DNA of 63,783 nt, the filler included, from Methanobacteriota archaeon (GTDB lineage Archaea > JACRDV01), in the NCBI GenBank assembly GCA_024860865.1. It is 5 parts of 5 records of this genome, joined end to end, with 100 filler letters (N's around TTAATTAATTAA, not from the genome) between each part and the next. Parts side by side here need not be neighbours in the genome. Positions count along the whole stretch, not along the records: positions 1 to 28,029 come from JACRDV010000008.1; 4 more parts are not named here. One strand, 5' to 3'. The translations under genes and the position numbers were made by a program. Positions 1 through 63,783 of the stretch are shown here, in pieces (positions within the stretch are counted from its first letter, which is position 1; the number at the start of each line of letters is the position of its first letter). A model generated the notes under the pieces. That model worked only from the letters and a program-made list of their open reading frames with translations. It was not told where the DNA came from and did no database searches.

Positions 1-536
1 ATTTCTTTTTCAGTCATTCCTGCTTGAATTGACTCAGCTACTTCTTTGAGGCTTCTCTCTGCTATTTCAATCGTCTTTTTTATATTTTCAATTTCTTCGC
101 TATCTTTTATACTTCTTAGTTTCATAATTGGTGTAGAGATATCTTTGTACTTTTTTTCACTTATCCCTAGGTTTTTCAGAGTTCTAATATTAAGAAAATC
201 TTCTTCGATACCGATGTATTTTCTATACGATAATTTTTTTAGAAAGGATTTGAAGGGCGAACCATTCCCTCTTCTAACTTTTTCAATATTATCTTTCACA
301 TTTTCAAAAATCTTTGATTTTAATTCAATTACTTCAAAAGTTGATTTCTCTTCAGCTCCTTTAAAATCTATTGGAGTAACGAAAAGCTTTGAACCTCCCT
401 TAAAAGGGATGATTGCAAAAGATATTTGGGTAGGATAAAAACCCGAGAAGTAGTATATATTCTCCGGTTTTGTTATTACACAGCAAGTCACGTCGTTATC
501 CATCGTCTCATAAAGTTTTTCTAATCTTTTTTTCAT
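1..536 (-). CDS. Xaa-Pro aminopeptidase (M24 family), 3'-truncated by window edge
   Basis: Own translation of minus strand from ATG 536: MKKRLEKLYETMDNDVTCCVITKPENIYYFSGF...LRSIKDSEEIENIKKTIEIAERSL...GMTEKE; creatinase-N plus M24 start motifs. Not in ORF track. Confidence 0.85.
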   Translation of the reverse strand, partial: MKKRLEKLYETMDNDVTCCVITKPENIYYFSGFYPTQISFAIIPFKGGSKLFVTPIDFKGAEEKSTFEVIELKSKIFENVKDNIEKVRRGNGSPFKSFLKKLSYRKYIGIEEDFLNIRTLKNLGISEKKYKDISTPIMKLRSIKDSEEIENIKKTIEIAERSLKEVAESIQAGMTEKE

Positions 537-705
537 TTTTAGATGATTACCCCAAAAGTTTTGAGATTAACCTTTTGTCTGATATTTTGAATTTTTTATA
601 TTTTTATTATCTATTATTTTATGAAAAATAATCAATAAAAACTTTATGTTATTAATAAAGAATTTTGATTATTAAATTTAATCCAGAAAAGTGGAGTAAG
701 ATAAT

Positions 706-888
706 TTGGAAAAGCTTGTTGAAGGATTTGCTCATAAGCCAGGTGTTCACTGCATAACTTCAGCTTTAAGAGACGCATTTGAATACCATGGTTTTAAATT
801 TAGCGAAGAGATGGTTTTTGGATTAGATTGGGGTTACCAATCATGGTTTATGGAAGGCCATGTGATGGCCCCTAAATTTCTTCTATGA
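706..888 (+). pseudogene. Truncated BtrH-N/DUF4872-like gene fragment
   Basis: HCITSALRDAFEYHGFKFSEEMVFGL matches the BtrH N-terminal pattern; the ORF stops after 60 aa. Confidence 0.55.
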
Positions 889-1048
889 TTTGTGATTATT
901 CATAAACTTTTTCAGGATATGTAGTGATTGATACTGAGATAATATCTTTTATCGGAATAATTTAAAAGAACAAAACTAAATAAAACCTATGGAATTTGGT
1001 CTATAGATTTTTATCTTATATTCAAAAACTAGTTTCTAGTTTGAGATT

Positions 1049-3349
1049 ATGGACACTTTAATATTTGCTTTTAGAAATTTAAAGCGTAGAGGAATAAGAA
1101 CAGCTCTAACAATTTTTGGAATTGCAATTGGCATAGCAACAATTGTAGGACTACTTTTAACTGGAGAAAGCATGTCAGTTCATTTAACTGAGTATGCAAA
1201 AAATGTCCTCAGTGCTGATATTTTCATCAGCTCGATTTCTGGAGAAGGTTTTCCAACAAGAGTAGTGGAATCTATTTCTCAAGTTCCAAACGTTGAAGCA
1301 GTATCTCCTAGAATTTACGTATGGACCGCGCTCAATGGTGAGAAACAATGCCAGATAGTTGGAATTGATCCAATTGCTTCTCAAAAAGCTGGAAAATTAA
1401 AAATAGTCGTTGGACGAGGTTTAACCGAAAAAGATGAATACACAATAGTTTTAGGAAAAGACTTGGCCGAAAGAAAACCTGTAATAAAAGTTGGAGATTT
1501 TGTGCGCGTTTCAGCATCCACAACAACGCAAACTTTTCAAGTAATTGGAATTTCTGAAGAAATTGGAGTTCATTATGGTGGCAATGCTTACATTCCATTA
1601 AGTACTGCGCAGAAAATTTTTAACAAAGAAAAAGCCCAAATGATTCTAGTCAAGGTTAAGGACCTAAATCAAGTTAATGATACTGTTCAAAGACTTAAAA
1701 CAGCATTGAAGAACAAAGCTGAAGTCACATCTGCTAGATATGCAATTGAAAACATCCTTAAAGCATTAAGAGTTGTTTTTGTTTTTCTTTGGGTTGTTGC
1801 AATCGCTGCGGTTGTAGCTGGCGGATTTTGTGTTGCGGATACTATGAACATGACTGTTATGGAAAGAGTTAGAGAAGTTGGAATTTTAAAATCAATTGGC
1901 GGAACTCGTTCAATTATCATGAAGCTTTTCATTTCGGAAGCTCTTATATTGGGAGTTTTAGGTTCGATAGTTGGATTGTTTTTAGGAATTCTCGTTTCAA
2001 TTGAATTTAATCACTTAATTTCTAGATTTGAATTGCCTGGCACTATTTTACCGCTTGTTTTTCCGCCAAAAGCTTTTATTATTGGAATTAGCAGCGGATT
2101 GATTTTAACTCTTATTTTTAGTTTATATCCAGTTTGGAAGGCAATAAAAGTAACTCCAGTTCAGGCCTTGAAAAGCGAATTTTTGAAACCGAGTTTTGAA
2201 AAATCTTTGTTAGAAAAATTCAGCAAATTTTTTACCAATATTAGTTTTGTTTTTGCGTTTAGAAACTTAAGTCGCTATAGATTTCGTTCAATTCTTTTAA
2301 TTTTAGGAATTACATTCAGCATCGGAACTATTTTTGCAGTATTTTTAGTTGGTATGAATTTTAAAACAACTATTGCTAATCATATGAAAGAAGCCGTCGG
2401 TTCCGATATTGCGATGAGTTCAACTGATGGATTTCCACTAGAAACCGTTTCTATTTTAGAAAAAATGCCTGAGGTCGAAGCAGCCTCAAGCAATCTTTGG
2501 AATAGCGCTCCAATAAATGGAGAAAGGCATTTGGTGGTTGGAGTTGATCCAAACCAATATTTGAAAGTTTTAAAAACAGTTATTATAAATGGAAGGTTTC
2601 TATCTGAATCTGATGAGTATTCTATTGTACTTAGTTCGCATTTAGCTGATGAACATTTTAAAGTCAAGGTTGGAGATGCTGTTTTAGTCTCTACTCCAGA
2701 TGGAACTAAACAGTTTAAGATCGTAGGAACAGTTGAGAGCATGATAAATATGGGGCATGTTACATATATTCCCCTTAAAATAGCACAGAAGGAATTTGGC
2801 AAAGATAAAGTTGATGAAATTTTAATCAAAGTTAAAGATATCAAAAGGACAGATGAAATTGCACAAAAGCTAAAGAATCGTTTCAAAACAGCGGTAGTTC
2901 TGACTTCTAAAGAGATGATAGAACAAGCACTCGATATTTTAAATCGATACTATATTTTCCTGCTGTTAATAGGATTGATCTCGATTTTTGTTGTTGCCCT
3001 CGGAATTTTAAATGCAACAACCATGTCAATCTTTGAACGCACGCGTGAGATCGGTATAATGAAGGCTATCGGAGGTTCTCAAACAGAAATTTTAAAACTC
3101 TTTTTAGCCGAAAACTTTTTGATCGGGATCATTGGTGGTAGTTTAGCCTTTGGATTTGGCACTTTATTTGCAGCTGGATTTAAGATTTTAACTCTCAAAA
3201 TGATAGGGTTTACCTTTGATTTATTCATTCCAAAATTTTGGATATTTTATCCAGTTTTAATGGCAGTTTCATTGACAATAACAGCTGGTTTTTATGCAAC
3301 GTATCGAGCAATTAAATTGAAAACTATTGATGCTTTGAAATACGGATAA
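1049..3349 (+). CDS. ABC transporter permease, MacB/FtsX family, tandem two-module
   Basis: Two repeats of RNL..R..RT.LT..GI and ER.REIG..KAIG motifs with periplasmic core domains. Confidence 0.9.
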   Translation: MDTLIFAFRNLKRRGIRTALTIFGIAIGIATIVGLLLTGESMSVHLTEYAKNVLSADIFISSISGEGFPTRVVESISQVPNVEAVSPRIYVWTALNGEKQCQIVGIDPIASQKAGKLKIVVGRGLTEKDEYTIVLGKDLAERKPVIKVGDFVRVSASTTTQTFQVIGISEEIGVHYGGNAYIPLSTAQKIFNKEKAQMILVKVKDLNQVNDTVQRLKTALKNKAEVTSARYAIENILKALRVVFVFLWVVAIAAVVAGGFCVADTMNMTVMERVREVGILKSIGGTRSIIMKLFISEALILGVLGSIVGLFLGILVSIEFNHLISRFELPGTILPLVFPPKAFIIGISSGLILTLIFSLYPVWKAIKVTPVQALKSEFLKPSFEKSLLEKFSKFFTNISFVFAFRNLSRYRFRSILLILGITFSIGTIFAVFLVGMNFKTTIANHMKEAVGSDIAMSSTDGFPLETVSILEKMPEVEAASSNLWNSAPINGERHLVVGVDPNQYLKVLKTVIINGRFLSESDEYSIVLSSHLADEHFKVKVGDAVLVSTPDGTKQFKIVGTVESMINMGHVTYIPLKIAQKEFGKDKVDEILIKVKDIKRTDEIAQKLKNRFKTAVVLTSKEMIEQALDILNRYYIFLLLIGLISIFVVALGILNATTMSIFERTREIGIMKAIGGSQTEILKLFLAENFLIGIIGGSLAFGFGTLFAAGFKILTLKMIGFTFDLFIPKFWIFYPVLMAVSLTITAGFYATYRAIKLKTIDALKYG

Positions 3350-3415
3350 AATTTATTAAAATCATAAATGTTAAAGAATTACTCTAAAATTAAGTGAACA
3401 AAAAATAGTTAAACA

Positions 3416-4120
3416 TTAACTTTTAAATCTTTGAGTTAAATAAACTTCTCGGTCAACCAATCCATCTTTTAAATATACAATTCTGTCCGAATTTTTCGCA
3501 ATATACTCAGCATGTGTTACGATGATAACAGTTTGGCCGTACTTTTGGTTCAACTCTTTAATTAATTTGATAATTTCAGTTCCAGTTTTTGTATCTAAGT
3601 CTCCAGTAGGTTCATCTGCTAAAATAATAGCTGGTTTATTTGCAAGAGCTCGAGCAATTGTAACTCTTTGTTGCTCTCCGCCACTTAATTCATCCGGCTT
3701 GTGATTTAGTCTGCCTTTTAAACCAACTAGCTCTAATAACTCAGCTGCTCTTTTCTCACGCTCTTTTTTTGGGATATTTGCAAAGGTCATTGGAAGTTCA
3801 ACATTTTCGAGAGCTGTTAAAGTTGGGATGAGATTATAAAATTGAAAAACAAAACCAATTTTTTCGCATCTAAGCAAAGCAAGCTTATTTTCACTGAGCT
3901 TTGTCACGTCAGTACCATCAATAATGACTTGTCCATCAGTTGGTCTATCTAATGCACCAATCATGTTTAACAATGTGGTTTTCCCGCAGCCTGAGGGACC
4001 CATAACTGATAAAAATTCTCCTTGTTGAACTCGTAGGTTAATTCCACGCAAAGCTGGAACCTCGACTTTACCTAGCTTATAAACTTTTGTCAGATTTTTA
4101 GTTTCAACTATCTCAGCCAT
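3416..4120 (-). CDS. ABC transporter ATP-binding protein (LolD/MacB-type)
   Basis: GPSGCGKTT, LSGGEQQRV, LADEPTG, VTH motifs. Confidence 0.95.
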   Translation of the reverse strand: MAEIVETKNLTKVYKLGKVEVPALRGINLRVQQGEFLSVMGPSGCGKTTLLNMIGALDRPTDGQVIIDGTDVTKLSENKLALLRCEKIGFVFQFYNLIPTLTALENVELPMTFANIPKKEREKRAAELLELVGLKGRLNHKPDELSGGEQQRVTIARALANKPAIILADEPTGDLDTKTGTEIIKLIKELNQKYGQTVIIVTHAEYIAKNSDRIVYLKDGLVDREVYLTQRFKS

Positions 4121-6551
4121 ATCTCAAAGCCTCAACGGGTTTTAATCTAGATGCCTTCCAAGCCGGATAAAAACCAAAAACTACTGCAAGCACTATTGCA
4201 AAGATAAACCCGCCAATAATCAGTTGTATAGTAATAATTGGTCCAGTATAAATTTCACCCATCTCACTGCTAAATCCGCGTCCAAGTTCCCAAGCGCCAA
4301 CGTACCCAAGTACTATGCCTGTAATCCCTCCCAATATACCTATTAAAAGATTTTCTTGTATGAAAATTTTCATCACAAGCCACTCTGTGGCTCCAATGGC
4401 TTTTAGGATTCCTATTTCACGAGTGCGCTCCCAAACTGACATGCTCACAGAGTTTTGTATGCCAAGAGCTGCAACTAAAATCGCTAATGCTGCTATCGAA
4501 ATGAAAAAGTACCAAAACGTTTGTATTCCCTTTTTAACCTGGTCTAAAATTTGACCGAGATTTACTATGTCTGCTTTTTTACCCAAAGCTAATTTTAGTT
4601 TTTGAGAGGTCTCCTCTATTTTGTTAACATCTTTTACTTTAACATAAATTCCAGTGGCTTTCTCTTCTTTGCCTAAAATTTTTTGTGCGGTTTTTAGTGG
4701 AATCCAAACACTGCCTTTAATCTCGCCACCAGGAGGTCCAAACATAGCTTCTGTTGAAATTCCAATCACAGAAAATTCTTCAGTACCGGTAAATGTATCA
4801 ATTCGAATTCTATCACCAACATCTACTGTGAGAAGTTTTTCAGCCAATGTTTTACTCAATATTATGCTTCGATCATCAGTTGAAGTTAGAAATCTGCCCT
4901 TAATAATATTAACTTTCGCACCAACAGCTTGATAAGACTCCGGTTCAATCCCAAGCAAAACAACTTTAAAACCACTGATTGAAACTATCTGCCAGATATT
5001 TGGGGAGGTCTTTTCAATATTAGGCATTCTCTCGACGCCCTCAACAATAGATATAGGAAGTTCTCCAGACCCTCCTTGTGGTCCAGCCTGAGCTTTCGGA
5101 GACACTATTACGTCAGCTCCAATCATGCTTTTAATTTCATAAATTACATGCGATTGTACGAGCAATCCTAGTGACCAGATAGCAATCACTGATGCAATTC
5201 CAGCGCTTATACCTAACACAGTTAGAGTAGTTCGAAATTTTCTACGTGAAAGATTTCGAGCAGCAGTAGGAAAAAGCTTTAGAAGAATCTTTAGTGGATA
5301 GGCCAAAACTTCGAGGAAGCGCAAAAATAATCTATAAATTCTATTTCTATGTGGAGTTTCATAACTAGGTCTCAGCACTTCCAATGGCCGTACTTTTGAA
5401 GCTTTCCAAGAGGGATATAATCCGAAGAAGATTGAGAGAGCTAAACCAAGTCCAATTGCAACAGCCAGAGCTCTGTAGGAAAGCGCTATTGAAACTTGCA
5501 TAAAACCAAATGTTCGAGGCATAAGCTCCTCTATGGCTAATGTAAAACCAAAGCCAAGTAAAACTCCAAAAAAGCTCCCGAGAATTCCGATGATATTAGC
5601 CTCTATCAAAAATATTTTAATGATGGTTAATCCTCTTCCACCAATGGCTTTAAGAATAGCAATTTCTCGCAAGCGCTGTGTAACTGACATCATCAGCGTA
5701 TTTGATATTAAAAAGCCACCAACAATTATTGAAACAGCTGCGATTGAAACCATAAAAGTATTTAGCTGGCGAGTAATCTCTGCAATCGAAGTAAGTTGTT
5801 CCTTTGATGCCTCAATATTGACTTTATTGCCTAGCGAACGCTGAAGGCGATTCGTTGCTTCATCAACTTTCTCATGGTTCTTTATCTTCACTAAAACTCG
5901 AGTAATTTTGTCTTTTTTGTCAAACAGTTTTTGTGAAGTTTCAAGTGGTATATAACCCACATACCCAAAGTTAGTCACATCTTCGCAAAGCCCAATTACC
6001 AGAAATTCTTTGTCACCAGCAGACGTCGTGATTTTAATGCGATTCCCAACATCAGTGTTCAAATGATCTTTGCTTGCAACATTCTCTGATAAAACTATAC
6101 TAAAGGTATCAGTTGACTCTAAATCTCTTCCTTTGATTATTTTTAAAATACGCAATTTTCGAATTTCTTTAGGTTCAAGCCCTATTAACATAAAAGAAGT
6201 ATCTTTAATCCGAACAAATGTAGAGAACTCCGAGCTAACACCTTCAACATCTGGCAATTTTTCAATAGTAGTGGCTAAAGTTTGGGGTAAATCGCCACCA
6301 GTTGTACTTGAGATGAAAAGGTCAGCAATTATAACTTCTTTAACTTGTTTAGTAACCTCAGCCTGCATGCTTTCGCCAAACGATATCAAACTAAAAATGG
6401 CAGCAATACCGATAGCAATTCCAAGTACAGTTAAAGCCGTCCAAAATTTTCTTCGTAATAAATTACGAGCTGCTAAAGAAAAATATACCAAAATTTTTAC
6501 CTCTAAATAAAAAAAATACAAATTTAAACGCGAACTACTTTGATATCCCAA
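4113..6551 (-). CDS. ABC transporter permease, MacB/FtsX family, tandem two-module (true start probably a little downstream)
   Basis: Two RNL.RRK modules; REIAILKAIG and RTREIGILKAIG motifs. Confidence 0.9.
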   Translation of the reverse strand: MGYQSSSRLNLYFFYLEVKILVYFSLAARNLLRRKFWTALTVLGIAIGIAAIFSLISFGESMQAEVTKQVKEVIIADLFISSTTGGDLPQTLATTIEKLPDVEGVSSEFSTFVRIKDTSFMLIGLEPKEIRKLRILKIIKGRDLESTDTFSIVLSENVASKDHLNTDVGNRIKITTSAGDKEFLVIGLCEDVTNFGYVGYIPLETSQKLFDKKDKITRVLVKIKNHEKVDEATNRLQRSLGNKVNIEASKEQLTSIAEITRQLNTFMVSIAAVSIIVGGFLISNTLMMSVTQRLREIAILKAIGGRGLTIIKIFLIEANIIGILGSFFGVLLGFGFTLAIEELMPRTFGFMQVSIALSYRALAVAIGLGLALSIFFGLYPSWKASKVRPLEVLRPSYETPHRNRIYRLFLRFLEVLAYPLKILLKLFPTAARNLSRRKFRTTLTVLGISAGIASVIAIWSLGLLVQSHVIYEIKSMIGADVIVSPKAQAGPQGGSGELPISIVEGVERMPNIEKTSPNIWQIVSISGFKVVLLGIEPESYQAVGAKVNIIKGRFLTSTDDRSIILSKTLAEKLLTVDVGDRIRIDTFTGTEEFSVIGISTEAMFGPPGGEIKGSVWIPLKTAQKILGKEEKATGIYVKVKDVNKIEETSQKLKLALGKKADIVNLGQILDQVKKGIQTFWYFFISIAALAILVAALGIQNSVSMSVWERTREIGILKAIGATEWLVMKIFIQENLLIGILGGITGIVLGYVGAWELGRGFSSEMGEIYTGPIITIQLIIGGFIFAIVLAVVFGFYPAWKASRLKPVEALRYG

Positions 6552-8377
6552 GCTCGCAAGTAATCTTCAGTTTCTTTCGGGATAATTTTTCCAAACACTA
6601 CAATGCGTTTAACATCTTTATCAAAAATATATCCTTCAACATCTTCTGGCAATTCAGGCCCTTTACAAACAAAGATAGGAGCGAGATTAATTTGAGCCAA
6701 TGGCACTAGCCCTTGCGAGAATTTGGGCAAACTTTCTTGAACTAGAAAAACAGTTGAGGTTTTTATGATTAAGTTAGCAAATTCTTCTCCAACCTTAACT
6801 GAAGTTTCAACGATATCTTTGCCATTTATTATCTGAACTTGAACGCCAAGCATTTGAAGCTGTTGTGCAATAGATGTTATAGAAGCATTTCCTCGATAGA
6901 TTAAAATTGCTTTTTTAGAGCGCAATTCAGCTAAAGCAGCCTTTGTTTGAGTTGGCAAAGCATCGCTTGAGACGAACAAAATTGGGGACTGTAATCTAGC
7001 AGCTAGTGAGCCCGCACTTAACTGAGTTGGGACATCATTTCCATAAACTAGAACAGCTGTGGTGGATGAACCCCATTTTTTTAATGCAAAATTTGCAGCA
7101 GTTTCTGTTCGATCAACGCCAAAAATTCTTTCAACTTCAAAGCCAAGTTGTTTAAGTTGATTTTCAACTTCACTAGAAACTGCTTGATTTCCACCTACAA
7201 TTGTTATTTTAGCCAAACCAGAACTTTTAGCCTTTAAAAATAATTCAGTATCACTTACCGAAAGTCCATCGCTCCTAACTAAAAAAACAGGAGAGCCTTG
7301 AACAGCAGCATAAGTTCCTGCCACAATTGAATCGCATAAAATATCTTCTCTAGCAACATAGGCTAAACTAGATTTTTGAGGCTCGAGAGAAGGGTCTATT
7401 GGAATCTTCAGCTGGAAAACCGTGAATTTATGAGTGACATAGAATTTCCCATCAATTTCTGGTTGAGAAGATGTAAACTTGAGAGTTGGGAAATCCCCCA
7501 AAGATGGAGTTGAATATTCATAGGTTTTACCATCATATGCAAAGCTTACTGTCAATGGATCGATTTCAATATCGCCGGCCCTAATAACTGTGGATTCTAC
7601 ATAAATAGACCTTGAAGCATAAGGCCCAATTTCAAATGGAATTGTAAGAACCCAGTTATCCCCTTGGATTATCGGTTCAATTTCTTTGGTTTTGATGTAG
7701 TCTCCAGTCACTTCAAAATCCCGGAAATATTTTGCAGGCAAACTTAAAACTGCTTGCGCTTGAAAAACTTTGTAGTAAATTCCTTTGGTTATAGTTCCAT
7801 TTATTATCGGGAAATATCCAGCTGTCCAAGTTTTTAAATTTCCTTGTATATTTATCAGAAATTTTATTCTATCTCCAACTTGAATTTGCGAATCTTTCAC
7901 AACATAGAAATTTCCAGAGCGCTCAAGTTTTGCTGCTTTACCACTTGCTACAATTCCTTCGCGGATAAAAAGCAACGGCTCTCTATTAGTATTTACATCA
8001 AATTTTAATTCTTCTTTCCATTTTCCTTTCCTTTGTCCATCGAGGTAGATATCCCAGCTATACTCTGATCTAGCAGGAGTTTCAGAAATTTTAGATGGCT
8101 CTGGATAATCAGTTTTAACATCAAAAGACCCTTTTACAACTTCATAAATTGGTTTAGTAAGAGTAAATGTAGCTCCTGAGGAAGCAAAGTTTGTGGCTGA
8201 AATAGTAACGCTTGCTTTTTGCTCGCTTAATTCGCTAAAAGGAGTTAGTTTTGTTTCAATCGTTTCGAATTCTTTAACTTCTAGAGTAGGTTGTGCATAC
8301 AAAGCATGGGCGGGATAAGATGAAATGATTACGAGTCCAGCAATTAAAATACCGAGATACTTTATAACAATCACCAT
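6524..8377 (-). CDS. Secreted surface protein with C-terminal cell-wall-binding repeat 2 (CWB2)-like repeats
   Basis: N-terminal signal peptide; IVGGNQAVS..VENQL, RIFGVDRTETA, SPILFV, INGKDIVETS repeats. Confidence 0.75.
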   Translation of the reverse strand: MVIVIKYLGILIAGLVIISSYPAHALYAQPTLEVKEFETIETKLTPFSELSEQKASVTISATNFASSGATFTLTKPIYEVVKGSFDVKTDYPEPSKISETPARSEYSWDIYLDGQRKGKWKEELKFDVNTNREPLLFIREGIVASGKAAKLERSGNFYVVKDSQIQVGDRIKFLINIQGNLKTWTAGYFPIINGTITKGIYYKVFQAQAVLSLPAKYFRDFEVTGDYIKTKEIEPIIQGDNWVLTIPFEIGPYASRSIYVESTVIRAGDIEIDPLTVSFAYDGKTYEYSTPSLGDFPTLKFTSSQPEIDGKFYVTHKFTVFQLKIPIDPSLEPQKSSLAYVAREDILCDSIVAGTYAAVQGSPVFLVRSDGLSVSDTELFLKAKSSGLAKITIVGGNQAVSSEVENQLKQLGFEVERIFGVDRTETAANFALKKWGSSTTAVLVYGNDVPTQLSAGSLAARLQSPILFVSSDALPTQTKAALAELRSKKAILIYRGNASITSIAQQLQMLGVQVQIINGKDIVETSVKVGEEFANLIIKTSTVFLVQESLPKFSQGLVPLAQINLAPIFVCKGPELPEDVEGYIFDKDVKRIVVFGKIIPKETEDYLRAWDIKVVRV

Positions 8378-8856
8378 ATTAACCTGACATTTGATTTATA
8401 AAATGTTTTCTCCAAATTTCCTTTACCTATAAATCAGGCAGTTTTAAGATTCGGATAATTTTTATTCTTTTAGCATAATTCTTTTTGGATAAAAGTTATT
8501 CTAAGGGAGGTAATCGCAAAAATGAGACTAAATTTGCCATCAAGGCATTAAAATTGTACTTTGAATTCTTAATGGAAAAAAATTAATAATTTCGATCCCG
8601 AAAGTTGTAAAAGAAACTTTTGAGAAAGAGGATATCTTTTTGAAAAGGCTAAAGGAATATAGAGAAACTTCAATAAAAAACGAAAAAGAATGGCAGAAGT
8701 GGTGGGACAATTGGTGTAAAGAAGTGTTCAAAATTTAATGCCTTTTAGATTAAAAATTTTCAGAAAAGAAAACTAAAGGTGGTAAATGGGAACTTGCATA
8801 TATGAAGACTAAAAAGAAATTGTGTTAATCCACATTAAACTTGTTGGGTTGAAAAT

Positions 8857-9162
8857 ATGGAAAGATGCATCTTGTGCAAAGGAGAATTAGAAAAGCATAA
8901 AGAAGTTAATGAAGGAGTAGGAATAAAGGGATGGAAATGTAAAAAATGTGGAGAAACGTTCTTCCCTTCAAGCGAAATGTTAAAGTGGGAGGTACTTACT
9001 GGTAAAAGAGGTTTAGTAAGAAAAGTGAGAAAAATAGGAAATTCTATAATAGTAACTTTACCTAAGAAACTTGTAAAAGAAGAAGATATCCATAAAGATG
9101 ATTATATTTTATTTGAAAGAACAAAAAAAGGGATGGCACTAAAAATTATACATGGAGAGTAA
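8857..9162 (+). CDS. MqsA/YgiT-type Zn-ribbon fused to AbrB/MazE DNA-binding domain (antitoxin-like)
   Basis: CILCKG...CKKCGE, then RKVRKIGNSIIVTLPK. Confidence 0.75.
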   Translation: MERCILCKGELEKHKEVNEGVGIKGWKCKKCGETFFPSSEMLKWEVLTGKRGLVRKVRKIGNSIIVTLPKKLVKEEDIHKDDYILFERTKKGMALKIIHGE

Positions 9163-9265
9163 ATTATTCGACATTCAAAAATTTAATCTTTTATTTTCTT
9201 CATAATCATTTTTTATGAGACAAGAAAATTATAAAATTTTTAAAAATATCTTTAGATTTGGAGTT

Positions 9266-9937
9266 CTATGTTCGAGCAAGTGTTTTAACTAATCGTGGAA
9301 GTCCAAAGAGTAAGAGCAATAGAATTGATATGAAAAGTATTACAAGCAGAATATCGACCCAATAAGTAATAAGTGCAACTTCGTAAACCTCTTGTGGAGC
9401 TCTAGTCGCTTCACCCTCACCTAATCCTTTTTGAAAGGGTAGCGCAATCGAAGATGGAATTACAAATTTAGAACTGATTTTAGCATATAGGTTCCATATT
9501 TCTAAGCCTAAGGCACTGGCAATTATTGCTGAGACTATGCCGCGAATTGTATTAATTCGTCTCCCAAGATGACCTGTAATTATCGCTGCCAAATCGCGTT
9601 CTAGTTTAGCTCTTTCTTCCGCAGTTAAGTTGAGGTTATCTGGCAGCCAGACCAGACCGAGCTTAGTAGCGCTGTAATATTTCTCTCTTCTATCTCCGAA
9701 CTCTCTTTTCACTTCCTCAACTAAGTTTAATTTCATTAAGCGCTCGATATGCCAAAAAATAGTTGAAGGGGCTAAATTCATTTCATTTGAAAGCTGAGTC
9801 AGCGATTTTTCTTGCTTAAGTGCAGTTAGAATTTGTTGGCCAGCTCCGCTCATTATCTCTTTAATTGCATTTTTCTTTTCATTATCGAATCCGTTGATTA
9901 ATGAGATTGCTGGTTCATTCTTTCGAGAATTAGCCAT
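9266..9937 (-). CDS. ArsR-type winged-helix regulator with C-terminal transmembrane helices
   Basis: QILTALKQEKSLTQLSNEMNLAPSTIFWHIERLMKLNLV...REKYY; two hydrophobic C-terminal segments. Confidence 0.75.
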   Translation of the reverse strand: MANSRKNEPAISLINGFDNEKKNAIKEIMSGAGQQILTALKQEKSLTQLSNEMNLAPSTIFWHIERLMKLNLVEEVKREFGDRREKYYSATKLGLVWLPDNLNLTAEERAKLERDLAAIITGHLGRRINTIRGIVSAIIASALGLEIWNLYAKISSKFVIPSSIALPFQKGLGEGEATRAPQEVYEVALITYWVDILLVILFISILLLLLFGLPRLVKTLART

Positions 9938-9992
9938 TATTTTTCCTCTGTGCTAATTTTGTTTCGAGAGAATATAATTATTTTTATGATTG

Positions 9993-10011
9993 TTTCGATA
10001 AATCATCGAAA
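9993..10011. promoter_or_regulatory. Palindromic operator candidate TTTCGAT-N5-ATCGAAA
   Basis: Perfect inverted repeat 56 nt upstream of the wHTH gene; half-sites at ~9962 and 10388-10394 before the SIMPL gene. Confidence 0.45.
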
Positions 10012-10179
10012 TACTAAGTAAAGAGAATATATCTAGTCAGCAACGATATTATTGGGTGAGGAAATGGGAGCAATTGGCTCTACTATTGCATTCATTCATG
10101 GGAAGAAAGAAATTTTTCAAGAAATCAAAAATAATCCGCAAAGACACATTATTTTCTTTTTGCTCGGTATAATTATATT

Positions 10180-10350
10180 TAGTGCTGAAGAGGTTCTGGA
10201 TATGCCCGAGGAAATCGAAGAAGTAACTATCTGCAGGGATGGAAAGGAGTTTTCAAAAATAACCAAGTTGACGAGAGAACAATCGGAAACGATCAAAGCC
10301 CTTAAAGTTATGGGGGTGTTTCAATCTTTGTAGTGCCTATACCAGACGCT
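10180..10350 (+). mobile_element. Possible IS4-superfamily (IS1634-like) transposase 3' remnant
   Basis: EEVLDMPEEIEEVTI...ITKLTREQSETIKALKV resembles DDE transposase C-termini; the ORF is chimeric. Confidence 0.35.
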
Positions 10351-10412
10351 ATTTGTTCTAAATAATAAAATATCGCTAGAAAAGACTATCGAAATAAAAA
10401 AGTGGTGATTCA

Positions 10413-11156
10413 ATGGAGAAAAATTTAAAAATTTTGTTCGTCAGCTTACTTGTTGCCCTACTTCTAGTAGGTGGCTACCTCTCTTCAAGCGTTCTCGATG
10501 GTATAGCTAAAAACGAGACAAAGAAGATAACAGTCTCTGGCACAAGCACAGTCAGAGCCACGCCAGATAACTCTGTGATAAGCTTCGGTATTGTTACGAA
10601 AGGCGACACTGCAAAGGAAGCTATGGATTCAAACGCAGATAAGATGAACAAAGTAATGCAGGCATTGAAAGCGTTGGGAATAGAGGAGAAGTATATCCAG
10701 ACGACCGGCATAAGTCTTTATCCAGAGTACGAATATCCGAAACCAGAATCTACTGAGAAGCCAAGAATCATTGGCTATGTGGCGACAAATAGGTTGACTG
10801 TTACAATAGTAAAAATAAGCAGCACAGGTGATGTTATAGACAGAGTTGTTGAAGCTGGCGTTAATCAAATTGACGGAATATACTTCAAACTTAGCGATGA
10901 GCGTGCAGAAACCCTAAGAATTGAAGCTTTGGAAAAAGCTGTGGCTAACGCAAAAGTCAAGGCAGATGCTATAGCTAAGGCGCTTAACACGAAAATAACA
11001 GCTACCTTGCAAGTTACGGAATCTGGAGAATATTTCCCACCAATACCGATCTCACGCGGTTATGGGATTGAAGAACTCAAAGGTTCTACCACGCCAGTGT
11101 CACCAGGTGAACTCGAGGTAAGAGCGAGCGTGCAAGTAACGTATGTATTTGGGTGA
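10413..11156 (+). CDS. SIMPL/DUF541 domain protein
   Basis: ITVSGTSTVRATPD, GYVATNRLTV, ALEKAVANAKVKADAIA, PGELEVRASVQVTY. Confidence 0.9.
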   Translation: MEKNLKILFVSLLVALLLVGGYLSSSVLDGIAKNETKKITVSGTSTVRATPDNSVISFGIVTKGDTAKEAMDSNADKMNKVMQALKALGIEEKYIQTTGISLYPEYEYPKPESTEKPRIIGYVATNRLTVTIVKISSTGDVIDRVVEAGVNQIDGIYFKLSDERAETLRIEALEKAVANAKVKADAIAKALNTKITATLQVTESGEYFPPIPISRGYGIEELKGSTTPVSPGELEVRASVQVTYVFG

Positions 11157-11463
11157 GCGTGGCAATCAAACTTGCATAAAAATGAAGTGAAGCATTTTGC
11201 ATTCCTGTTACATATAATGTGCATTGCCTTCTTGGAGAAGAGAAGCTAAAAAAGCAAATGACTCAAAATATTCGAGGGCAAAAAATAGAATACAGTTTTC
11301 ACATGAATTATTGGGGATAGATATTCTACTCAAAGGAAGTCAAGTAAACTATTGCAAATTTACTTGCAGATTATAAAAAACTCTATCAAATAATTCCAAG
11401 AATTCTGAACGAAAATGTTCTAAAATTTTGAAATTAAACTTTTATTTCTAGTAGCGATAGAGC

Positions 11464-12333
11464 TTAACCAGATGCTTCCTGTATCTTATTAATAAGAGGT
11501 TCGATGTTAACATGATGATACTTAGTACTCGGAAGTTTATGGCCAAAGGAATAATACAATAGTTCAGAAAGAGTTAATATTGGGATATCATATTTTTCTT
11601 TAAAAACAGTTTCTATTCTTCGTTGCTCTAAATCGTATCTCATAAAGCAACTCGGGCAATCAGATATGAGCAAACAATCTGCTCTCTCTTTTATTTCATT
11701 GAGTTTATCGCGAGCCAATAGCAGTCCTTCTTCATCTGCAATGCCCATTAATTCTCCGCCACAACAAGCATTTTTTAAGGAATATTGGATACTGTTGCAA
11801 CCAAGAACCTCAGTAATATAATCTAAGAAGCGAGGGTTAGATGGATTTTCTATTTTTGTGATTGTCTCTTTATCGAAGATATGGCATCCATGATGAACGG
11901 CTAAATTTAACCCCAAAGGTTTTTTTATTTTTTTCTTTATTTTATCCAAATTATCAAGAACCAAATGTAGAAAATGTTTAACTTCAACTTTTTCGTTGTA
12001 CCGCATTCCTGCGACAGATAAGAGTTTATTGATTTGATTCATTTTTTTATAATCCGATAACGCGAGGGATGCATTTTTCAAGGTCCAATAGCATCCATTG
12101 CACAATGTCAACATTTTTTTATTTTTTGCCAAGCAAAGGTTCCTAGCCGCTAGTGCCAGATATGTTTCTTCTCCGAATTGTTTTTTAAAAATTGGAGCAG
12201 GACAACAGCTAGCACCTTCTAAGTCTTCGTATTCTACTTTAAGATCAGCTAAAACAACTCTTGAGGTAAGCTCAATAAATGGAAATAACCTCGGAATCAA
12301 GCAACCGAGAAATAAACTATACAACCTAATCAC
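11464..12333 (-). CDS. hdrB: Heterodisulfide reductase subunit B-like (two CCG domains)
   Basis: FLGC...SCCPAP...CNGC and HHGCH...CCGG...CPSC motifs. Confidence 0.85.
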   Translation of the reverse strand: MIRLYSLFLGCLIPRLFPFIELTSRVVLADLKVEYEDLEGASCCPAPIFKKQFGEETYLALAARNLCLAKNKKMLTLCNGCYWTLKNASLALSDYKKMNQINKLLSVAGMRYNEKVEVKHFLHLVLDNLDKIKKKIKKPLGLNLAVHHGCHIFDKETITKIENPSNPRFLDYITEVLGCNSIQYSLKNACCGGELMGIADEEGLLLARDKLNEIKERADCLLISDCPSCFMRYDLEQRRIETVFKEKYDIPILTLSELLYYSFGHKLPSTKYHHVNIEPLINKIQEASG

Positions 12334-12604
12334 GAAATATTCTAAGTATCTTCTCTATCGATTCTGTTTGGATATTGTAGATGTCCTTGAGACTAAGCTC
12401 CTCTCTCATTCTCTTTGTTAACTTTGTGATTTCTCTTATGGCACCTATTTTCCTAAATGTATCCTCTTGTTCGAAAAAACTTGGTTTTAGATTTATTTTT
12501 GCTCCAACAACATATTTTAAAGGTATTGCCGCCTTTCCTCTAAGCGCATCTTGTACCATTTTAGCGCGTTCATATGCTATTCTTCTTTTTTCTTCAATGT
12601 TCAC
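12326..12604 (-). CDS. Small Cys-free protein between cooS and hdrB, possibly an HdrC C-terminal-like module
   Basis: 92 aa, translationally coupled on both sides; C-terminal GAIREITKLTKRMREELSL resembles the HdrC tail. Confidence 0.5.
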   Translation of the reverse strand: MNIEEKRRIAYERAKMVQDALRGKAAIPLKYVVGAKINLKPSFFEQEDTFRKIGAIREITKLTKRMREELSLKDIYNIQTESIEKILRIFRD

Positions 12605-12605
12605 T

Positions 12606-14519
12606 TTAGATCTCCTTAGATGTCTTTAAACCTAATTTCGAACGACGTTCATCTATTACAGCAATCAATTTGTCTACAGCCTTTGCTGGATCTGGCTCTA
12701 CAATAAAGTATCCGCCAAAAATGTCTTTGGCCTTTGAAGTTGCTATTTCAGTCACGAGGTTTGAGCCTATTATTGGGGGAACGATTCCTATATGAACTGG
12801 AATACCTAAGCTAACTGCCCAAGTTCCAATCGCAATAGCCTTTTCTGTTAAGGCTTCTGGAGCACAGGCTACAACTGGAAGCGCTTCTGCATCGACACCC
12901 AACTTATCTGCTAAAGCATTTACAATAACCACTGCTCTGCTATTATCTACACAGGAACCGATGTTAAGCACGGGCGGCAATGGTCCATTTAGTCCTGCAG
13001 CTTTACCAACTGCAGTTAAAACAGCCTTTAGCCCTTCTCCAGCATACTTAAAGGTTGCCTCTGGGGACATAAGACCTGCTTTGGCTAAAGCATAGCCTGC
13101 ACAACCAGTTGATAAAATGAGCACATTTTTCTCCAACAATCCTTTGGCCATTGTAACATGAAGCTTGTCTTGAGGCAGTTTTACGTTATTACACCCAGCA
13201 AATAATGCAGCACCTAAAATATTTCCTTTGACAATGTTATCGAGTAATGGCTTTAATGGATCTGATGGATCCACTTTGCTTAGTGCACCAACAATAGCTT
13301 CAACGCTGAAGCCTGCTAAAATCTTTTGTTCATACTTTGGTATGTGAACTTTTGTTTTGTCTCTCTTTTTAAATGCTTCAATAGCAATTTTAATCATTTT
13401 ATTTGTTGCTTCATCTGCATTTTCTGTAGTGAACTCTATGTGCTCTGCTCCTGGAATTTTCGCAATTGGAAATGTAGTGATTAGTTTAGTATGAAAACAA
13501 TCTGCTACTGTAATAAGGCTAGGAGCTATACATTGAACATCTACTATTATTGCATCTAATGCTCCAGTTGCAACAGCCATCTCACTTCCTAAAAAATTTT
13601 GAGCTAAAGGAACTCCATATCTCTCCAAGACTTCATGTCCGGTACAACATATTCCTACTACATTTATGCCTCTGGCTCCGGCAGAACTGGCTTCTTTTTC
13701 TAGTTTCTCAGCTTGCTCAGCAACTTTTGCACTTAATAATGGAACATGCCCATGTACAGCAATATTTACAGAATCTTCTCTTAAGACACCTAAATTTGCT
13801 TTTGAAAAAAGTGGCTTAGGCGTTCCGAATAATATGTCTTGTAAATCAGTTGATATATGAAGTGCAGCGCCGTCTGCCAATGCAACCTTAACTGCTCCCA
13901 ATATTAGATTCACAGGATCTGCATCAACACCCATCGTAGTTCTATGAAGAGATTCAGTAATTGTTAGGTCTAAATTTGGTGGAAGAACGTTTAATCCAGC
14001 AAGCTTTTCAAATCGCTTTTTTGTGGTGTATAGTTGTAGATATTTTGAGTATCCTTCTTGTCTCTGAAATTCTTTCGCAACTTCTTTAGCTAATTCTTTT
14101 AAAACTTCAATTTCGCTTTTTCCTTTAGTTTGAATGCCGAGCCTTTGAGCAAGATTTTCTAGTTTTTGTTTATCCGTAACATTATATCCAGCAGCATGTC
14201 CGTGAGCAATTTTTTCAATTACCTCTAAAACATGCCTTGCATGGTCTATATGAGCAGCAGCCCCACCAGCACATGTCCGGACAAAATTTCGAGCTACTAT
14301 TGTATCTGCAGTTGCTCCACAAACACCTTTTTGTGCCCCTTCTTTAAATGGATCAATTCTACACGGTCCATGCAAACAATTTCTGCAACAAATACCTCTG
14401 AGCCCAAATTCGCATTGAGGTAATTGTGCTTGATACCTATCCCAAAAAGTCTCTATTTTCATTTCCGCTGCAAGAGCAAGCATCTCCTCTACAGCTGGGT
14501 CAATAGTTTTTTCAGACAT
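12606..14519 (-). CDS. cooS: Ni-dependent carbon monoxide dehydrogenase catalytic subunit
   Basis: QCEFGLRGICCRNCLHGPC, VCGA, HGH, GICCTG, DVQCI, AGCNN, TGCA, GSCVDN, EKA: D, B and C cluster ligands present; ATG at 14519 overlaps cooF end. Confidence 0.95.
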   Translation of the reverse strand: MSEKTIDPAVEEMLALAAEMKIETFWDRYQAQLPQCEFGLRGICCRNCLHGPCRIDPFKEGAQKGVCGATADTIVARNFVRTCAGGAAAHIDHARHVLEVIEKIAHGHAAGYNVTDKQKLENLAQRLGIQTKGKSEIEVLKELAKEVAKEFQRQEGYSKYLQLYTTKKRFEKLAGLNVLPPNLDLTITESLHRTTMGVDADPVNLILGAVKVALADGAALHISTDLQDILFGTPKPLFSKANLGVLREDSVNIAVHGHVPLLSAKVAEQAEKLEKEASSAGARGINVVGICCTGHEVLERYGVPLAQNFLGSEMAVATGALDAIIVDVQCIAPSLITVADCFHTKLITTFPIAKIPGAEHIEFTTENADEATNKMIKIAIEAFKKRDKTKVHIPKYEQKILAGFSVEAIVGALSKVDPSDPLKPLLDNIVKGNILGAALFAGCNNVKLPQDKLHVTMAKGLLEKNVLILSTGCAGYALAKAGLMSPEATFKYAGEGLKAVLTAVGKAAGLNGPLPPVLNIGSCVDNSRAVVIVNALADKLGVDAEALPVVACAPEALTEKAIAIGTWAVSLGIPVHIGIVPPIIGSNLVTEIATSKAKDIFGGYFIVEPDPAKAVDKLIAVIDERRSKLGLKTSKEI

Positions 14520-15030
14520 AGCTAACACCTCTCTTTTTTAGATACGTCTCAATTACTTCTGAGAAAAATTTGTATCTATGATCTTTAGCGATCTCTGCCT
14601 CTTCCCGATATGTTAATGCTTTTGTTGGGCAAGCGTTTACGCATTCTGGCGCACCATCGCATAAATCACACTTATATGCTCTCCCTTCGACTATCTTAAC
14701 TGCACCAAAAGGACATATTACATAGCATAACCTACAACCGATGCAATTAGCCTTGTTTATTTTTATAATGTTTTTTTCTTTAGAAATAGCACCAGTGGGA
14801 CAAATCATCATACATGGCGCTTCCTCACAGTGCTGACATTGAATAGGTAAGGCTCCTCTTTGGTCGCCAAAAACGATCACAGCGGGCTTTACACCTTCAT
14901 CGATTGCTGATGTTACTGATTTTCCCTTAGAATGAAATGCAGCGCAAGCCATTGCGCAAGAAAAACATGCCATGCATCGCGAAATATCCACAGCAAGGAC
15001 GTAAGTTTGACTAAAATTCATTTTAATCAA
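14512..15030 (-). CDS. cooF: CooF-like 4x[4Fe-4S] ferredoxin subunit
   Basis: CMACFSCAMAC, CQHCEEAPCMMICP, CIGCRLCYVICP, KCDLCDGAPECVNACP. Confidence 0.9.
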   Translation of the reverse strand: MIKMNFSQTYVLAVDISRCMACFSCAMACAAFHSKGKSVTSAIDEGVKPAVIVFGDQRGALPIQCQHCEEAPCMMICPTGAISKEKNIIKINKANCIGCRLCYVICPFGAVKIVEGRAYKCDLCDGAPECVNACPTKALTYREEAEIAKDHRYKFFSEVIETYLKKRGVSYV

Positions 15031-15180
15031 CTCAAGTTTATTGATGTTATGCTACACTAAATTTTTTTCGGAATAAAATTTTGAGAGTATATCAAACGCA
15101 AATATTAAACAATTCAATTGAAGTACTAAATCCAATAGAAAAATTTAATATAAAAGCCTAATATTAGAGGTGGCGATAGT

Positions 15181-15567
15181 TTGCAAGGTAAAATTTCTGC
15201 TTGGATATTAGTTGTATTGCTAGCTGTAATGGTTGCTCTTTCCGCTTACTATGGGTCACTTTTAATTGTTAATTACTTCCAATTAGAAGGGCGCTATTAT
15301 TGGATGTTTTTTGAGGATTATAGAGCTGCATTATCAATTATTTTCGGAGGAACTGTCTTAACAATTGGAATTCTTATTCGAACAACAAAAGCAAAGCTAA
15401 TTGGATATGGTTTAGCATTAGGTGGAGTATTGATTATAATCCCATCTACAATTCAACTTGTCATGAGAAAGCCAGTTTTGCTAAGATTTGTAGCACTAGC
15501 ATGCGGAATAATCCTATTGAGCTATTTCATTTATAAATACCGAGAAAAATTGGAGACTGAAGCTTGA
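15181..15567 (+). CDS. Hypothetical membrane protein (4 TM)
   Basis: RBS GAGGTGG; hydrophobic helices. Confidence 0.65.
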   Translation: MQGKISAWILVVLLAVMVALSAYYGSLLIVNYFQLEGRYYWMFFEDYRAALSIIFGGTVLTIGILIRTTKAKLIGYGLALGGVLIIIPSTIQLVMRKPVLLRFVALACGIILLSYFIYKYREKLETEA

Positions 15568-16193
15568 GCAAAATTTTGCAAGGAATTATAATTACTATAA
15601 TAATTGGTGGAGCCCTTTCTGCTATCTTGTTATGGAATATAACTTCTTCAATTAAAGAAGTGAAAGCTGTTGAAGAGTTGGCCCTTACAAAGGCAAAGGA
15701 AGATTTAAAAGTTTTTAAAGAAATTGGTTATACTCCTGCCGAAGCATACTATCAAGAAAGCCCTTATTGGATTTATTGGAAACCATATGAAGCTGAAGCT
15801 GCTAAAAAAGAGAAGGGAATGCACTATATAGAGATTTTTATGAGAGGACCACGAGGCTGGCAGTTTAATGTCCATTGTAAAGTTAAAATGCCAGAAAAAG
15901 AAGTTACTTGGAGCAATTTAACAAAAGCAATGATTATTGCACTTGAATCTGAGAAAATTAGGCCTGAATTAGAGAAGGCAAAGAGAAGAGAATTGCTTGT
16001 TTCAAGCATCCGCTCTACATATAAAACAGAGTCGATTTATGAAGTAGTTTTTGATTTTTCAAATGGAGAAATATATCAGTTTACAGTAGGGGTCAATATA
16101 ATGACAAGAGAAGCTAGCATATTCTCTGAATTGCATAAAGTTTCTGGTCCAACTCCTCCTGCACAGATTTATCCGATACCTTATCGAGATTAA
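15564..16193 (+). CDS. Hypothetical N-terminally anchored protein
   Basis: Overlaps upstream stop; single N-terminal TM. Confidence 0.65.
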   Translation: MSKILQGIIITIIIGGALSAILLWNITSSIKEVKAVEELALTKAKEDLKVFKEIGYTPAEAYYQESPYWIYWKPYEAEAAKKEKGMHYIEIFMRGPRGWQFNVHCKVKMPEKEVTWSNLTKAMIIALESEKIRPELEKAKRRELLVSSIRSTYKTESIYEVVFDFSNGEIYQFTVGVNIMTREASIFSELHKVSGPTPPAQIYPIPYRD

Positions 16194-16265
16194 TCAGATG
16201 TAATTTTCATTAACCTTTTCCCAATTTTAAGAGTTCGTAAGGTTTATAGATTGAAAAGAAGCTTG

Positions 16266-16560
16266 TCCTTTGTGACCCAGCCCCTACTGCCATCTCCCGC
16301 AGTGAAAGTGCAAAGCGAGTATGGGCAGAGCAAGGCTTTTTCCTCTTGGGCTCGAAAAGAGACCAGTGTATGGTCTGTAAAGGAGCAACATTGAAAGATC
16401 CATAAGCATCGAAGCAGATCTCACCTTTGGCGACAGAGCGAACCCTGAAGTGGTGGATGTCCGATCCTTTAGCGTTGGAAGGAGACTAATCATTTCTATT
16501 GCGGAGGATGAGAGAGCTGTTCTTATTTTAAGGCACAGCAAAGCTCAGACGTGTTAGAAA
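16266..16560 (+). ncRNA. Structured RNA A, group II intron domain-I-like, ORF-less
   Basis: GC-enriched island; long-range stem 16291-16310/16491-16510; GCGA tetraloop hairpin; TATA box TTTATAGA ~16243; T-tract 16562-16567; loop AAAGGA complementary to TCCTTT preceding GTGAC. Confidence 0.6.
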
Positions 16561-16804
16561 GTTTTTTCAAATTGATGTTCATTTAAATTTTGTTTTAGAA
16601 GCCTAAAAAATTACTAATTCTATGTAAACGAGGTATAATGATACTGATTTAATACTAATTTCGTATTCGTAAGTAAAATTTATATTTAAGTATTTCGCAT
16701 TTATTATTAATTTTTTTGTAAAATAGAATACTAAAAAGGGATAAAAAAAGACGAATTTTTATAAAATATTAAAGAAAGGAGCATTAAAGAAAGGAGCAAT
16801 ACTA

Positions 16805-16960
16805 ATGCCAAAAAATAAAGCATGTGGAAATTGTACACATATAGATATTTGTAGCATATACCCGCAAGTAGTTAGAATTGTAAACCAATTGTCTGAATCG
16901 CCTTTTAAGGCTTTTGAAGTAGCTAACATTTGTTACAAATATGAACCAAATGGAAAATAA
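16805..16960 (+). CDS. Small Cys-rich protein (51 aa, CxxC-x4-C...C)
   Basis: MPKNKACGNCTHIDICSIYP...ICYKYEPNGK; duplicated AAAGAAAGGAGCA RBS upstream; below ORF-track cutoff. Confidence 0.6.
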   Translation: MPKNKACGNCTHIDICSIYPQVVRIVNQLSESPFKAFEVANICYKYEPNGK

Positions 16961-17346
16961 CTAACGCACCATTATCATTATTCTTTAAGTTTTTAACTCG
17001 TAAAAAGGACATCTTCAAATTCAGCTATAACCAGTTGTTCTTCTTCGAGCATCTAAAGAAAATTGATAGTTTTTTTCTTTTATTAAAGTTCAAGAAATAA
17101 ATTTGTAGAATTAGATTTTAGTCAGGTTTATTATTTATTCAAAAGCAAAGATTACAACAAGCAACTCGCTCGATTTCGAGCGCGAGAATGGAATCTCTAA
17201 AAAGAATAAAATGCATTACTGCAGATAGTAATAGAGGAGTCTTTTCTATTCTTTTTTCTGTTTTTTAATTTAGAGTGACCCACAATAAATTTTGTCCGAC
17301 ATAAGTCTTAACCAAGTTTAAATAATTTTCAAGAAATTTAGAATTT

Positions 17347-17730
17347 ATGAACAAATTTGATCCACGCAGGAGAGAAGACCGACTGAAAGCTCTTGGGCTT
17401 AAATACACGTCTAATTCAGGTGAGTGCCCACTTTACGATACAAGCTTAAATTCTAAATGCAAACTCGACCCTGACACTTACAGGCTTTATGACTGCAGAG
17501 GCATTTGGATTATAGATGGGATTTGTTGTAGATTTTTAGTCGGTGCGCGAGAAAGGCTGGTAGAAAAAGCCAATCAGACTTTGTTGCTGTCTCTATTCGG
17601 AGTTTCAGTGCTATTAGGCTACAATTCGATTGCTGTGATGGTGGGTATATTCATGATGTTATATGGATATAATCACTATCGAGTAAGGCAAAAAACAGGT
17701 TCGAAATTTTCTTTTGCCTCTAAGATTTAG
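17347..17730 (+). CDS. Hypothetical protein, Cys-rich N-terminus plus TM C-terminus
   Basis: ORF track; CPLY..CKLD..C..CC. Confidence 0.45.
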   Translation: MNKFDPRRREDRLKALGLKYTSNSGECPLYDTSLNSKCKLDPDTYRLYDCRGIWIIDGICCRFLVGARERLVEKANQTLLLSLFGVSVLLGYNSIAVMVGIFMMLYGYNHYRVRQKTGSKFSFASKI

Positions 17731-17864
17731 CCATATATTACTTCTTTAGGGTCTACAATTCTACGTCTTTTGTTCTCTATGATACTCAATGCATCACATG
17801 CCGCACACGACTCAACTTTCTCTAGCTTTGTCTTAATCCAGATGTGTTCGTGTTTGTTCCTCAT
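17727..17864 (-). CDS. Small putative Zn-binding protein (45 aa, HxH...CxxC)
   Basis: MRNKHEHIWIKTKLEKVESCAACDALSIIENKRRRIVDPKEVIYG. Confidence 0.45.
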   Translation of the reverse strand: MRNKHEHIWIKTKLEKVESCAACDALSIIENKRRRIVDPKEVIYG

Positions 17865-18077
17865 AGGGTTAGAATAGTTAGTTTATGTACTATATTTGAT
17901 TTGCTTCGCTAATTATATTATTAAACTGACATTAAGCTTAATAAGTCGAGGAAAAAACATGATTAATTGTCGTTTCGCTCGAGGTCTCTCGAAAGCTGGT
18001 ATCAATTAGAAATTGTTAAATGAAAGATCTAAATTTTTGCTAATGTTTTTGTCTCCTAAGTCGATATTAATTTTCAG

Positions 18078-18581
18078 GTGAAAAAGCTGGGATTAATTAT
18101 ACTTAAAGTTCCAATCAGTCAGACGCGAACAGCTGAAGATGAAGCTGTAAAGATACTTAAGGAAAAACAAGTGAGTTTTAACATCGTACCTACTAGATTT
18201 CGAGGGCTTGTTTTATTGGAAGTTGAAAAGCCGCGAGAGATAGCAAATCTTCTTAGAGAATTTGAAACTTATTATATTTACAAGATTTTTCCAGCTGAGA
18301 AAATTGTAGAAACGAATTACGACATTGTGAAGCGAGAGGCAATCGAATTATCTAAACTGTTGATTAAACCAGAAGAGACTTTTGCTTGTAGAGTTGAGCG
18401 AAGGGGAGCTTTTGGTTCTAGAACAACACCAGAGATTGAGCGAGATATAGGCGGAGAGATAAACGATATAATTGGATGTAAATGTAACTTAAAGGATCCG
18501 GATAAACTCGTGCAAATCGAGGTTTTAGATGGAGATAGTGCTATTTGCATCCTTAATAGAGCAGAAAGAGCGAGAAAATGA
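18078..18581 (+). CDS. THUMP domain RNA-binding protein
   Basis: ETFACRVERRG...EIERDIGG...NLKDPDKLVQIEVL. Confidence 0.85.
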   Translation: MKKLGLIILKVPISQTRTAEDEAVKILKEKQVSFNIVPTRFRGLVLLEVEKPREIANLLREFETYYIYKIFPAEKIVETNYDIVKREAIELSKLLIKPEETFACRVERRGAFGSRTTPEIERDIGGEINDIIGCKCNLKDPDKLVQIEVLDGDSAICILNRAERARK

Positions 18582-18858
18582 ACGTTTTTAAAGGGACTCT
18601 TTAAAAAATATTAAGAATTACTGAATTTCTCTTATTCTCAAAAATCTTCCTAGATAATCCTCGCTATAAAGGTTTCAACTATAAATTTAGTCTTTTATAT
18701 TATGATTTTTAGAATTTTTTTAAAAATATGGTATGAAATTTTGTATAAATTTAAAATACTAACAATATAAAATTGATATTGTCTAATAGTGCGTAGGAGG
18801 TATATCCATCAAAACACGAAGTCCAAAGGGAATAAAAAACCAAAAAGGTACTGCTCCT

Positions 18859-19440
18859 TTGAAAATGATCGCTAAGGATTCAATCACACCGAAAAAGGGA
18901 TTTCAATTTAACGATGAGGGATCGGTGCATTTTTTGGGAATTAAAGGTTTGCTCTTGACTTATAATTTTTTGAATAAGATTTACACCGACTCAAACAGCG
19001 AGATATCATTCGAAAAAGGTGTAAAAACTGGACGCCAATATGCTGAGAATTTATTTAAAAGTTTAGGAGTTAAAGCTAGAGAAATTTTGAATGCCTATCT
19101 AAAAATGACTATATTCAAAGAAAGAGGGGCAATATCGATTGCTACATTTGATAAGAAAAAGAAAGTTGTAATTGTTAAGTACAGGAACCCACGCCCAGAA
19201 AACAGAGAATTCAATGCATTTGTTAGGGGTATCACTCAAGGGGTTTTTGAGCATGCTTTTGAAGGTGAAATAGAATTACAAGAATCCAAATGTACTTTAA
19301 GGGGCGACGAATTTTGCGAATTTATTATTTCTAAACTTGATGATTTTAGCCCAGAGGGTCCGAAATTCAATACCTTTAACTTGTCAATACCTGAAGTGCA
19401 TGCATCTCATAGCAAAGTAGAGCAAGTCATTGAAAACTAG
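18859..19440 (+). CDS. V4R domain protein
   Basis: FVRGITQGVFE...ESKCTLRGDEFCEF. Confidence 0.8.
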   Translation: MKMIAKDSITPKKGFQFNDEGSVHFLGIKGLLLTYNFLNKIYTDSNSEISFEKGVKTGRQYAENLFKSLGVKAREILNAYLKMTIFKERGAISIATFDKKKKVVIVKYRNPRPENREFNAFVRGITQGVFEHAFEGEIELQESKCTLRGDEFCEFIISKLDDFSPEGPKFNTFNLSIPEVHASHSKVEQVIEN

Positions 19441-19681
19441 GGGCATGGATGTGAATCATAATAATCTAAGTGAATGGTTGATAATGGTAGGTGCTTTGAT
19501 GTCCCCGGTAGTTCCTAGTTGGGAGATACCAGTCGTTTCATTCTTTATTCGCATAAAATGGTTCAGTATTGTTCCATTGATCCTTTGCACTATTTGGAGT
19601 ATAGGGATTGCTTTACTTTTTGTTGGTGCTTTTCTTGCTGGCAAAACTATCAAAAGAAGTCTCTATACATTTAAAGTCTAA
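19430..19681 (+). CDS. Small hypothetical membrane protein
   Basis: Hydrophobic 83-aa ORF following V4R gene. Confidence 0.45.
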   Translation: MKTRGMDVNHNNLSEWLIMVGALMSPVVPSWEIPVVSFFIRIKWFSIVPLILCTIWSIGIALLFVGAFLAGKTIKRSLYTFKV

Positions 19682-19847
19682 TAACTTATTTAGTGAAAGC
19701 TATTTTTTCCCTCTTCTTAGATTTTTCCTCTTCTTCAAACTCCATTATGTCAACATAATCTAAAGTTCCCAGCTTTTTTAACTGTTTTTCTGCCTTGGCT
19801 TTTTATCTAAAGAATATTTTCACCTAAAATTTCATATGCATTTGTTT

Positions 19848-20102
19848 CTAATGGTGAATCTTGCGGTATGGGATTTTTAGTATTGAATCACATTTGGGAC
19901 ATTTGTATGGCATTTGAGCATCTTTTATAAAATAAAAAGAAAAGCCACATTCTTGGCAAGTAGTATCTTTTAACTCTTTTTTAGGTTCTTCTTGGCCCAG
20001 CCAAAGCAATACTCCGCGGCAAATTGAACAAAAACGCGGTTCTGGTGTTTCACTTTTAGTACAAATTAAATAAGAACAACTCTCGCACTTGTAGCAGTAC
20101 AA
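19848..20102 (-). CDS. Double Zn-ribbon protein
   Basis: Four CxxC pairs. Confidence 0.7.
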   Translation of the reverse strand: MYCYKCESCSYLICTKSETPEPRFCSICRGVLLWLGQEEPKKELKDTTCQECGFSFYFIKDAQMPYKCPKCDSILKIPYRKIHH

Positions 20103-20134
20103 TGCAATTCCTCATTTATGCAGTTTTTAGTAGG

Positions 20135-20656
20135 TTATTTGCTCAAAGCTTTAATAATTTGCTCACAAAAATTTGGCAGATCGCCTGGATGCCGTGAAGT
20201 GATAATATTTTCATCTTTAATGACTGATTTATCAGCATATATAGCTCCAGCATTTATCACATCATCTTTAATAGCTTTGTAACAAGTTACGTGCTTGCCC
20301 TCTAAGATTCCGGCTGAAATCAGCACTTGTGGACCATGACAAATTGCGGCGATTATTTTATCATTTTTGTAAATCTTTCTTACTAATTCCAATGCTTTTC
20401 CGTTTGTTCTGAGTTTATCTGGGGCGTATCCGCCCGGAATAATCAAACAATCTGGCAGTGGTTTTGTCAAGGCTTCTTCTAAATTCATATGGGGCTCAAT
20501 AAGTTGCCCATGTTTTCCTCTGAGTGTCTCTTTTTTCGGTGCCACGATTTTAACATCAGCGCATTCTTCCTTAAGCCTAATTTGTGGATAAGTGAGTTCA
20601 GTATCTTCGAATTCGTGCGTAGTGAGAATAAAAATCCTTTTTTCTGCTAAACTCAA
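20135..20656 (-). CDS. pfpI: PfpI/DJ-1 family protease/deglycase
   Basis: FEDTEL, IIPGGYAPDKLR, AICHGP, ITSRHPGDL. Confidence 0.92.
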   Translation of the reverse strand: MSLAEKRIFILTTHEFEDTELTYPQIRLKEECADVKIVAPKKETLRGKHGQLIEPHMNLEEALTKPLPDCLIIPGGYAPDKLRTNGKALELVRKIYKNDKIIAAICHGPQVLISAGILEGKHVTCYKAIKDDVINAGAIYADKSVIKDENIITSRHPGDLPNFCEQIIKALSK

Positions 20657-20859
20657 GTAATCCGCTCATTATTGGAAAATATAATAATTAATTGAGATAA
20701 AAGAATACCGACTATAAACTTTACTCTTAATAACTTATTGGCTAGCTTAATTCAAAAAAATAGCATGCATGAAAATTGCTATATTTAGAAAAACTAACTA
20801 ACATTGAGAACTGAGCTTAGATAGCAATAAACTTTCTCAAATACGATAATTAGATAAAA

Positions 20860-21261
20860 TCAGTTTATTCGGTTTGACTCAAATTCTTTCAAGAAATTCC
20901 TTAAAGACTCAAAATCTCCAGAGAATTTATAGATTATTTTTTTGTTGCTATTTAAATTGACCTGTTCAACAATTCGCAAACTCGCGAACTTTTTTAAACA
21001 AGATGAGGCTGTGGTTGGGCTAATTTCAGCTGAGCGAGCAACTTCTCTTATGCTTTTCAATTCGCACTTGCTCAAAGCAATTAGACATTTTATTCGAGGG
21101 TCATCACGAAAAATGTTAAAAACTGTATTAACCATAAACATTAAGAGGTTATTATCGTCTACGGCTATAGGCTTTAGTTCGCAAGCATTTGCAGACATAA
21201 AATTCCTAATTGAAGAGGTGATATTAGAATTTTTAAGATTATTGTAATCGGTTGTATACAA
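20860..21261 (-). CDS. Winged-helix DNA-binding protein
   Basis: SIREVARSAEISPTTASSCLKKF. Confidence 0.6.
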   Translation of the reverse strand: MYTTDYNNLKNSNITSSIRNFMSANACELKPIAVDDNNLLMFMVNTVFNIFRDDPRIKCLIALSKCELKSIREVARSAEISPTTASSCLKKFASLRIVEQVNLNSNKKIIYKFSGDFESLRNFLKEFESNRIN

Positions 21262-21312
21262 GTTCTTTTAATTATTAAAACATTAAAAAATCATATAATT
21301 TTTCATTTATAG

Positions 21313-22026
21313 TTATTTCTTATCGTTTCTTACAATTTTAGATAAGATTTCTGAATATTTTAAACTAGCTTCTGATTGCACTAGCCAAGTCATCCAACAG
21401 AGTTCAATTGGCCTATAGCCAGTTTTCTGAGCAATTTTATGAACGGTCTCTATAAAAGCGATATCATCTAAAATCGGCGTTATTACTTCAGATTCTTTTA
21501 AGATATTTGTAATAATCCTTCTGACTATTTTATCAGGCATGACTGTATCTATCCCACCCATCATTCTTAAATACTGAAAAGTGTTTAAGCCTACACCTTT
21601 GATTTTACCGATTGGATTTTCTTTCCAATTTTGTAACTGCGCATTCTTTGCCCAAGTGATGAAAGCTTGTTTATCAGTTTTCAAATTTTTTTGCTCTTTA
21701 ATGTTTACTAAAGAAGAAGCAATAGATTTGGCAACTTCCCAAGATCTTTTGTTCTTCCAAATTTTTCTAAGAACTTTCATCTCTGCAGAAGTAAGATCTT
21801 CTAAACTTTTTATTTTTCCTGATTTAACGAAAGTCTCCTCAAATTCGATCATTTTTGGGACAACTGTTTTAAAATAATTTAACCCAATTGATGTAAAAGC
21901 AGCATCTATAACCATTAAAAGGATACTACTCCCCCATCTCCTAGTCTTTAGGCATTGATTGCAATAATACCTAACCTCAGGAACTTTTTGCATGTAATGA
22001 TTGACAATAGTTTTTAGTTTATTCAA
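21313..22026 (-). CDS. HhH-GPD-like (DNA glycosylase-fold) hypothetical protein
   Basis: IKGVGLNTFQYLRMMGGIDTVMPDKIVRR helix-hairpin-helix plus Asp; divergent from ku. Confidence 0.6.
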   Translation of the reverse strand: MNKLKTIVNHYMQKVPEVRYYCNQCLKTRRWGSSILLMVIDAAFTSIGLNYFKTVVPKMIEFEETFVKSGKIKSLEDLTSAEMKVLRKIWKNKRSWEVAKSIASSLVNIKEQKNLKTDKQAFITWAKNAQLQNWKENPIGKIKGVGLNTFQYLRMMGGIDTVMPDKIVRRIITNILKESEVITPILDDIAFIETVHKIAQKTGYRPIELCWMTWLVQSEASLKYSEILSKIVRNDKK

Positions 22027-22118
22027 ATTGACCCTTCAAATCTCAGAAAACCTCTTTATGCAAAAAAATATAATTTAGTGTTTTCTAATTCTTTTAAAGA
22101 TTAAATTTTTGTGATATT

Positions 22119-22931
22119 ATGGCCCGTGCTATCTGGACTGGAAGTATTTCATTCGGTCTCGTTAACATTCCTATACGGCTCTATCCAGCGACCGAAGATC
22201 ACGAGATTTCCTTTCGAACACTTCACGATAAGTGCAATACTCCGCTCGAATATAAGCGATATTGCCCAGTGTGTAAAACAGAAGTTTCTTGGGAGAACGT
22301 TGATAAAGGATTTCAAGTTACTAAGGGCAAATTTGTAGTTCTTAAGAAAGCAGATTTTGAGCGCATTAAGTTAAAAACCACAAAGACTATTGATATACTC
22401 CAATTCGTCAATGCAGCAAGAATTGACCCGATTTTCTATAACAAACACTATTTTATTGCTCCTGAAAAAGGTGCTGAGCAAGCATATTCTTTGTTTAAAG
22501 AAGCACTTGAGCTTTCTGGGATGATGGCGCTTGGAAAAGTAGTGATGCGAAATCGTGAGCATCTGGTAGCGCTAAGATGGTATGGCAAAGGTCTTTTGAT
22601 GTCAATATTGTATTATAAGGATGAAGTGAAATCACCTGAGGATTTTGAGGAAATCAAGCAATTAGTGGCAGTGCGAAGTGATGCTCAACTCAAGTTAGCG
22701 AGATTGTTAATAGATCAATTAGCGAAAGAAGATTTTGAGATCAGTGATTTCAAAGACGAGTATCGCAGGGCTCTTCAGCAGTTAGTGAGCGCTAAGCTTA
22801 AAGGCGAAGAATTTTTAGTTGAAAAACCTCCAACTGTCGAGGCAGCAAGAGATTTGATGTCAGCGCTAAAAGCAAGCGTAGAGCAGTTTAAGAAAAAGAA
22901 GAAAAAGAAAATAGAAGTGGAGGCTAGGTGA
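22119..22931 (+). CDS. ku: Ku protein (prokaryotic NHEJ)
   Basis: MARAIWTGSISFGLVNIPIRLYPAT, FKDEYR, DLMSALKASV, basic tail. Confidence 0.95.
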   Translation: MARAIWTGSISFGLVNIPIRLYPATEDHEISFRTLHDKCNTPLEYKRYCPVCKTEVSWENVDKGFQVTKGKFVVLKKADFERIKLKTTKTIDILQFVNAARIDPIFYNKHYFIAPEKGAEQAYSLFKEALELSGMMALGKVVMRNREHLVALRWYGKGLLMSILYYKDEVKSPEDFEEIKQLVAVRSDAQLKLARLLIDQLAKEDFEISDFKDEYRRALQQLVSAKLKGEEFLVEKPPTVEAARDLMSALKASVEQFKKKKKKKIEVEAR

Positions 22932-22941
22932 GCTTCTTTTG

Positions 22942-23024
22942 ATGAATGAAAAAATTGAGCCAATGCTATCTATCCTAGCAAACCATTTGATTCCCCTAAC
23001 CATATTTTTGAAATCAAATTTGAT
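22942..23024 (+). pseudogene. 5' fragment of a second, intron-less ligD paralog (1-nt frameshift, truncated after KFD)
   Basis: MNEKIEPMLSILA/(K)PFDSPNHIFEIKFD parallels the N-terminus of the downstream ligase. Confidence 0.75.
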
Positions 23025-23070
23025 CCACAACTAATATTAAAAATGGAAAATGATGAGGTGAAAGTTAAAA

Positions 23071-24065
23071 ATGACCTTATTTGAAGAAAAAATAGCGCCA
23101 ATGTTAGCACATATTTCAGAACCATTTGATTCAAACGAGTGGTTATTTGAGATCAAAATTTCTTGGTAGTTTTTTGCCAGGAAATGGTCATATTTGATGG
23201 TACTAGGACAATTGCTTTTCTTGGAAAAACAACTCGTCTTCAAAATCGTCGCTTTATAGATTTAACGTACCGTTACCCTGAACTCCAGCAATTAAATCGA
23301 AATATTAAGGCAAAAGAGGCGATTCTCGATGGAGAGATTATTGTATTCCAAAATGGATTGTCAAATTTTTACAAATTACAAGAAAGAGAACATCAAACGA
23401 AAAAGTTTAAGATAAATCTACTTTCTGAGCAAATGCCCGCAGTTTATGTAGCTTTTGATTTACTTTACTTAAATGGAAAGAAGTTAGTTACTCAACCTCT
23501 TATTAAACGAAGAGAATTATTAAGTAAAACAGTCAAAGAGGATGAGCGCATTCTTGTTTCACAATATATTTTTGAGTATGGCAAATCTTACTTCAAAGAG
23601 GCAAAAAAACGTGGATTAGAAGGGATAATGGCTAAGCAAATAGGTAGCCCATATCTAATTGGAATGCGTAGCCGATATTGGTTGAAGATAAAGAATTTGA
23701 AAACACTTGATTGCGTTATAGCCGGCTACACAAAGGGAGAAGGTTGGCGGACAAAATACTTCGGAGCTTTAGTTTTGGGTTGCTATTATAGAGGAAAGTT
23801 GACTTATATCGGAAGAGTTGGAACAGGATTAAATGTCTCTGAATTCGAGTTAATTACTCCTCAGTTTGAAAAACTTAAAACAAAAGATTGCCCTTTTTCT
23901 GAAAAGCCAAGGTTTCCCTCGGATATAGAGGTAACGTGGATCAAACCAGAGCTTGTTTGTGAAGTAAAATTCATGAATTTATCCCGAGACCTAAAATTGC
24001 GGGCTCCTAGTTTTATTCGCTTACGGAATGATAAGTGGCCAAAGGATTGTGAGTTAGAAATTTGA
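23071..24065 (+). CDS. ligD: ATP-dependent DNA ligase (LigD ligase domain), join(23071..23156,23192..24065), 319 aa after predicted splicing
   Basis: RBS GAGGTGA 23055-61; exon 1 MTLFEEKIAPMLAHISEPFDSNEWLFEIK plus exon 2 FDGTR..LDGEII..AFDLLYLNG..EGIMAK..WLKIK..GRVGTG..LRAPSFIRLRNDK. Confidence 0.88.
23157..23191 (+). other. 35-nt bulge-helix-bulge (BHB) intron in the ligD mRNA
   Basis: GATC/GGTC 4-bp helix, 3-nt bulges AAA and ATA, 12-bp inner stem with TTTT loop; cuts after the 2nd bulge nt rebuild the Lys codon AA|A in frame. Confidence 0.85.
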
Positions 24066-24213
24066 ATTAATTTTCAGAAAGACAATGCATATATTTTTTA
24101 TCTTACCTTGTAAAAATCTTAATAATTTCTAATTTAAAGAAACTTCTGAATTAGAAAGACAAAGAGCAGAATGGTAACAAATATCTTTTGTTTTTAACTA
24201 ACTTGTAAACTAT

Positions 24214-24453
24214 ATGCGCACTAAAAAAATAAACCCAAATTTACAAACCAAATTAACGATTCAAAATTATTCAGCTCTAAATGAAATTGAAACAGAAACA
24301 AAAATAACTGAATTTGAATCTACTGAAATACCAAATGAAATAGAAAACCTGGCTTTTTTGCCAATTCTAAAGAAAGAGTGCAAACGATGTGGAAGTTCCT
24401 TTGCCACACATTTTGAGTCTGTAGAATTTTGCGCGAATTGTATAAAGTTATGA
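24214..24453 (+). CDS. Small protein with C-terminal Zn finger
   Basis: CKRCGSSF...FCANC. Confidence 0.55.
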   Translation: MRTKKINPNLQTKLTIQNYSALNEIETETKITEFESTEIPNEIENLAFLPILKKECKRCGSSFATHFESVEFCANCIKL

Positions 24454-24609
24454 TTTTTAGTATTTTCAAATATATTGGAACCAAAATACCCTAAATTCAG
24501 TGATTTTTCACTGAATCACTTGAATTGAAGTCATAAAATAAGAAAGAATATTTCTTTTTAATGCACTAATTTTACTTGAGCAAGCAAAACTACCAATCAA
24601 GGGACTAAG

Positions 24610-24822
24610 GTGCCAATTAAACAAATACCTTGGTTTAAAGGGCTAACGATAGCAATAGAAGTTGTACTTACTATTTTGATTTCGGGTCTATTATGTGGGA
24701 TCGCAGGCTACTTTCTATGGAGTTCTAATCCGATCTTTGGATTCGTTTTTGGAATGAGCATCGGTTTTTTCTTAGGGCTGATTTTTGCATTTTGGGCTAT
24801 AATTAAAATTTATGGTAAATAG
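24610..24822 (+). CDS. Small two-TM protein (AtpZ/AtpI-like)
   Basis: Two Gly-rich TM helices. Confidence 0.5.
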   Translation: MPIKQIPWFKGLTIAIEVVLTILISGLLCGIAGYFLWSSNPIFGFVFGMSIGFFLGLIFAFWAIIKIYGK

Positions 24823-24838
24823 TTCAAAAAGCATGTCG

Positions 24839-25534
24839 CTATTTTGAATATGTATAAATCTGTCCCTTTTTTAGTTCTACGACCTTTACATAAGGCATTT
24901 GCTCATCAACATGCCTTTTGAATTTAGGGCCTTCAACTTCAATTAAATCTGTGTGATGCGGTATAACTACTTTTGGCGAAATTAACTCAACTGCATGAAG
25001 AGCCGAAGTGATAGAAACGCCAGGGGCTATCCCAACGGGAATGATTGCTATATCAGGCTTGTATTTCTCACCGATCTTTTTCATACCATCGAATGTTTGG
25101 GAATCAATTGCGTGGTAAATTACAATACCATCGTCAGTTTCAAATACAAATGTTAACGGCATTTGAGATGGATGTCTTGCTCTTTCTGCTGTAATTTTGA
25201 TCTTTCCAATGTTGAAAGAATCACCCATATTTATTGTCTTGATTTTATCTTGAGGTATATCTTCTAATTGTCTTGCCACTACTGGAGAGGTCAAAATGGT
25301 TGCATTGGTATTTTTTTGTATAGATGATACTAAATCTGGATCAAGATGATCATAATGTTCGTGGGAAATCAGAATAAGATCTGCTTTTTTGACTTCAAAA
25401 CCTTTGATTTGATATGGATCTATTATTACTGTGGTCGATGGTATTTTAAGAGCAGTTCCAGAGTAACTATTAAACCACATTAACGCTGCGCTTTTAGGCT
25501 TTACTTCTAATTTTTCTAATTCTGTGAATGCCAT
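24839..25534 (-). CDS. Metallo-beta-lactamase-fold hydrolase
   Basis: IIDPY, LISHEHYDHLD, YHAID, IPHH. Confidence 0.88.
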   Translation of the reverse strand: MAFTELEKLEVKPKSAALMWFNSYSGTALKIPSTTVIIDPYQIKGFEVKKADLILISHEHYDHLDPDLVSSIQKNTNATILTSPVVARQLEDIPQDKIKTINMGDSFNIGKIKITAERARHPSQMPLTFVFETDDGIVIYHAIDSQTFDGMKKIGEKYKPDIAIIPVGIAPGVSITSALHAVELISPKVVIPHHTDLIEVEGPKFKRHVDEQMPYVKVVELKKGQIYTYSK

Positions 25535-25741
25535 TTAACTTCCAATAAATTAACACTTATAAGGGATATTTAACATTTCTTAGGAAACTTTTTCAGAACA
25601 TTTTTTAAAAATAAAAAAATTAAAAGGTCAATTTTTTAAGCGGATATCGATTACGAGCAAGTAAAATTTTGTTCAATTAGAAACATAAAGCTTATGGGCT
25701 ATTTTTTTGGGATAGTTTCGAGCAATAGAGTTTTAAAATTG

Positions 25742-25841
25742 GCACGGCAACGAAAATAGTTTGCCATGCTTTCGTAGAGATTATTAACGAGCCATCTACG
25801 AAAGGCTCGGGGTGAAAATTTGAGGCCAACACCCAAATTTT
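25742..25841 (-). ncRNA. Candidate small structured RNA/leader with two H-type pseudoknots and a hairpin
   Basis: Interleaved complementary blocks; TATA-like TTTATATA on minus strand at ~25857-25864. Confidence 0.45.
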
Positions 25842-26034
25842 TTATTTTAAATAATAATATATAAATGTTATTAATATAATATATTTAATAAAATAATTTT
25901 TAATTTAAAAAACTTTTGAGCTCAAATTTAGAATTTAATAGAAATACTGGCTTCTCAGCAAATAATTTTTCTGCTATTCAAAGACTTTGCTAAAAATATA
26001 GATATCTTTAACCAAAGTAGGTTGAGGTGTTAAA

Positions 26035-26364
26035 ATGGATTTAGTTTTAGTATACATAACTGCCCCTAATGCTGAAGAAGCGCAGCGAATTGGCGATATT
26101 TTGGTTCAAGAGCGATTAGCAGCTTGCATAAATATAATTCCTGAGATTCAATCAACATATTGGTGGGAAAACAAAATTGAGCGCGCAAAAGAAGCAGTAA
26201 TAATCGCTAAAACAAAACAAGGAGCAGTTGATCGCTTAATTAAGCGAGTTAAAGAAGTCCATAGTTATCAAGTTCCTTGCATAATTGCGTTTCAAATTTT
26301 GGCAGGAAATCCAGATTTTTTAAATTGGGTAAGAGCTGAGGTAAGTAATAAAGTATTATTTTAA
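26035..26364 (+). CDS. cutA: Divalent-cation tolerance protein CutA
   Basis: LVQERLAACINI, STYWWE, HSYQVPCII. Confidence 0.93.
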   Translation: MDLVLVYITAPNAEEAQRIGDILVQERLAACINIIPEIQSTYWWENKIERAKEAVIIAKTKQGAVDRLIKRVKEVHSYQVPCIIAFQILAGNPDFLNWVRAEVSNKVLF

Positions 26365-26387
26365 TAATGTTTTGTATCTAAAATGAT

Positions 26388-27110
26388 TTGGTGGCGGAAA
26401 TTACAGTTAGGCCAGAAAAAGAAGCTTTTAGAGAAATTATTTATGATACCTATTGCTGGAAAATTTTAAAAGACCTTCGTAGCCAAGCTGCTGAAATTAT
26501 GGAAGTCCTATCAAAAAATAACATCAGCTCAATGGTTCACGGAAGTTTAGCTCGCGGGGATGTCGATAAAGAGTCAGACATAGATGTTTTCATTTCCCAA
26601 ACTATTCCATCATTCCAAATTGAGATTGCCCTTGAAGATGCGGGTTATAAACCAATTTTAAGGGAAATAGTTCAAGCAACACCTTGGCAGTTGATAAAAG
26701 CTCATTTTTACATTTCTGAAAAGAAAGTCGTCAGTTGGCCTTTAATTTCGCCAAAGAAAGCTGAACTTGAGTTTTATTACTTTGGCGGAGCGGCAACTCT
26801 CCCTCAACTTAGGAACAACGTAAGAGTGCCAGGTGTTGATAAGCGACTGATTGTTATATTGCCCATTGAAAAAGGTCATCAAGAAGTTCCGGTTTTAGCG
26901 TACGGCGAAGGAAAAGTTGCAAAGCTTTTAAACATTAGCCTTGATGCTGTAAAAGAGCGTGTTCAAGTATTAACGAGAAGGGCAGAAATTGGTCATACTG
27001 GAATTTATATCAAGAGAGCGCTAGGACCTGACGAAACTTACGAGGATGTTTTTAGAAAACTCATTGTTGAGCATCCTGTTATCAAAAAGCGCATTCGTGA
27101 AACGGAATGA
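26388..27110 (+). CDS. Archaeal nucleotidyltransferase-domain protein
   Basis: HGSLARGDVDKESDIDVFI, EFYYFGG, RVPGVDKRL. Confidence 0.85.
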   Translation: MVAEITVRPEKEAFREIIYDTYCWKILKDLRSQAAEIMEVLSKNNISSMVHGSLARGDVDKESDIDVFISQTIPSFQIEIALEDAGYKPILREIVQATPWQLIKAHFYISEKKVVSWPLISPKKAELEFYYFGGAATLPQLRNNVRVPGVDKRLIVILPIEKGHQEVPVLAYGEGKVAKLLNISLDAVKERVQVLTRRAEIGHTGIYIKRALGPDETYEDVFRKLIVEHPVIKKRIRETE

Positions 27111-27754
27111 AAGCAAAAACGATAATTCAAAAATTGATGAAAATTTATCCTTCTGAACTATGGGATTTTAAAAAGCTGGAAGATCCATTTGAATGTTTAG
27201 TTTGGACCATTCTTTCGCAACAGACTACTTCAAAAAATGCTGAAGTTGCATTCGAACAACTTTGGAAAAAATTTAATAACATTCAAAAACTTGCTTCAGC
27301 AAATCGAACTGAAGTTTCAAAATTAATTTACACGGCAGGTTTATCAGCTCAAAAATCAAATTATCTTATTAAGTCTTCAAGAGAAATCTTAAAAAAATAT
27401 GATGGGGGCCTAAAAGCAGTTCTTAAAAAGCCTGAGACTGAAGCTCGAAAAGAATTAATGGTCCTTCCAGGAGTTGGATTAAAAACAGCTGATGTTATTT
27501 TATGTTTTGCAGGCGGAAGAGACACTATTCCTGTTGATACCCATGTTTTTATAGTCTCAAGGAGGCTTGGATTAGCAAGTGGCAAAACAGTGTCAAAGGT
27601 TAAAGCAGAACTAGAAGCAGTGATTCCACCAAAACTTAGAAGATTCGGACATTTATTGCTAATTCAACTTGGAAGAGATTATTGTAAGGCTCGAAACCCA
27701 AAATGTTCAATATGCCCAGTTAATAAATTTTGTACATATTATCAAGGAATATGA
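27107..27754 (+). CDS. nth: Endonuclease III
   Basis: LPGVGLKTAD, PVDTHV, CKARNPKCSICPVNKFC. Confidence 0.92.
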   Translation: MKAKTIIQKLMKIYPSELWDFKKLEDPFECLVWTILSQQTTSKNAEVAFEQLWKKFNNIQKLASANRTEVSKLIYTAGLSAQKSNYLIKSSREILKKYDGGLKAVLKKPETEARKELMVLPGVGLKTADVILCFAGGRDTIPVDTHVFIVSRRLGLASGKTVSKVKAELEAVIPPKLRRFGHLLLIQLGRDYCKARNPKCSICPVNKFCTYYQGI

Positions 27755-27815
27755 ATTGGAAGTAATCCATTTGGTAGAAAAAATTCGGTTTATGCATATA
27801 ATTTTTTAAAAAATT

Positions 27816-28029
27816 TTAAGAGAAAAGTCTTTTTAGATTAAAATTAGCCAACTTTTTCTTGCGCTTTACAACTACTTTTAACCGTTTTTTCATTTTAGGA
27901 ACTGGAATTCCCAACTGTTGTAACCCAACAATTTTAATTGAGTGCTTTTGGTTTTTAAACCAATTTTGGATGACTATACCATTAGTCTCAAAATATTTTA
28001 AATAATTAGATACTGTCATTGCATTAATC
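27816..28029 (-). CDS. 3' part of a wHTH protein, truncated by contig end
   Basis: Near-identical to 45198-45348. Confidence 0.6.
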
Positions 28030-28129
28030 NNNNNNNNNNNNNNNNNNNNNNNNNNNNNNNNNNNNNNNNNNNNTTAATTAATTAANNNNNNNNNNNNNNN
28101 NNNNNNNNNNNNNNNNNNNNNNNNNNNNN
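28030..28129. other. Artificial contig linker (N/TTAATTAATTAA/N)
   Basis: All-frame stop spacer. Confidence 0.99.
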
Positions 28130-28440
28130 AGCGCCTCACCTGATTTAAAACGTTTGTCTTGGCGCGCATAGCTGAGGTATGGTATTATAGCTGTGACTTT
28201 TTTTGCACCGTGATCAGAGGCAATGTCTAAGATAAAAAGTAGCTCGATTAAATGATCATTTTGCGGGCGATAAGTCGATTGGATTACCGTTACTTCTTGA
28301 TCTTTCATTTCACAAGCAACTTGCACATATAGTTCCCCGTCAGGGAACTTCTTTACTAAAGGGGCTGAAAATTCAACATCTAGCTCTTTTGCAACTTTAG
28401 TAGCAAGCTCTTGAGAAGCAGATCCGCCTATAATGATCAT
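28130..28440 (-). CDS. prs: Ribose-phosphate pyrophosphokinase, partial
   Basis: FPDGELYV, IPYLSYARQDKRFKSGE. Confidence 0.93.
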
Positions 28441-28684
28441 TTTAACCTCTAAAAAATATATTAATTCGAATAAAAAACTATTCTTTTAGCAGAAAAGTTG
28501 GATAGGTAAAAATTTTAAATAAGAGATAAGATACTAATTTAAGCCTAAAAATGCTATATGAATTAGTTTCTTTAGAGTATTTACTCGTACAATAATCTTA
28601 ATTTGAGATAAAGCTTATTTTAAAGAAGAACAATATTAAACAAACCATATTGGTTGAAAAGCTTACCTTAAGAATGGTATAAAA

Positions 28685-31600
28685 ATGAAAGAAGTTAACA
28701 CTAATATTAAAACAACAGAAGAAATTCAAATCCCAAAGAAATTAATTGAGCAAGTTATAGGCCAAGACCAAGCAGTTGAGGTCATTAAGAAAGCTGCTGT
28801 ACAAAAGCGCCATGTGTTGCTAGTTGGGGAGCCCGGAACAGGAAAATCTATGCTTGGACTTGCGATGGCAGAATTGCTTCCAAAAGAAGAACTTCAAGAT
28901 ATTTTAGTGTATCCCGGCATTGAAGATAAGAATAACCCAGAAATCAAAGTTGTGCCAGCTGGTGAAGGCAAGCAGATAGTCTCAAAAGCTCGCTTCAGGT
29001 CAAAAGAAGGTGAGAGGAAAAAACATCTTTTTGGAACTTTGATTATTTTTGGCATTCTATTCCTCGGATTAGTGACTTGGGTTCAATCAAAATCTCCAAC
29101 TGGTTTTTTAGTAGCTATGTTAGTTGCTGTAATGGTTTTCATAGCACTTGGAACTATTCGAGTTAGAGAAGAAGTTGAATCCCCAAAACTTTTGGTTAGC
29201 AATCAACCTGATACTATCGCTCCATTCGTTGATGGAACGGGCGCTCATGCTGGGGCGCTTCTTGGAGATGTGAGGCACGATCCCTTCCAGTGTATTCCAG
29301 ATTATGAACAGGTTCAATTGCCAAACGGAAGGCCGATTAAAATTAGTAAACTATTGGATAGGTTTTTCGAGGATAAGCACCCCGAAGAAATAGAGTTACA
29401 TCCTAATCAGCAGTTCCAAGTACTGGCAGGCTTTGATGATAAGTTCGGATTTATAAAAGCAAATGTTGTAAAAGTATTCAGAAGATTTTATGATGGGGCA
29501 TTAATTGAACTCGAAACTAGGCGTGGTTATAAGATAAGGGTGACGCCTAACCATCCAATAGCGATTTTTAATGCTAACGGGACTGTGAAATATATTGAAG
29601 CAACACGAATTAAAAAAGGAATATTAAGTATTGTACCTTACAAGCTACCAATCGAAACTAAAGAAATATTGAATAAAGAAAAACTACTGCTCTATGCGGA
29701 CATACTGGCAGATGGTTACGTTGGTGAAAGAAGTGTAATCTTCAAGCTCAGACGGGAGTTTAAAATAAAATGGATTCTGACTCATATCCAAGCTTGCGGA
29801 CTTAAGCCGAATGTACTAGTCCGAAATAAAGATACACTTATCTATATTAATTCAGCAGAGTTTGTTAGAGAATTAAGCCGCATCGGACTGTTAGAAGATG
29901 GTAAGAAAAAAATACCCTCAATTATTTTTGACCAGCCTGCAAAGAATATCAAAACGTTCATAGCAGAATACTTTGCAATAGATGGATACGTTGGTAAGCA
30001 AGGTCAGTTTGAACTCATATCAAAAGAATTAATCAGCGATTTTGTATCACTCCTGCTCAAAATAGGCATAAAGGCTAAGGTAAGAGAAAGGATAGATAGA
30101 GGATTTGGAAAAGGAAAAATCCAGCCGGAACTTATTTTCTCCAATTATGAGTTTGCTAAATTTTACTACCCTACAACAATAAATCCATATCATAGACAGA
30201 ACTTGAGAAAGTATCTCAGAGAAACAAGAAGTACACATGTGACATATGATGATAACATACCACTCGGTTTTGATGTTTTAGAAAGATTGAGAGATGCAAT
30301 TGGACTAAGTAGGGCGCGAATACATAAAAGCTACTATGCTATGAATCCTAAGGTGGATACATATACCACCCCAACAAGAGGTTTGCTCCGGCATGTAGTT
30401 TCAGTTTTTCAACAACATTTGAATTGTTCTGAGTTTTATAAATTGAGAGACATCGTATATGGAAGTTATGGGTTTGATGAAATTGTTAACCTGCGTTTAG
30501 TTCGCTATAAGGGCTATGTGTATAACGTGACAACAACGACCGGGAACTACTTAGTAAATAATATTCTAACCCACAATTCCGGCGGACTCGAAACGCCAGC
30601 ACACGAGAGAGTTGAGGCAGGAGCGATCCATAGAGCGCACAAAGGAGTATTATTTATTGATGAGATAGCGACCCTTGGACCTAGGAGCCAACAAGAGTTA
30701 CTCACTGCAATGCAAGAGAAAGCATATCCGATCACTGGCCAAAGCGAGAGAAGTTCCGGTGCGATGACAAGAACAAAGCCAGTTCCATGCGACTTCATTT
30801 TGATAGCGGCAGGCAATCTACCAGTTGTAGAAAAAATGCATCCAGCTTTGAGATCTAGGATGCGCGGTTATGGTTATGAGGTTTATATGAATGACACTAT
30901 ACCTGATACTCCGGAAAACCAAGAGAAACTTGCTAGATTTGTTGCTCAAGAGGTAATTAAAGATGGCAAAATTCCCCACTTCGCTAAAGAAGCTGTAGAG
31001 GAGATAATTAGAGAGGCCAGGCGCAGGTCAGGTAGAAAAGGCCATCTAACCCTTAGGCTTAGAGACCTTGGTGGGCTGATTAGAGCAGCTGGAGATATTG
31101 CAAGGTCAAAGAGTGCCAAATATGTTGAACTTGAACATGTACTTGCTGCTAAAGATACTGCTAGGACTCTTGAGAAACAGCTTGCTGATAGATTCATTGA
31201 ACGCAAGAAGGAGTATCAAGTTTTTAAGACGGTTGGGGCTGAAGTTGGGAGAGTTAATGGATTAGCTGTAATTGGTCCAGATTCTGGTGTTATTCTTCCA
31301 ATAGTTGCAGAAGTGGCACCTGCTCTCAGCAGGGAAGAGGGAAGAGTAATTGCTACTGGCAAGCTCGGTGAAATTGCAAAAGAAGCTGTTCAAAATGTGA
31401 GCGCCTTGATTAAAAAATACACGGGTCAAAATATCAAAGACTATGATATTCATGTTCAATTTATCATGTCTCATGAGGGAGTTGAAGGTGACTCCGCTTC
31501 TATCTCAGTTGCTACAGCAGTCTTTTCAGCTTTAGAAGGAGTTCCAGTTGACCAAAGTGTTGCTATGACAGGTTCATTGAGCGTTCGCGGCGAGGTTCTG

Positions 31601-31873
31601 CCAGTGGGTGGAACTACTCCAAAAATAGAAGCTGCAGTTGAGGCGGGGATCAAAAAGGTTTTAGTGCCGAAGGCCAATGAAAAAGAAGTATTTCTTGAAG
31701 AAAAGAAAATAGGGAAAGTAGAGGTCATCCCAGTTGAAAGCATTACGGACGTTCTAGAGCATGCATTGGTTTGGAGGGATAAAAAAGACTTACTGGCTAA
31801 ACTCCGTGAATTGGCAGCTAAAACTATTCCTCGCATAGGCATTTTTGAAAGGGAAAAGCCAACACCGACATAG
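28685..31873 (+). CDS. lonB: Archaeal membrane-bound Lon protease with intein
   Basis: GEPGTGKS, TM insert, HDPFQ|intein|SGGL, FIDEI, GDSAS Ser and downstream Lys. Confidence 0.96.
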   Translation: MKEVNTNIKTTEEIQIPKKLIEQVIGQDQAVEVIKKAAVQKRHVLLVGEPGTGKSMLGLAMAELLPKEELQDILVYPGIEDKNNPEIKVVPAGEGKQIVSKARFRSKEGERKKHLFGTLIIFGILFLGLVTWVQSKSPTGFLVAMLVAVMVFIALGTIRVREEVESPKLLVSNQPDTIAPFVDGTGAHAGALLGDVRHDPFQCIPDYEQVQLPNGRPIKISKLLDRFFEDKHPEEIELHPNQQFQVLAGFDDKFGFIKANVVKVFRRFYDGALIELETRRGYKIRVTPNHPIAIFNANGTVKYIEATRIKKGILSIVPYKLPIETKEILNKEKLLLYADILADGYVGERSVIFKLRREFKIKWILTHIQACGLKPNVLVRNKDTLIYINSAEFVRELSRIGLLEDGKKKIPSIIFDQPAKNIKTFIAEYFAIDGYVGKQGQFELISKELISDFVSLLLKIGIKAKVRERIDRGFGKGKIQPELIFSNYEFAKFYYPTTINPYHRQNLRKYLRETRSTHVTYDDNIPLGFDVLERLRDAIGLSRARIHKSYYAMNPKVDTYTTPTRGLLRHVVSVFQQHLNCSEFYKLRDIVYGSYGFDEIVNLRLVRYKGYVYNVTTTTGNYLVNNILTHNSGGLETPAHERVEAGAIHRAHKGVLFIDEIATLGPRSQQELLTAMQEKAYPITGQSERSSGAMTRTKPVPCDFILIAAGNLPVVEKMHPALRSRMRGYGYEVYMNDTIPDTPENQEKLARFVAQEVIKDGKIPHFAKEAVEEIIREARRRSGRKGHLTLRLRDLGGLIRAAGDIARSKSAKYVELEHVLAAKDTARTLEKQLADRFIERKKEYQVFKTVGAEVGRVNGLAVIGPDSGVILPIVAEVAPALSREEGRVIATGKLGEIAKEAVQNVSALIKKYTGQNIKDYDIHVQFIMSHEGVEGDSASISVATAVFSALEGVPVDQSVAMTGSLSVRGEVLPVGGTTPKIEAAVEAGIKKVLVPKANEKEVFLEEKKIGKVEVIPVESITDVLEHALVWRDKKDLLAKLRELAAKTIPRIGIFEREKPTPT
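29291..30577 (+). mobile_element. Intein (429 aa) with LAGLIDADG homing endonuclease
   Basis: Starts CIPD, block B VTPNHPI, LAGLIDADG-like YADILADG and AEYFAIDG, ends VYNVTT..NNILTHN before Ser. Confidence 0.95.
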
Positions 31874-31994
31874 ATTTTGGTTAAATTTAAAAATACAACT
31901 TTTTTCTTTTTTCAAACTTTTTAACTCTCCCAATTTTTTGGTTTTTAAAGGCAAAATTTTTAAGTTTAAATTTAAAATGTTTTAAGGTGGAAAA

Positions 31995-33371
31995 GTGGGA
32001 AATCCAGAAAAAATAATTGCTAATGTTATTTCAAGTGGCGCGGAGTACGTTGACATTCGCATTTTTAGGGGAACAAGAACTTCACTTGAAATCCAAGAAC
32101 AAAAAATCAAGGAAATTTTGACAGGATTTGAGCATGGAGCAGGTATTCGAGTTCTATTCAATGGCTCTTGGGGATTTGCTTCAACAAGCGATTTATCAAA
32201 ATTAGATTCTGTAGCTGAGACCGCACTCAAACTCGCAAAATCAACTTCTAAGGTAAGTAAGCGCGAAAGCTTCAAGCTAGCATCAATTCGAGCAAAAAAG
32301 GATAGCTTTGTACTTAAAGTCGAAAAAGACCCTAAGGATATTTCGATTGAGCGGAAAAAACAACTTCTAATAGATGTGGATACAGCAGCTAGAGCATTTC
32401 CTGAAGTAGTAAGTGTTAGAGCTAAATATGCGGAAGGTGTTGGAACAGCGGCACTATTTACATCGGAGGGGACATCCATTGAAACTGAACTTACCAAAAC
32501 AATAGTTGTTATCGAGGCAATTGCAAGAAGAAATAATAACCTTCAGTTTGGATATGAAACTGTTGGAGCATCAGCTGGATTTGAAGCGGTTGAAAATGCA
32601 AGCGTGCTTGGGAGAATTGCCGCTCAAAAAGCAGTTGAATTGCTCGGTGCAGAACACTGTCCGGCTGGAAAGTTTCCGATTATAATGGATCCAAAACTTA
32701 CTGGAGTTTTTATTCATGAGGCTCTTGGGCATGCTGCTGAGGGCGACAATATCTTACAAAAGAATTCTGTGCTTGAAGGCAAACTTGGAACAAAGATTGG
32801 TTCTAAATATGTAACAGTTATCGATGATCCAACAATTAAAAATAGTTTTGGATTTTATCCTTATGATGACGAAGGAGTGAATGCAAGAAAAAATATAATA
32901 GTGAAAGACGGGATTTTGACTTCATACTTACATTCGCGTGAAACAGCTTCTAAATTAAAATCTGAATCAACTGGAAATGCTAGAGCAGAAGGCTATCATG
33001 CTAAACCCATCGTTAGAATGAGCAATACATACATCGAGCCAGGTAATTGGACATTTGAGGAAATGATTGAAGATATTAATCTTGGAGTTTATGTTAAGGG
33101 TTTGCGCGGAGGTCAAGTAGATCCAGCGAAGGGTTTATTCCAATTTGCTGCTGAATGCGGTTATTTAATAGAAAAAGGCAAACTCACTAAAACTCTACGA
33201 AATATTGCATTCTCCGGCGAGACTCTTAACATTTTAGAGAGAGTTGATGCCGTTGGAAAAGATTTTCAACTTAGCCCTGGTATGTGTGGGAAACTCGGGC
33301 AATTAGCAGCAACAGGAGATGGAGGCCCGCATGTTAGAGTTTCAGAAGCTTTAGTTGGTGGCTTGGGATGA
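31995..33371 (+). CDS. tldD: TldD family metalloprotease
   Basis: HEALGHAAEGD, YDDEG, IVRMSNTY, MCGK. Confidence 0.92.
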   Translation: MGNPEKIIANVISSGAEYVDIRIFRGTRTSLEIQEQKIKEILTGFEHGAGIRVLFNGSWGFASTSDLSKLDSVAETALKLAKSTSKVSKRESFKLASIRAKKDSFVLKVEKDPKDISIERKKQLLIDVDTAARAFPEVVSVRAKYAEGVGTAALFTSEGTSIETELTKTIVVIEAIARRNNNLQFGYETVGASAGFEAVENASVLGRIAAQKAVELLGAEHCPAGKFPIIMDPKLTGVFIHEALGHAAEGDNILQKNSVLEGKLGTKIGSKYVTVIDDPTIKNSFGFYPYDDEGVNARKNIIVKDGILTSYLHSRETASKLKSESTGNARAEGYHAKPIVRMSNTYIEPGNWTFEEMIEDINLGVYVKGLRGGQVDPAKGLFQFAAECGYLIEKGKLTKTLRNIAFSGETLNILERVDAVGKDFQLSPGMCGKLGQLAATGDGGPHVRVSEALVGGLG

Positions 33372-34684
33372 TTGACATAGCTAACTCTTGTGTTAAATAT
33401 GCCCTCAAGCTTGGAGCTCAATCAGCTGAAGCGTTTGCTGGAAACTATGATGTATTGCGCGTCAGCATAAGTAAGGGCGAAGTTGAAACTGGCAAGAGAA
33501 CAATCGGCAGTGGAGTTGGTGTGCGTGCGGTCATAGATGGCAGCATCGGGTTTTCGTACACTAGCGACATTTCAAAACTAGAAAAAGTGGTTGAAGAAGC
33601 AATTAAATTTGCAAAAGTTGGAGACAAGGATCCTTCATTCAAAAGTCTGCCACATCCATCAGAGTACCCAATAGTTAAAGGAACCTTCGACAATAAAATT
33701 GAAGAACTTAGTATAGAGGATTCGCTTGAGTTTGTTCAAACAATGATTTTAGCAGCAAAGAATGTTTCTCCTTCAATCAAAGTTCCAGTTGGAGAATTTA
33801 TAAGCAATAAAGAAGAAATTTTTATAGCAAATTCAGAGGGAATTGAGGCTACCGATAAAGGCACATATGTAGAAGCTAGTTTAAATGCAATGATTAAAAA
33901 TAGTGGAGAAGTATCCACGGCGATCGAATATTTCGCTTCAAGAAAATTTGATTTGGATCCATCTCTAGTTGGGGAGAAAGCTGCTAGTCTAGCTCTCAAA
34001 TCTCTTAATAGTAAAAAAATTGAAACCCAGGAAACTCAGGCAATTCTTGAGCCATTTGCAGTTACAGAGTTACTTGAAAGTATCTTTATTCCAGCTTTAA
34101 GTGCCGAAGCTGTTCAGCAAAATGAGTCAATTTACAAAAACAAACTTGGTGAGCAAATTGTTTCTCCAATTTTAACAGTGGTAGATGATGGGACATTGGG
34201 ATTAAAAACCAGTATTTTTGATGGAGAAGGAACGCCATCTAAAAGAACACTTATTATTGAGAATGGAATTTTGAGATCATATTTATATGACTCTTATACA
34301 GCCGGCAAAGATGGTGTGGAAAGCACTGGCAATGCTATTAGAAGTTCATATGCTACAATACCCAAAATTGGCCCCACGAATTTTATAATTCAACCAAAGG
34401 TTTCCTATGAAAAACTCGTTTCTGAAGTTAGAGATGGCATATTAATTACTGGAACAATTGGGGCACATACAGGAAATCCTATTTCTGGCGATTTTTCGGT
34501 TGAAACAAGGAACGCATTTAAAATTGAAAAAGGAGAGATAGTTTATCCAGTAAAACAAATTATGTTGGTTGGAAATATTTTTGAGCTTTTAAAAGAAGTT
34601 GATGGAATCGGGGACAATGCTAGACAAATTGACTCGGTTTTCTCTCCTTCCATTCGTATTTCCAAAGCTAAGTTTGTAAGCTAA
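33368..34684 (+). CDS. pmbA: PmbA/TldE family protein
   Basis: FDGEG, STGNA, NPISGDFS. Confidence 0.9.
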   Translation: MIDIANSCVKYALKLGAQSAEAFAGNYDVLRVSISKGEVETGKRTIGSGVGVRAVIDGSIGFSYTSDISKLEKVVEEAIKFAKVGDKDPSFKSLPHPSEYPIVKGTFDNKIEELSIEDSLEFVQTMILAAKNVSPSIKVPVGEFISNKEEIFIANSEGIEATDKGTYVEASLNAMIKNSGEVSTAIEYFASRKFDLDPSLVGEKAASLALKSLNSKKIETQETQAILEPFAVTELLESIFIPALSAEAVQQNESIYKNKLGEQIVSPILTVVDDGTLGLKTSIFDGEGTPSKRTLIIENGILRSYLYDSYTAGKDGVESTGNAIRSSYATIPKIGPTNFIIQPKVSYEKLVSEVRDGILITGTIGAHTGNPISGDFSVETRNAFKIEKGEIVYPVKQIMLVGNIFELLKEVDGIGDNARQIDSVFSPSIRISKAKFVS

Positions 34685-34913
34685 ATTTCTATAACATCCT
34701 AAATTGTTAGGTGTCACATCTATACTTTATAGACTACAAGTTTGCTTCCCGTTACCGGTACATATTGTTTCATTTGGAACTCTTTCAGCACTTCACTTCT
34801 GACGCACCAGATACAAGTCAAGCAGGATTCTCAAAGTAGGTAGTGAGCGAGACTTAATATTACTTAAAACTATAACGTATAACAGGAACTGCGAGATTTC
34901 TGAGGGTATTTAC

Positions 34914-36005
34914 ATGTGGAAATTTCTTCGGCCAGACGCAGTTGAAATACTAGAAGACAAGCGAGTTCAGAAATCGCTAGCAAGATACTTCAGCGTAATG
35001 TTTGATAAAAAGCCAGCAAAGTACATGATTACCCGAAGATTTCCAACTGGTATTGATTTTTCAGCTACAACTGAGAACCTTTGGAAAGCACATGATGATT
35101 TGATCAAAGATTTTGAAAAAATTCAGAAACAAGTTGATGAAGGAAAACTTTCACTTGACCAACTTGAACCTGGAAAAGTTTCTTTACTTGATTTAAAAAT
35201 TGAGATAGCTAAAAGGATTTTAAAGAATTGCCATTTTTGTGAGCGCCGTTGTGGAGTTGACAGAACAGCTGGAAAGAAGGGATTTTGTCAGGCGGGAGTT
35301 GAAGCAAGGATCGCTTCTGAGTTTCTACATCACGGAGAGGAACCCGAGCTTGTGCCCTCCTATACTATTTTCTTTTGTGGTTGTTCATTTTATTGTATTC
35401 ACTGCCAAAATTGGACTATTTCTAGATGGGTTGAGCCTGGTTGGCCGGCAACGCCGCAAGATATTGCCAAAATGGTTGATAAGAGAAGACATGAAGGAGC
35501 TCGAAACGTTAATTGGGTTGGTGGTAGTCCAACACCTAACTTACACAATATTCTCGAGTCATTAAAATATTTTCGAGTGAATATACCATCGGTTTGGAAC
35601 AGCAACATGTACATGAGTGAAGAAGCGATGAAACTACTACACGGTACTGTTGACGTATACTTAACTGACCTAAAATATGGAAATAGTGAATGTGCGCTTA
35701 AACTTTCTAAAGTAAAGAGTTATTGGGAGATTGCAACCAGAAATCATATTATTGCATCGCGACAGGCAGAGTTGATTATTAGGCAACTAGTTTTGCCAGG
35801 GCACTTAGAGTGCTGCACTAAGCCAGCTTTAAGTTGGATTGCTAAAAACTTAGGACCAGATGTAAGGACTAACGTTCTATTTCAATATCGCCCGGAATTC
35901 AAGGCTTATGAATACGAGGGGATGAATAGAAGACTCACTATGCAGGAGATTAAACGAGCCATGGAGTTCGCAAATGAAGCTGGTTTAAAGAACTTGTTAT
36001 TTTAG
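34914..36005 (+). CDS. Radical SAM protein, PflX-like
   Basis: CHFCERRCGVDR, FFCGCSFYCIHCQNWTIS, WNSNMYMS. Confidence 0.88.
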   Translation: MWKFLRPDAVEILEDKRVQKSLARYFSVMFDKKPAKYMITRRFPTGIDFSATTENLWKAHDDLIKDFEKIQKQVDEGKLSLDQLEPGKVSLLDLKIEIAKRILKNCHFCERRCGVDRTAGKKGFCQAGVEARIASEFLHHGEEPELVPSYTIFFCGCSFYCIHCQNWTISRWVEPGWPATPQDIAKMVDKRRHEGARNVNWVGGSPTPNLHNILESLKYFRVNIPSVWNSNMYMSEEAMKLLHGTVDVYLTDLKYGNSECALKLSKVKSYWEIATRNHIIASRQAELIIRQLVLPGHLECCTKPALSWIAKNLGPDVRTNVLFQYRPEFKAYEYEGMNRRLTMQEIKRAMEFANEAGLKNLLF

Positions 36006-36209
36006 TAGACGGAAGGACCATAAAAAGATCACAATTGAATATAGAAAATAATTGCAAGGATTATTTTCCAACCCAAATCAATGATGGCATCGTAAGTTGT
36101 TGGCAACCGCTTAGTGCGAATAATATAGAGTAACGTAACTAAGGATGCTAAAGCCAACTATCAAGAAAATAGTTCGTTTTAAGTTTATCACTTAATTCCA
36201 TCTCATGTT

Positions 36210-36800
36210 TTAACTTTTTATTTTTTTCAAAATTTTTTTGGCCCCTACTTCAGTGAAAAATCCGATCCCACCTCCAACTAAAACATCGCTAAGCCAATGG
36301 TGAGCAAGCAAGAGGCGAGATAAGCAAATTAAAAATGTGCAAAACCATAACAAATAAACTAGCCAGCTATTAACTATGTTATTATGCCACATGGCAGATA
36401 TTGCTGTGCTGTTCATGGCATGGCCAGAAGGAAAACTATTCTTTTCTTTCAATATTGATATTAGATCTGAAACTGCTCCACCCAAATGTAGGGTAGGCGG
36501 CCTATCGCGGGGAATGAAGGTTGTGCAAATATTTCGAATTATCAAATTGAAAATTAGAATTAAACCTAGTTTATAGAGCAAATTAGTCTTTCTTCCTTTG
36601 AGGGCGTAGATAAATGAAAACAAAAAGAGACTTAAATATAGTAACAAGGATGAAATGACTGCAAATTTTCTTATAACTAAGAAATTAAGTGTTGGCGGTG
36701 TAAACCAAATTAAAACGATTTGGTCTGCTTCCATTAGTAGTGAAGCAATCCCGCCTGATATAAGAGCGATACCTATTGCAAGCTCCTTTTTTTCTTCCAC
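36210..36800 (-). CDS. PAP2 family phosphatase
   Basis: RDRP, SFPSGHA, SRLLLAHHWLSDV. Confidence 0.88.
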   Translation of the reverse strand: MEEKKELAIGIALISGGIASLLMEADQIVLIWFTPPTLNFLVIRKFAVISSLLLYLSLFLFSFIYALKGRKTNLLYKLGLILIFNLIIRNICTTFIPRDRPPTLHLGGAVSDLISILKEKNSFPSGHAMNSTAISAMWHNNIVNSWLVYLLWFCTFLICLSRLLLAHHWLSDVLVGGGIGFFTEVGAKKILKKIKS

Positions 36801-38045
36801 TTACTCACTCATTTTTCTTTTCTGGTACTTGATTATCTTTTCAACTGATTTGCGCATTCGTTCAGAAAATTTTAGTCGAGGTCTGGCAGTTTTAATTAGC
36901 TGATAGAGTATTTTGCTAGCCACTTCAGCTCCATTTTCTTTAACAAGTCGCTTCGCGGCTGAACTTATCTTATTATAAGTAGCCGGATCACTGAGCAAGT
37001 TATTTATTGTTTGACGAAGTTTTGTTGGTGTTAAATTTTTGGCAAAAATTACTCTGCCAGCGCCAGCTTTTTCAATACGTTCAGCATTTCCTAATTGTTC
37101 AGCATGTTTTTCTGGTGGTATTATAATAGAAGGAACGCCGCAGGCAGCAATTTCCATAAGTGTAGTGTGTCCAGCCTGAGTCACTACTATATCGCTAGCT
37201 TTGATATATTCCATCAGATTTGGGACGTATCCTTTGACAATCACTTCTGAAGGAATATTGAGTTGCTTTAACTTAGCCTGGTCTACGTTTGGGCCAGTGT
37301 TGATAACCATTTGAGCAGGAATCCCTATTTTATACGCAGATATGGCATTTTCGATTATCTTTAAGCCTTGAGTTGTTCCACCAACTGTTACCAAAATAAC
37401 TTTTTTTTGAGAAAGATGTAGCTTTTTTCTTAACTCTTCTTTACTAGGGACTTCACTCGGAAGTTTCTTTAAAATTGGACCAATGAAAATAATTTTGTTA
37501 TCAAGTTCTTTTGGTATCTCATAATTGCCTTTAAAATCTGGAACAAAAATTAATTTACTAAAATTATAGAGCACTTTTAGACTATAATTAAACGATTTCT
37601 CTATCGCTTTTTCTTTTAAAGAAAAAGTTGAAACAAACACCTTAACTGTTGGTTGATTAGTAATAATTACGCACTGGATCTTTCGAAATCTGCAAGCAAT
37701 TGGTATCGAAAATTGAGAATCACTAACTACCAATTGTGGTTTGAGCTTTTTTAAAATAGAGGCTTCATATAGCATGCTTTTAAAAAAAGTTTGTGGCAAT
37801 TCTTTAATGACCTTTTTTATAGTTTGGTCTATATCGAGAGCTCCCGGCCGTTCAACAAATTTTATTGGTTTTTGGCTTTCTATAACATAGAAACCCTCTT
37901 TTCTTACTATTTCTACAAATTCATCCTTACATAAAAAATAAATTTCGATCTTTGGATCAATTTGTTTCAATTTACTCGCTATAGTTAGACACCTTGAAGT
38001 ATGACCAAGTCCAACTTGAAAGGGTGCAAATAACACTCTTTGCAT
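36801..38045 (-). CDS. Glycosyltransferase family 28-like
   Basis: GLGHTSR, VTVGG, QAGHTTLMEI, EQLGNA. Confidence 0.88.
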   Translation of the reverse strand: MQRVLFAPFQVGLGHTSRCLTIASKLKQIDPKIEIYFLCKDEFVEIVRKEGFYVIESQKPIKFVERPGALDIDQTIKKVIKELPQTFFKSMLYEASILKKLKPQLVVSDSQFSIPIACRFRKIQCVIITNQPTVKVFVSTFSLKEKAIEKSFNYSLKVLYNFSKLIFVPDFKGNYEIPKELDNKIIFIGPILKKLPSEVPSKEELRKKLHLSQKKVILVTVGGTTQGLKIIENAISAYKIGIPAQMVINTGPNVDQAKLKQLNIPSEVIVKGYVPNLMEYIKASDIVVTQAGHTTLMEIAACGVPSIIIPPEKHAEQLGNAERIEKAGAGRVIFAKNLTPTKLRQTINNLLSDPATYNKISSAAKRLVKENGAEVASKILYQLIKTARPRLKFSERMRKSVEKIIKYQKRKMSE

Positions 38046-38158
38046 GTTCTCACCAAGAATTCTAATTTAAAGCCTCGAAAACTAAAGAAATATTCTAATG
38101 CAGTAAATAAAATTTCTGATAAAAACTTCATTTAGATAAAAATTAAATATCGTTTGGG

Positions 38159-38779
38159 TTGAGTATAATCGGGAGTTTGATGGGCTTTATTGAGCGTTTC
38201 TTTGGGGTTCTAATCAACCCAAGCATAACTTTTAAAGAAATAAACGAAAATCCAAAGTTGCTAGAAGCTTTTGGCGCTATTTTAATCGTTGGGCTATGCG
38301 CTGGAGTTGGGGGGGCTCTCAATTTGAGTTTAATCGCTCAGGAGATAGCACATCCATTAATTTCACCAATTGTGCTAATTGTTAGTGCACCATTAGGCTA
38401 CTTTTTAACGTGGGTTGTAATTAGTTGTATCTTATATGCTAGTGCAAAGGTTTTTGGCGGAACAGGAGCTTTCGAAGCTAGTTTGATTCTACTTAGTTTT
38501 GCATTTGTTCCAGCAATCTTTTTAGCCCCTCTTGGTGTTGTTGCTTATGCAATAGGGGCCTTCGGTGCTTTTATTTACACTCTCGGTTCTTTTGTTATCT
38601 CAATTTGGGGAATGATACTAGCAATTTTCGCTATAAAGGAGCACCATAAATTATCAACACCGAGAGCTGTAATGGCCGTATTTATTCCTGTTTTAGTCAT
38701 TGCGATAATTATATTTGTTTTAGCTTTCATTGCAATCATTTATCTTGAAAAATTTCTAACCTATCCTATATCATTCTGA
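38159..38779 (+). CDS. Yip1 family membrane protein
   Basis: LINPSITFKEI, AKVFGGTG, HKLSTPRA. Confidence 0.8.
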   Translation: MSIIGSLMGFIERFFGVLINPSITFKEINENPKLLEAFGAILIVGLCAGVGGALNLSLIAQEIAHPLISPIVLIVSAPLGYFLTWVVISCILYASAKVFGGTGAFEASLILLSFAFVPAIFLAPLGVVAYAIGAFGAFIYTLGSFVISIWGMILAIFAIKEHHKLSTPRAVMAVFIPVLVIAIIIFVLAFIAIIYLEKFLTYPISF

Positions 38780-38787
38780 GGCAAAAA

Positions 38788-39678
38788 ATGAAAGAAAAAA
38801 TAATCATTCTAATTATAGCACTTGTAGTTTTGATCTCAGTTGTGGTAGGAATACTAATTTTGTTTCAAGCTCCAGCTATTGGAATTTCCGGTAAAGTGGC
38901 ATTAATTCGAGTCGAAGGAACAATTACATCTAGTAAAGGAATTTTTGGCGGCACAAGCTCTGAAGAAATTGTTAAACAAATTAAACAAGCCCGAGAAGAT
39001 TTCTTAATTAAAGCAATTTTAATTAGAATAAATAGTCCGGGCGGAAGTGCTGCCGCTTCACAGGAGATATACATGGAAATTATGAAAACAAGAAATAGCG
39101 GCAAGCCAGTGGTTGTTTCGATGGGAGACGCTGCTACATCAGGGGGTTATTACATTGCTTCTGCAGCAAATAGAATAGTTGCAGCTCCAGGTACTCTCAC
39201 AGGGAGCATAGGAGTGATTTGGGTCCATCCAGTGTTATCTAGGTTTTTTGAGGAATGGGGAATTCAATTTGAAATAGTGAAGTCTGGTCCATATAAGGAT
39301 ATAGGAGCAGTTTGGAGGAATTTCACTGAGGAAGAGTGGCAATTAGCAAAAGAAGCGATTAATGACACATATGACCAGTTTGTTGAAGACGTAGCTAAGG
39401 GTCGCAACATAAGCGTTGAAAAAATTAAGCAAATTGCTGATGGAAGAATTCTCACTGGTCGTCAAGCAAAGGAATTGGGATTAGTCGATGCTTTAGGAAA
39501 TATTGAAGATGCTACCAAACTTGCTGCAGATTTAGCCGGCATTGAAAAACCAGTCGTTGTTGAGCTCAAAAAAAGAACCCTTTTTGAGGCATTATTTGGA
39601 ACGATGGGCGAAGGAATCAGTCGTGGAATAGTAAAAGGGATAATTCAACTCTACCTCCAGAAGCAAATTGCACTTTAG
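38788..39678 (+). CDS. sppA: Signal peptide peptidase SppA
   Basis: INSPGGS, ATSGGYY, TGSIGV, SGPYKD. Confidence 0.93.
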   Translation: MKEKIIILIIALVVLISVVVGILILFQAPAIGISGKVALIRVEGTITSSKGIFGGTSSEEIVKQIKQAREDFLIKAILIRINSPGGSAAASQEIYMEIMKTRNSGKPVVVSMGDAATSGGYYIASAANRIVAAPGTLTGSIGVIWVHPVLSRFFEEWGIQFEIVKSGPYKDIGAVWRNFTEEEWQLAKEAINDTYDQFVEDVAKGRNISVEKIKQIADGRILTGRQAKELGLVDALGNIEDATKLAADLAGIEKPVVVELKKRTLFEALFGTMGEGISRGIVKGIIQLYLQKQIAL

Positions 39679-39686
39679 GTTTTAAA

Positions 39687-40364
39687 ATGGAAGTTTTTCC
39701 AAATATTTTTAGGATTAGCCATCAAACTGATTCTAACGTTTACTTGATTAAAAGCCAGAAAATTATTTTGATTGATGCTGGTGGTGGACAATTTAATAAA
39801 TTAATGTTGTCTAACATCAAAAAAATTGGAATTTTGCCAAAGGACATTGAATTGATTATCCATACCCATTGTCACTACGACCACATAGCCGGCGACATTT
39901 TCTTTTTAAAAAATACTCCAGCAAAAGCTGCAATACATGAGCTTGATGCGGAACCACTTACAAAGGGTAATGCAATACGAACATTAGCCTCACTGTTCTT
40001 AAGAACACCAGAACCAATAAAAGTTGATCTACTTTTAAAAGATGGTCAAATAATAAATGTTGGGGACTTTGAACTTGAGGTTATTCATACGCCGGGCCAC
40101 TCCCGGGGTAGCATTTGCCTTTATGAAAGGGAACTAAAACTATTGTTTTCGGGCGATACTGTTTTTCCCGGCGGAAGTTTCGGCCGAGCAGATTTGCCTG
40201 GTGGCAACTTTAAGGATTTAGTGAATTCATTATTAAAACTCGCAAAACTTAATGTAATGGTCCTTTTACCTGGACATGGTTCAGTTATTACTGAAAATGG
40301 CAATAATCATATTCGATCGTCATTAGAGATGGCACAATCGCTGCTTGAGGAAGGGCTTATCTAA
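39687..40364 (+). CDS. MBL-fold metallo-hydrolase
   Basis: THCHYDHI, HTPGHS, SGDT, PGHG. Confidence 0.9.
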   Translation: MEVFPNIFRISHQTDSNVYLIKSQKIILIDAGGGQFNKLMLSNIKKIGILPKDIELIIHTHCHYDHIAGDIFFLKNTPAKAAIHELDAEPLTKGNAIRTLASLFLRTPEPIKVDLLLKDGQIINVGDFELEVIHTPGHSRGSICLYERELKLLFSGDTVFPGGSFGRADLPGGNFKDLVNSLLKLAKLNVMVLLPGHGSVITENGNNHIRSSLEMAQSLLEEGLI

Positions 40365-40365
40365 A

Positions 40366-40620
40366 ATGGGGCCTAGAGAAATCCTAAACAAGCTAAAGTG
40401 GCATCCCAAGGAGAAATTTGAGGATTATGAGATTGTTATCCTGCATCGCGGTGCTCCAAAGGATATAAAAATAATTCCTACAAAATTAGTAATTAAACTT
40501 GAGAGATCATTCTTTTATTATAAAGAAAATGAAGAAGAAGTTATGATTCCATATCACAGAATCCTGAAAATCAGAAACATAAAAACTAATAAGGAAATAT
40601 GGGCTAAGCGGGGCATATGA
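40366..40620 (+). CDS. DUF504/MJ1316-family protein
   Basis: REILNKLKWHP, HRGAP, IPYHRI. Confidence 0.85.
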   Translation: MGPREILNKLKWHPKEKFEDYEIVILHRGAPKDIKIIPTKLVIKLERSFFYYKENEEEVMIPYHRILKIRNIKTNKEIWAKRGI

Positions 40621-41414
40621 TGGAAAACGAAGAGTTCAAACCAAAAGTTGGGGACTATATGAGCAAAGATGTAATTACAGTTACCCCAGAAACTACAGTG
40701 AAAGAAATAGCTAACTTAATTATAAGTACAGGGCATGATGGTTTTCCCGTAGTTGAAAATGGCAAAATTATCGGAATAGTTACTTCACGCGATTTAATTC
40801 TCCAGATATCCAATAAAAAAGCAAAAGACATCATGTCAACGAACGTTGTTATAACGTATCCAAATGTTAACATAATTGATGTTGCAAGAGTTATGTTTAG
40901 AATGGGTTTTCAGCGATTGCCAGTTGTTGATGAGGACTACCGGTTGGTTGGGCTGATAACTAATATGGATGTCATTCGCTCAACAATCGAAAGAGCAAAT
41001 CCAATGCGAGTAAAAAGAGTTAAAGAATCAATAGAAAGGATACATGGAGTTAAAGTGGATGTTCAACTTAACAAGGTTAAGATCAATGATCTCAGACCTA
41101 CGCAATCAGTGATTTATACGGATGAGCTCGAGGGTAGAATTTATGAGATTAGAAAGGGCTTAGCTGAACCACTTATTGTTATAAAAACTGGTGGTAGAAC
41201 TGTTCTTGTAGATGGCCATCATCGAGCCATTGCTGCACAGCGCTTAGGTGTTGAGGAAACAGAGGCTTATATTTTAACTCTTAGTAAAGATGTAATACTT
41301 GGGCTTGAAAAAACTGCTGAAAAAGAAGGGTTGAACACATTGGCAGATATTAAAATAGTTGATGAGATCCCACACAAGTTGATTGATATAATAAGCACAC
41401 GGAGGAGAGGATAA
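40617..41414 (+). CDS. CBS pair plus ParB/Srx-like domain protein
   Basis: Two CBS domains; LRPTQ, LVDGHHRA. Confidence 0.88.
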   Translation: MMENEEFKPKVGDYMSKDVITVTPETTVKEIANLIISTGHDGFPVVENGKIIGIVTSRDLILQISNKKAKDIMSTNVVITYPNVNIIDVARVMFRMGFQRLPVVDEDYRLVGLITNMDVIRSTIERANPMRVKRVKESIERIHGVKVDVQLNKVKINDLRPTQSVIYTDELEGRIYEIRKGLAEPLIVIKTGGRTVLVDGHHRAIAAQRLGVEETEAYILTLSKDVILGLEKTAEKEGLNTLADIKIVDEIPHKLIDIISTRRRG

Positions 41415-41415
41415 G

Positions 41416-41703
41416 ATGGTTGGAGCTGAAATTTTAAATGAAGTTTATTCAGTCATTTTGGATAGAAAATTGAACCCTAAACCAGAGTCATACGTTTGTA
41501 GCCTATACAAAGCAGGCGAGGATAAAATATTGGAAAAAATCGGTGAGGAAGCAGTTGAGCTGATTTTGGCCTCTAAAACCAATAGTCAAGATAAAATTGT
41601 TTTTGAAACAGCAGATTTAATATTTCACACCCTTGTGCTTTTTGGGTCTAAAGGAATACCAATAGAGGCAGTTTTTGAAGAGCTTAAGCGAAGGAGAAAA
41701 TAA
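41416..41703 (+). CDS. hisE: Phosphoribosyl-ATP pyrophosphohydrolase
   Basis: KIGEEAVE, ETADLIFH. Confidence 0.93.
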   Translation: MVGAEILNEVYSVILDRKLNPKPESYVCSLYKAGEDKILEKIGEEAVELILASKTNSQDKIVFETADLIFHTLVLFGSKGIPIEAVFEELKRRRK

Positions 41704-42588
41704 TCAGTCGAGAGCAGCAATTCTTCCCAAAATATCAGTTCGAGTTACTAAGCCCTTTAAATTTCCATTTTTGTCTAAAACTATTAATCTGCCCACATCT
41801 TTTTCTTGCATTAATTTAATTGCATTAAAAATCAGAACATCTTGTTCAATACTTATGACATTTTTTGTCATAATCTTTTCAACAGTTCCATCTTCATTGC
41901 CTTCTGCTAAAGCTCTGGCAATATCTGTTAAAGAAACAACTCCAACTACTTTGTTTCCATCTAAAACTGGGGCCCCTCTAATTCTTTTTTCAGATAAAAT
42001 TTTTGCAGCTTCCTTAATCGAGGCTTTAGAATTTAATTTTACCACATCTTTCTTAATAATATCCATTACTCTTTCTTTCGGAATAGATCTCATTTTGAGA
42101 ATTTCAATTAGAACTATATTGCCAATATCATCTCGCCCTATAACCTTGCCTTCGATAATTAACTTGTTAACATGAGTAGGCCCGATCCTGATTATATCTC
42201 CAACATCGACTTGTTTCACATTGCCTAAAACTTTGATTACTGCTTGGCACTCTTCAGGATGTGGAATTGTTGTTAAATCAACTTCAGTAACCATCATGTT
42301 TTCAAGTTTGACTTTGTTTCGGAAAACCGGAATCGGGGCTGCCTTTTCAGTTATTTCAGTTCCAAGCTCTTGGTAAGTTTTGGTTGTTGGGCGATAGCCA
42401 CCCTTTGGACCTGGGACTCCCTCTACTAACCCAAAAATTCTGAGTGCTTGCATTTGGTTTCGGATAGTTCCTGGGTTTTTATTTGTTGCCCCAGCTATGT
42501 CTTCTCCTTTTATCGCTAATCCCTTGCCTCGGTGATATAAGTCAACTAATGCAAGCAAGATTTCTTTCTGGACTGAAGTTAGTGCCAT
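41704..42588 (-). CDS. wHTH plus CBS-domain transcriptional regulator
   Basis: NPGTIRNQMQALR..GVPGPKGGY; C-terminal CBS pair. Confidence 0.88.
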   Translation of the reverse strand: MALTSVQKEILLALVDLYHRGKGLAIKGEDIAGATNKNPGTIRNQMQALRIFGLVEGVPGPKGGYRPTTKTYQELGTEITEKAAPIPVFRNKVKLENMMVTEVDLTTIPHPEECQAVIKVLGNVKQVDVGDIIRIGPTHVNKLIIEGKVIGRDDIGNIVLIEILKMRSIPKERVMDIIKKDVVKLNSKASIKEAAKILSEKRIRGAPVLDGNKVVGVVSLTDIARALAEGNEDGTVEKIMTKNVISIEQDVLIFNAIKLMQEKDVGRLIVLDKNGNLKGLVTRTDILGRIAALD

Positions 42589-42639
42589 TTTTCCACCATT
42601 ACTTACTTAATGATAAATAATGACAATTGGTTTTTATAT

Positions 42640-42852
42640 ACCTTGGGGATTCTGTTGCAAAATAGGCGCTTGAGCGCCAGCAGCTTCTCCTCTTTTGCTC
42701 CTGCCCTTGTTTAAGGGAGCAATCAAAGCTACATTCGAGGAGCGATCCAGCCTGAACCGCAGGCTTTCATTTTGAGTTTTCAAAATATTTAGAGCTGCAT
42801 TTAAATGGCGATTAATTCCGCAACACTCTAAGATTTGAACTTTCGAAAGCAT
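42640..42852 (-). mobile_element. IS200/IS605/IS607-type TnpB 3' remnant with structured right end
   Basis: CCGINRHLNAALNIL resembles C..CG..DRD.NAA.NI; followed by GC-rich hairpins (AGCCTGCGGTTCAGGCT, GGCGCTCAAGCGCC). Confidence 0.7.
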
Positions 42853-43038
42853 TTACGGAATTTAAAAACAGCTTTGTGTCTCAAATAAGTTTAATGATGA
42901 TTTAATTATACTTTTTTCTCATTAGCCATTTATTAGCTCCAATGATTTGGCATTTGACTCCATCTCCAATTGCCTGAAAGGATAATGGGGTAAAAGTCTT
43001 TAAATAATTGTTTGCTTGCTTATTAATCAATAAGAGGG

Positions 43039-43311
43039 TTGGCGATGGAGAAAACGAGCAAAATCCTATTAGAAAAAGAATTAAAGTTTTTCGAATCCAA
43101 GAAGGCAGAGTGGTTACAGAAATACAAGGATAAATTTGCCCTCATCAAAGAGGAAGAACTTATCGATGTGTTCGATACCTTTGGAGATGCATATAAGGAA
43201 GGAGTAAAGAGGTACGGAAACCAGCCCTTTTTTATTAAGAAGATAAGTGAGGAAGAACGGATTGAAACATTTCCCGCACTCACGCTAGGGATTATTCATG
43301 CCAATCTATGA
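43039..43311 (+). CDS. DUF5678-like small protein
   Basis: WLQKYKDKFALIKEEELIDVFDT..AYKEG. Confidence 0.65.
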   Translation: MAMEKTSKILLEKELKFFESKKAEWLQKYKDKFALIKEEELIDVFDTFGDAYKEGVKRYGNQPFFIKKISEEERIETFPALTLGIIHANL

Positions 43312-43730
43312 AATCCGGTCATCTTCAGATATTCTCAAAAGTGCAGGAGCGATCTTGCCAAATATCGAAATCTCCCTACCTCAAATACTTGTGGACGAGT
43401 TAACCAAAAAAGGAATGCCAACACCCAAACCTATTGCCGGGAATGTGCTCATAGACACTGGGGCCTCGGCCAGTGTGGTTGATTTGTCTGTTATTTCCAG
43501 CCTCCAGATAAGCCCTGTTGGAGTTGCAACGGTACTAACAACTGCTGGACCCGTTCAACAGAATTTATTTCCAATGAGGTTTGTGCTTCCAGGACTCGTT
43601 ATCGATGTCAGCGCTGTACTTGGCGCTGATTTGAGGCCTTTCGGCATTGTTAGCCTCTTTGGCCAGATATTCTTAGTTTATTTTTAATGATTTATCATGG
43701 CCGTGCTGGAATGATAACTTTAGCATTCTA
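43298..43730 (+). pseudogene. Retropepsin-like aspartyl protease with 1-nt frameshift near the 3' end
   Basis: LIDTGAS motif; alternative frame after ~43663 gives (GR)DILSLFLMIYHGRAGMITLAF. Confidence 0.65.
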
Positions 43731-43792
43731 GCTGACCGAAATTTTGTTGAAATTAACCTTCAGGGTTCATCAAATTTATAGTTAAATTATCG

Positions 43793-44857
43793 TTAAATAA
43801 GTTTATTTTCAAGATTTATTCCTTTAACTGAAATTTCACCAAACTCCCCTTTCTCACCTTTTATTTCAAACTTTACAGGCAATATTTTCTCTATGACACC
43901 AATATTTGTTAAGCAGTGCTCGGTTATTTTTTCCACAGTTACTTTTGATTCTGAATCACAAAGGGAAAGAAAAACCAAAATCTGATCAGCCATGTATTTG
44001 TCTAAAGCAGCTCCAGATTTTATGCTGTTGATTAGCTCTAAGGCAGCTTCTTCTGCAACTTTCTCTGCAGGCTTTCCTTTCTTACCAATGTTATCAGAAC
44101 CAAGTACTGTATTCTCACATTCTGCCCATAGTGTTATCGACGTACCCGGGGACATTGTGTTGACAGTTTGATATGGGATATCTACCTCTAGAAAGTTACG
44201 ATCAATAAAAAATTTTTTAGCAGCATTAGCTTGTCTAACTGCCACATGCTCGGGCAATGATCCAGCAATAGAAATTCCTTTGATTGATTTAACTTCTCCA
44301 GGTTCGGTTAATTGAATCGAGTTTAATTTTTTAACAGGATAAACAGTAATTTCTACTAATGCCCCACCCTTGGGATAAAATCCCTCTTTAATTATTTTAA
44401 TTTCAGCATTATATCCTATTTTTTTAACAATCGGTAAAAACACATTCTGAGTATATTGTACCGGGGGGCTCCATGTGGAAGCAGTAGATCCGCCTTTAAT
44501 TTTTATTTTAACAATATCATTAGCATATGCGCTAGCAACTTGCAGGCTTTGATATAAAAGACCAATACTTCCAGCTGTTGGTAATTCGATGTTCAATTCT
44601 CTTGCTTTAAGTTTTTCTGGAATGAATTCTATTTCTGTTGAGCCTAATTTTGCACCTTTCACTTCTGCATCACATAATTGAGCTACTGCTAATACTCCCT
44701 CTAGATGCTGACTTTTCAAGCCAGCTCCGCCGGCCCTTGCACCGCGAATATTTATAAATTTAATAGGCTTACCAGTAATTGCAGATAGGCCAAGGCTGGA
44801 ACGAAGTAATTGGCCACCAGCAGTTTTCCCATCTATAATAACCATAAGAATCACCAA
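43793..44857 (-). CDS. rtcA: RNA 3'-terminal phosphate cyclase
   Basis: GGQLLRS, QHL, AGSIGL, GFYPKGG, MADQ, TEHCLTN. Confidence 0.92.
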   Translation of the reverse strand: MVILMVIIDGKTAGGQLLRSSLGLSAITGKPIKFINIRGARAGGAGLKSQHLEGVLAVAQLCDAEVKGAKLGSTEIEFIPEKLKARELNIELPTAGSIGLLYQSLQVASAYANDIVKIKIKGGSTASTWSPPVQYTQNVFLPIVKKIGYNAEIKIIKEGFYPKGGALVEITVYPVKKLNSIQLTEPGEVKSIKGISIAGSLPEHVAVRQANAAKKFFIDRNFLEVDIPYQTVNTMSPGTSITLWAECENTVLGSDNIGKKGKPAEKVAEEAALELINSIKSGAALDKYMADQILVFLSLCDSESKVTVEKITEHCLTNIGVIEKILPVKFEIKGEKGEFGEISVKGINLENKLI

Positions 44858-44936
44858 AACATTTCGTTCTAACTAAGACTTCGATAATAATACTAGAAAA
44901 ACCAATGATATATGTTTAACATAAAATTGGCATTCT

Positions 44937-45097
44937 ATGAAAAATATTAAAGAGAGAGTTTTAGAATTAACTAAGAAAATCCCCAAAGGAAAAGTCACGA
45001 CTTACGGAGAGCTTGCTATCGCTATAGGAAAGCCTAAAGCATATAGATTAATTGGAAAAATTTTGAGCTCTAATCCCTGCCCCAATTCAATTCCTTG
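44937..45097 (+). CDS. MGMT/ATL DNA-binding domain, partial
   Basis: IPKGKVTTYGELA..GKPKAYR..NP...IPC. Confidence 0.85.
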
Positions 45098-45197
45098 NNN
45101 NNNNNNNNNNNNNNNNNNNNNNNNNNNNNNNNNNNNNNNNNTTAATTAATTAANNNNNNNNNNNNNNNNNNNNNNNNNNNNNNNNNNNNNNNNNNNN
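45098..45197. other. Artificial contig linker
   Basis: N/TTAATTAATTAA/N. Confidence 0.99.
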
Positions 45198-45544
45198 AAC
45201 CGTTTTTTCATTTTAGGAACTGGAATTCCTAATTGTTGTAGTCCAACAATTTTAATTGAGCGCTTTTGGTTTTTAAACCAATTTTGGATGACTATACCAT
45301 TAGTCTCAAAATATTTTAAATAATTAGATACTGTCATTGCATTAATCCCTGTTTTTCTGGCAATTTCGTTTACTCCGCATTTTCCATCACATGCCTCATA
45401 AACTAGCAATTTTTCTTGTGTATCTAAAATTTTAGGTATTGCTTCTTTAAGCTGATTGTAGCTGAGGAAATGAAGATAATTGCTTATTTTTTGGAGATAT
45501 TCCAAAAATAATTTATTAAATTCGTTTTCTTGATTTCCTTCCAT
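45198..45544 (-). CDS. wHTH protein, 3'-truncated by contig start
   Basis: VYEACDGKCGVNEIARKTGINAMTVSNYLK. Confidence 0.7.
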
Positions 45545-45845
45545 TCAAATCTCTCACTCATTTTTTCTAGTTTTTAATAAAAATTTCAATTAGTTTTTAA
45601 AAATTAATTTCCAAATTTTGAAACCATTTTTATACATAACATACACAATATCTTTTATGTTTATGTTCATAATTAATTTTTCTTTTCTATAATTTTTGAT
45701 TTTTTTGAATCTAATTTAAATAATAAGTCAAATTAATATTATAAAGAAAAAATATTATATTAATCTATATAATAATTTTATAAAATACTTTTATAAAATA
45801 CATTTTTATTTCAATATTCTATTCTTCTATTCTCATTTTTAGTTA

Positions 45846-46152
45846 GTAGTGGTGACAAAAAGGTTTGACTTTTGACGAAATAGAATAATTTTAAAGAGAG
45901 AATTTCACCGGTCAAATAGCAGATAGAATAGTGGTAACTAGTAGAAGCACGATACAGCCCAAGAGGTAGGGTGTCCCTAGCAACAAGGGACCCCAAAGCA
46001 GCTCTCAGCCCGAAGCAAAAGCAAACTCGTGGTAGCTTTAGCTAATGGCGACCTGCCACTACCGCAGGGAAGTCCAATGCAATAAAACAAGATGACATAG
46101 AGGATTAGCTAGGGTTTAGAGTCGGAACGAGAGAGGACTAAGCTACTATCGT
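45846..46152 (+). ncRNA. Structured RNA B, group IIC intron domain-I-like, ORF-less
   Basis: Multiple stems with plus-strand G-U pairs; hairpin loop CACTAC (46057-62) complementary to GTAGTG (45846-51) directly before GTGAC. Confidence 0.62.
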
Positions 46153-46187
46153 AATTAATAATTAAGATTAGAATTCAAAGAAAAAAA

Positions 46188-46280
46188 TGGTGGGGCCGTC
46201 GAGATTTGAACTCGAGTCTGCCGGTTTCTATGAAAAATCACCCGAGCCGGCAAGGATAGACCAAGCTACCCCACGGCCCC
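46188..46280 (-). tRNA. tRNA-Pro(CGG) with 15-nt intron at 37/38 (46226-46240), CCA encoded
   Basis: GGGGCCG acceptor stem, GCCGG/CCGGC anticodon stem, TTCAAAT T-loop. Confidence 0.95.
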
Positions 46281-46392
46281 TTTTAATCGACAAATGTCGA
46301 ATTACACTTCGAAATATATTTATAGGATTTTTTAGTATCATATGTCAGCTTTTATTCTTTTGATTAATTTATTTATCACTTCTGGGATTTAT

Positions 46393-47100
46393 ATGGGCGA
46401 ATCTTTCATTGAAAGGTTGAAGGAAAAAATGGCAGGAGAAATCGTGCTTTCATTAGACTTTGGAAAGACTCTTCGAAAATGGCGAGAGCTATTTGGAGTA
46501 AGCCAATCTGAATTAGCAAAAAAGTTGAGAGTCTCGCCTTCAGTTATTTCTGATTATGAAGCTCAAAGAAGAAAGTCACCAGGAATATCCTTAGTTAGGA
46601 AAATCATTGAAGCTTTGATTAAAATTGACCAAGAGAAAGGAGGGTCTGTTTTACAGTCTTTGCGTGGCACGACTCTAGAGCATTACTCGAGCGCAATTAT
46701 CGATATGAAGGAATTTTTGATTCCAGTTCGAGCAAAGGAAATTTGTAATGCCTTAAAAAGTGAAGTTGTTGCAAATACTCACTTACTTGAACAAAATGTT
46801 TATGGATATACTGTTGTTGATAGCATCAAAGCCATCCTTGAACTTTCAACTTATGAATTTATTAGAATTTATGGAATAACCTCAAAGCGCGCTCTAATTT
46901 TTACTGGAGTTAGCGTTGGGCGTTCTCCTATGGTTGCTATTAGAGTTACTAATATTAAACCAAGCTTGGTTGTTTTACACGGAACTGATCATGTCGATCA
47001 ATTAGGAATCAAACTAGCTGAGGTCGATAAAATTCCATTAGCAATCTGCAAGTTGCCAAAAGTTGAAAGTATTGTAGAAAACCTTAGGAGGTTTGCTTAA
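46393..47100 (+). CDS. XRE-HTH transcriptional regulator (archaeal, mevalonate-cluster associated)
   Basis: [43 protein letters not shown]. Confidence 0.85.
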
Positions 47101-48155
47101 TGAAAATAGGTATAGTTGGTTATGGCGTATATATCCCCCACTACCGTATCAAAGTTGAAGAAATTGCTCGAGTATGGGGAAAAAATCCAGAAGCGATAAA
47201 AGATGGATTGCTTATTGAGGAAAAAGCAGTGCCAGGACCAGATGAAGATACTATAACAATCTCTGTTGAAGCAGCTCGATATGCAGTCGCGAGAGCTGGG
47301 ATAGATCCAACTGAAATTGGAGCAATTTATGTAGGATCTGAATCTCATCCATATTCAGTCAAGCCATCTGCAACTACTGTTGCCGAAGCAATCGGAGCAA
47401 CTCCTGCATTAACTGCTGCTGACTATGAATTTGCCTGTAAAGCTGGAACTGCTGCAATTCAGACTTGCATGGGTTTGGTTGGAGCAAAATTGGTCAAATA
47501 TGGAGTTGCAATTGGAGCAGATGTTTCACAAGGTGCTCCGGGAGATGAGCTTGAGTACACTACAGCCGCAGGAGGAGCTGCTTATATCATTGGAGCTGGT
47601 GATAGTTTAATCGCTAATTTTGAAGGATTTTTTTCATTTACAACAGATACTCCAGACTTTTGGAGAAGGGATGGACAACCATATCCAAGGCACGGCGGAA
47701 GATTTACTGGCAAACCAGCTTATTTTAAGCACACAATTTCTGCTGCAAAAGGCTTGATGGAAAAACTTGGAACAACTCCAAAGGATTACAACTACATCGT
47801 GCTTCACCAGCCAAATGGAAAGTTTCCGATTAGAGCAGCTTCAGAACTTGGCTTTAATATGGATCAAATCAAAACAGGGTTGCTATGCCCAAAAATCGGG
47901 AACACTTATTCCGGTTCTTCATTGATTGGATTCGCAAATGTTTTAGATAAAGCAAAACCAGGTGAGAAAATTTTATTAGTTTCATTCGGTTCTGGAGCGG
48001 GCAGCGATGCTTTCAGTGTAGTAGTTGATGATTCAATAGATCAAAAAAGAAACAAGGCGCCCCTCGTTTCGCATTTCCTAAATCCGTGCGTTTATATTGA
48101 TTATGCAATTTACGCAAAATATAAACAAAAGTTTAAGGTGGCCACACTTCCATGA
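47100..48155 (+). CDS. Hydroxymethylglutaryl-CoA synthase
   Basis: [30 protein letters not shown]. Confidence 0.95.
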
Positions 48156-49318
48156 GAGATGTTGCAGTAATCGGGGTTGGCTGCACAAAATTTGATGAGC
48201 TTTGGGATACTGCACTAAGGCAATTAATTGTTGATGCAGGCCGCAAAGCCATTGAGGATGCAGGCATAACTGGTGAAGAAATCGATGCATTGTATATTGG
48301 AAATATGTCAGCCGGTAGATTTGTTGACCAAGAGCACATTGCTTCATTAATATCTGATTATGCCGGCTTGGCAGCAAGTTTTCACACTCCAGCTACTAGA
48401 GTTGAATCCGCTTGTGCATCTGGTGGGGTTGCATTCAGACAGGCCGTAATGGCGATTGCTTCAGGCCTTCATGATATAGTCATTGCAGCTGGAGTCGAAA
48501 AAATGACTGATGTATTGCCAAGTGAAACTACTTTTACTCTTGCAACAGCAGCAGACCAAGAGTGGGAAACCTTCTTTGGAGCAACTTTTCCAAGTTTATA
48601 TGCGATGATGGCTCGCCGGCATATGCATGATTTTGGCACAACAAGGGAACAACTTGCAATGGTGGCAGTAAAAAATCATAAAAATGGTTGTAAAAATCCA
48701 AATGCACAGTTCCAAAAAGAGATTACTATTCAAGATGTATTAGAGTCTCCCATAGTTGCTGATCCTTTAAGGTTGCTTGATTGCTCCCCAATAACTGATG
48801 GCGCAGCAGTTACAGTACTTTGTTCAGCAGATATTGCTAAAAGATATACCGATACTCCTGTTTATGTTGTTGGGTCCGGACATGCTACTGATACTATTGC
48901 TCTTCATGATCGTATTAGCCTGACAACTCTGTATGCTGCAGTTTTTGCTGCACGAAGAGCCTATCAAATGGCCAAGATCGAGCCTAAAGATATTAATGTA
49001 GCAGAAGTGCATGACTGTTTTACAATTGCTGAAATACTTGCAATTGAAGACCTAGGATTTGTTAAAAAAGGAGAAGGGGGAAAAGCCACTGAAGAAGGAC
49101 TAACTGCGATCGGTGGCAAAATTCCGGTAAATCCTAGTGGTGGACTGAAAGCAGCAGGTCATCCGGTTGGAGCAACAGGCATAAAACAAATTGTCGAAAT
49201 TGTGTACCAACTTAGAGAAGAAGCAAATGGCAGACAAGTTAAGGGAGCAGAAATTGGGTTGGCCCATAATGTCGGTGGTTCTGGGGGTTCAGCTGTAATT
49301 CACATTTTAAAGAGGTAG
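48152..49318 (+). CDS. Acetoacetyl-CoA thiolase (archaeal)
   Basis: [26 protein letters not shown]. Confidence 0.95.
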
Positions 49319-49322
49319 AAAT

Positions 49323-49721
49323 ATGGCAGCGGCAGCAAGATTTTGGCGAAAAATTCCGCAGCGGTATAACTTGATTGGCACTAAGTGCAGCGCATGCAAT
49401 AAAGTCTATTTCCCTCCGAGGTACATTTGCCCAGTTTGCAGAAGAGCTGGTAAGATTGAAGAGTTTAAATTAGATGGGAAAGGAGAGTTGGTAACATATG
49501 CAGTAATTTACATCGCTCCTAGAGGATTTGAAAGTCAAGCCCCGTATATAATTGGAATTGTTGAACTTGATGGTGGAGCAAGAGTTACAACTCAAATTGT
49601 TGATTGTGACCCGAAGGATGTTGAAATTGGGATGCCAGTTAAAGCGGTATTTAGGAAAGTAAACGAAGATGGTGAAAGCGGAGTAATTTATTACGGTTAC
49701 AAATTTACTCCAATGAGATGA
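49323..49721 (+). CDS. DUF35 Zn-ribbon/OB-fold scaffold protein
   Basis: CSACNKVYFPPRYICPVC, YGYKF. Confidence 0.93.
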   Translation: MAAAARFWRKIPQRYNLIGTKCSACNKVYFPPRYICPVCRRAGKIEEFKLDGKGELVTYAVIYIAPRGFESQAPYIIGIVELDGGARVTTQIVDCDPKDVEIGMPVKAVFRKVNEDGESGVIYYGYKFTPMR

Positions 49722-49939
49722 CTTAGTATTATTCATGTAGCTTGAATTAATTTTTACCATCTAAGCCTCGCATGGGCAAAGAATTAAAAAGTTTAAAGCT
49801 TTTTTAGGTTAAAATTAAGCTAAATTTTTCTTGCGCTTTTGCAATTAAATATTTCTTAACTACTCTACTAATTCTGCATATATCAAAGCGTTCTTTAGCA
49901 TTATAATAAGTACTGGTAAAAAGGTAAAATATAATATAT

Positions 49940-50092
49940 ATGAAACGAATACTGGTGAGTCCTCTAGGTGGAGCATGGAAGATTATAGAAAAGAAACTAA
50001 AAGGAAAACTTGGCGATAAAGAATTGGAGTTGGTTAGAAACATTGTTATTGCTTACCTCTCTGAAAAGGGCTACTTTGAGGAAGAAAAATAA
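49940..50092 (+). CDS. Small ribbon-helix-helix (CopG-like) protein, 50 aa
   Basis: MKRILVSPLGGAWKIIEKKLKGKLGDKELELVRNIVIAYLSEKGY; own translation. Confidence 0.65.
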   Translation: MKRILVSPLGGAWKIIEKKLKGKLGDKELELVRNIVIAYLSEKGYFEEEK

Positions 50093-50100
50093 GCGGTAAA

Positions 50101-50283
50101 ATGACTGATGATAAAAGAGAGACCAAAGAATTGAAAGAGGATGTAGAGACCCTCGAAAATATGTTCTCTGCACTAGTAGATATTTTAGAAAAGAAAACAC
50201 TCATTTCCGATAAAGAATTAGATGACCAGGTAAAGAAAAGACTTAAAGAAGGAAAGAAATTTAAGAAATTTGAAGATCTTTGA
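50101..50283 (+). CDS. Small hypothetical protein paired with RHH gene
   Basis: 60-aa ORF ending at attC-like site. Confidence 0.6.
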   Translation: MTDDKRETKELKEDVETLENMFSALVDILEKKTLISDKELDDQVKKRLKEGKKFKKFEDL

Positions 50284-50365
50284 TTAACGTCGTCTGCGGA
50301 TAAACGAAGTTGTGCCGAAGGCACAATTTGGGTGAGTGTAGCGAACCGCATACCCGCTGCTAAGT
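50282..50365 (-). repeat. attC-like site 1
   Basis: Minus strand ACTTAGC...GTTAATC, imperfect palindrome with internal TTCG hairpins. Confidence 0.65.
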
Positions 50366-50416
50366 GACCCCGATAGGGGCAAGGCGCGAAGCACCGCAGA
50401 GTGCCCGCCGCCTAGA

Positions 50417-50782
50417 TTATTTGTTATCGTATTTGACTCCCCTGTCCAATTCTGAGAGAACCTCTTTGATTTTTTCTTTCAACTCCGGAACTTTGTTCTT
50501 AACAATATCCCACAGAATATCAACATCCATGCCAAAATATGCGTGGATAAGAATATCTCTTAACCCAGCGATCTTTTTCCACTCTACTTCCGGTTTTTTA
50601 CTCTTAACATCATCAGGGATATTTTTTACAGACTCTCCTATGATTTCTAGGTTTCTCACAACTCCGTCTTGAATTAGTTCGTCCTTTACAAATTGTTCAA
50701 AAGTAATATTTTCTGTATATCTTTCAATCTTACGTATTGCTTCAAGAATGTCTTTGAGATATGCTCTATGCTCCCGTGGCAT
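50417..50782 (-). CDS. HEPN (DUF86/HepT) toxin
   Basis: YLKDILEAI, RNLEIIGES, GLRDILIHAYF (RX4H). Confidence 0.9.
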   Translation of the reverse strand: MPREHRAYLKDILEAIRKIERYTENITFEQFVKDELIQDGVVRNLEIIGESVKNIPDDVKSKKPEVEWKKIAGLRDILIHAYFGMDVDILWDIVKNKVPELKEKIKEVLSELDRGVKYDNK

Positions 50783-51068
50783 ACCTCGCACTCCCAACAA
50801 CATGTGGTTTCAAATCAGGTTTCAAAGCTTCAACAATTACAAGATCTACTTTGCAATTGAGTAAATCTTCTAAAAAGAATTTGAGGTCCATATAATTGTC
50901 AAAGGTCTTTCCACCCTTCTCAAATTCTATCAGAATATCTACATCACTTTCTATTTTTTGCTCGCCTCTGACATATGAGCCAAATAACCCTATCTTTTTA
51001 ACTCCGAATCTCTTAATTTTATCCATGTTTTCCTCAATTTTTCTCAATATGTCGTCGGACATTAACAT
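50766..51068 (-). CDS. Minimal nucleotidyltransferase (MntA) antitoxin
   Basis: LFGSYVRGEQKIESDVDILI. Confidence 0.9.
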   Translation of the reverse strand: MLMSDDILRKIEENMDKIKRFGVKKIGLFGSYVRGEQKIESDVDILIEFEKGGKTFDNYMDLKFFLEDLLNCKVDLVIVEALKPDLKPHVVGSARYATGA

Positions 51069-51108
51069 TCTTTACACCTCACTTATTATTGGCGGCGCGG
51101 ACATTTCA

Positions 51109-51199
51109 ACTTAACGTATGCGATTTAACGAAGTCGTGCGAAGCATGATTTGGGTGGAGAAACCTACAAGGTTTCGGAACCGTTAAATCGCTGTTAGTT
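51109..51199 (-). repeat. attC-like site 2
   Basis: Minus strand AACTAAC AGCGATTTAA...TTAAATCGC ATAC GTTAAGT. Confidence 0.7.
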
Positions 51200-51334
51200 T
51201 CCCCCGAATACTTGGAGGGGTTGGATTTTAGTGCAACGTTCCGAAGGAAAAATCCAAAGTCGTGAGGGTGCCGAAAATTTTTTGTTGCCGTAGTTTTTTC
51301 TTAATTGATATAAAATAACTGCCGGTATAACAAG

Positions 51335-51554
51335 AGAACAATACAGCAGATTATCAAGCAGGCTTCGGGAAATGCGGAATTAAGAAGAATGTAACCCCAC
51401 ATACATTGAGACATAGTTTTGCTACCCATTTGCTGGAATCTGGAGCGGATATAAGGTATATCCAGCAATTGCTGAGACACAAAGATGTGAAAACTACACA
51501 AATCTATACACATATAGCAAATAAAGACTAAAAAAGCTGGCAAACCTGTTCTAA
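51335..51554 (+). pseudogene. Tyrosine recombinase (IntI/Xer-like) C-terminal remnant
   Basis: [46 protein letters not shown]; frameshift and premature stop. Confidence 0.85.
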
Positions 51555-51731
51555 CTTTTTGAGAAATTTATAATCCAAGAAGAATTATACCAACAATAAG
51601 TTAACAGAACCTCATTTCCCTAGCCTTATATACGAGCAAAGAATTAAAAAGTTTAAATATCTTTTTAAACTGCTCTTCTATATAACTGATTTCTCCTTTA
51701 ACAATTTTATCTAAAATTTCTTCATAAAAAC

Positions 51732-53143
<1,412 letters not shown>

Positions 53144-53383
53144 TCAATTTTTATAAAATTTAGTATTCGATAAGCCTATTAACTTTTTGGGTGGCAATAT
53201 AATAATCCTAAATTTATCCCTACTTATGCCCAAAAAACCTGAAACAACTCAGAGGAAAGTATAGACTTAAACATTCCATAGAAAAAACGGAAGAGTTACA
53301 AGAAAAGCAAGTTAGGCAAAGAACTTGAGAGTAATTCTGCCTTTAAAAAATTGGGCAATAACCTTTAAATAAGTGAGTACGAA

Positions 53384-54148
53384 CTAAATTTTCCTTGCAA
53401 AAGTTAAGTACCCAGTATGCCCAACCATTCTTGTCTTGGGGCGTGTACCCCTTTTTGTTACTTCAATTTCGCGTGTTAAGCATTCTATAGTTTTTATTTC
53501 TTGGAGAGAGTATCGATGTAAAGCCTCATTAACTTTTTGCACTTGCTCAATAAAAGGAGAGTAAATAACAACATAGCCCCCAGCTTTTAAAGCAGATTTA
53601 GCATGTTCTATTACTTTTTCAGGACTGGATAGATCAAGTGTAATTAAATCAACTTCATTCTCTTCAAATCCTTGGGTTACGTCTTTATTTTTAACAGTAA
53701 TAATATGGTTCAAACCAACTAGCTCAATATTTCTTTTTGCAATTTCTATAAATTCAGACTTAATCTCATAAGTAATAACTTTTCCATTTGGTTGAACTAA
53801 GTAGCCAAGATATATTGCTAAAGCTCCAGACCCAGTGCCAGCATCTAAGATAAAATCACCAGGTCCAACCCCGGTTCCAGCAACAATTTGTCCAACATCT
53901 TTCGATAGAACAATCGTTCCGGGGCGCTCAATTTTAGATATTAGATCAGAAATTCTTGGCTTTATTATTTTAAAGGTTCTACCGAGATGAGATTGAATTT
54001 CCTCACCGTAGTCTTTTTTTAAGAGTTCGCTAAGTCTAATTTTACCAAAATCAGTGTGAAATTCTTTAGCAGGGTCAACTCTTACTAGATACTTTTTTGA
54101 TCGTTGATCAAATAGCAAAACTACTTCGCCGAGTTTCAGGAAGCCCAC
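53384..54148 (-). CDS. trmI: tRNA (adenine-57/58-N1)-methyltransferase
   Basis: DAGTGSGAL, LDL, TRP..RMVGHTGYL. Confidence 0.92.
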   Translation of the reverse strand: MGFLKLGEVVLLFDQRSKKYLVRVDPAKEFHTDFGKIRLSELLKKDYGEEIQSHLGRTFKIIKPRISDLISKIERPGTIVLSKDVGQIVAGTGVGPGDFILDAGTGSGALAIYLGYLVQPNGKVITYEIKSEFIEIAKRNIELVGLNHIITVKNKDVTQGFEENEVDLITLDLSSPEKVIEHAKSALKAGGYVVIYSPFIEQVQKVNEALHRYSLQEIKTIECLTREIEVTKRGTRPKTRMVGHTGYLTFARKI

Positions 54149-54402
54149 CTGTAAAACAGCATAAAAGTCACCACTATCAAAATTATAGCCAAACCTAGGA
54201 CTACTGCGAGGGACTTGGTGTCAGTCCCAAAGCCAATAGGAATTGGCCCGATTAATATAACCCCTCCTCCTCGAACTTGGGTTTCTTTGGTTTTTGCGCT
54301 TTCAAGCATCCCAAACAAAATACCAACAAAAATAAGCAAAAATCCAATAATAATTACAGCAAGTCCGAGCAAAATCAATAGACTCGCCTTCACTTGATAC
54401 AC
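54136..54402 (-). CDS. DUF131/TIGR00304 membrane protein
   Basis: RGGGVILIGPIPIGFGTD. Confidence 0.85.
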   Translation of the reverse strand: MYQVKASLLILLGLAVIIIGFLLIFVGILFGMLESAKTKETQVRGGGVILIGPIPIGFGTDTKSLAVVLGLAIILIVVTFMLFYRWAS

Positions 54403-54462
54403 CTCATAAATTTATTATACAAGCGCGGTATTTAAGTATCCAGCGCGTCTTGGTGCTTTCTT

Positions 54463-55350
54463 ATGATCGATATAAAGCCTATTGACCTAAAGAAGTTAAT
54501 AGTTATCCCTATTGTAATTTTAATACTTTCAGTAGTTTCTATTTTCTACTTAGGGGTAGATAGAGGCATTGATTTTGAAGGGGGCACCCTTGCTGTCATT
54601 AAATTGAATACACAAATTGACACGTCTGCTATTGAATCAAAGTTTAAAGATACTCTAAAAACTTCAGATATAAAAGTTCTTAGTGCAGGTGAAGATAAAG
54701 CATTTGTTGAAATCGCGCGACTAGAAGTTAGTGAAGAAAAGATTAATGAAATTTTAGGTGAAATAGGCAAAGCCGAATCCACTAAGCGAGTCGGAGCAAC
54801 TATTAGCGAAAAATTTTGGGGACAGGCGATTAGAGCCTTAATAATTGGTTATGTGTTAATGGCTCTTGTTGTTTTAATTGCCTTTAGAACTATAGTTCCA
54901 TCCTTTGCTGTTATGCTTTGCGCTTTCTCTGACATAGTTGTGGCTCTCGGAGGAATGGCTCTATTTAATATTCCTCTTTCGCTGGCCTCGATAGCAGCTC
55001 TGTTAATGTTGATTGGTTATTCTGTTGATACTGATATTTTATTAACAACTCGAATTGTAAAAACCAAAATTGGAACTTTTGATGAGCGAATGGGTGCTGC
55101 AATGAAAACTGGATTAACAATGACATTTACTGCAATTGCTGCGGTTGGAATGCTTTATATTTTTTCTTCTACAAGTTCACTAGCTTATTATCTTGGAACG
55201 ACTCCATCAACTGAGCTCAGCCAAATCACATCTGTTTTGATTATTGGGTTAGCAGGAGATATACCGAATACTTGGATTCAAAATACTTACATCTTAAAGA
55301 TGTATTTAGAGCGCATTGAGCGCAAAATACCGAGGAAGAAAAAGAAATGA
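54463..55350 (+). CDS. secF: Protein translocase subunit SecF
   Basis: GIDFEGGT, IGYSVDTDILLTTR. Confidence 0.95.
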   Translation: MIDIKPIDLKKLIVIPIVILILSVVSIFYLGVDRGIDFEGGTLAVIKLNTQIDTSAIESKFKDTLKTSDIKVLSAGEDKAFVEIARLEVSEEKINEILGEIGKAESTKRVGATISEKFWGQAIRALIIGYVLMALVVLIAFRTIVPSFAVMLCAFSDIVVALGGMALFNIPLSLASIAALLMLIGYSVDTDILLTTRIVKTKIGTFDERMGAAMKTGLTMTFTAIAAVGMLYIFSSTSSLAYYLGTTPSTELSQITSVLIIGLAGDIPNTWIQNTYILKMYLERIERKIPRKKKK

Positions 55351-56573
55351 AGCGAGAAATTTTACTTTTGGTTATTGCACTATTGGTTTCCGTTGCAGCA
55401 ATGGGTTATCGATATGCTGAGTGGGGTTCGCCTGTAAAAACGGGATTAGACATTCAAGGCGGAACTAAAGTTATTTTAAAACTAGAAAAACAAGTTGCAA
55501 TTGAAGAAATGGAAACTATTAGGAGCATTTTGCAAACCAGATTGAACTCATATGGATTAAAGGATATTAAAGTTAGAGCTTGGGGTGACCAATTCGTTAG
55601 CGTTGATATTGCTGGAGCAACTCCTGAAGAAGCAGAAGGGATAATTGGAAAGCCAGGCAAACTAGAAGTTAAAATGAAAAATATAACAGCTTTTACTGGA
55701 GGTGAACTCAAAGCTGTTTATGCACCGACAATTGAGGCTTTCCCAACAAGAACATGGGGAATCCCGTTCACACTTAATGATGAAGGCGCAAAAAAATTCA
55801 TGGAGGTTGCAGTTGAGACAAAGGCTACTGACAATCGATCAATTCCAGTTGATATGTACTTGGACGATAAGCTCGTGAATAGCGCTCCAATTTCTCCGGA
55901 ATTGGGACAAGATCTTGAACGTGGAACGCAACAAAGAGAACTTGTGATAACTACAGGTGGCGTAGATGAAGCTGCAAAAAAAGAGGCTTACCGAATATAC
56001 GCAATTCTTCGATCAGGTTCACTTCCAGTGAAAATAGAAATTGTAAGTATCAGTGGAGTTTCACCTTTCCTTGGCAGACAATTTGTTAGGGTGGCAGGGT
56101 TGGCAGGCATAGCCGCAATCATTGTAATTACATTAATTATTTTTGTTCGGTATCGTAGGCCAAAGATAACATGGCCAATTATGTTTACCTGTTTAAGCGA
56201 GGCTATAATTATTCTTGGTGTAGCAGCGATCATTAAGTGGGATATCGACTTGCCTTCAATCGCTGGTATACTCGCTGCAATTGGAACTGGAGTTGATAAT
56301 CAAATAGTTATAACAGACGAAGTTTTGAGAGGAAAAATTGAAGAGAAACGGCTCAGCATGCGAGCTAGAATTGAACGTGCACTTTTTATAATTTTTACTT
56401 CAGCAGCTACAATTATAGTTGCAATGTTGCCGCTAGCTTTCCTAGCAATGGGGGCTATAAGTGGATTTGCTGTGACCACAATTATCGGCGTAATCGTTGG
56501 GGTATTTATAACCCGACCAGCTTATGCCCAAATTATAAGGCAACTTCTTGAAATGGAAGCTAGTGAAGCCTGA
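55347..56573 (+). CDS. secD: Protein translocase subunit SecD
   Basis: GLDIQGGT, LRSGSLP, IGTGVDNQIVITDE. Confidence 0.95.
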   Translation: MKREILLLVIALLVSVAAMGYRYAEWGSPVKTGLDIQGGTKVILKLEKQVAIEEMETIRSILQTRLNSYGLKDIKVRAWGDQFVSVDIAGATPEEAEGIIGKPGKLEVKMKNITAFTGGELKAVYAPTIEAFPTRTWGIPFTLNDEGAKKFMEVAVETKATDNRSIPVDMYLDDKLVNSAPISPELGQDLERGTQQRELVITTGGVDEAAKKEAYRIYAILRSGSLPVKIEIVSISGVSPFLGRQFVRVAGLAGIAAIIVITLIIFVRYRRPKITWPIMFTCLSEAIIILGVAAIIKWDIDLPSIAGILAAIGTGVDNQIVITDEVLRGKIEEKRLSMRARIERALFIIFTSAATIIVAMLPLAFLAMGAISGFAVTTIIGVIVGVFITRPAYAQIIRQLLEMEASEA

Positions 56574-57683
56574 GGATATGGAATTCAGAAAAACGAGCCT
56601 TGGAATTATTCTTCGTGACTTAGGTTCAACGCTCTTATTACTTCCAATTTCTTTCATAGTACCAATTGTTATAGCGATTATATACAAAGAATTTGATCTG
56701 ACCATAATATTTTTGATTCCAGCAATTATTGTTTTTATAGTTGGATATGCTTTTAAAAGATTTTTTTATAGTGAAGAGCCAGCTAGGCTTAGACATGCTA
56801 TGGCAGTTTCAGCGTTGTTATATTTCTTTGCCATGCTTTTTGGCGCTATTCCATTAGCCTTCTGGCAAATGTCATATATGGATGCTTGTTTTGAAGCAAT
56901 GTCAGGTTGGAGTACAACCGGTTTAACCATGATGCTCAAACCAGAACTTGCCCCGAGATCAATTCTATTTTACAGGAGCTTTATTCAATGGGTAGGTGGA
57001 GCTGGTATAATTGTTTTGATGTTAACTATTTTATCACGGCCAGGATTGACAACATTTGCTCTTTATAGAGCAGAAGCTAGAGAGGAAAGAATTAGACCCA
57101 GTATTTTTGGAACTGCGCGAACAATATGGTGGATTTATCTAATTTTCACTGGACTTAGCATATTGCTATTCTGGATGGCTGGCATGTCGATTTTTGATTC
57201 AATCAACCATGCTATGACTGGAATTGCAACAGCTGGGTTCTCCACACATGGCGCAAGCATTGGAGCTTATAATAACCAACTTGTAGAGATAGTGGCTATA
57301 ATCATAATGTGTTTAGGCGCTATTAACTTTGGGGTTCATTATAGAGCAATAACAAGATCTCCTTCAGAATATCTACATGATCCAGAAACAATTAGTTTAT
57401 TAGTAATTATTTTAGGGTTCATTCCTCTGATATTTTTTGGTACCTTTAAGATTTTTGGTAATATCTCAGAAACTTTTCGTCATTCACTTTTTCAAGCTTT
57501 TTCATGTTTAACAACTACTGGTTTCCAATCAACTGATTTAAAAAATTGGGGAGATTTTTCAAAAGTTGTGATGGGCACTTTAATGGTAATAGGGGCATCA
57601 ACAGGGTCCACATGTGGTGGAATAAAATTAATGCGCGTAATTGTGCTAGCAATAGTTACTAGATGGCAAGTAACTAGAATTCT
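56548..57683 (+). CDS. trkH: Trk potassium uptake permease, partial
   Basis: FEAMSGWSTTGL, QWVGGAGI, ATAGFS, GSTCGGIK. Confidence 0.92.
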
Positions 57684-57783
57684 NNNNNNNNNNNNNNNNN
57701 NNNNNNNNNNNNNNNNNNNNNNNNNNNTTAATTAATTAANNNNNNNNNNNNNNNNNNNNNNNNNNNNNNNNNNNNNNNNNNNN
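57684..57783. other. Artificial contig linker
   Basis: N/TTAATTAATTAA/N. Confidence 0.99.
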
Positions 57784-57975
57784 AGTAAGTCAGAGGTTAT
57801 TAGGTCTGGAATTAGAAAAATAGGCGAAGAGCATGGATTAATTTCGACTGATGCAAGGTACCAGATAAAAAAGCTACAGTCAATTGTTAGGAAAAAAAGT
57901 CCAGACGAGATAATGGACAAATTAGATAAAATTAGCGAGGAAATTTGGAAGAAGAGGAAAAAGATTTATGCCTAG
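57784..57975 (+). CDS. RHH-type antitoxin, 5'-truncated
   Basis: SKSEVIRSGIRKIGEEHG...; overlaps start of PIN gene. Confidence 0.65.
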   Translation, partial: SKSEVIRSGIRKIGEEHGLISTDARYQIKKLQSIVRKKSPDEIMDKLDKISEEIWKKRKKIYA

Positions 57976-58404
57976 GGTGCTCCTCGATACAAATGTTTTT
58001 ATTTTTGCTATTGAGCACCCAAGGTCAAATTCTAATATAGCAATCGAGATGGCTATAGATGGTGAAATAGAAGTTATTGTTTCTGAGGAAATAAAACTTG
58101 AGCTAATTGGATATCTAAAGTCTGAATATGGTAGGGATACAGAATATTATGCCAATCTTTTTCTAGAGAATCTCCCTTCCTTGAAAATAGTCGAATCAAG
58201 AAACGCCAAAAACACATGGGCAAATTTAAAGGCAGAATAAAAGAAAAAGATCTTTCTCATCTTACTGCGGCAGAAATTTCAAAAGTTGACTATATCGTAT
58301 CATGCGACAGAGATTTTAAAAAGGCAAAAACTAAAATCGCAGTTCTAACGCCGAAGGAGTTTGCTAAAAAATTTGGAATTAAGCCGTTTGAGAGCGAATA
58401 CTAG
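57968..58404 (+). pseudogene. PIN-domain toxin split by 1-nt frameshift in an A run (~58207-58211)
   Basis: LLDTNVFI in ORF1 and KDLSHL..DYIVSCDRDF in ORF2. Confidence 0.75.
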
Positions 58405-58746
58405 TTATGTGGATTTCATTTAATTTCTGAGTTATCTAAAAGAAATTTAGAAATTTTAATTTGATTATGGATTGCTTAATATCTACAAAATGAACTTCAG
58501 CAGGTTCATCATACAATCTAAACTATTTTCAAATTCTCACTATTATTTGTTATAGTTACCGATATCTATCTTAGCAAATGATTTCGAGCTTTGAATTTTT
58601 AAATTTTTAAATTTATGCATACATTTCTCTATTGAGAGAAATTGCAATTGAATTAGCCCTGGGTAGAGTCATAAGCCAGTTACAACATTGAAGTCAGCTG
58701 ATCGAAAAACTTTAGTAAAACTTTCTTAAATAAGCAACGATGACTT

Positions 58747-59385
58747 TTATCTTTCTTTGAGTTTTTGCAAATCCAAACCAAAATGTTCGATTTTTAAAAA
58801 ATTTTCAGCTATTTCTAAATCTTCAATCGTATTAATATTAAAAATTAAATTTAGATCTCTGGCAATGAAAACAACTTCTTCTTGTTCACCAGCAATTTGC
58901 CCATTAACAATATTGATCCCAATTGGAACAACTTGAATTCCATTCCAAGTTAAAATGGTGCTTGGTTTTAAACCTACTTTTGAAAAAATATCAAGTGGCG
59001 CAACTACACTTAGAGCTGGGAATGAAGATCTTTTATAAAATTCTATTATGCTATCAATAAATGCTCCGGATAAGAATGGAAGATCTGCACTAATAGTTAA
59101 AATAACTTCAAACTTATAGTTTTTAATAATATATTTCAAATCTGAGCAGTATTCCTCGCCGGGGGTCTCTATCGCCTTAACCCCAAAGGATTTAACGAAT
59201 TTCGCTGTTTTCGGAGTAAATTTGCTTACAGCAACTATTATTTCATCTATATTTTTCGCAGTCTTAACTGCACTGATTACTCTCTCAATCAAAGTTTTTC
59301 CTTGGATTTTTAGCAAAGGCTTTTCTTCATTTATCTTTAATCGCTTGCCCTTTCCGCCAGCCATTATCAAAGCAGTTACAGCCAT
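58747..59385 (-). CDS. cobY: Adenosylcobinamide-phosphate guanylyltransferase
   Basis: ALIMAGGKGKRL..EKPL, TPKT, SADLP, PIGIN, NINTIEDL; follows cobS. Confidence 0.8.
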   Translation of the reverse strand: MAVTALIMAGGKGKRLKINEEKPLLKIQGKTLIERVISAVKTAKNIDEIIVAVSKFTPKTAKFVKSFGVKAIETPGEEYCSDLKYIIKNYKFEVILTISADLPFLSGAFIDSIIEFYKRSSFPALSVVAPLDIFSKVGLKPSTILTWNGIQVVPIGINIVNGQIAGEQEEVVFIARDLNLIFNINTIEDLEIAENFLKIEHFGLDLQKLKER

Positions 59386-59618
59386 TTTAAAATCCCAACT
59401 AGAACTATTAATGTTGAAAGTCTTGCAAATTCATTTTTGATACAATAGATTATTTTGTCAAGGATTTCGGATAGTGTTTGTACGCTTGCATCCATCTCTC
59501 TCTTTTTAGACCCAAGCGTTTTGCATTTTCCCACTTTTTTTCTTTTCTCTATCTCATCCGCATATGGGCATAAGAATAAGCAATCCTCAGAATTTCTGGC
59601 ACTACTGTCAATCCTTTT

Positions 59619-60131
59619 TTAATTTTTTATTAATTTTTTAGCTCTTTGTATTACTTTTCTGCACAAGTCTTTGTTAATCCAGATGTCCTCGCGGTAGATT
59701 ATCTCTTCAACCATAGATTCGAAATGTTTAAAATCTATTATTCCATTTTTGAACGAGTCATATAAAACTCCAAGAGTCCCTTTAACCTTTAAACCCGCCC
59801 TCTTAGCTTCCATCCTCGCATACCAGTCGTCCATCAGCACTAAGTCGGCTTTTTCTTGGAGAGCTAAACAAATGGTTTCAATTTCTCCTATGTCTATTTC
59901 AAATTTGAACTTTTGTTTTCTCCGCGGAGCATCTTTTATCGTGAGAATGCTTTGTTCTACAAGGCGCTTAATTCTTAAGGCATCAACATGTCCTTTTTCT
60001 ATACCACGTGTAACAGCTTCTGTATACACTTCTCTGGAAATCAGTATTCTCTCATAATTTTTTGACAACAAATGCAGGGCGTTTAATCTGCCCAGTGCTA
60101 TAAGAGGCCCAGCATTGCAAACTACCTTCAT
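59619..60131 (-). CDS. DUF3368 PIN-like protein
   Basis: VVCNAGPLIAL, GEIETI, LMDD, GTLGVL. Confidence 0.88.
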   Translation of the reverse strand: MKVVCNAGPLIALGRLNALHLLSKNYERILISREVYTEAVTRGIEKGHVDALRIKRLVEQSILTIKDAPRRKQKFKFEIDIGEIETICLALQEKADLVLMDDWYARMEAKRAGLKVKGTLGVLYDSFKNGIIDFKHFESMVEEIIYREDIWINKDLCRKVIQRAKKLIKN

Positions 60132-60394
60132 CTGGTTTCATCTTCCAACATTTCCTCGTTAACTTTTGGTTTGAGACCATGAACGGAAGCATGGATAATC
60201 ATCTCTCTCAAAGGAACACCTGCCATTCTCGCTGCCTTCCAGAGAGATATTTTCCCTGTTTTAAAAATTGCTAATGCCTCTTCTATTTTAACCTGTTTTG
60301 CGCCTATTTCTATCAATTTCTCTATTAGTGCCTCGTCTTTTATAGCCAGCTGATCCAACAGCTTTTTAGAAACTTTGATTTGAACAGTTGCCAT
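60128..60394 (-). CDS. UPF0175 antitoxin-like protein
   Basis: GKISLWKAARMAGVPLREM. Confidence 0.88.
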   Translation of the reverse strand: MATVQIKVSKKLLDQLAIKDEALIEKLIEIGAKQVKIEEALAIFKTGKISLWKAARMAGVPLREMIIHASVHGLKPKVNEEMLEDETR

Positions 60395-60612
60395 GTTGCC
60401 ACCTAAGTTTATCTCCGCTTCAAGAAGATATAAAAGTAACTTTGCAATTGAGCTGAAGTACTATTTCAATACGAAGAGAGAGCAGATACCGTTTCTAATT
60501 GCTTTTGGAAAGAGCAGTTCAGATGATTTAAAGAAGAAAAAGAATGAAAAATATACCAATTTTGTTTTAAAGTTTAATCGCTCGCCTTTTCCGCCAGTCA
60601 TTATTAAAGCAG

Positions 60613-60690
60613 TTACAGCCATTTTAAAATCCCAACTAGAACTATTAATGTTAAAAGTCTTGCAAATTCATTTGTTGCTCCAAAAACATC
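60613..60690 (-). CDS. cobS: Cobalamin synthase 3' end, partial
   Basis: DVFGATNEFARLLTLIVLVGILKWL*, matching the GD..GA..E C-terminal motif; upstream of cobY. Confidence 0.7.
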   Translation of the reverse strand, partial: DVFGATNEFARLLTLIVLVGILKWL

Positions 60691-60790
60691 NNNNNNNNNN
60701 NNNNNNNNNNNNNNNNNNNNNNNNNNNNNNNNNNTTAATTAATTAANNNNNNNNNNNNNNNNNNNNNNNNNNNNNNNNNNNNNNNNNNNN
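60691..60790. other. Artificial contig linker
   Basis: N/TTAATTAATTAA/N. Confidence 0.99.
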
Positions 60791-60960
60791 CCATTTAGTG
60801 TTAATGAATTAGAGACTCTTCTCACCAAGTATCGTCTAAGGAATGTGAGGGTAAGACCGTTAAAACATTGGGTTATTGGAGTGTGTGAAAAGTGAATTTA
60901 ATTTGCGGGCTTCGGGCAACTCTGCGGACACTTCGTGTCCTTGCCTCGCTTTGCTCGGTC

Positions 60961-61040
60961 ACTTAACAGCGGATAAAAGGCTTCGCTACGCTTCGCCTAA
61001 ATTGCCTTCGGCAACTTCTTTTATCCGCAATCCGTTATAC
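60961..61040 (+). repeat. attC-like site 3
   Basis: ACTTAAC AGCGGATAAAA...TTTTATCCGC AATCC GTTATAC; homologous to site 1 including upstream hairpin arm 60905-60960. Confidence 0.7.
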
Positions 61041-61117
61041 CAACAATAAGTTAACAGAACCATAGAAAGAAAAATTAATTTATGGAATTTGTTTTGGTTT
61101 TAGCTCTATAAAATTTT

Positions 61118-61996
61118 TCACACCAATTCTCTAAGATAAATTTTGTATCTACCCAACTTTCCGCCATAATTTCCTGCTGAAATTTTAACTATTCCTTCTA
61201 AATCTTTAACGCTTTGAATGGCAACTTTCATAGCTTCTTTTACTGCCCCAACTGAAATTCCATTTATTACTATTTCTGGAATACTCTCTATGCCTGCTGG
61301 AACTTTAGAATCCTTTATCTTTCCCCTTAGAGTTGGGCAATAAGGATGATTAGTTGTTGGGCCAATCTCTGGATATCGAGTTTCTACTTTTGAACCGGCC
61401 GAGCAAATATCAAAAGGAGTGATAACCCCGCTGATCTGATTTATAGCTTCAAGAGCTTTGTCACCTGCTTTTAATGCAGCTTCTTCAGTTTTACAAAAGA
61501 ACCAAAGGTTGCCACCCATTACACCCTTTGCATAACCCAAGTATCGCTCTATAAGAAAATCTCCCATCATTATAGGAATGCTTATTACTTCCCGCCCCAA
61601 ATAAGTGATAACCTCCTCATAACCATCGCCACAGTGGCCGACTTTATCCATAACATCAATCTTTTCCTTTGAATCTAAAGCATTAAAAACTGAAGTCGTT
61701 GGTATAACAAGTATACCTTGGCGGATCCTTTTTGCCAATTCTTTTTCCAATTTTTCAACGGCATTTTTCCCGTAGTTTACCCAAATTTGTATGATAGCCC
61801 CCTCTCGCTTATCTGGTGTATCTTTTTTGCTCACCCATTTTTCAATGCCTGCTTCAGATTTACCAAGTACTGTCAAAGGAAGAGCTGTAGAACTTTGAGC
61901 TGCTTTTTCTAGCCTTTTCTCATCTTTTGCTGTAACTAATATTCTAGAATATAAACCATCGAAGGCTTCAGCATAAGTATCTTCTATTTCTGCCAT
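61118..61996 (-). CDS. ftr: Formylmethanofuran:tetrahydromethanopterin formyltransferase (or paralog)
   Basis: IEDTYAEAF, TPDKREG, GVMGGN, SAGSK, TTNHPYCPTL, EIVING, ISAGNYGGKLG. Confidence 0.9.
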   Translation of the reverse strand: MAEIEDTYAEAFDGLYSRILVTAKDEKRLEKAAQSSTALPLTVLGKSEAGIEKWVSKKDTPDKREGAIIQIWVNYGKNAVEKLEKELAKRIRQGILVIPTTSVFNALDSKEKIDVMDKVGHCGDGYEEVITYLGREVISIPIMMGDFLIERYLGYAKGVMGGNLWFFCKTEEAALKAGDKALEAINQISGVITPFDICSAGSKVETRYPEIGPTTNHPYCPTLRGKIKDSKVPAGIESIPEIVINGISVGAVKEAMKVAIQSVKDLEGIVKISAGNYGGKLGRYKIYLRELV

Positions 61997-62349
61997 AAAA
62001 TCACTTCAATTGTTTAAAAAATTAATGTTAACTTTTTGCTTCTCAATATTTTCGACATTCTCTAGGCATTTTCAGGCATCTATCAGGCTATCTACCTATT
62101 TGTTTGTGTTTTCTCCTTGGTTTGAAACTTTGAATTAGATAAAGCCCTCAAAATGCTAGCTCGCAATCTCCTTTCCTAGAATCTCTTTTTCTGATAAAAT
62201 TTTATAATTCTTCTTTTTAAGATATTAAACATTCTGACTGCGCTTTCTTTCATATACTTCACCGAGGTGACCGAAAGTATTATTTTATATTTAAAGCTAT
62301 CAAAATTCCTCCCACTACTAAAGCAATGGGTATTCTTTCGGTGAGGTAT

Positions 62350-63273
62350 ATGAAAAAGTTTGATGTTATAACAATTGGTGCCGTTCTAGCCGACCAAATA
62401 GGATACGCGAACAAACTACCAGAAAGAGATGAAGAAATCTTCGTATCTAACTTAATAATGCGCTCAGGCGGCTCTGCTGCCAATACAGCTGTTGCTTGTT
62501 CAAGACTAGGTTTGAGAACTGGATTTGTTGGGAAAATTGGAAGCGATAGCCTAGGGGACATGTTGCTTAACGATTTAAAAACAGAAGGTGTAGATACAAG
62601 CCAAATTAAAAGAACTAAAGAAAAACCTACTGGAACCTGTATCGTTATAATAGATAAAGACAATAACAGGCATATGTACGCATTTAGCGGTGCTGCAAAT
62701 TTTTTGACTAAAAACGATATAAATGAAAATTATGTTCTCTCTTCAAAAATTGTTCATCTTGCTGATTTAAAAAATATTGACCCATTAGAAAAAGCTGCTA
62801 AAATTGCTTCCTCTAAAGTTAAAGTATCCTTAAATCCTGGCGGATTAATCATCGGGCTTGGTTACAAAAAAATTAAGAAATTGTTATCGCTGACTGATAT
62901 TTACATTTCATCTAAAAGTGAAGCTGAGGCTCTATATGGTACCAACAGCACACAAAAATTAATAGATTTGTTGCTCCAAGAAAACATTGAGATAGTTGCA
63001 TTAACGCTGGGACCAGATGGGTGCATTGTTGCCAATTCAAAAGAAAGATACAAAATATCCAGTTATAATGTTAAAGTAGTTGACACAACTGGTGCTGGTG
63101 ATGCATTTAGTGCTGGTTTTATCTATGGATTAATTAAGAAATTCCCACTGAAAAAATGCGGAGAGTATGGTAATGCAACCGCAACTTTATGTATCACAAC
63201 ACTTGGCGCAAGATTTCAACACTCTAAAAAAGAAGTTGAAAATATTATACGCGGAAAACTGAGAAAAAACTAA
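62350..63273 (+). CDS. PfkB family carbohydrate/nucleoside kinase
   Basis: GGSAANTA..SRLG, DTTGAGDAFSAG. Confidence 0.93.
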   Translation: MKKFDVITIGAVLADQIGYANKLPERDEEIFVSNLIMRSGGSAANTAVACSRLGLRTGFVGKIGSDSLGDMLLNDLKTEGVDTSQIKRTKEKPTGTCIVIIDKDNNRHMYAFSGAANFLTKNDINENYVLSSKIVHLADLKNIDPLEKAAKIASSKVKVSLNPGGLIIGLGYKKIKKLLSLTDIYISSKSEAEALYGTNSTQKLIDLLLQENIEIVALTLGPDGCIVANSKERYKISSYNVKVVDTTGAGDAFSAGFIYGLIKKFPLKKCGEYGNATATLCITTLGARFQHSKKEVENIIRGKLRKN

Positions 63274-63294
63274 TAGCAATCTCAAAAAAAATAT

Positions 63295-63762
63295 CTATGT
63301 TGGTAATTTAGCCTTTGCTTTTGCTTCAATATCTGCTATCTTTTTTTTCATGTACTCCTCAAATTGTGGGTCGTTTGTCTTCATAATTTTTGGCAGGTCT
63401 TCATCAAGGTTTGATGGTTTAATTATTACCAACCAACCTTCACCATATGGATCTTTATTGACTAATGACCCTTGAGTTCGAACTTTAGTGTTAATAGTAA
63501 CAATCGTGCCAGCAACGGGTGATAATAGTTTACCAACCCACTTCCCGCTTTCTATTGTACAGAATGGCTTTAATCGTGTCGGCACAGTTTTTCCAACTGC
63601 TAAAGGACGTGCAACAACGATCTTTCCAGCCATTTTTTGTGCAAAGTCAGTAGCTCCAACTCTTATATTTCCATCTGGTTCGATTTTTGCCCAGGTGTGT
63701 TCAGGTGAATAGTATAGATCATCAGGAAAGTCATAATCGCCAATTTTTGCCAAATAATTCAC
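63295..63762 (-). CDS. gcvH: Glycine cleavage H / lipoate-binding protein
   Basis: LYYSPEHTW, TDFAQKMAG, IESGKWVG lipoyl Lys, DPYGEGW. Confidence 0.85.
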   Translation of the reverse strand: MNYLAKIGDYDFPDDLYYSPEHTWAKIEPDGNIRVGATDFAQKMAGKIVVARPLAVGKTVPTRLKPFCTIESGKWVGKLLSPVAGTIVTINTKVRTQGSLVNKDPYGEGWLVIIKPSNLDEDLPKIMKTNDPQFEEYMKKKIADIEAKAKAKLPT

Positions 63763-63783
63763 CCAATTAAAAAGATAGTCTTA

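Follow-up and report, generated by a model that had tools for sequence, protein, structure and literature searches.

A 35-nt insert in a ku-adjacent, ATP-dependent DNA ligase gene is very probably a genuine archaeal bulge-helix-bulge (BHB) intron, carried by the pre-mRNA of an NHEJ ligase of the Ku-associated LigD type. The gene lies at 23071-24065 of the DNA analysed here, a stretch of 63,783 nt that we refer to as the window, and the insert (23157-23191) breaks its reading frame inside the codon of the catalytic lysine. Going by the comparison of homologous loci, it is a new, well-conserved addition to the very short list of predicted BHB introns in archaeal protein-coding genes.

An interrupted ligase gene next to ku

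The features of the locus are collected in Table 1. The frame that opens at the ATG of exon 1 (ORF 23071-23169) runs into a TAG at 23167-23169 after 32 aa. The long ORF taken by gene callers, 23163-24065, starts within the insert and contains Phe-Asp-Gly and everything behind it in the other frame, from 23193 onward; the cluster representative P0001 begins MVIFDG. Exon 2 matches the Pfam families DNA_ligase_A_M (PF01068; profile positions 29-204 of 204, E 1.5e-32) and DNA_ligase_A_C (PF04679; E 1.8e-25). With nucleotidyltransferase and OB domains and an adjoining ku gene, the module has the composition of a LigD-type ligase, the lysine of motif I (KxDG) being present only after excision, and its homologues carry the names NHEJ ligase or LigD in the source databases. 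Excision of the insert leaves 86 + 874 nt, corresponding to 319 codons plus stop. The initial annotation had described a broken ligD whose called ORF lacks the lysine, and had placed the insert and its helices at the positions given in Table 1; both sequence and ORF tracks agree with this. Its further expectation, that excision by the archaeal cutting rule would yield a 319-aa frame with motif I (KxDG) and AAA as its lysine codon, was reproduced by computation on the window sequence.

The archaeal character of the window is apparent from a LonB protease with an intein. The HMG-CoA synthase encoded in the window is ~70% identical to proteins named as Hadarchaeales, Hodarchaeaceae and Methanotorris, and at most 64% identical to those in a 151-genome sample of the phylum of L003, an intron-bearing locus described below whose record is titled Aenigmarchaeota; these identities assign the window to no particular phylum. 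Neither a tRNA nor an Rfam match was detected in the window.

Table 1 Features of the ligase locus (positions in the window; R1, covariance model of the motif).
Feature	Position	Strand	Remarks
ku gene	22119-22931	+	Pfam Ku beta-barrel, E 6e-49; directly 5' of the ligase module
Decayed remnant of resident (native) ligase exon 1	22942-23024	+	extends through the Lys-Phe-Asp codons; a 1-nt deletion breaks the frame
Leader of the acquired cassette	23025-23070	+	Shine-Dalgarno-like GAGGTGA at 23055-23061
Exon 1	23071-23156	+	28 codons plus AA, the first two bases of the catalytic Lys codon
Predicted BHB intron, 35 nt	23157-23191 (equivalently 23158-23192)	+	R1 57.3 bits, E 5.5e-14
Whole BHB motif	23145-23198	+	outer and central helices, two bulges, inner stem
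Outer helix	23145-23150 with 23193-23198	+	paired at 5/6 positions; built from both exon flanks
Central helix	23151-23154 with 23186-23189	+	4 bp
Bulges	23155-23157 and 23190-23192	+	3 nt each (3-4-3 geometry)
Inner stem	23158-23169 with 23174-23185	+	12 bp; loop 4 nt
Exon 2	23192-24065	+	Lys codon base 3, Phe-Asp-Gly and the remaining ligase; 290 aa plus stop

In archaeal tRNA splicing, the endonuclease EndA cleaves each 3-nt bulge behind its second base, a rule consistent with the tRNA 37/38 intron, and the type of EndA is linked to its strictness toward the substrate. Folding of the motif with RNAfold gave -20.6 kcal/mol (z = -3.3), and one of 200 shuffled sequences folded equally well. In the minimum-energy fold of the window sequence an additional A-U pair closes the 3' bulge, so that here energy by itself does not enforce the second bulge.

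A strict scan for BHB motifs over the whole window returned 13 sites on the (+) strand and 9 on the (-) strand, compared to 3-13 per (+) strand in 20 shuffles. Among these 22 sites the ligase site has the longest inner stem (12 bp; next 10 bp) and is the sole one at a visibly broken gene, where excision gives 31 and 291 open codons. A loose scan was uninformative for the window, with 651 matches on the + strand versus 507-559 in 5 shuffles. An in-frame hairpin of 33 nt is found elsewhere in the window, at 17639-17678.

Inserts at the same codon in related genes

A protein search with exon 2 listed 120 relatives, and 20 of these, mainly short ones, were fetched. Eleven of the 20 start two or three residues before Phe-Asp-Gly, which suggested that the same interruption occurs in other genes. 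The DNA of 131 ligase loci was analysed, comprising 80 from species-representative genomes and 51 from metagenomes. Motif I is uninterrupted in 117 of them. An interruption within the Lys codon was seen in nine loci (L003, L009, L081, L087, L088, L093, L120, L121 and L130), and the 3' end of such an insert lies at the contig start of L089. Two loci, L091 and L125, are interrupted 7 nt further downstream, and in another two the 5' end is missing.

The 151-genome sample of the L003 phylum was searched with covariance model R1 and at the protein level. This search found one new copy, in genome G145, and located L093 in genome G018 and L121 in genome G131. R1 misses 17-nt copies; L121 and G131 were recognised from their junctions alone. 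As to prevalence, 21 genomes of the sample bear the ligase (E <=1e-72), 5 of them interrupted at the Lys codon and 16 not. Including a further 31-nt copy of the same 3-4-3 geometry in L142/L145, the total comes to ten distinct inserts elsewhere, plus the one in the window.

Ten inserts at the Lys codon (site A) were analysed for their geometry, nine of them distinct, L120 being a repeat of L009. In all ten, the central helix consists of four standard pairs and is flanked by two 3-nt bulges. The insert lengths are 35, 34, 32, 32, 32, 31, 32, 35, 17 and 31 nt, none of them divisible by 3. A single cutting rule restores both the frame and the motif E-x-K-[FL]-D-G in 11/11 distinct site-A copies. 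The first bulge reads AAA in every copy, two of its bases being exon bases of the Lys codon. In the 3' bulge, bases 1-2 vary (AT, AA, TT, AC, TG, GT) and base 3 is a purine throughout, as a Lys codon AAA or AAG requires if the cut falls after base 2. In L081 and L130 the 32-nt introns are identical, and the only difference within the motif is base 3 of the 3' bulge, an exon 2 base, where AAA is silently changed to AAG. The inner stems, of 3-12 bp, are widely divergent in sequence; that of L093 is G+C-rich and unrelated in its letters, while L121 has 3 bp only. For this 17-nt copy the minimum-energy fold computed by RNAfold is exactly the full motif, and a Phe-to-Leu codon change makes its outer helix perfect, which is the case in no other copy. 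L087 folds with z = -3.8.

Covariation was measured on nine sequences. Pairing was seen in 90.6% of cells versus 79.5% in shuffles, and 10 pairs had changed on both sides as compared to 3.3 expected. None of 500 shuffles reached any of the five covariation measures, and controls with slid partners had 24-53% of cells paired. In the nine sequences every central-helix cell is paired (100%), and the second pair of that helix alternates between A-U and G-C, an exon Ile/Val change (A to G) being compensated in the intron (U to C). For the inner stem pairing reaches 97.8%, and in 9 of its 10 pairs both partners have changed. The outer helix is weak, having 4-5 pairs that are mostly G-U and A-U, one mismatch invariant in 9/9 and 72% of cells paired; it shows no covariation because it is coding.

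The exons themselves carry marks of selection. Exon 2 is, as judged from pairs of intron-bearing genes, under purifying selection with dN/dS of 0.07-0.09: the value is 0.088 for L081/L130 (dS 0.36) and 0.068 for L009/L120. The exon bases that pair with the intron read G[AG]TC in all nine long-intron genes examined. The same letters occur in 19 of 118 uninterrupted genes, all of them assigned by record title to Thermoplasmata/Methanomassiliicoccales, Methanomicrobia-type archaea or bacteria, and are absent from the uninterrupted genes of the tree clade that holds the intron-bearing ones.

A repeat or MITE origin was considered and dropped, R1 matching the ligase site alone both in the window and in each of the genomes G001 and G002. 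No second copy of the element was found in these three sequence sets, the next best site of the window scoring 11.7 bits versus 57.3. A weak match at the end of a gene in G001 (C10:662-689, 19 bits) has no BHB fold.

The inserts at the second site, 21 nt in L091 and 19 nt in L125, stand between the Gly and Thr codons of motif I, where the cutting rule restores D-G-T-R. One of the four central-helix pairs is not formed and an outer helix is not predicted; the two inserts are probable relaxed BHB introns. A quick tree of 71 rows was computed, in which a group test was applied to site A versus site B only and gains and losses were read by eye. All interrupted genes fall within one clade of 56 rows, most named members of which bear Aenigmatarchaeota in the titles of their records. 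Within this clade they are scattered among uninterrupted ones: L081 and L130 stand beside the uninterrupted L082, and L121 beside L024. L091 is sister to L088, which has a first-site intron, with a support of 98. Read by eye, the tree would contain about seven separate intron-bearing lineages.

Predicted splicing and competing explanations

Following transcription, the insert and the flanking exon bases would fold into a helix, a 3-nt bulge, a 4-bp helix, a second 3-nt bulge and another helix. EndA would cut each bulge after its second base and RtcB would join the exons, so that AA + A form the codon of the lysine to be adenylated in motif I. From the unspliced mRNA nothing else would be expected than the 32-aa peptide, or a ligase devoid of the lysine begun at the AUG within the intron. 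The enzyme can thus probably be made only after mRNA splicing. EndA is encoded in five of five related intron-bearing genomes and RtcB was found in four of the five; it was not found in G002, a MAG of ~0.6 Mb whose completeness is unstated. Cleavage and ligation in vivo, any regulatory use and the dependence of active ligase on the tRNA-splicing machinery are what we infer from these sequences. As 117 of the 131 loci are uninterrupted, the intron is dispensable for the ligase family as such. In most copies the 3' end of the intron holds an AUG or GUG in frame, and a truncated product is therefore conceivable. Current pipelines call these ligases truncated and started at the intron AUG, and the databases are then left without the catalytic lysine.

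Four other explanations of the insert fail because of the conservation pattern across the copies. The exon 1 frame hits a stop, automatic gene calls truncate the protein and the neighbouring old exon 1 is visibly decaying, all of which would suit a pseudogene, that is, a ligase gene inactivated by a small palindromic element and no longer expressed. Such a gene is barely tenable in view of the ten further distinct inserts at the same codon of ligases that are 49-66% identical between lineages, with intact exons and frame restoration in every case, and in view of the low dN/dS of exon 2, the covarying stems and the occurrence of the element as a single copy per genome. Translational bypassing, as in phage T4 gene 60, requires matched take-off and landing codons. 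If the ribosome skipped the insert in this manner or shifted frame, RNA splicing would be unneeded, and there is indeed a hairpin with a stop codon shortly behind the take-off position as well as, in three of the ten analysed copies, an AAA codon on either side of the gap. Yet six of the 11 copies would have ATA, TTA, ACA, TGA or GTA as landing codon and two would have AAG, the gap lengths span 17-35 nt, and the feature that is conserved is the 3-4-3 BHB geometry instead of a landing site, which makes bypassing or frameshifting scarcely credible.

We regard it as quite unlikely that the gene is truly split, with an N-terminal peptide and a ligase started at the insert AUG working together, or with the truncated form serving a non-catalytic role. 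Most copies have an AUG or GUG in frame, two to three codons ahead of Phe-Asp-Gly, which is compatible with this idea, and so is the read-through codon before Phe, which is Lys in some copies (P0065, P0070 and P0074). However, the AUG consists of the closing A-U pair of the inner stem and a G pairing with an exon C, and is in frame by geometry alone; L093 has no such start, in the window the motif lysine is in neither product, and a ligase in two pieces leaves the conserved bulges and the compensatory changes unexplained. The probability of an assembly or sequencing artefact is negligible. Full coverage of the insert comes from one run only, X1, with a contig of 2154 nt that has no differences, and this run may itself represent the source sample. 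Inserts are present, however, in independent assemblies, namely two MAGs, eight metagenome contigs (seven whole, L089 cut) and three further genomes, and a different allele of the window's intron is seen on short contigs of another run, X2.

The reading of the insert as a BHB intron, first put forward in the initial annotation, is hence supported by the ten further inserts, their geometry, covariation and frame restoration and the selection on the exons, splicing itself being a prediction. The checks laid out there that were done on sequence point the same way: in the motif scan of the window only the ligase site stood out, homologous genes covary in the stems beyond expectation, and exon 2 does not evolve neutrally in the two intron-bearing pairs.

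Recombination at the locus and comparison with known introns

Between ku and the leader, the remnant at 22942-23024 translates into a match to the N-terminus of an uninterrupted relative, P0002. A 4171-nt contig of run X2 matches positions 22100-23024 of the window with 14 differences and one extra C behind 22971, which restores the frame of the remnant; when the listed differences of X2 are applied to the window letters, the N-terminus of P0002 is obtained. The contig is 98.5% identical to the window over ku and the remnant. Homology stops at 23024 and resumes at 23578, with 69 differences from there on. Between the two matching tracts X2 has 379 nt and the window 553 nt. The difference amounts to exactly 174 nt and equals 23025-23198, i.e., the leader, exon 1, the intron and a repeated TTTGAT. 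Thus, the sequences indicate that a resident, uninterrupted gene received leader, exon 1 and intron, perhaps together with exon 2, by recombination. This recombination has its 5' junction immediately behind the motif I codons for Phe-Asp and left the old exon 1 as a decaying remnant. Empty-site allele and leftover exon 1 constitute rare direct material on the gain of such introns.

The two parts of the gene also differ in their affinities. Taken as one tract, the 3' portion of the leader (23044-23070), exon 1 and the intron match L081 at 116 of 145 nt (80%), and the four nearest neighbours of the window by exon 1 DNA are all intron-bearing genes. Exon 2 has 57.8% DNA identity to L081, and its protein is 80% identical to P0002. 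A pooled test for exon 1 similarity among intron-bearing genes in excess of that predicted from exon 2 gave a weak result (mean residual 0.014 for 35 pairs versus 0.009 for 882 pairs), the signal being confined to the subgroup of the window, L081, L130, L009, L088 and L087.

As in mobile introns, there are alleles with and without the intron and a breakpoint at the insertion site (X2; L082 versus L081 and L130). At 17-35 nt the introns are too short for an ORF, whereas a mobile intron encodes, or is associated with, a homing endonuclease. Endonuclease families were scanned for in the flanking ORFs between 18078 and 27754, some small ORFs excepted, and none but endonuclease III (27107-27754) was found; the sole LAGLIDADG domain seen in the window belongs to the LonB intein (28685-31873). 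We tentatively consider it possible, though rather doubtful, that the intron is more than a passive interruption and forms, with exon 1 and leader, a horizontally moving cassette that enters uninterrupted ligase genes through DNA recombination at motif I. A break between the Phe-Asp and Gly codons would then be repaired on one side from an intron-bearing donor and on the other by end joining. Either a homing-like mechanism or a chance gene replacement may lie behind the recombination in the window. If true, the cassette would be the first worked example of ORF-less BHB introns spreading between protein genes, and the exon bases that build the BHB helices would travel together with the intron. 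A bolder corollary would be that the Lys-codon intron limits the end-joining ligase to cells with archaeal tRNA-splicing enzymes.

The precedent closest to the ligase case is cbf5. A BHB intron in the cbf5 pre-mRNA of Crenarchaeota was reportedly described by Watanabe in 2002. Gain and loss of this intron in Crenarchaeota are a subject of Yokobori 2009 (PMC2738675). Schwarz 2020 (PMC7714728) describes a BHB intron in the 5' UTR of the Haloferax volcanii HVO_1309 mRNA, with EndA acting on mRNA, and names cbf5 as the only other archaeal mRNA example at that time; the authors suggest there that removal of the HVO_1309 intron matters for expression. The initial annotation's choice of crenarchaeal cbf5 as the established archaeal mRNA intron accords with both papers. 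The precedents found in the literature searched are hence one protein-coding frame (cbf5) and one 5' UTR (HVO_1309), and in the main texts searched no BHB intron in DNA ligase genes or in DPANN protein genes was found.

Like the ligase intron, that of cbf5 is a tRNA-type BHB intron within a coding frame, with lineage-specific presence and absence and misannotation by gene callers. The two differ in their host gene, a DNA-repair enzyme as opposed to a pseudouridine synthase, and in their range, a phylum titled Aenigmarchaeota in the records and an unplaced archaeon as opposed to Desulfurococcales and Sulfolobales. The ligase intron moreover lies inside the codon of a catalytic residue, has two insertion sites 7 nt apart, is much patchier in its presence and is accompanied by direct evidence that intron and exon 1 arrived jointly by recombination. 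For cbf5, splicing has been shown experimentally, whereas for the ligase it is predicted from sequence. The HVO_1309 intron stands in an untranslated leader and interrupts no codon, unlike the codon-splitting ligase intron.

With the BHB introns of archaeal tRNA and rRNA the ligase intron shares the motif, the predicted cutting rule and the size range of mini-introns; its host RNA, however, is a messenger, where coding constrains those helix strands that belong to exons. Archaea such as Methanocella paludicola have a stand-alone, Ku-associated NHEJ ligase. It resembles the ligase described here in having a LigD-type ligase domain beside ku, and its gene is without the interruption. In eukaryotes, HAC1/XBP1 splicing by IRE1 and RtcB or a tRNA ligase, a system mentioned in PMC13149111, is comparable in its spliceosome-independent cuts at paired stem-loops, in the change of frame and in a joining step of the tRNA-ligase type, but differs in its endonuclease (IRE1), in being under stress regulation and in having no BHB motif.

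Set beside these systems, the ligase would be a second, well-supported coding example, in another gene and in other phyla, and its predicted intron recurs at two sites of one catalytic motif, with close relatives differing in its carriage. The different gene and phyla, the two sites and the patchy carriage suggest that splicing of mRNA by the tRNA machinery may be more widespread in archaea than is annotated.

Intron-plus and intron-minus alleles of the ligase gene

A remnant of the ligase's original exon 1 persists in the window, and in the empty-site contig of X2, another sequencing run, the original exon 1 is intact and fused directly to the remaining ligase gene. Short contigs of the same run matching window 23078-23168 represent another allele of the intron-bearing gene. 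Its exon 1 is similar to that of the window, its stem-loop differs and its central helix is entirely Watson-Crick. As an intron-bearing allele and the empty-site contig both occur in run X2, ligase genes with and without the intron coexist in one sample.

A second insertion site in the ligase motif

Two homologous ligase loci, L091 and L125, carry looser bulge-helix-bulge (BHB)-like mini-introns at a second site, located 7 nt 3' of the first one, at the Gly/Thr codon boundary within the same KxDGTR motif. Three of the four central helix pairs are formed in these inserts, and no outer helix is predicted for either of them. Excision of the insert mends the reading frame at both loci (2/2). L088, the sister of L091, carries the first-site intron.

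Coordinates of the features (window positions unless a locus or genome is named)
Feature	Position	Details
In-frame hairpin	17639-17678	33 nt; BHB-like 3-4-3 geometry; 10-bp inner stem
Remnant of original exon 1	22942-23024	copy with 1-nt deletion
Small ORF directly 3' of ligase	24214-24453	two Cys-x-x-Cys pairs
Archaeal LonB protease gene with intein	28685-31873	Pfam Intein_splicing + LAGLIDADG_3
RtcA (RNA 3'-terminal phosphate cyclase) gene	43793-44857, - strand	Pfam RTC, E 1.2e-68
Second-site mini-intron	L091:394-426	21 nt
Second-site mini-intron	L125:272-303	19 nt
Ligase-like match L168	G077:C1:66311-67085	one genome of phylum sample

Further candidates and other genes of the window

The in-frame hairpin lies near the end of an ORF (17347-17730) that matches no Pfam family. 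Unconstrained folding of its sequence favoured a single long imperfect hairpin (-22.4 kcal/mol), and the BHB-like geometry may be due to chance. The ligase-like match L168 is full of stop codons, both TAG and TAA (2+2 in one of two overlapping matches, 4+2 in the other), and may represent a broken ligase copy or something else.

No Pfam family was found for the small ORF following the ligase. The LAGLIDADG domain of the LonB gene is borne by its intein. The enzyme RtcA belongs to the end-chemistry pathway of RNA repair and splicing; in joined-window coordinates, its gene lies 20 kb from the intron-bearing ligase gene.

Follow-up and report, generated by a model that had tools for sequence, protein, structure and literature searches.

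A G+C-rich region with several predicted stems lies beside a gene for tRNA-Pro(CGG) in the archaeal DNA analyzed here (referred to as the window, i.e. the whole stretch of 63,783 nucleotides). An earlier note on this DNA had proposed that it encodes an RNA resembling domain I of group II introns. The locus thus raises two questions: whether the region is indeed derived from such an intron and, if so, whether it is the remnant of a mobile element or an RNA retained in its own right.

Setting and predicted fold of the structured region

The window is a chain of separate contigs joined by linkers (44 N, TTAATTAATTAA and another 44 N) at four places (28030–28129, 45098–45197, 57684–57783 and 60691–60790), so that gene order across the linkers is meaningless. 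The structured region is located in the contig spanning positions 45198–57683. On one side, approximately 300 nt of very A+T-rich DNA separate it from a winged-helix ORF, and the intergenic stretch 45545–45851 has a G+C content of 16–27%. On the other side, position 46152 is 36 nt away from the tRNA-Pro(CGG) gene, beyond which lies an archaeal HTH/HMG-CoA synthase/thiolase/DUF35-type operon (the HMG-CoA synthase, HMGCS, is 70% identical to its best relative among the matches listed from species genomes). Near-identical DNA was found in four public runs from three studies, one of which is labeled as groundwater. The features discussed below are as follows.

45146–45544, minus strand: winged-helix ORF
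45846–45851, plus strand: IBS1-like hexamer GTAGTG, complement of loop 46057–46062
45850–45854/45905–45909, plus strand: local stem GGTGA/TCACC in the 5′ portion
45852–45927, plus strand: A+T-rich 5′ portion of 76 nt, starting with GTGAC, at the position occupied by 5′ domain I in relatives; no detectable homology
45863–45868/45911–45916, plus strand: local stem TTTGAC/GTCAAA
45928–45935/46142–46149, plus strand: closing helix of the core, ATAGTGGT/GCTACTAT, 8 pairs
45962–46005, plus strand: hairpin arm (AGAG/CTCT, GGG/CCC, GTCCCT/AGGGAC) holding the family-invariant GGGTGTC
45969–45978/45986–45994, plus strand: stem GGG-GTCCCT/AGGGAC-CCC
46006–46034, plus strand: joining stretch CAGCCCGAAGCAAAAGCAAAC..GTGGTA, nearly invariant in the family alignment
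46037–46046/46104–46113, plus strand: stem TTTAGCTAAT/ATTAGCTAGG, within a 12-bp helix (46035–46046/46104–46115)
46052–46068, plus strand: EBS1-type hairpin CCTGC-CACTACC-GCAGG, loop CACTACC at 46057–46063; variable among relatives
46069–46079, plus strand: GAAGTCCAATG, following the EBS1-type hairpin; conserved in the family alignment
46116–46125, plus strand: TTAGAGTCGG; conserved in the family alignment
46188–46280, minus strand: tRNA-Pro(CGG) gene with encoded CCA and a 15-nt intron at approximately 46226–46240; it bounds the element and is not part of it

The tRNA gene was missed by ARAGORN, and in Rfam it was matched solely by the tmRNA model; in contigs of other organisms, exactly 15 nt are missing at position 46226, within this gene. 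A tRNA-Pro(CGG) gene occupies the same place before the HTH-HMGCS operon at loci L003, L008, L020 and L028, and at least three loci with this gene order (L003, L008 and L020) are in genomes of one phylum represented by 38 genomes. In two other loci, an archaeal SRP RNA gene is located just upstream of the HTH-HMGCS operon (L004, positions 2721–3034, Methanoperedens; L017, positions 4504–4815, Methanocellales).

The flank between the element and the tRNA gene differs among related contigs. Contigs of runs X3 and X4 match the element up to position 46185 and then run into unrelated sequence, which indicates that the flank has been rearranged among strains, and a 7-nt tandem repeat, TAATTAA (46152–46165), has one unit fewer in contigs of runs X1, X2 and X3. 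The change at around 46185 may mark the edge of an element integrated at the tRNA gene.

All of the stems named in the earlier note are present in the sequence at the places claimed. The region forms a G+C island (0.447 for 45901–46200, compared to 0.160 for 45601–45900), with a value of 0.49 for the core. Folding of the single sequence gave a plus-strand structure weakly better than those of shuffled sequences (z = −1.64; 7 of 100 shuffles were as good) and a minus-strand structure no better than shuffles (z = −0.05). The reality of these predicted stems rests on the relatives described below rather than on folding energy.

The RNA sense is apparent from strain variants. In contigs of other runs, C>T changes at 45977 and 45991 convert G-C pairs of GTCCCT/AGGGAC to G.U, three substitutions in the 12-bp helix (46037 T>C, 46040 A>G and 46044 A>G) keep its pairs, and so does 45930 A>G in the closing helix, whose end pair is broken by 45928 A>C. 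The same transitions would all produce mismatches on the minus strand, pointing to the plus strand as the RNA sense and agreeing with the strand preference proposed earlier. A further variant, T>C at 46073, fits a pairing of GGC (46047–46049) with GTC (46072–46074). Contigs of high depth, from other organisms or copies, span the joining stretch 46006–46034.

Homologues, covariation and group II identity

A covariance model made from positions 45926–46152 alone (R1; 38 pairs taken from the stems) gave a single full-length match in 61 genomes of one phylum, G207:C6:1291–1521 (38.5 bits, E 5.6e-7; the E-values of models of the R1 and R2 type are rough). Two other covariance model matches, in G187 (16.8 bits, E 0.099, from the same 61-genome search with R1) and in G184 (26.9 bits, located in an apparent open frame), were judged spurious. 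A second model (R2) combined our sequence with that of G207. It found matches in two of 151 sampled genomes from the phylum of Methanosarcina sp. UBA5 (G045:C115, 93.3 bits, and G319, with six matches of 84.2–67.5 bits) and in one of 151 sampled genomes from the phylum of Thermoplasmatales SG8-52-3 (G499:C8, 51.2 bits), and none in sets of 38, another 151 sampled, 6 and 5 genomes; these searches are of samples, with stricter filters above 40 genomes.

The DNA around several of these matches contains other parts of group II introns. The G045 match is followed by an ORF with an RVT_1 domain (E 5.2e-29), and downstream of the G499 match, whose element begins with GTGCG approximately 110 nt before the core, lies a reverse transcriptase (RT) ORF 52.7% identical to the RT of G045 and 36% identical to a plasmid LtrA. 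In four of the six G319 copies a canonical domain 5 (D5) hairpin is present approximately 610–760 nt after the start of the core, with no RT within 1.5 kb, which identifies these four as ORF-less introns; a strict scan found no D5 in two of the copies, L118 and L119. Two of the six G319 copies (L121 and L122) have an A+T-rich hairpin of approximately 45 nt inserted in, or replacing, the first hairpin of the core.

At low score, a bacterial intron was matched as well. The intron on the IncC plasmid of Enterobacter cloacae (NZ_KR559890.1; L112) is complete: it contains ltrA, its D5 has a CGC triad, and it lies immediately behind a terminator-like hairpin. Placement after such a hairpin and a CGC triad are habits of class C introns; the D5 hairpins of the archaeal relatives have an AGC triad, in contrast to the CGC of the plasmid intron. 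With filters off, R2 aligned over domain I of the latter (L112 2977–3192; 16.6 bits, E 5.4e-4 in 15 kb), and the same domain I, upstream of ltrA, was matched by the Rfam model group-II-D1D4-3 with 149.9 bits. In addition, over 46 nt the G207 copy shares 81% identity with a segment of the IncC plasmid located 350 nt upstream of ltrA.

A profile HMM built from the cores of seven homologues, with our copy left out, matched positions 45962–46080 (43.3 bits, E 3.5e-13) and nowhere else in the window. Based on the covariance model and HMM matches, the adjoining RT ORFs and D5 hairpins and the plasmid domain I, the stretch almost certainly derives from domain I of a group II intron, and the claim of a domain-I-like RNA is borne out. 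The RT-encoding elements of G045 and G499 and the six ORF-less copies of G319 have the same core helices as our copy and share with it the invariant stretches GGGTGTC, CAGCC-CGAAGCAAAAGC-AAC, GTGGT, G-CGA, GAAGT-C-ATG, ATAGAGG and TTAG-GTCGG. Our copy lacks the extra hairpin of approximately 35 nt that follows GAAGT-C-ATG in the archaeal relatives.

Covariation was examined in an alignment of 12 model-fitted rows; two rows partially duplicate the two G319:C28 copies, and a third is the bacterial plasmid intron. Both sides had changed at 24 of the 38 pairs, and 86.9% of the cells were paired; none of 500 shuffles reached this, and slid controls gave 6–11 pairs. All eight pairs of the closing helix vary on both sides, as do 10 of 12 pairs of the 12-bp helix, where 97.2% of the cells are paired. 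RNAalifold, applied to the same alignment, independently recovered the 12-bp helix together with four pairs of the closing helix. A comparison of our copy with that of G207 alone showed changes on both sides at 16 of the 38 pairs, with 94.7% of the cells paired. A covariance model search of archaeal genomes, of the kind advised in the earlier note, yielded both homologues and covariation.

In the Rfam scan, our copy had no group II match even at E ≤ 10, nor did it match RNase P or SRP RNA, which the earlier note had named as families that would speak against its proposal. Nothing in the window reached the gathering score, and near the site the only match at E ≤ 10 was the tRNA. The Rfam D1-D4 models, silent on our copy at this threshold, gave 19 bits on that of G207. 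Searches with the primary sequence were likewise uninformative. Neither BLAST nor nhmmer found a homologue in 80 loci around relatives of HMGCS; BLAST in sets of 5, 61, 38 and 66 genomes recovered nothing beyond matches to the tRNA or the HTH gene and chance matches; scanning metagenome contigs with a 20-mer produced two matches, both in coding DNA and due to chance; comparison of our sequence with plasmids gave one trivial match; and no second copy was detected in the window by blastn or covariance model.

A divergent RNase P RNA or SRP RNA missed by Rfam might be thought of, given short motifs like the archaeal RNase P consensus (RF00373), e.g. GGGAAGTCC and TTAGAGTCGG, and the SRP RNA near the same operon in L004 and L017. 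Neither RF00373 nor RF01857 matched the site even at E ≤ 10. The order of the motifs is unlike the RNase P topology, and a close strain varies at the would-be P4; moreover, a separate RNase P RNA is present in G207, on a different contig (69.3 bits, E 2.9e-19), and the present family is multi-copy (six in G319) and flanked by RT genes and D5. As for SRP RNA, the stretch has no helix 8 motif and no model match; the genuine SRP RNAs at L004 and L017 reach 202 bits. RNase P RNA is thus excluded, and SRP RNA is hardly credible.

One further intron was noted on another G207 contig. Positions 1128–1578 of L109 (G207:C41) form a compact ORF-less group II intron of approximately 450 nt near a DDE transposase gene; its D5/D6 reach 43.7 bits on RF00029. 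This intron is not matched by R1 and is therefore no relative of the domain I family described here.

The putative 5′ junction and the absent domains

Detectable homology is confined to the core, 45928–46149, which is closed by the helix 45928–45935/46142–46149. In full-length relatives, 85–110 nt of domain I lie before the core, and behind it come the remainder of domain I and D2/D3-like sequence common to G045, G319, G207 and G499; our copy lacks all of these parts, and it has neither the RT ORF of G045 and G499 nor the downstream D5 of the G319 copies. No match at the locus was obtained with an HMM of the 110 nt that precede the core in seven homologues (best match in the window E 0.77, elsewhere) or with one of the 340 nt downstream of the homologue cores (E 0.46, elsewhere). 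With the tRNA-Pro gene 36 nt downstream, there is no room for the remainder of domain I, domains 2–6 and an RT.

The catalytic parts were sought throughout the window. A tblastn search with two RTs gave a best E-value of 0.16, and two custom D5 scans, which between them recovered the controls (L109, L114 and L115 in one scan, L112 in the other), found nothing convincing. RF00029 had no match in the window at the gathering score, which is weak evidence since at this score the model also failed to report the D5/D6 of the plasmid intron (L112 4746–4810, CGC triad). The absence of D5/D6 and RT, remarked on in the earlier note, thus holds for the window. Only the core 45928–46149 has the features of domain I; domains 2–4, a D5 triad, domain 6 and an RT are absent from the locus.

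Upstream of the core, nucleotides 46057–46062 of the EBS1-type loop are, as had been claimed, the exact complement of GTAGTG at 45846–45851 (6 of 6), and GTGAC follows directly at 45852. Among 200,000 mononucleotide shuffles of 45800–45927, the fraction with a 6-mer match was 0.041, and the fraction in which GTG came directly after the match was 0.00025. The consensus for the 5′ end of a group II intron is GUGYG. GTGAC lies 76 nt from the core, a distance similar to that in relatives, which start with GTGCA approximately 93 nt (G207) or GTGCG approximately 110 nt (G499) before the core; the plasmid intron also starts with GTGCG. The complementarity together with GTG, and the similar distance, favor a real old 5′ junction, and judged from the sequence it is plausible that GTGAC at 45852 is the former 5′ splice junction. 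It is also plausible that this string arose as a local repeat of the closing helix: TAGTGGTGAC (45847–45856) is a 9/10 direct repeat of TAGTGGTAAC (45929–45938), which overlaps the 5′ strand of that helix. This repeat counts against the junction, as do the unalignable 76 nt and the relatives G207, G319 and G499, in which no matching pairing of loop and flank was found by eye.

The position of the hexamer directly before GTGAC, and the truncation at a domain I boundary, are also what would be expected if a trans-splicing group II intron had been split, with the 5′ exon and domain I encoded here and the remainder and the 3′ exon elsewhere. However, no plus-strand ORF or gene that could serve as the 5′ exon lies upstream, the neighboring ORF being on the other strand, and no partner was seen in the window. 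We consider such an arrangement very improbable.

Probable relic, possible retained module and comparison with fragmented introns

The stretch is rather likely to be a 3′-truncated relic of a mobile group II intron, presumably inert. According to this interpretation, the central scaffold of domain I with its EBS1-type hairpin (45928–46149) would remain, together with the A+T-rich 5′ portion of 76 nt starting with GTGAC and an upstream hexamer able to pair with the EBS1-type loop, whereas the rest of domain I, domains 2–4, the catalytic domain 5, domain 6 and the RT would have been lost. Having no domain 5, such a stretch could neither splice nor move. A relic agrees with the lack of catalytic parts and of a terminator of its own, with the sporadic and mobile character of the family (six copies in the single genome G319; a homologue in 1 of 61 genomes and in 0 of 38, 0 of 151 and 0 of 6), with the change of flank after 46185 in contigs of runs X3 and X4, and with the frequent truncations described for group II introns (PMC4028801).

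Several observations sit less easily with a relic. The core is intact, with a high G+C content (0.49), whereas the 5′ portion is rich in A+T and cannot be aligned. Such a contrast is not what uniform neutral decay would produce; it could reflect selection on the core or a parent intron that was already so composed. The 6/6 complementarity of loop and hexamer, followed by GTG, is preserved as well. In retrohoming, abortive reverse transcription starts at the 3′ end and should therefore lose the 5′ part of the intron, so that a surviving 5′ piece needs a later deletion. G207 likewise keeps just a 5′ piece (D1 to D3-like, with no D5 found in 9 kb). It should also be borne in mind that the search for partners covered 64 kb of the genome, with the silence of RF00029 carrying little weight.

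These observations lead to the converse reading, in which a stand-alone domain I has been retained under selection, either acting with a D5-bearing RNA in trans or serving, by means of its EBS1-type loop, as an exon-binding or decoy RNA. Consistent with it, all 38 modeled pairs are standard in our copy (the model was built from this copy, and the helices were confirmed in relatives), the core has a G+C content of 0.49 compared to 0.16 in the preceding bin, the limits of homology coincide exactly with the two strands of the closing helix, the complementarity of loop and hexamer is intact, and three of four strain substitutions in stems retain pairing as G.U. On the other hand, pairing would survive three of three transitions by chance with a probability of about 1 in 8, one substitution (45928 A>C) disrupts a pair, and the plus strand has no oligo-T terminator before the tRNA gene. 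Furthermore, no second core-only copy was found, since all other homologues carry more of the intron, and the window contains no D5 or RT. On balance we regard retention under selection as unlikely, though not negligible; the specific proposition that the P1-closed core is a selected free-standing module (a trans-acting scaffold used with a separate domain 5 RNA, or an exon-binding RNA) appears distinctly doubtful. The truncated relic remains our preferred explanation.

A close parallel to our copy is that of G207 (C6:1198–~1700), which is also 3′-truncated, with a homologous core, no RT within 9 kb and no D5 found. Unlike our copy, it has a recognizable 5′ part starting with GTGCA and D2/D3-like sequence, and no complementarity of loop and flank was found in it. 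More distant parallels are provided by fragmented or rearranged introns. In the tripartite psaA intron, a trans-splicing organellar intron, domain I is encoded apart from domain 5. Circularly permuted group II introns are described in bacteria (PMC8637638). In both cases, as in our copy, domain I stands apart from domain 5, but fragmented introns have partner pieces and exons, whereas here no partner, exon or upstream D5 was found in the window.

As a relic the locus would be ordinary, truncated group II introns being common. It nevertheless represents a lineage of archaeal group II introns that the model built here detects in three archaeal phyla and whose domain I is missed by the Rfam D1-D4 models, and it is one of two 5′ pieces (with that of G207) that survive without catalytic parts. 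If the core were under selection, it would provide a natural example, in a prokaryote, of a group II ribozyme that has been fragmented or domesticated, with a bearing on the origin of spliceosomal RNA from pieces of introns.

A second RNA in the window, referred to as RNA A, had been implied to be related to the one described here. Its probable location is a G+C-rich intergenic stretch on the plus strand.

16270–16560, plus strand: probable RNA A, starting with GTGAC

No match between the two was obtained by MAFFT, R2 or the HMM, so that they are not detectably related. For RNA A, the Rfam scan at E ≤ 10 gave a 12-bit snoRNA-like match alone, and the z-score of its fold was approximately 0. 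A hairpin within it (approximately 16364–16393) resembles SRP helix 8, with a 6-bp stem, an AUGG/AGCA internal loop, a 3-bp stem and a GUAA loop.

Two more intergenic G+C peaks, at 42640–42770 and 60900–61030 (0.54 and 0.56 per 100 nt, respectively), had no Rfam match at the gathering score; the second contains long inverted repeats, as seen by eye. Elsewhere in the window, a LonB protease gene (28685–31873, plus strand) is split by an intein (NCBIfam intein_Nterm), the LonB match being divided over 1062 aa.
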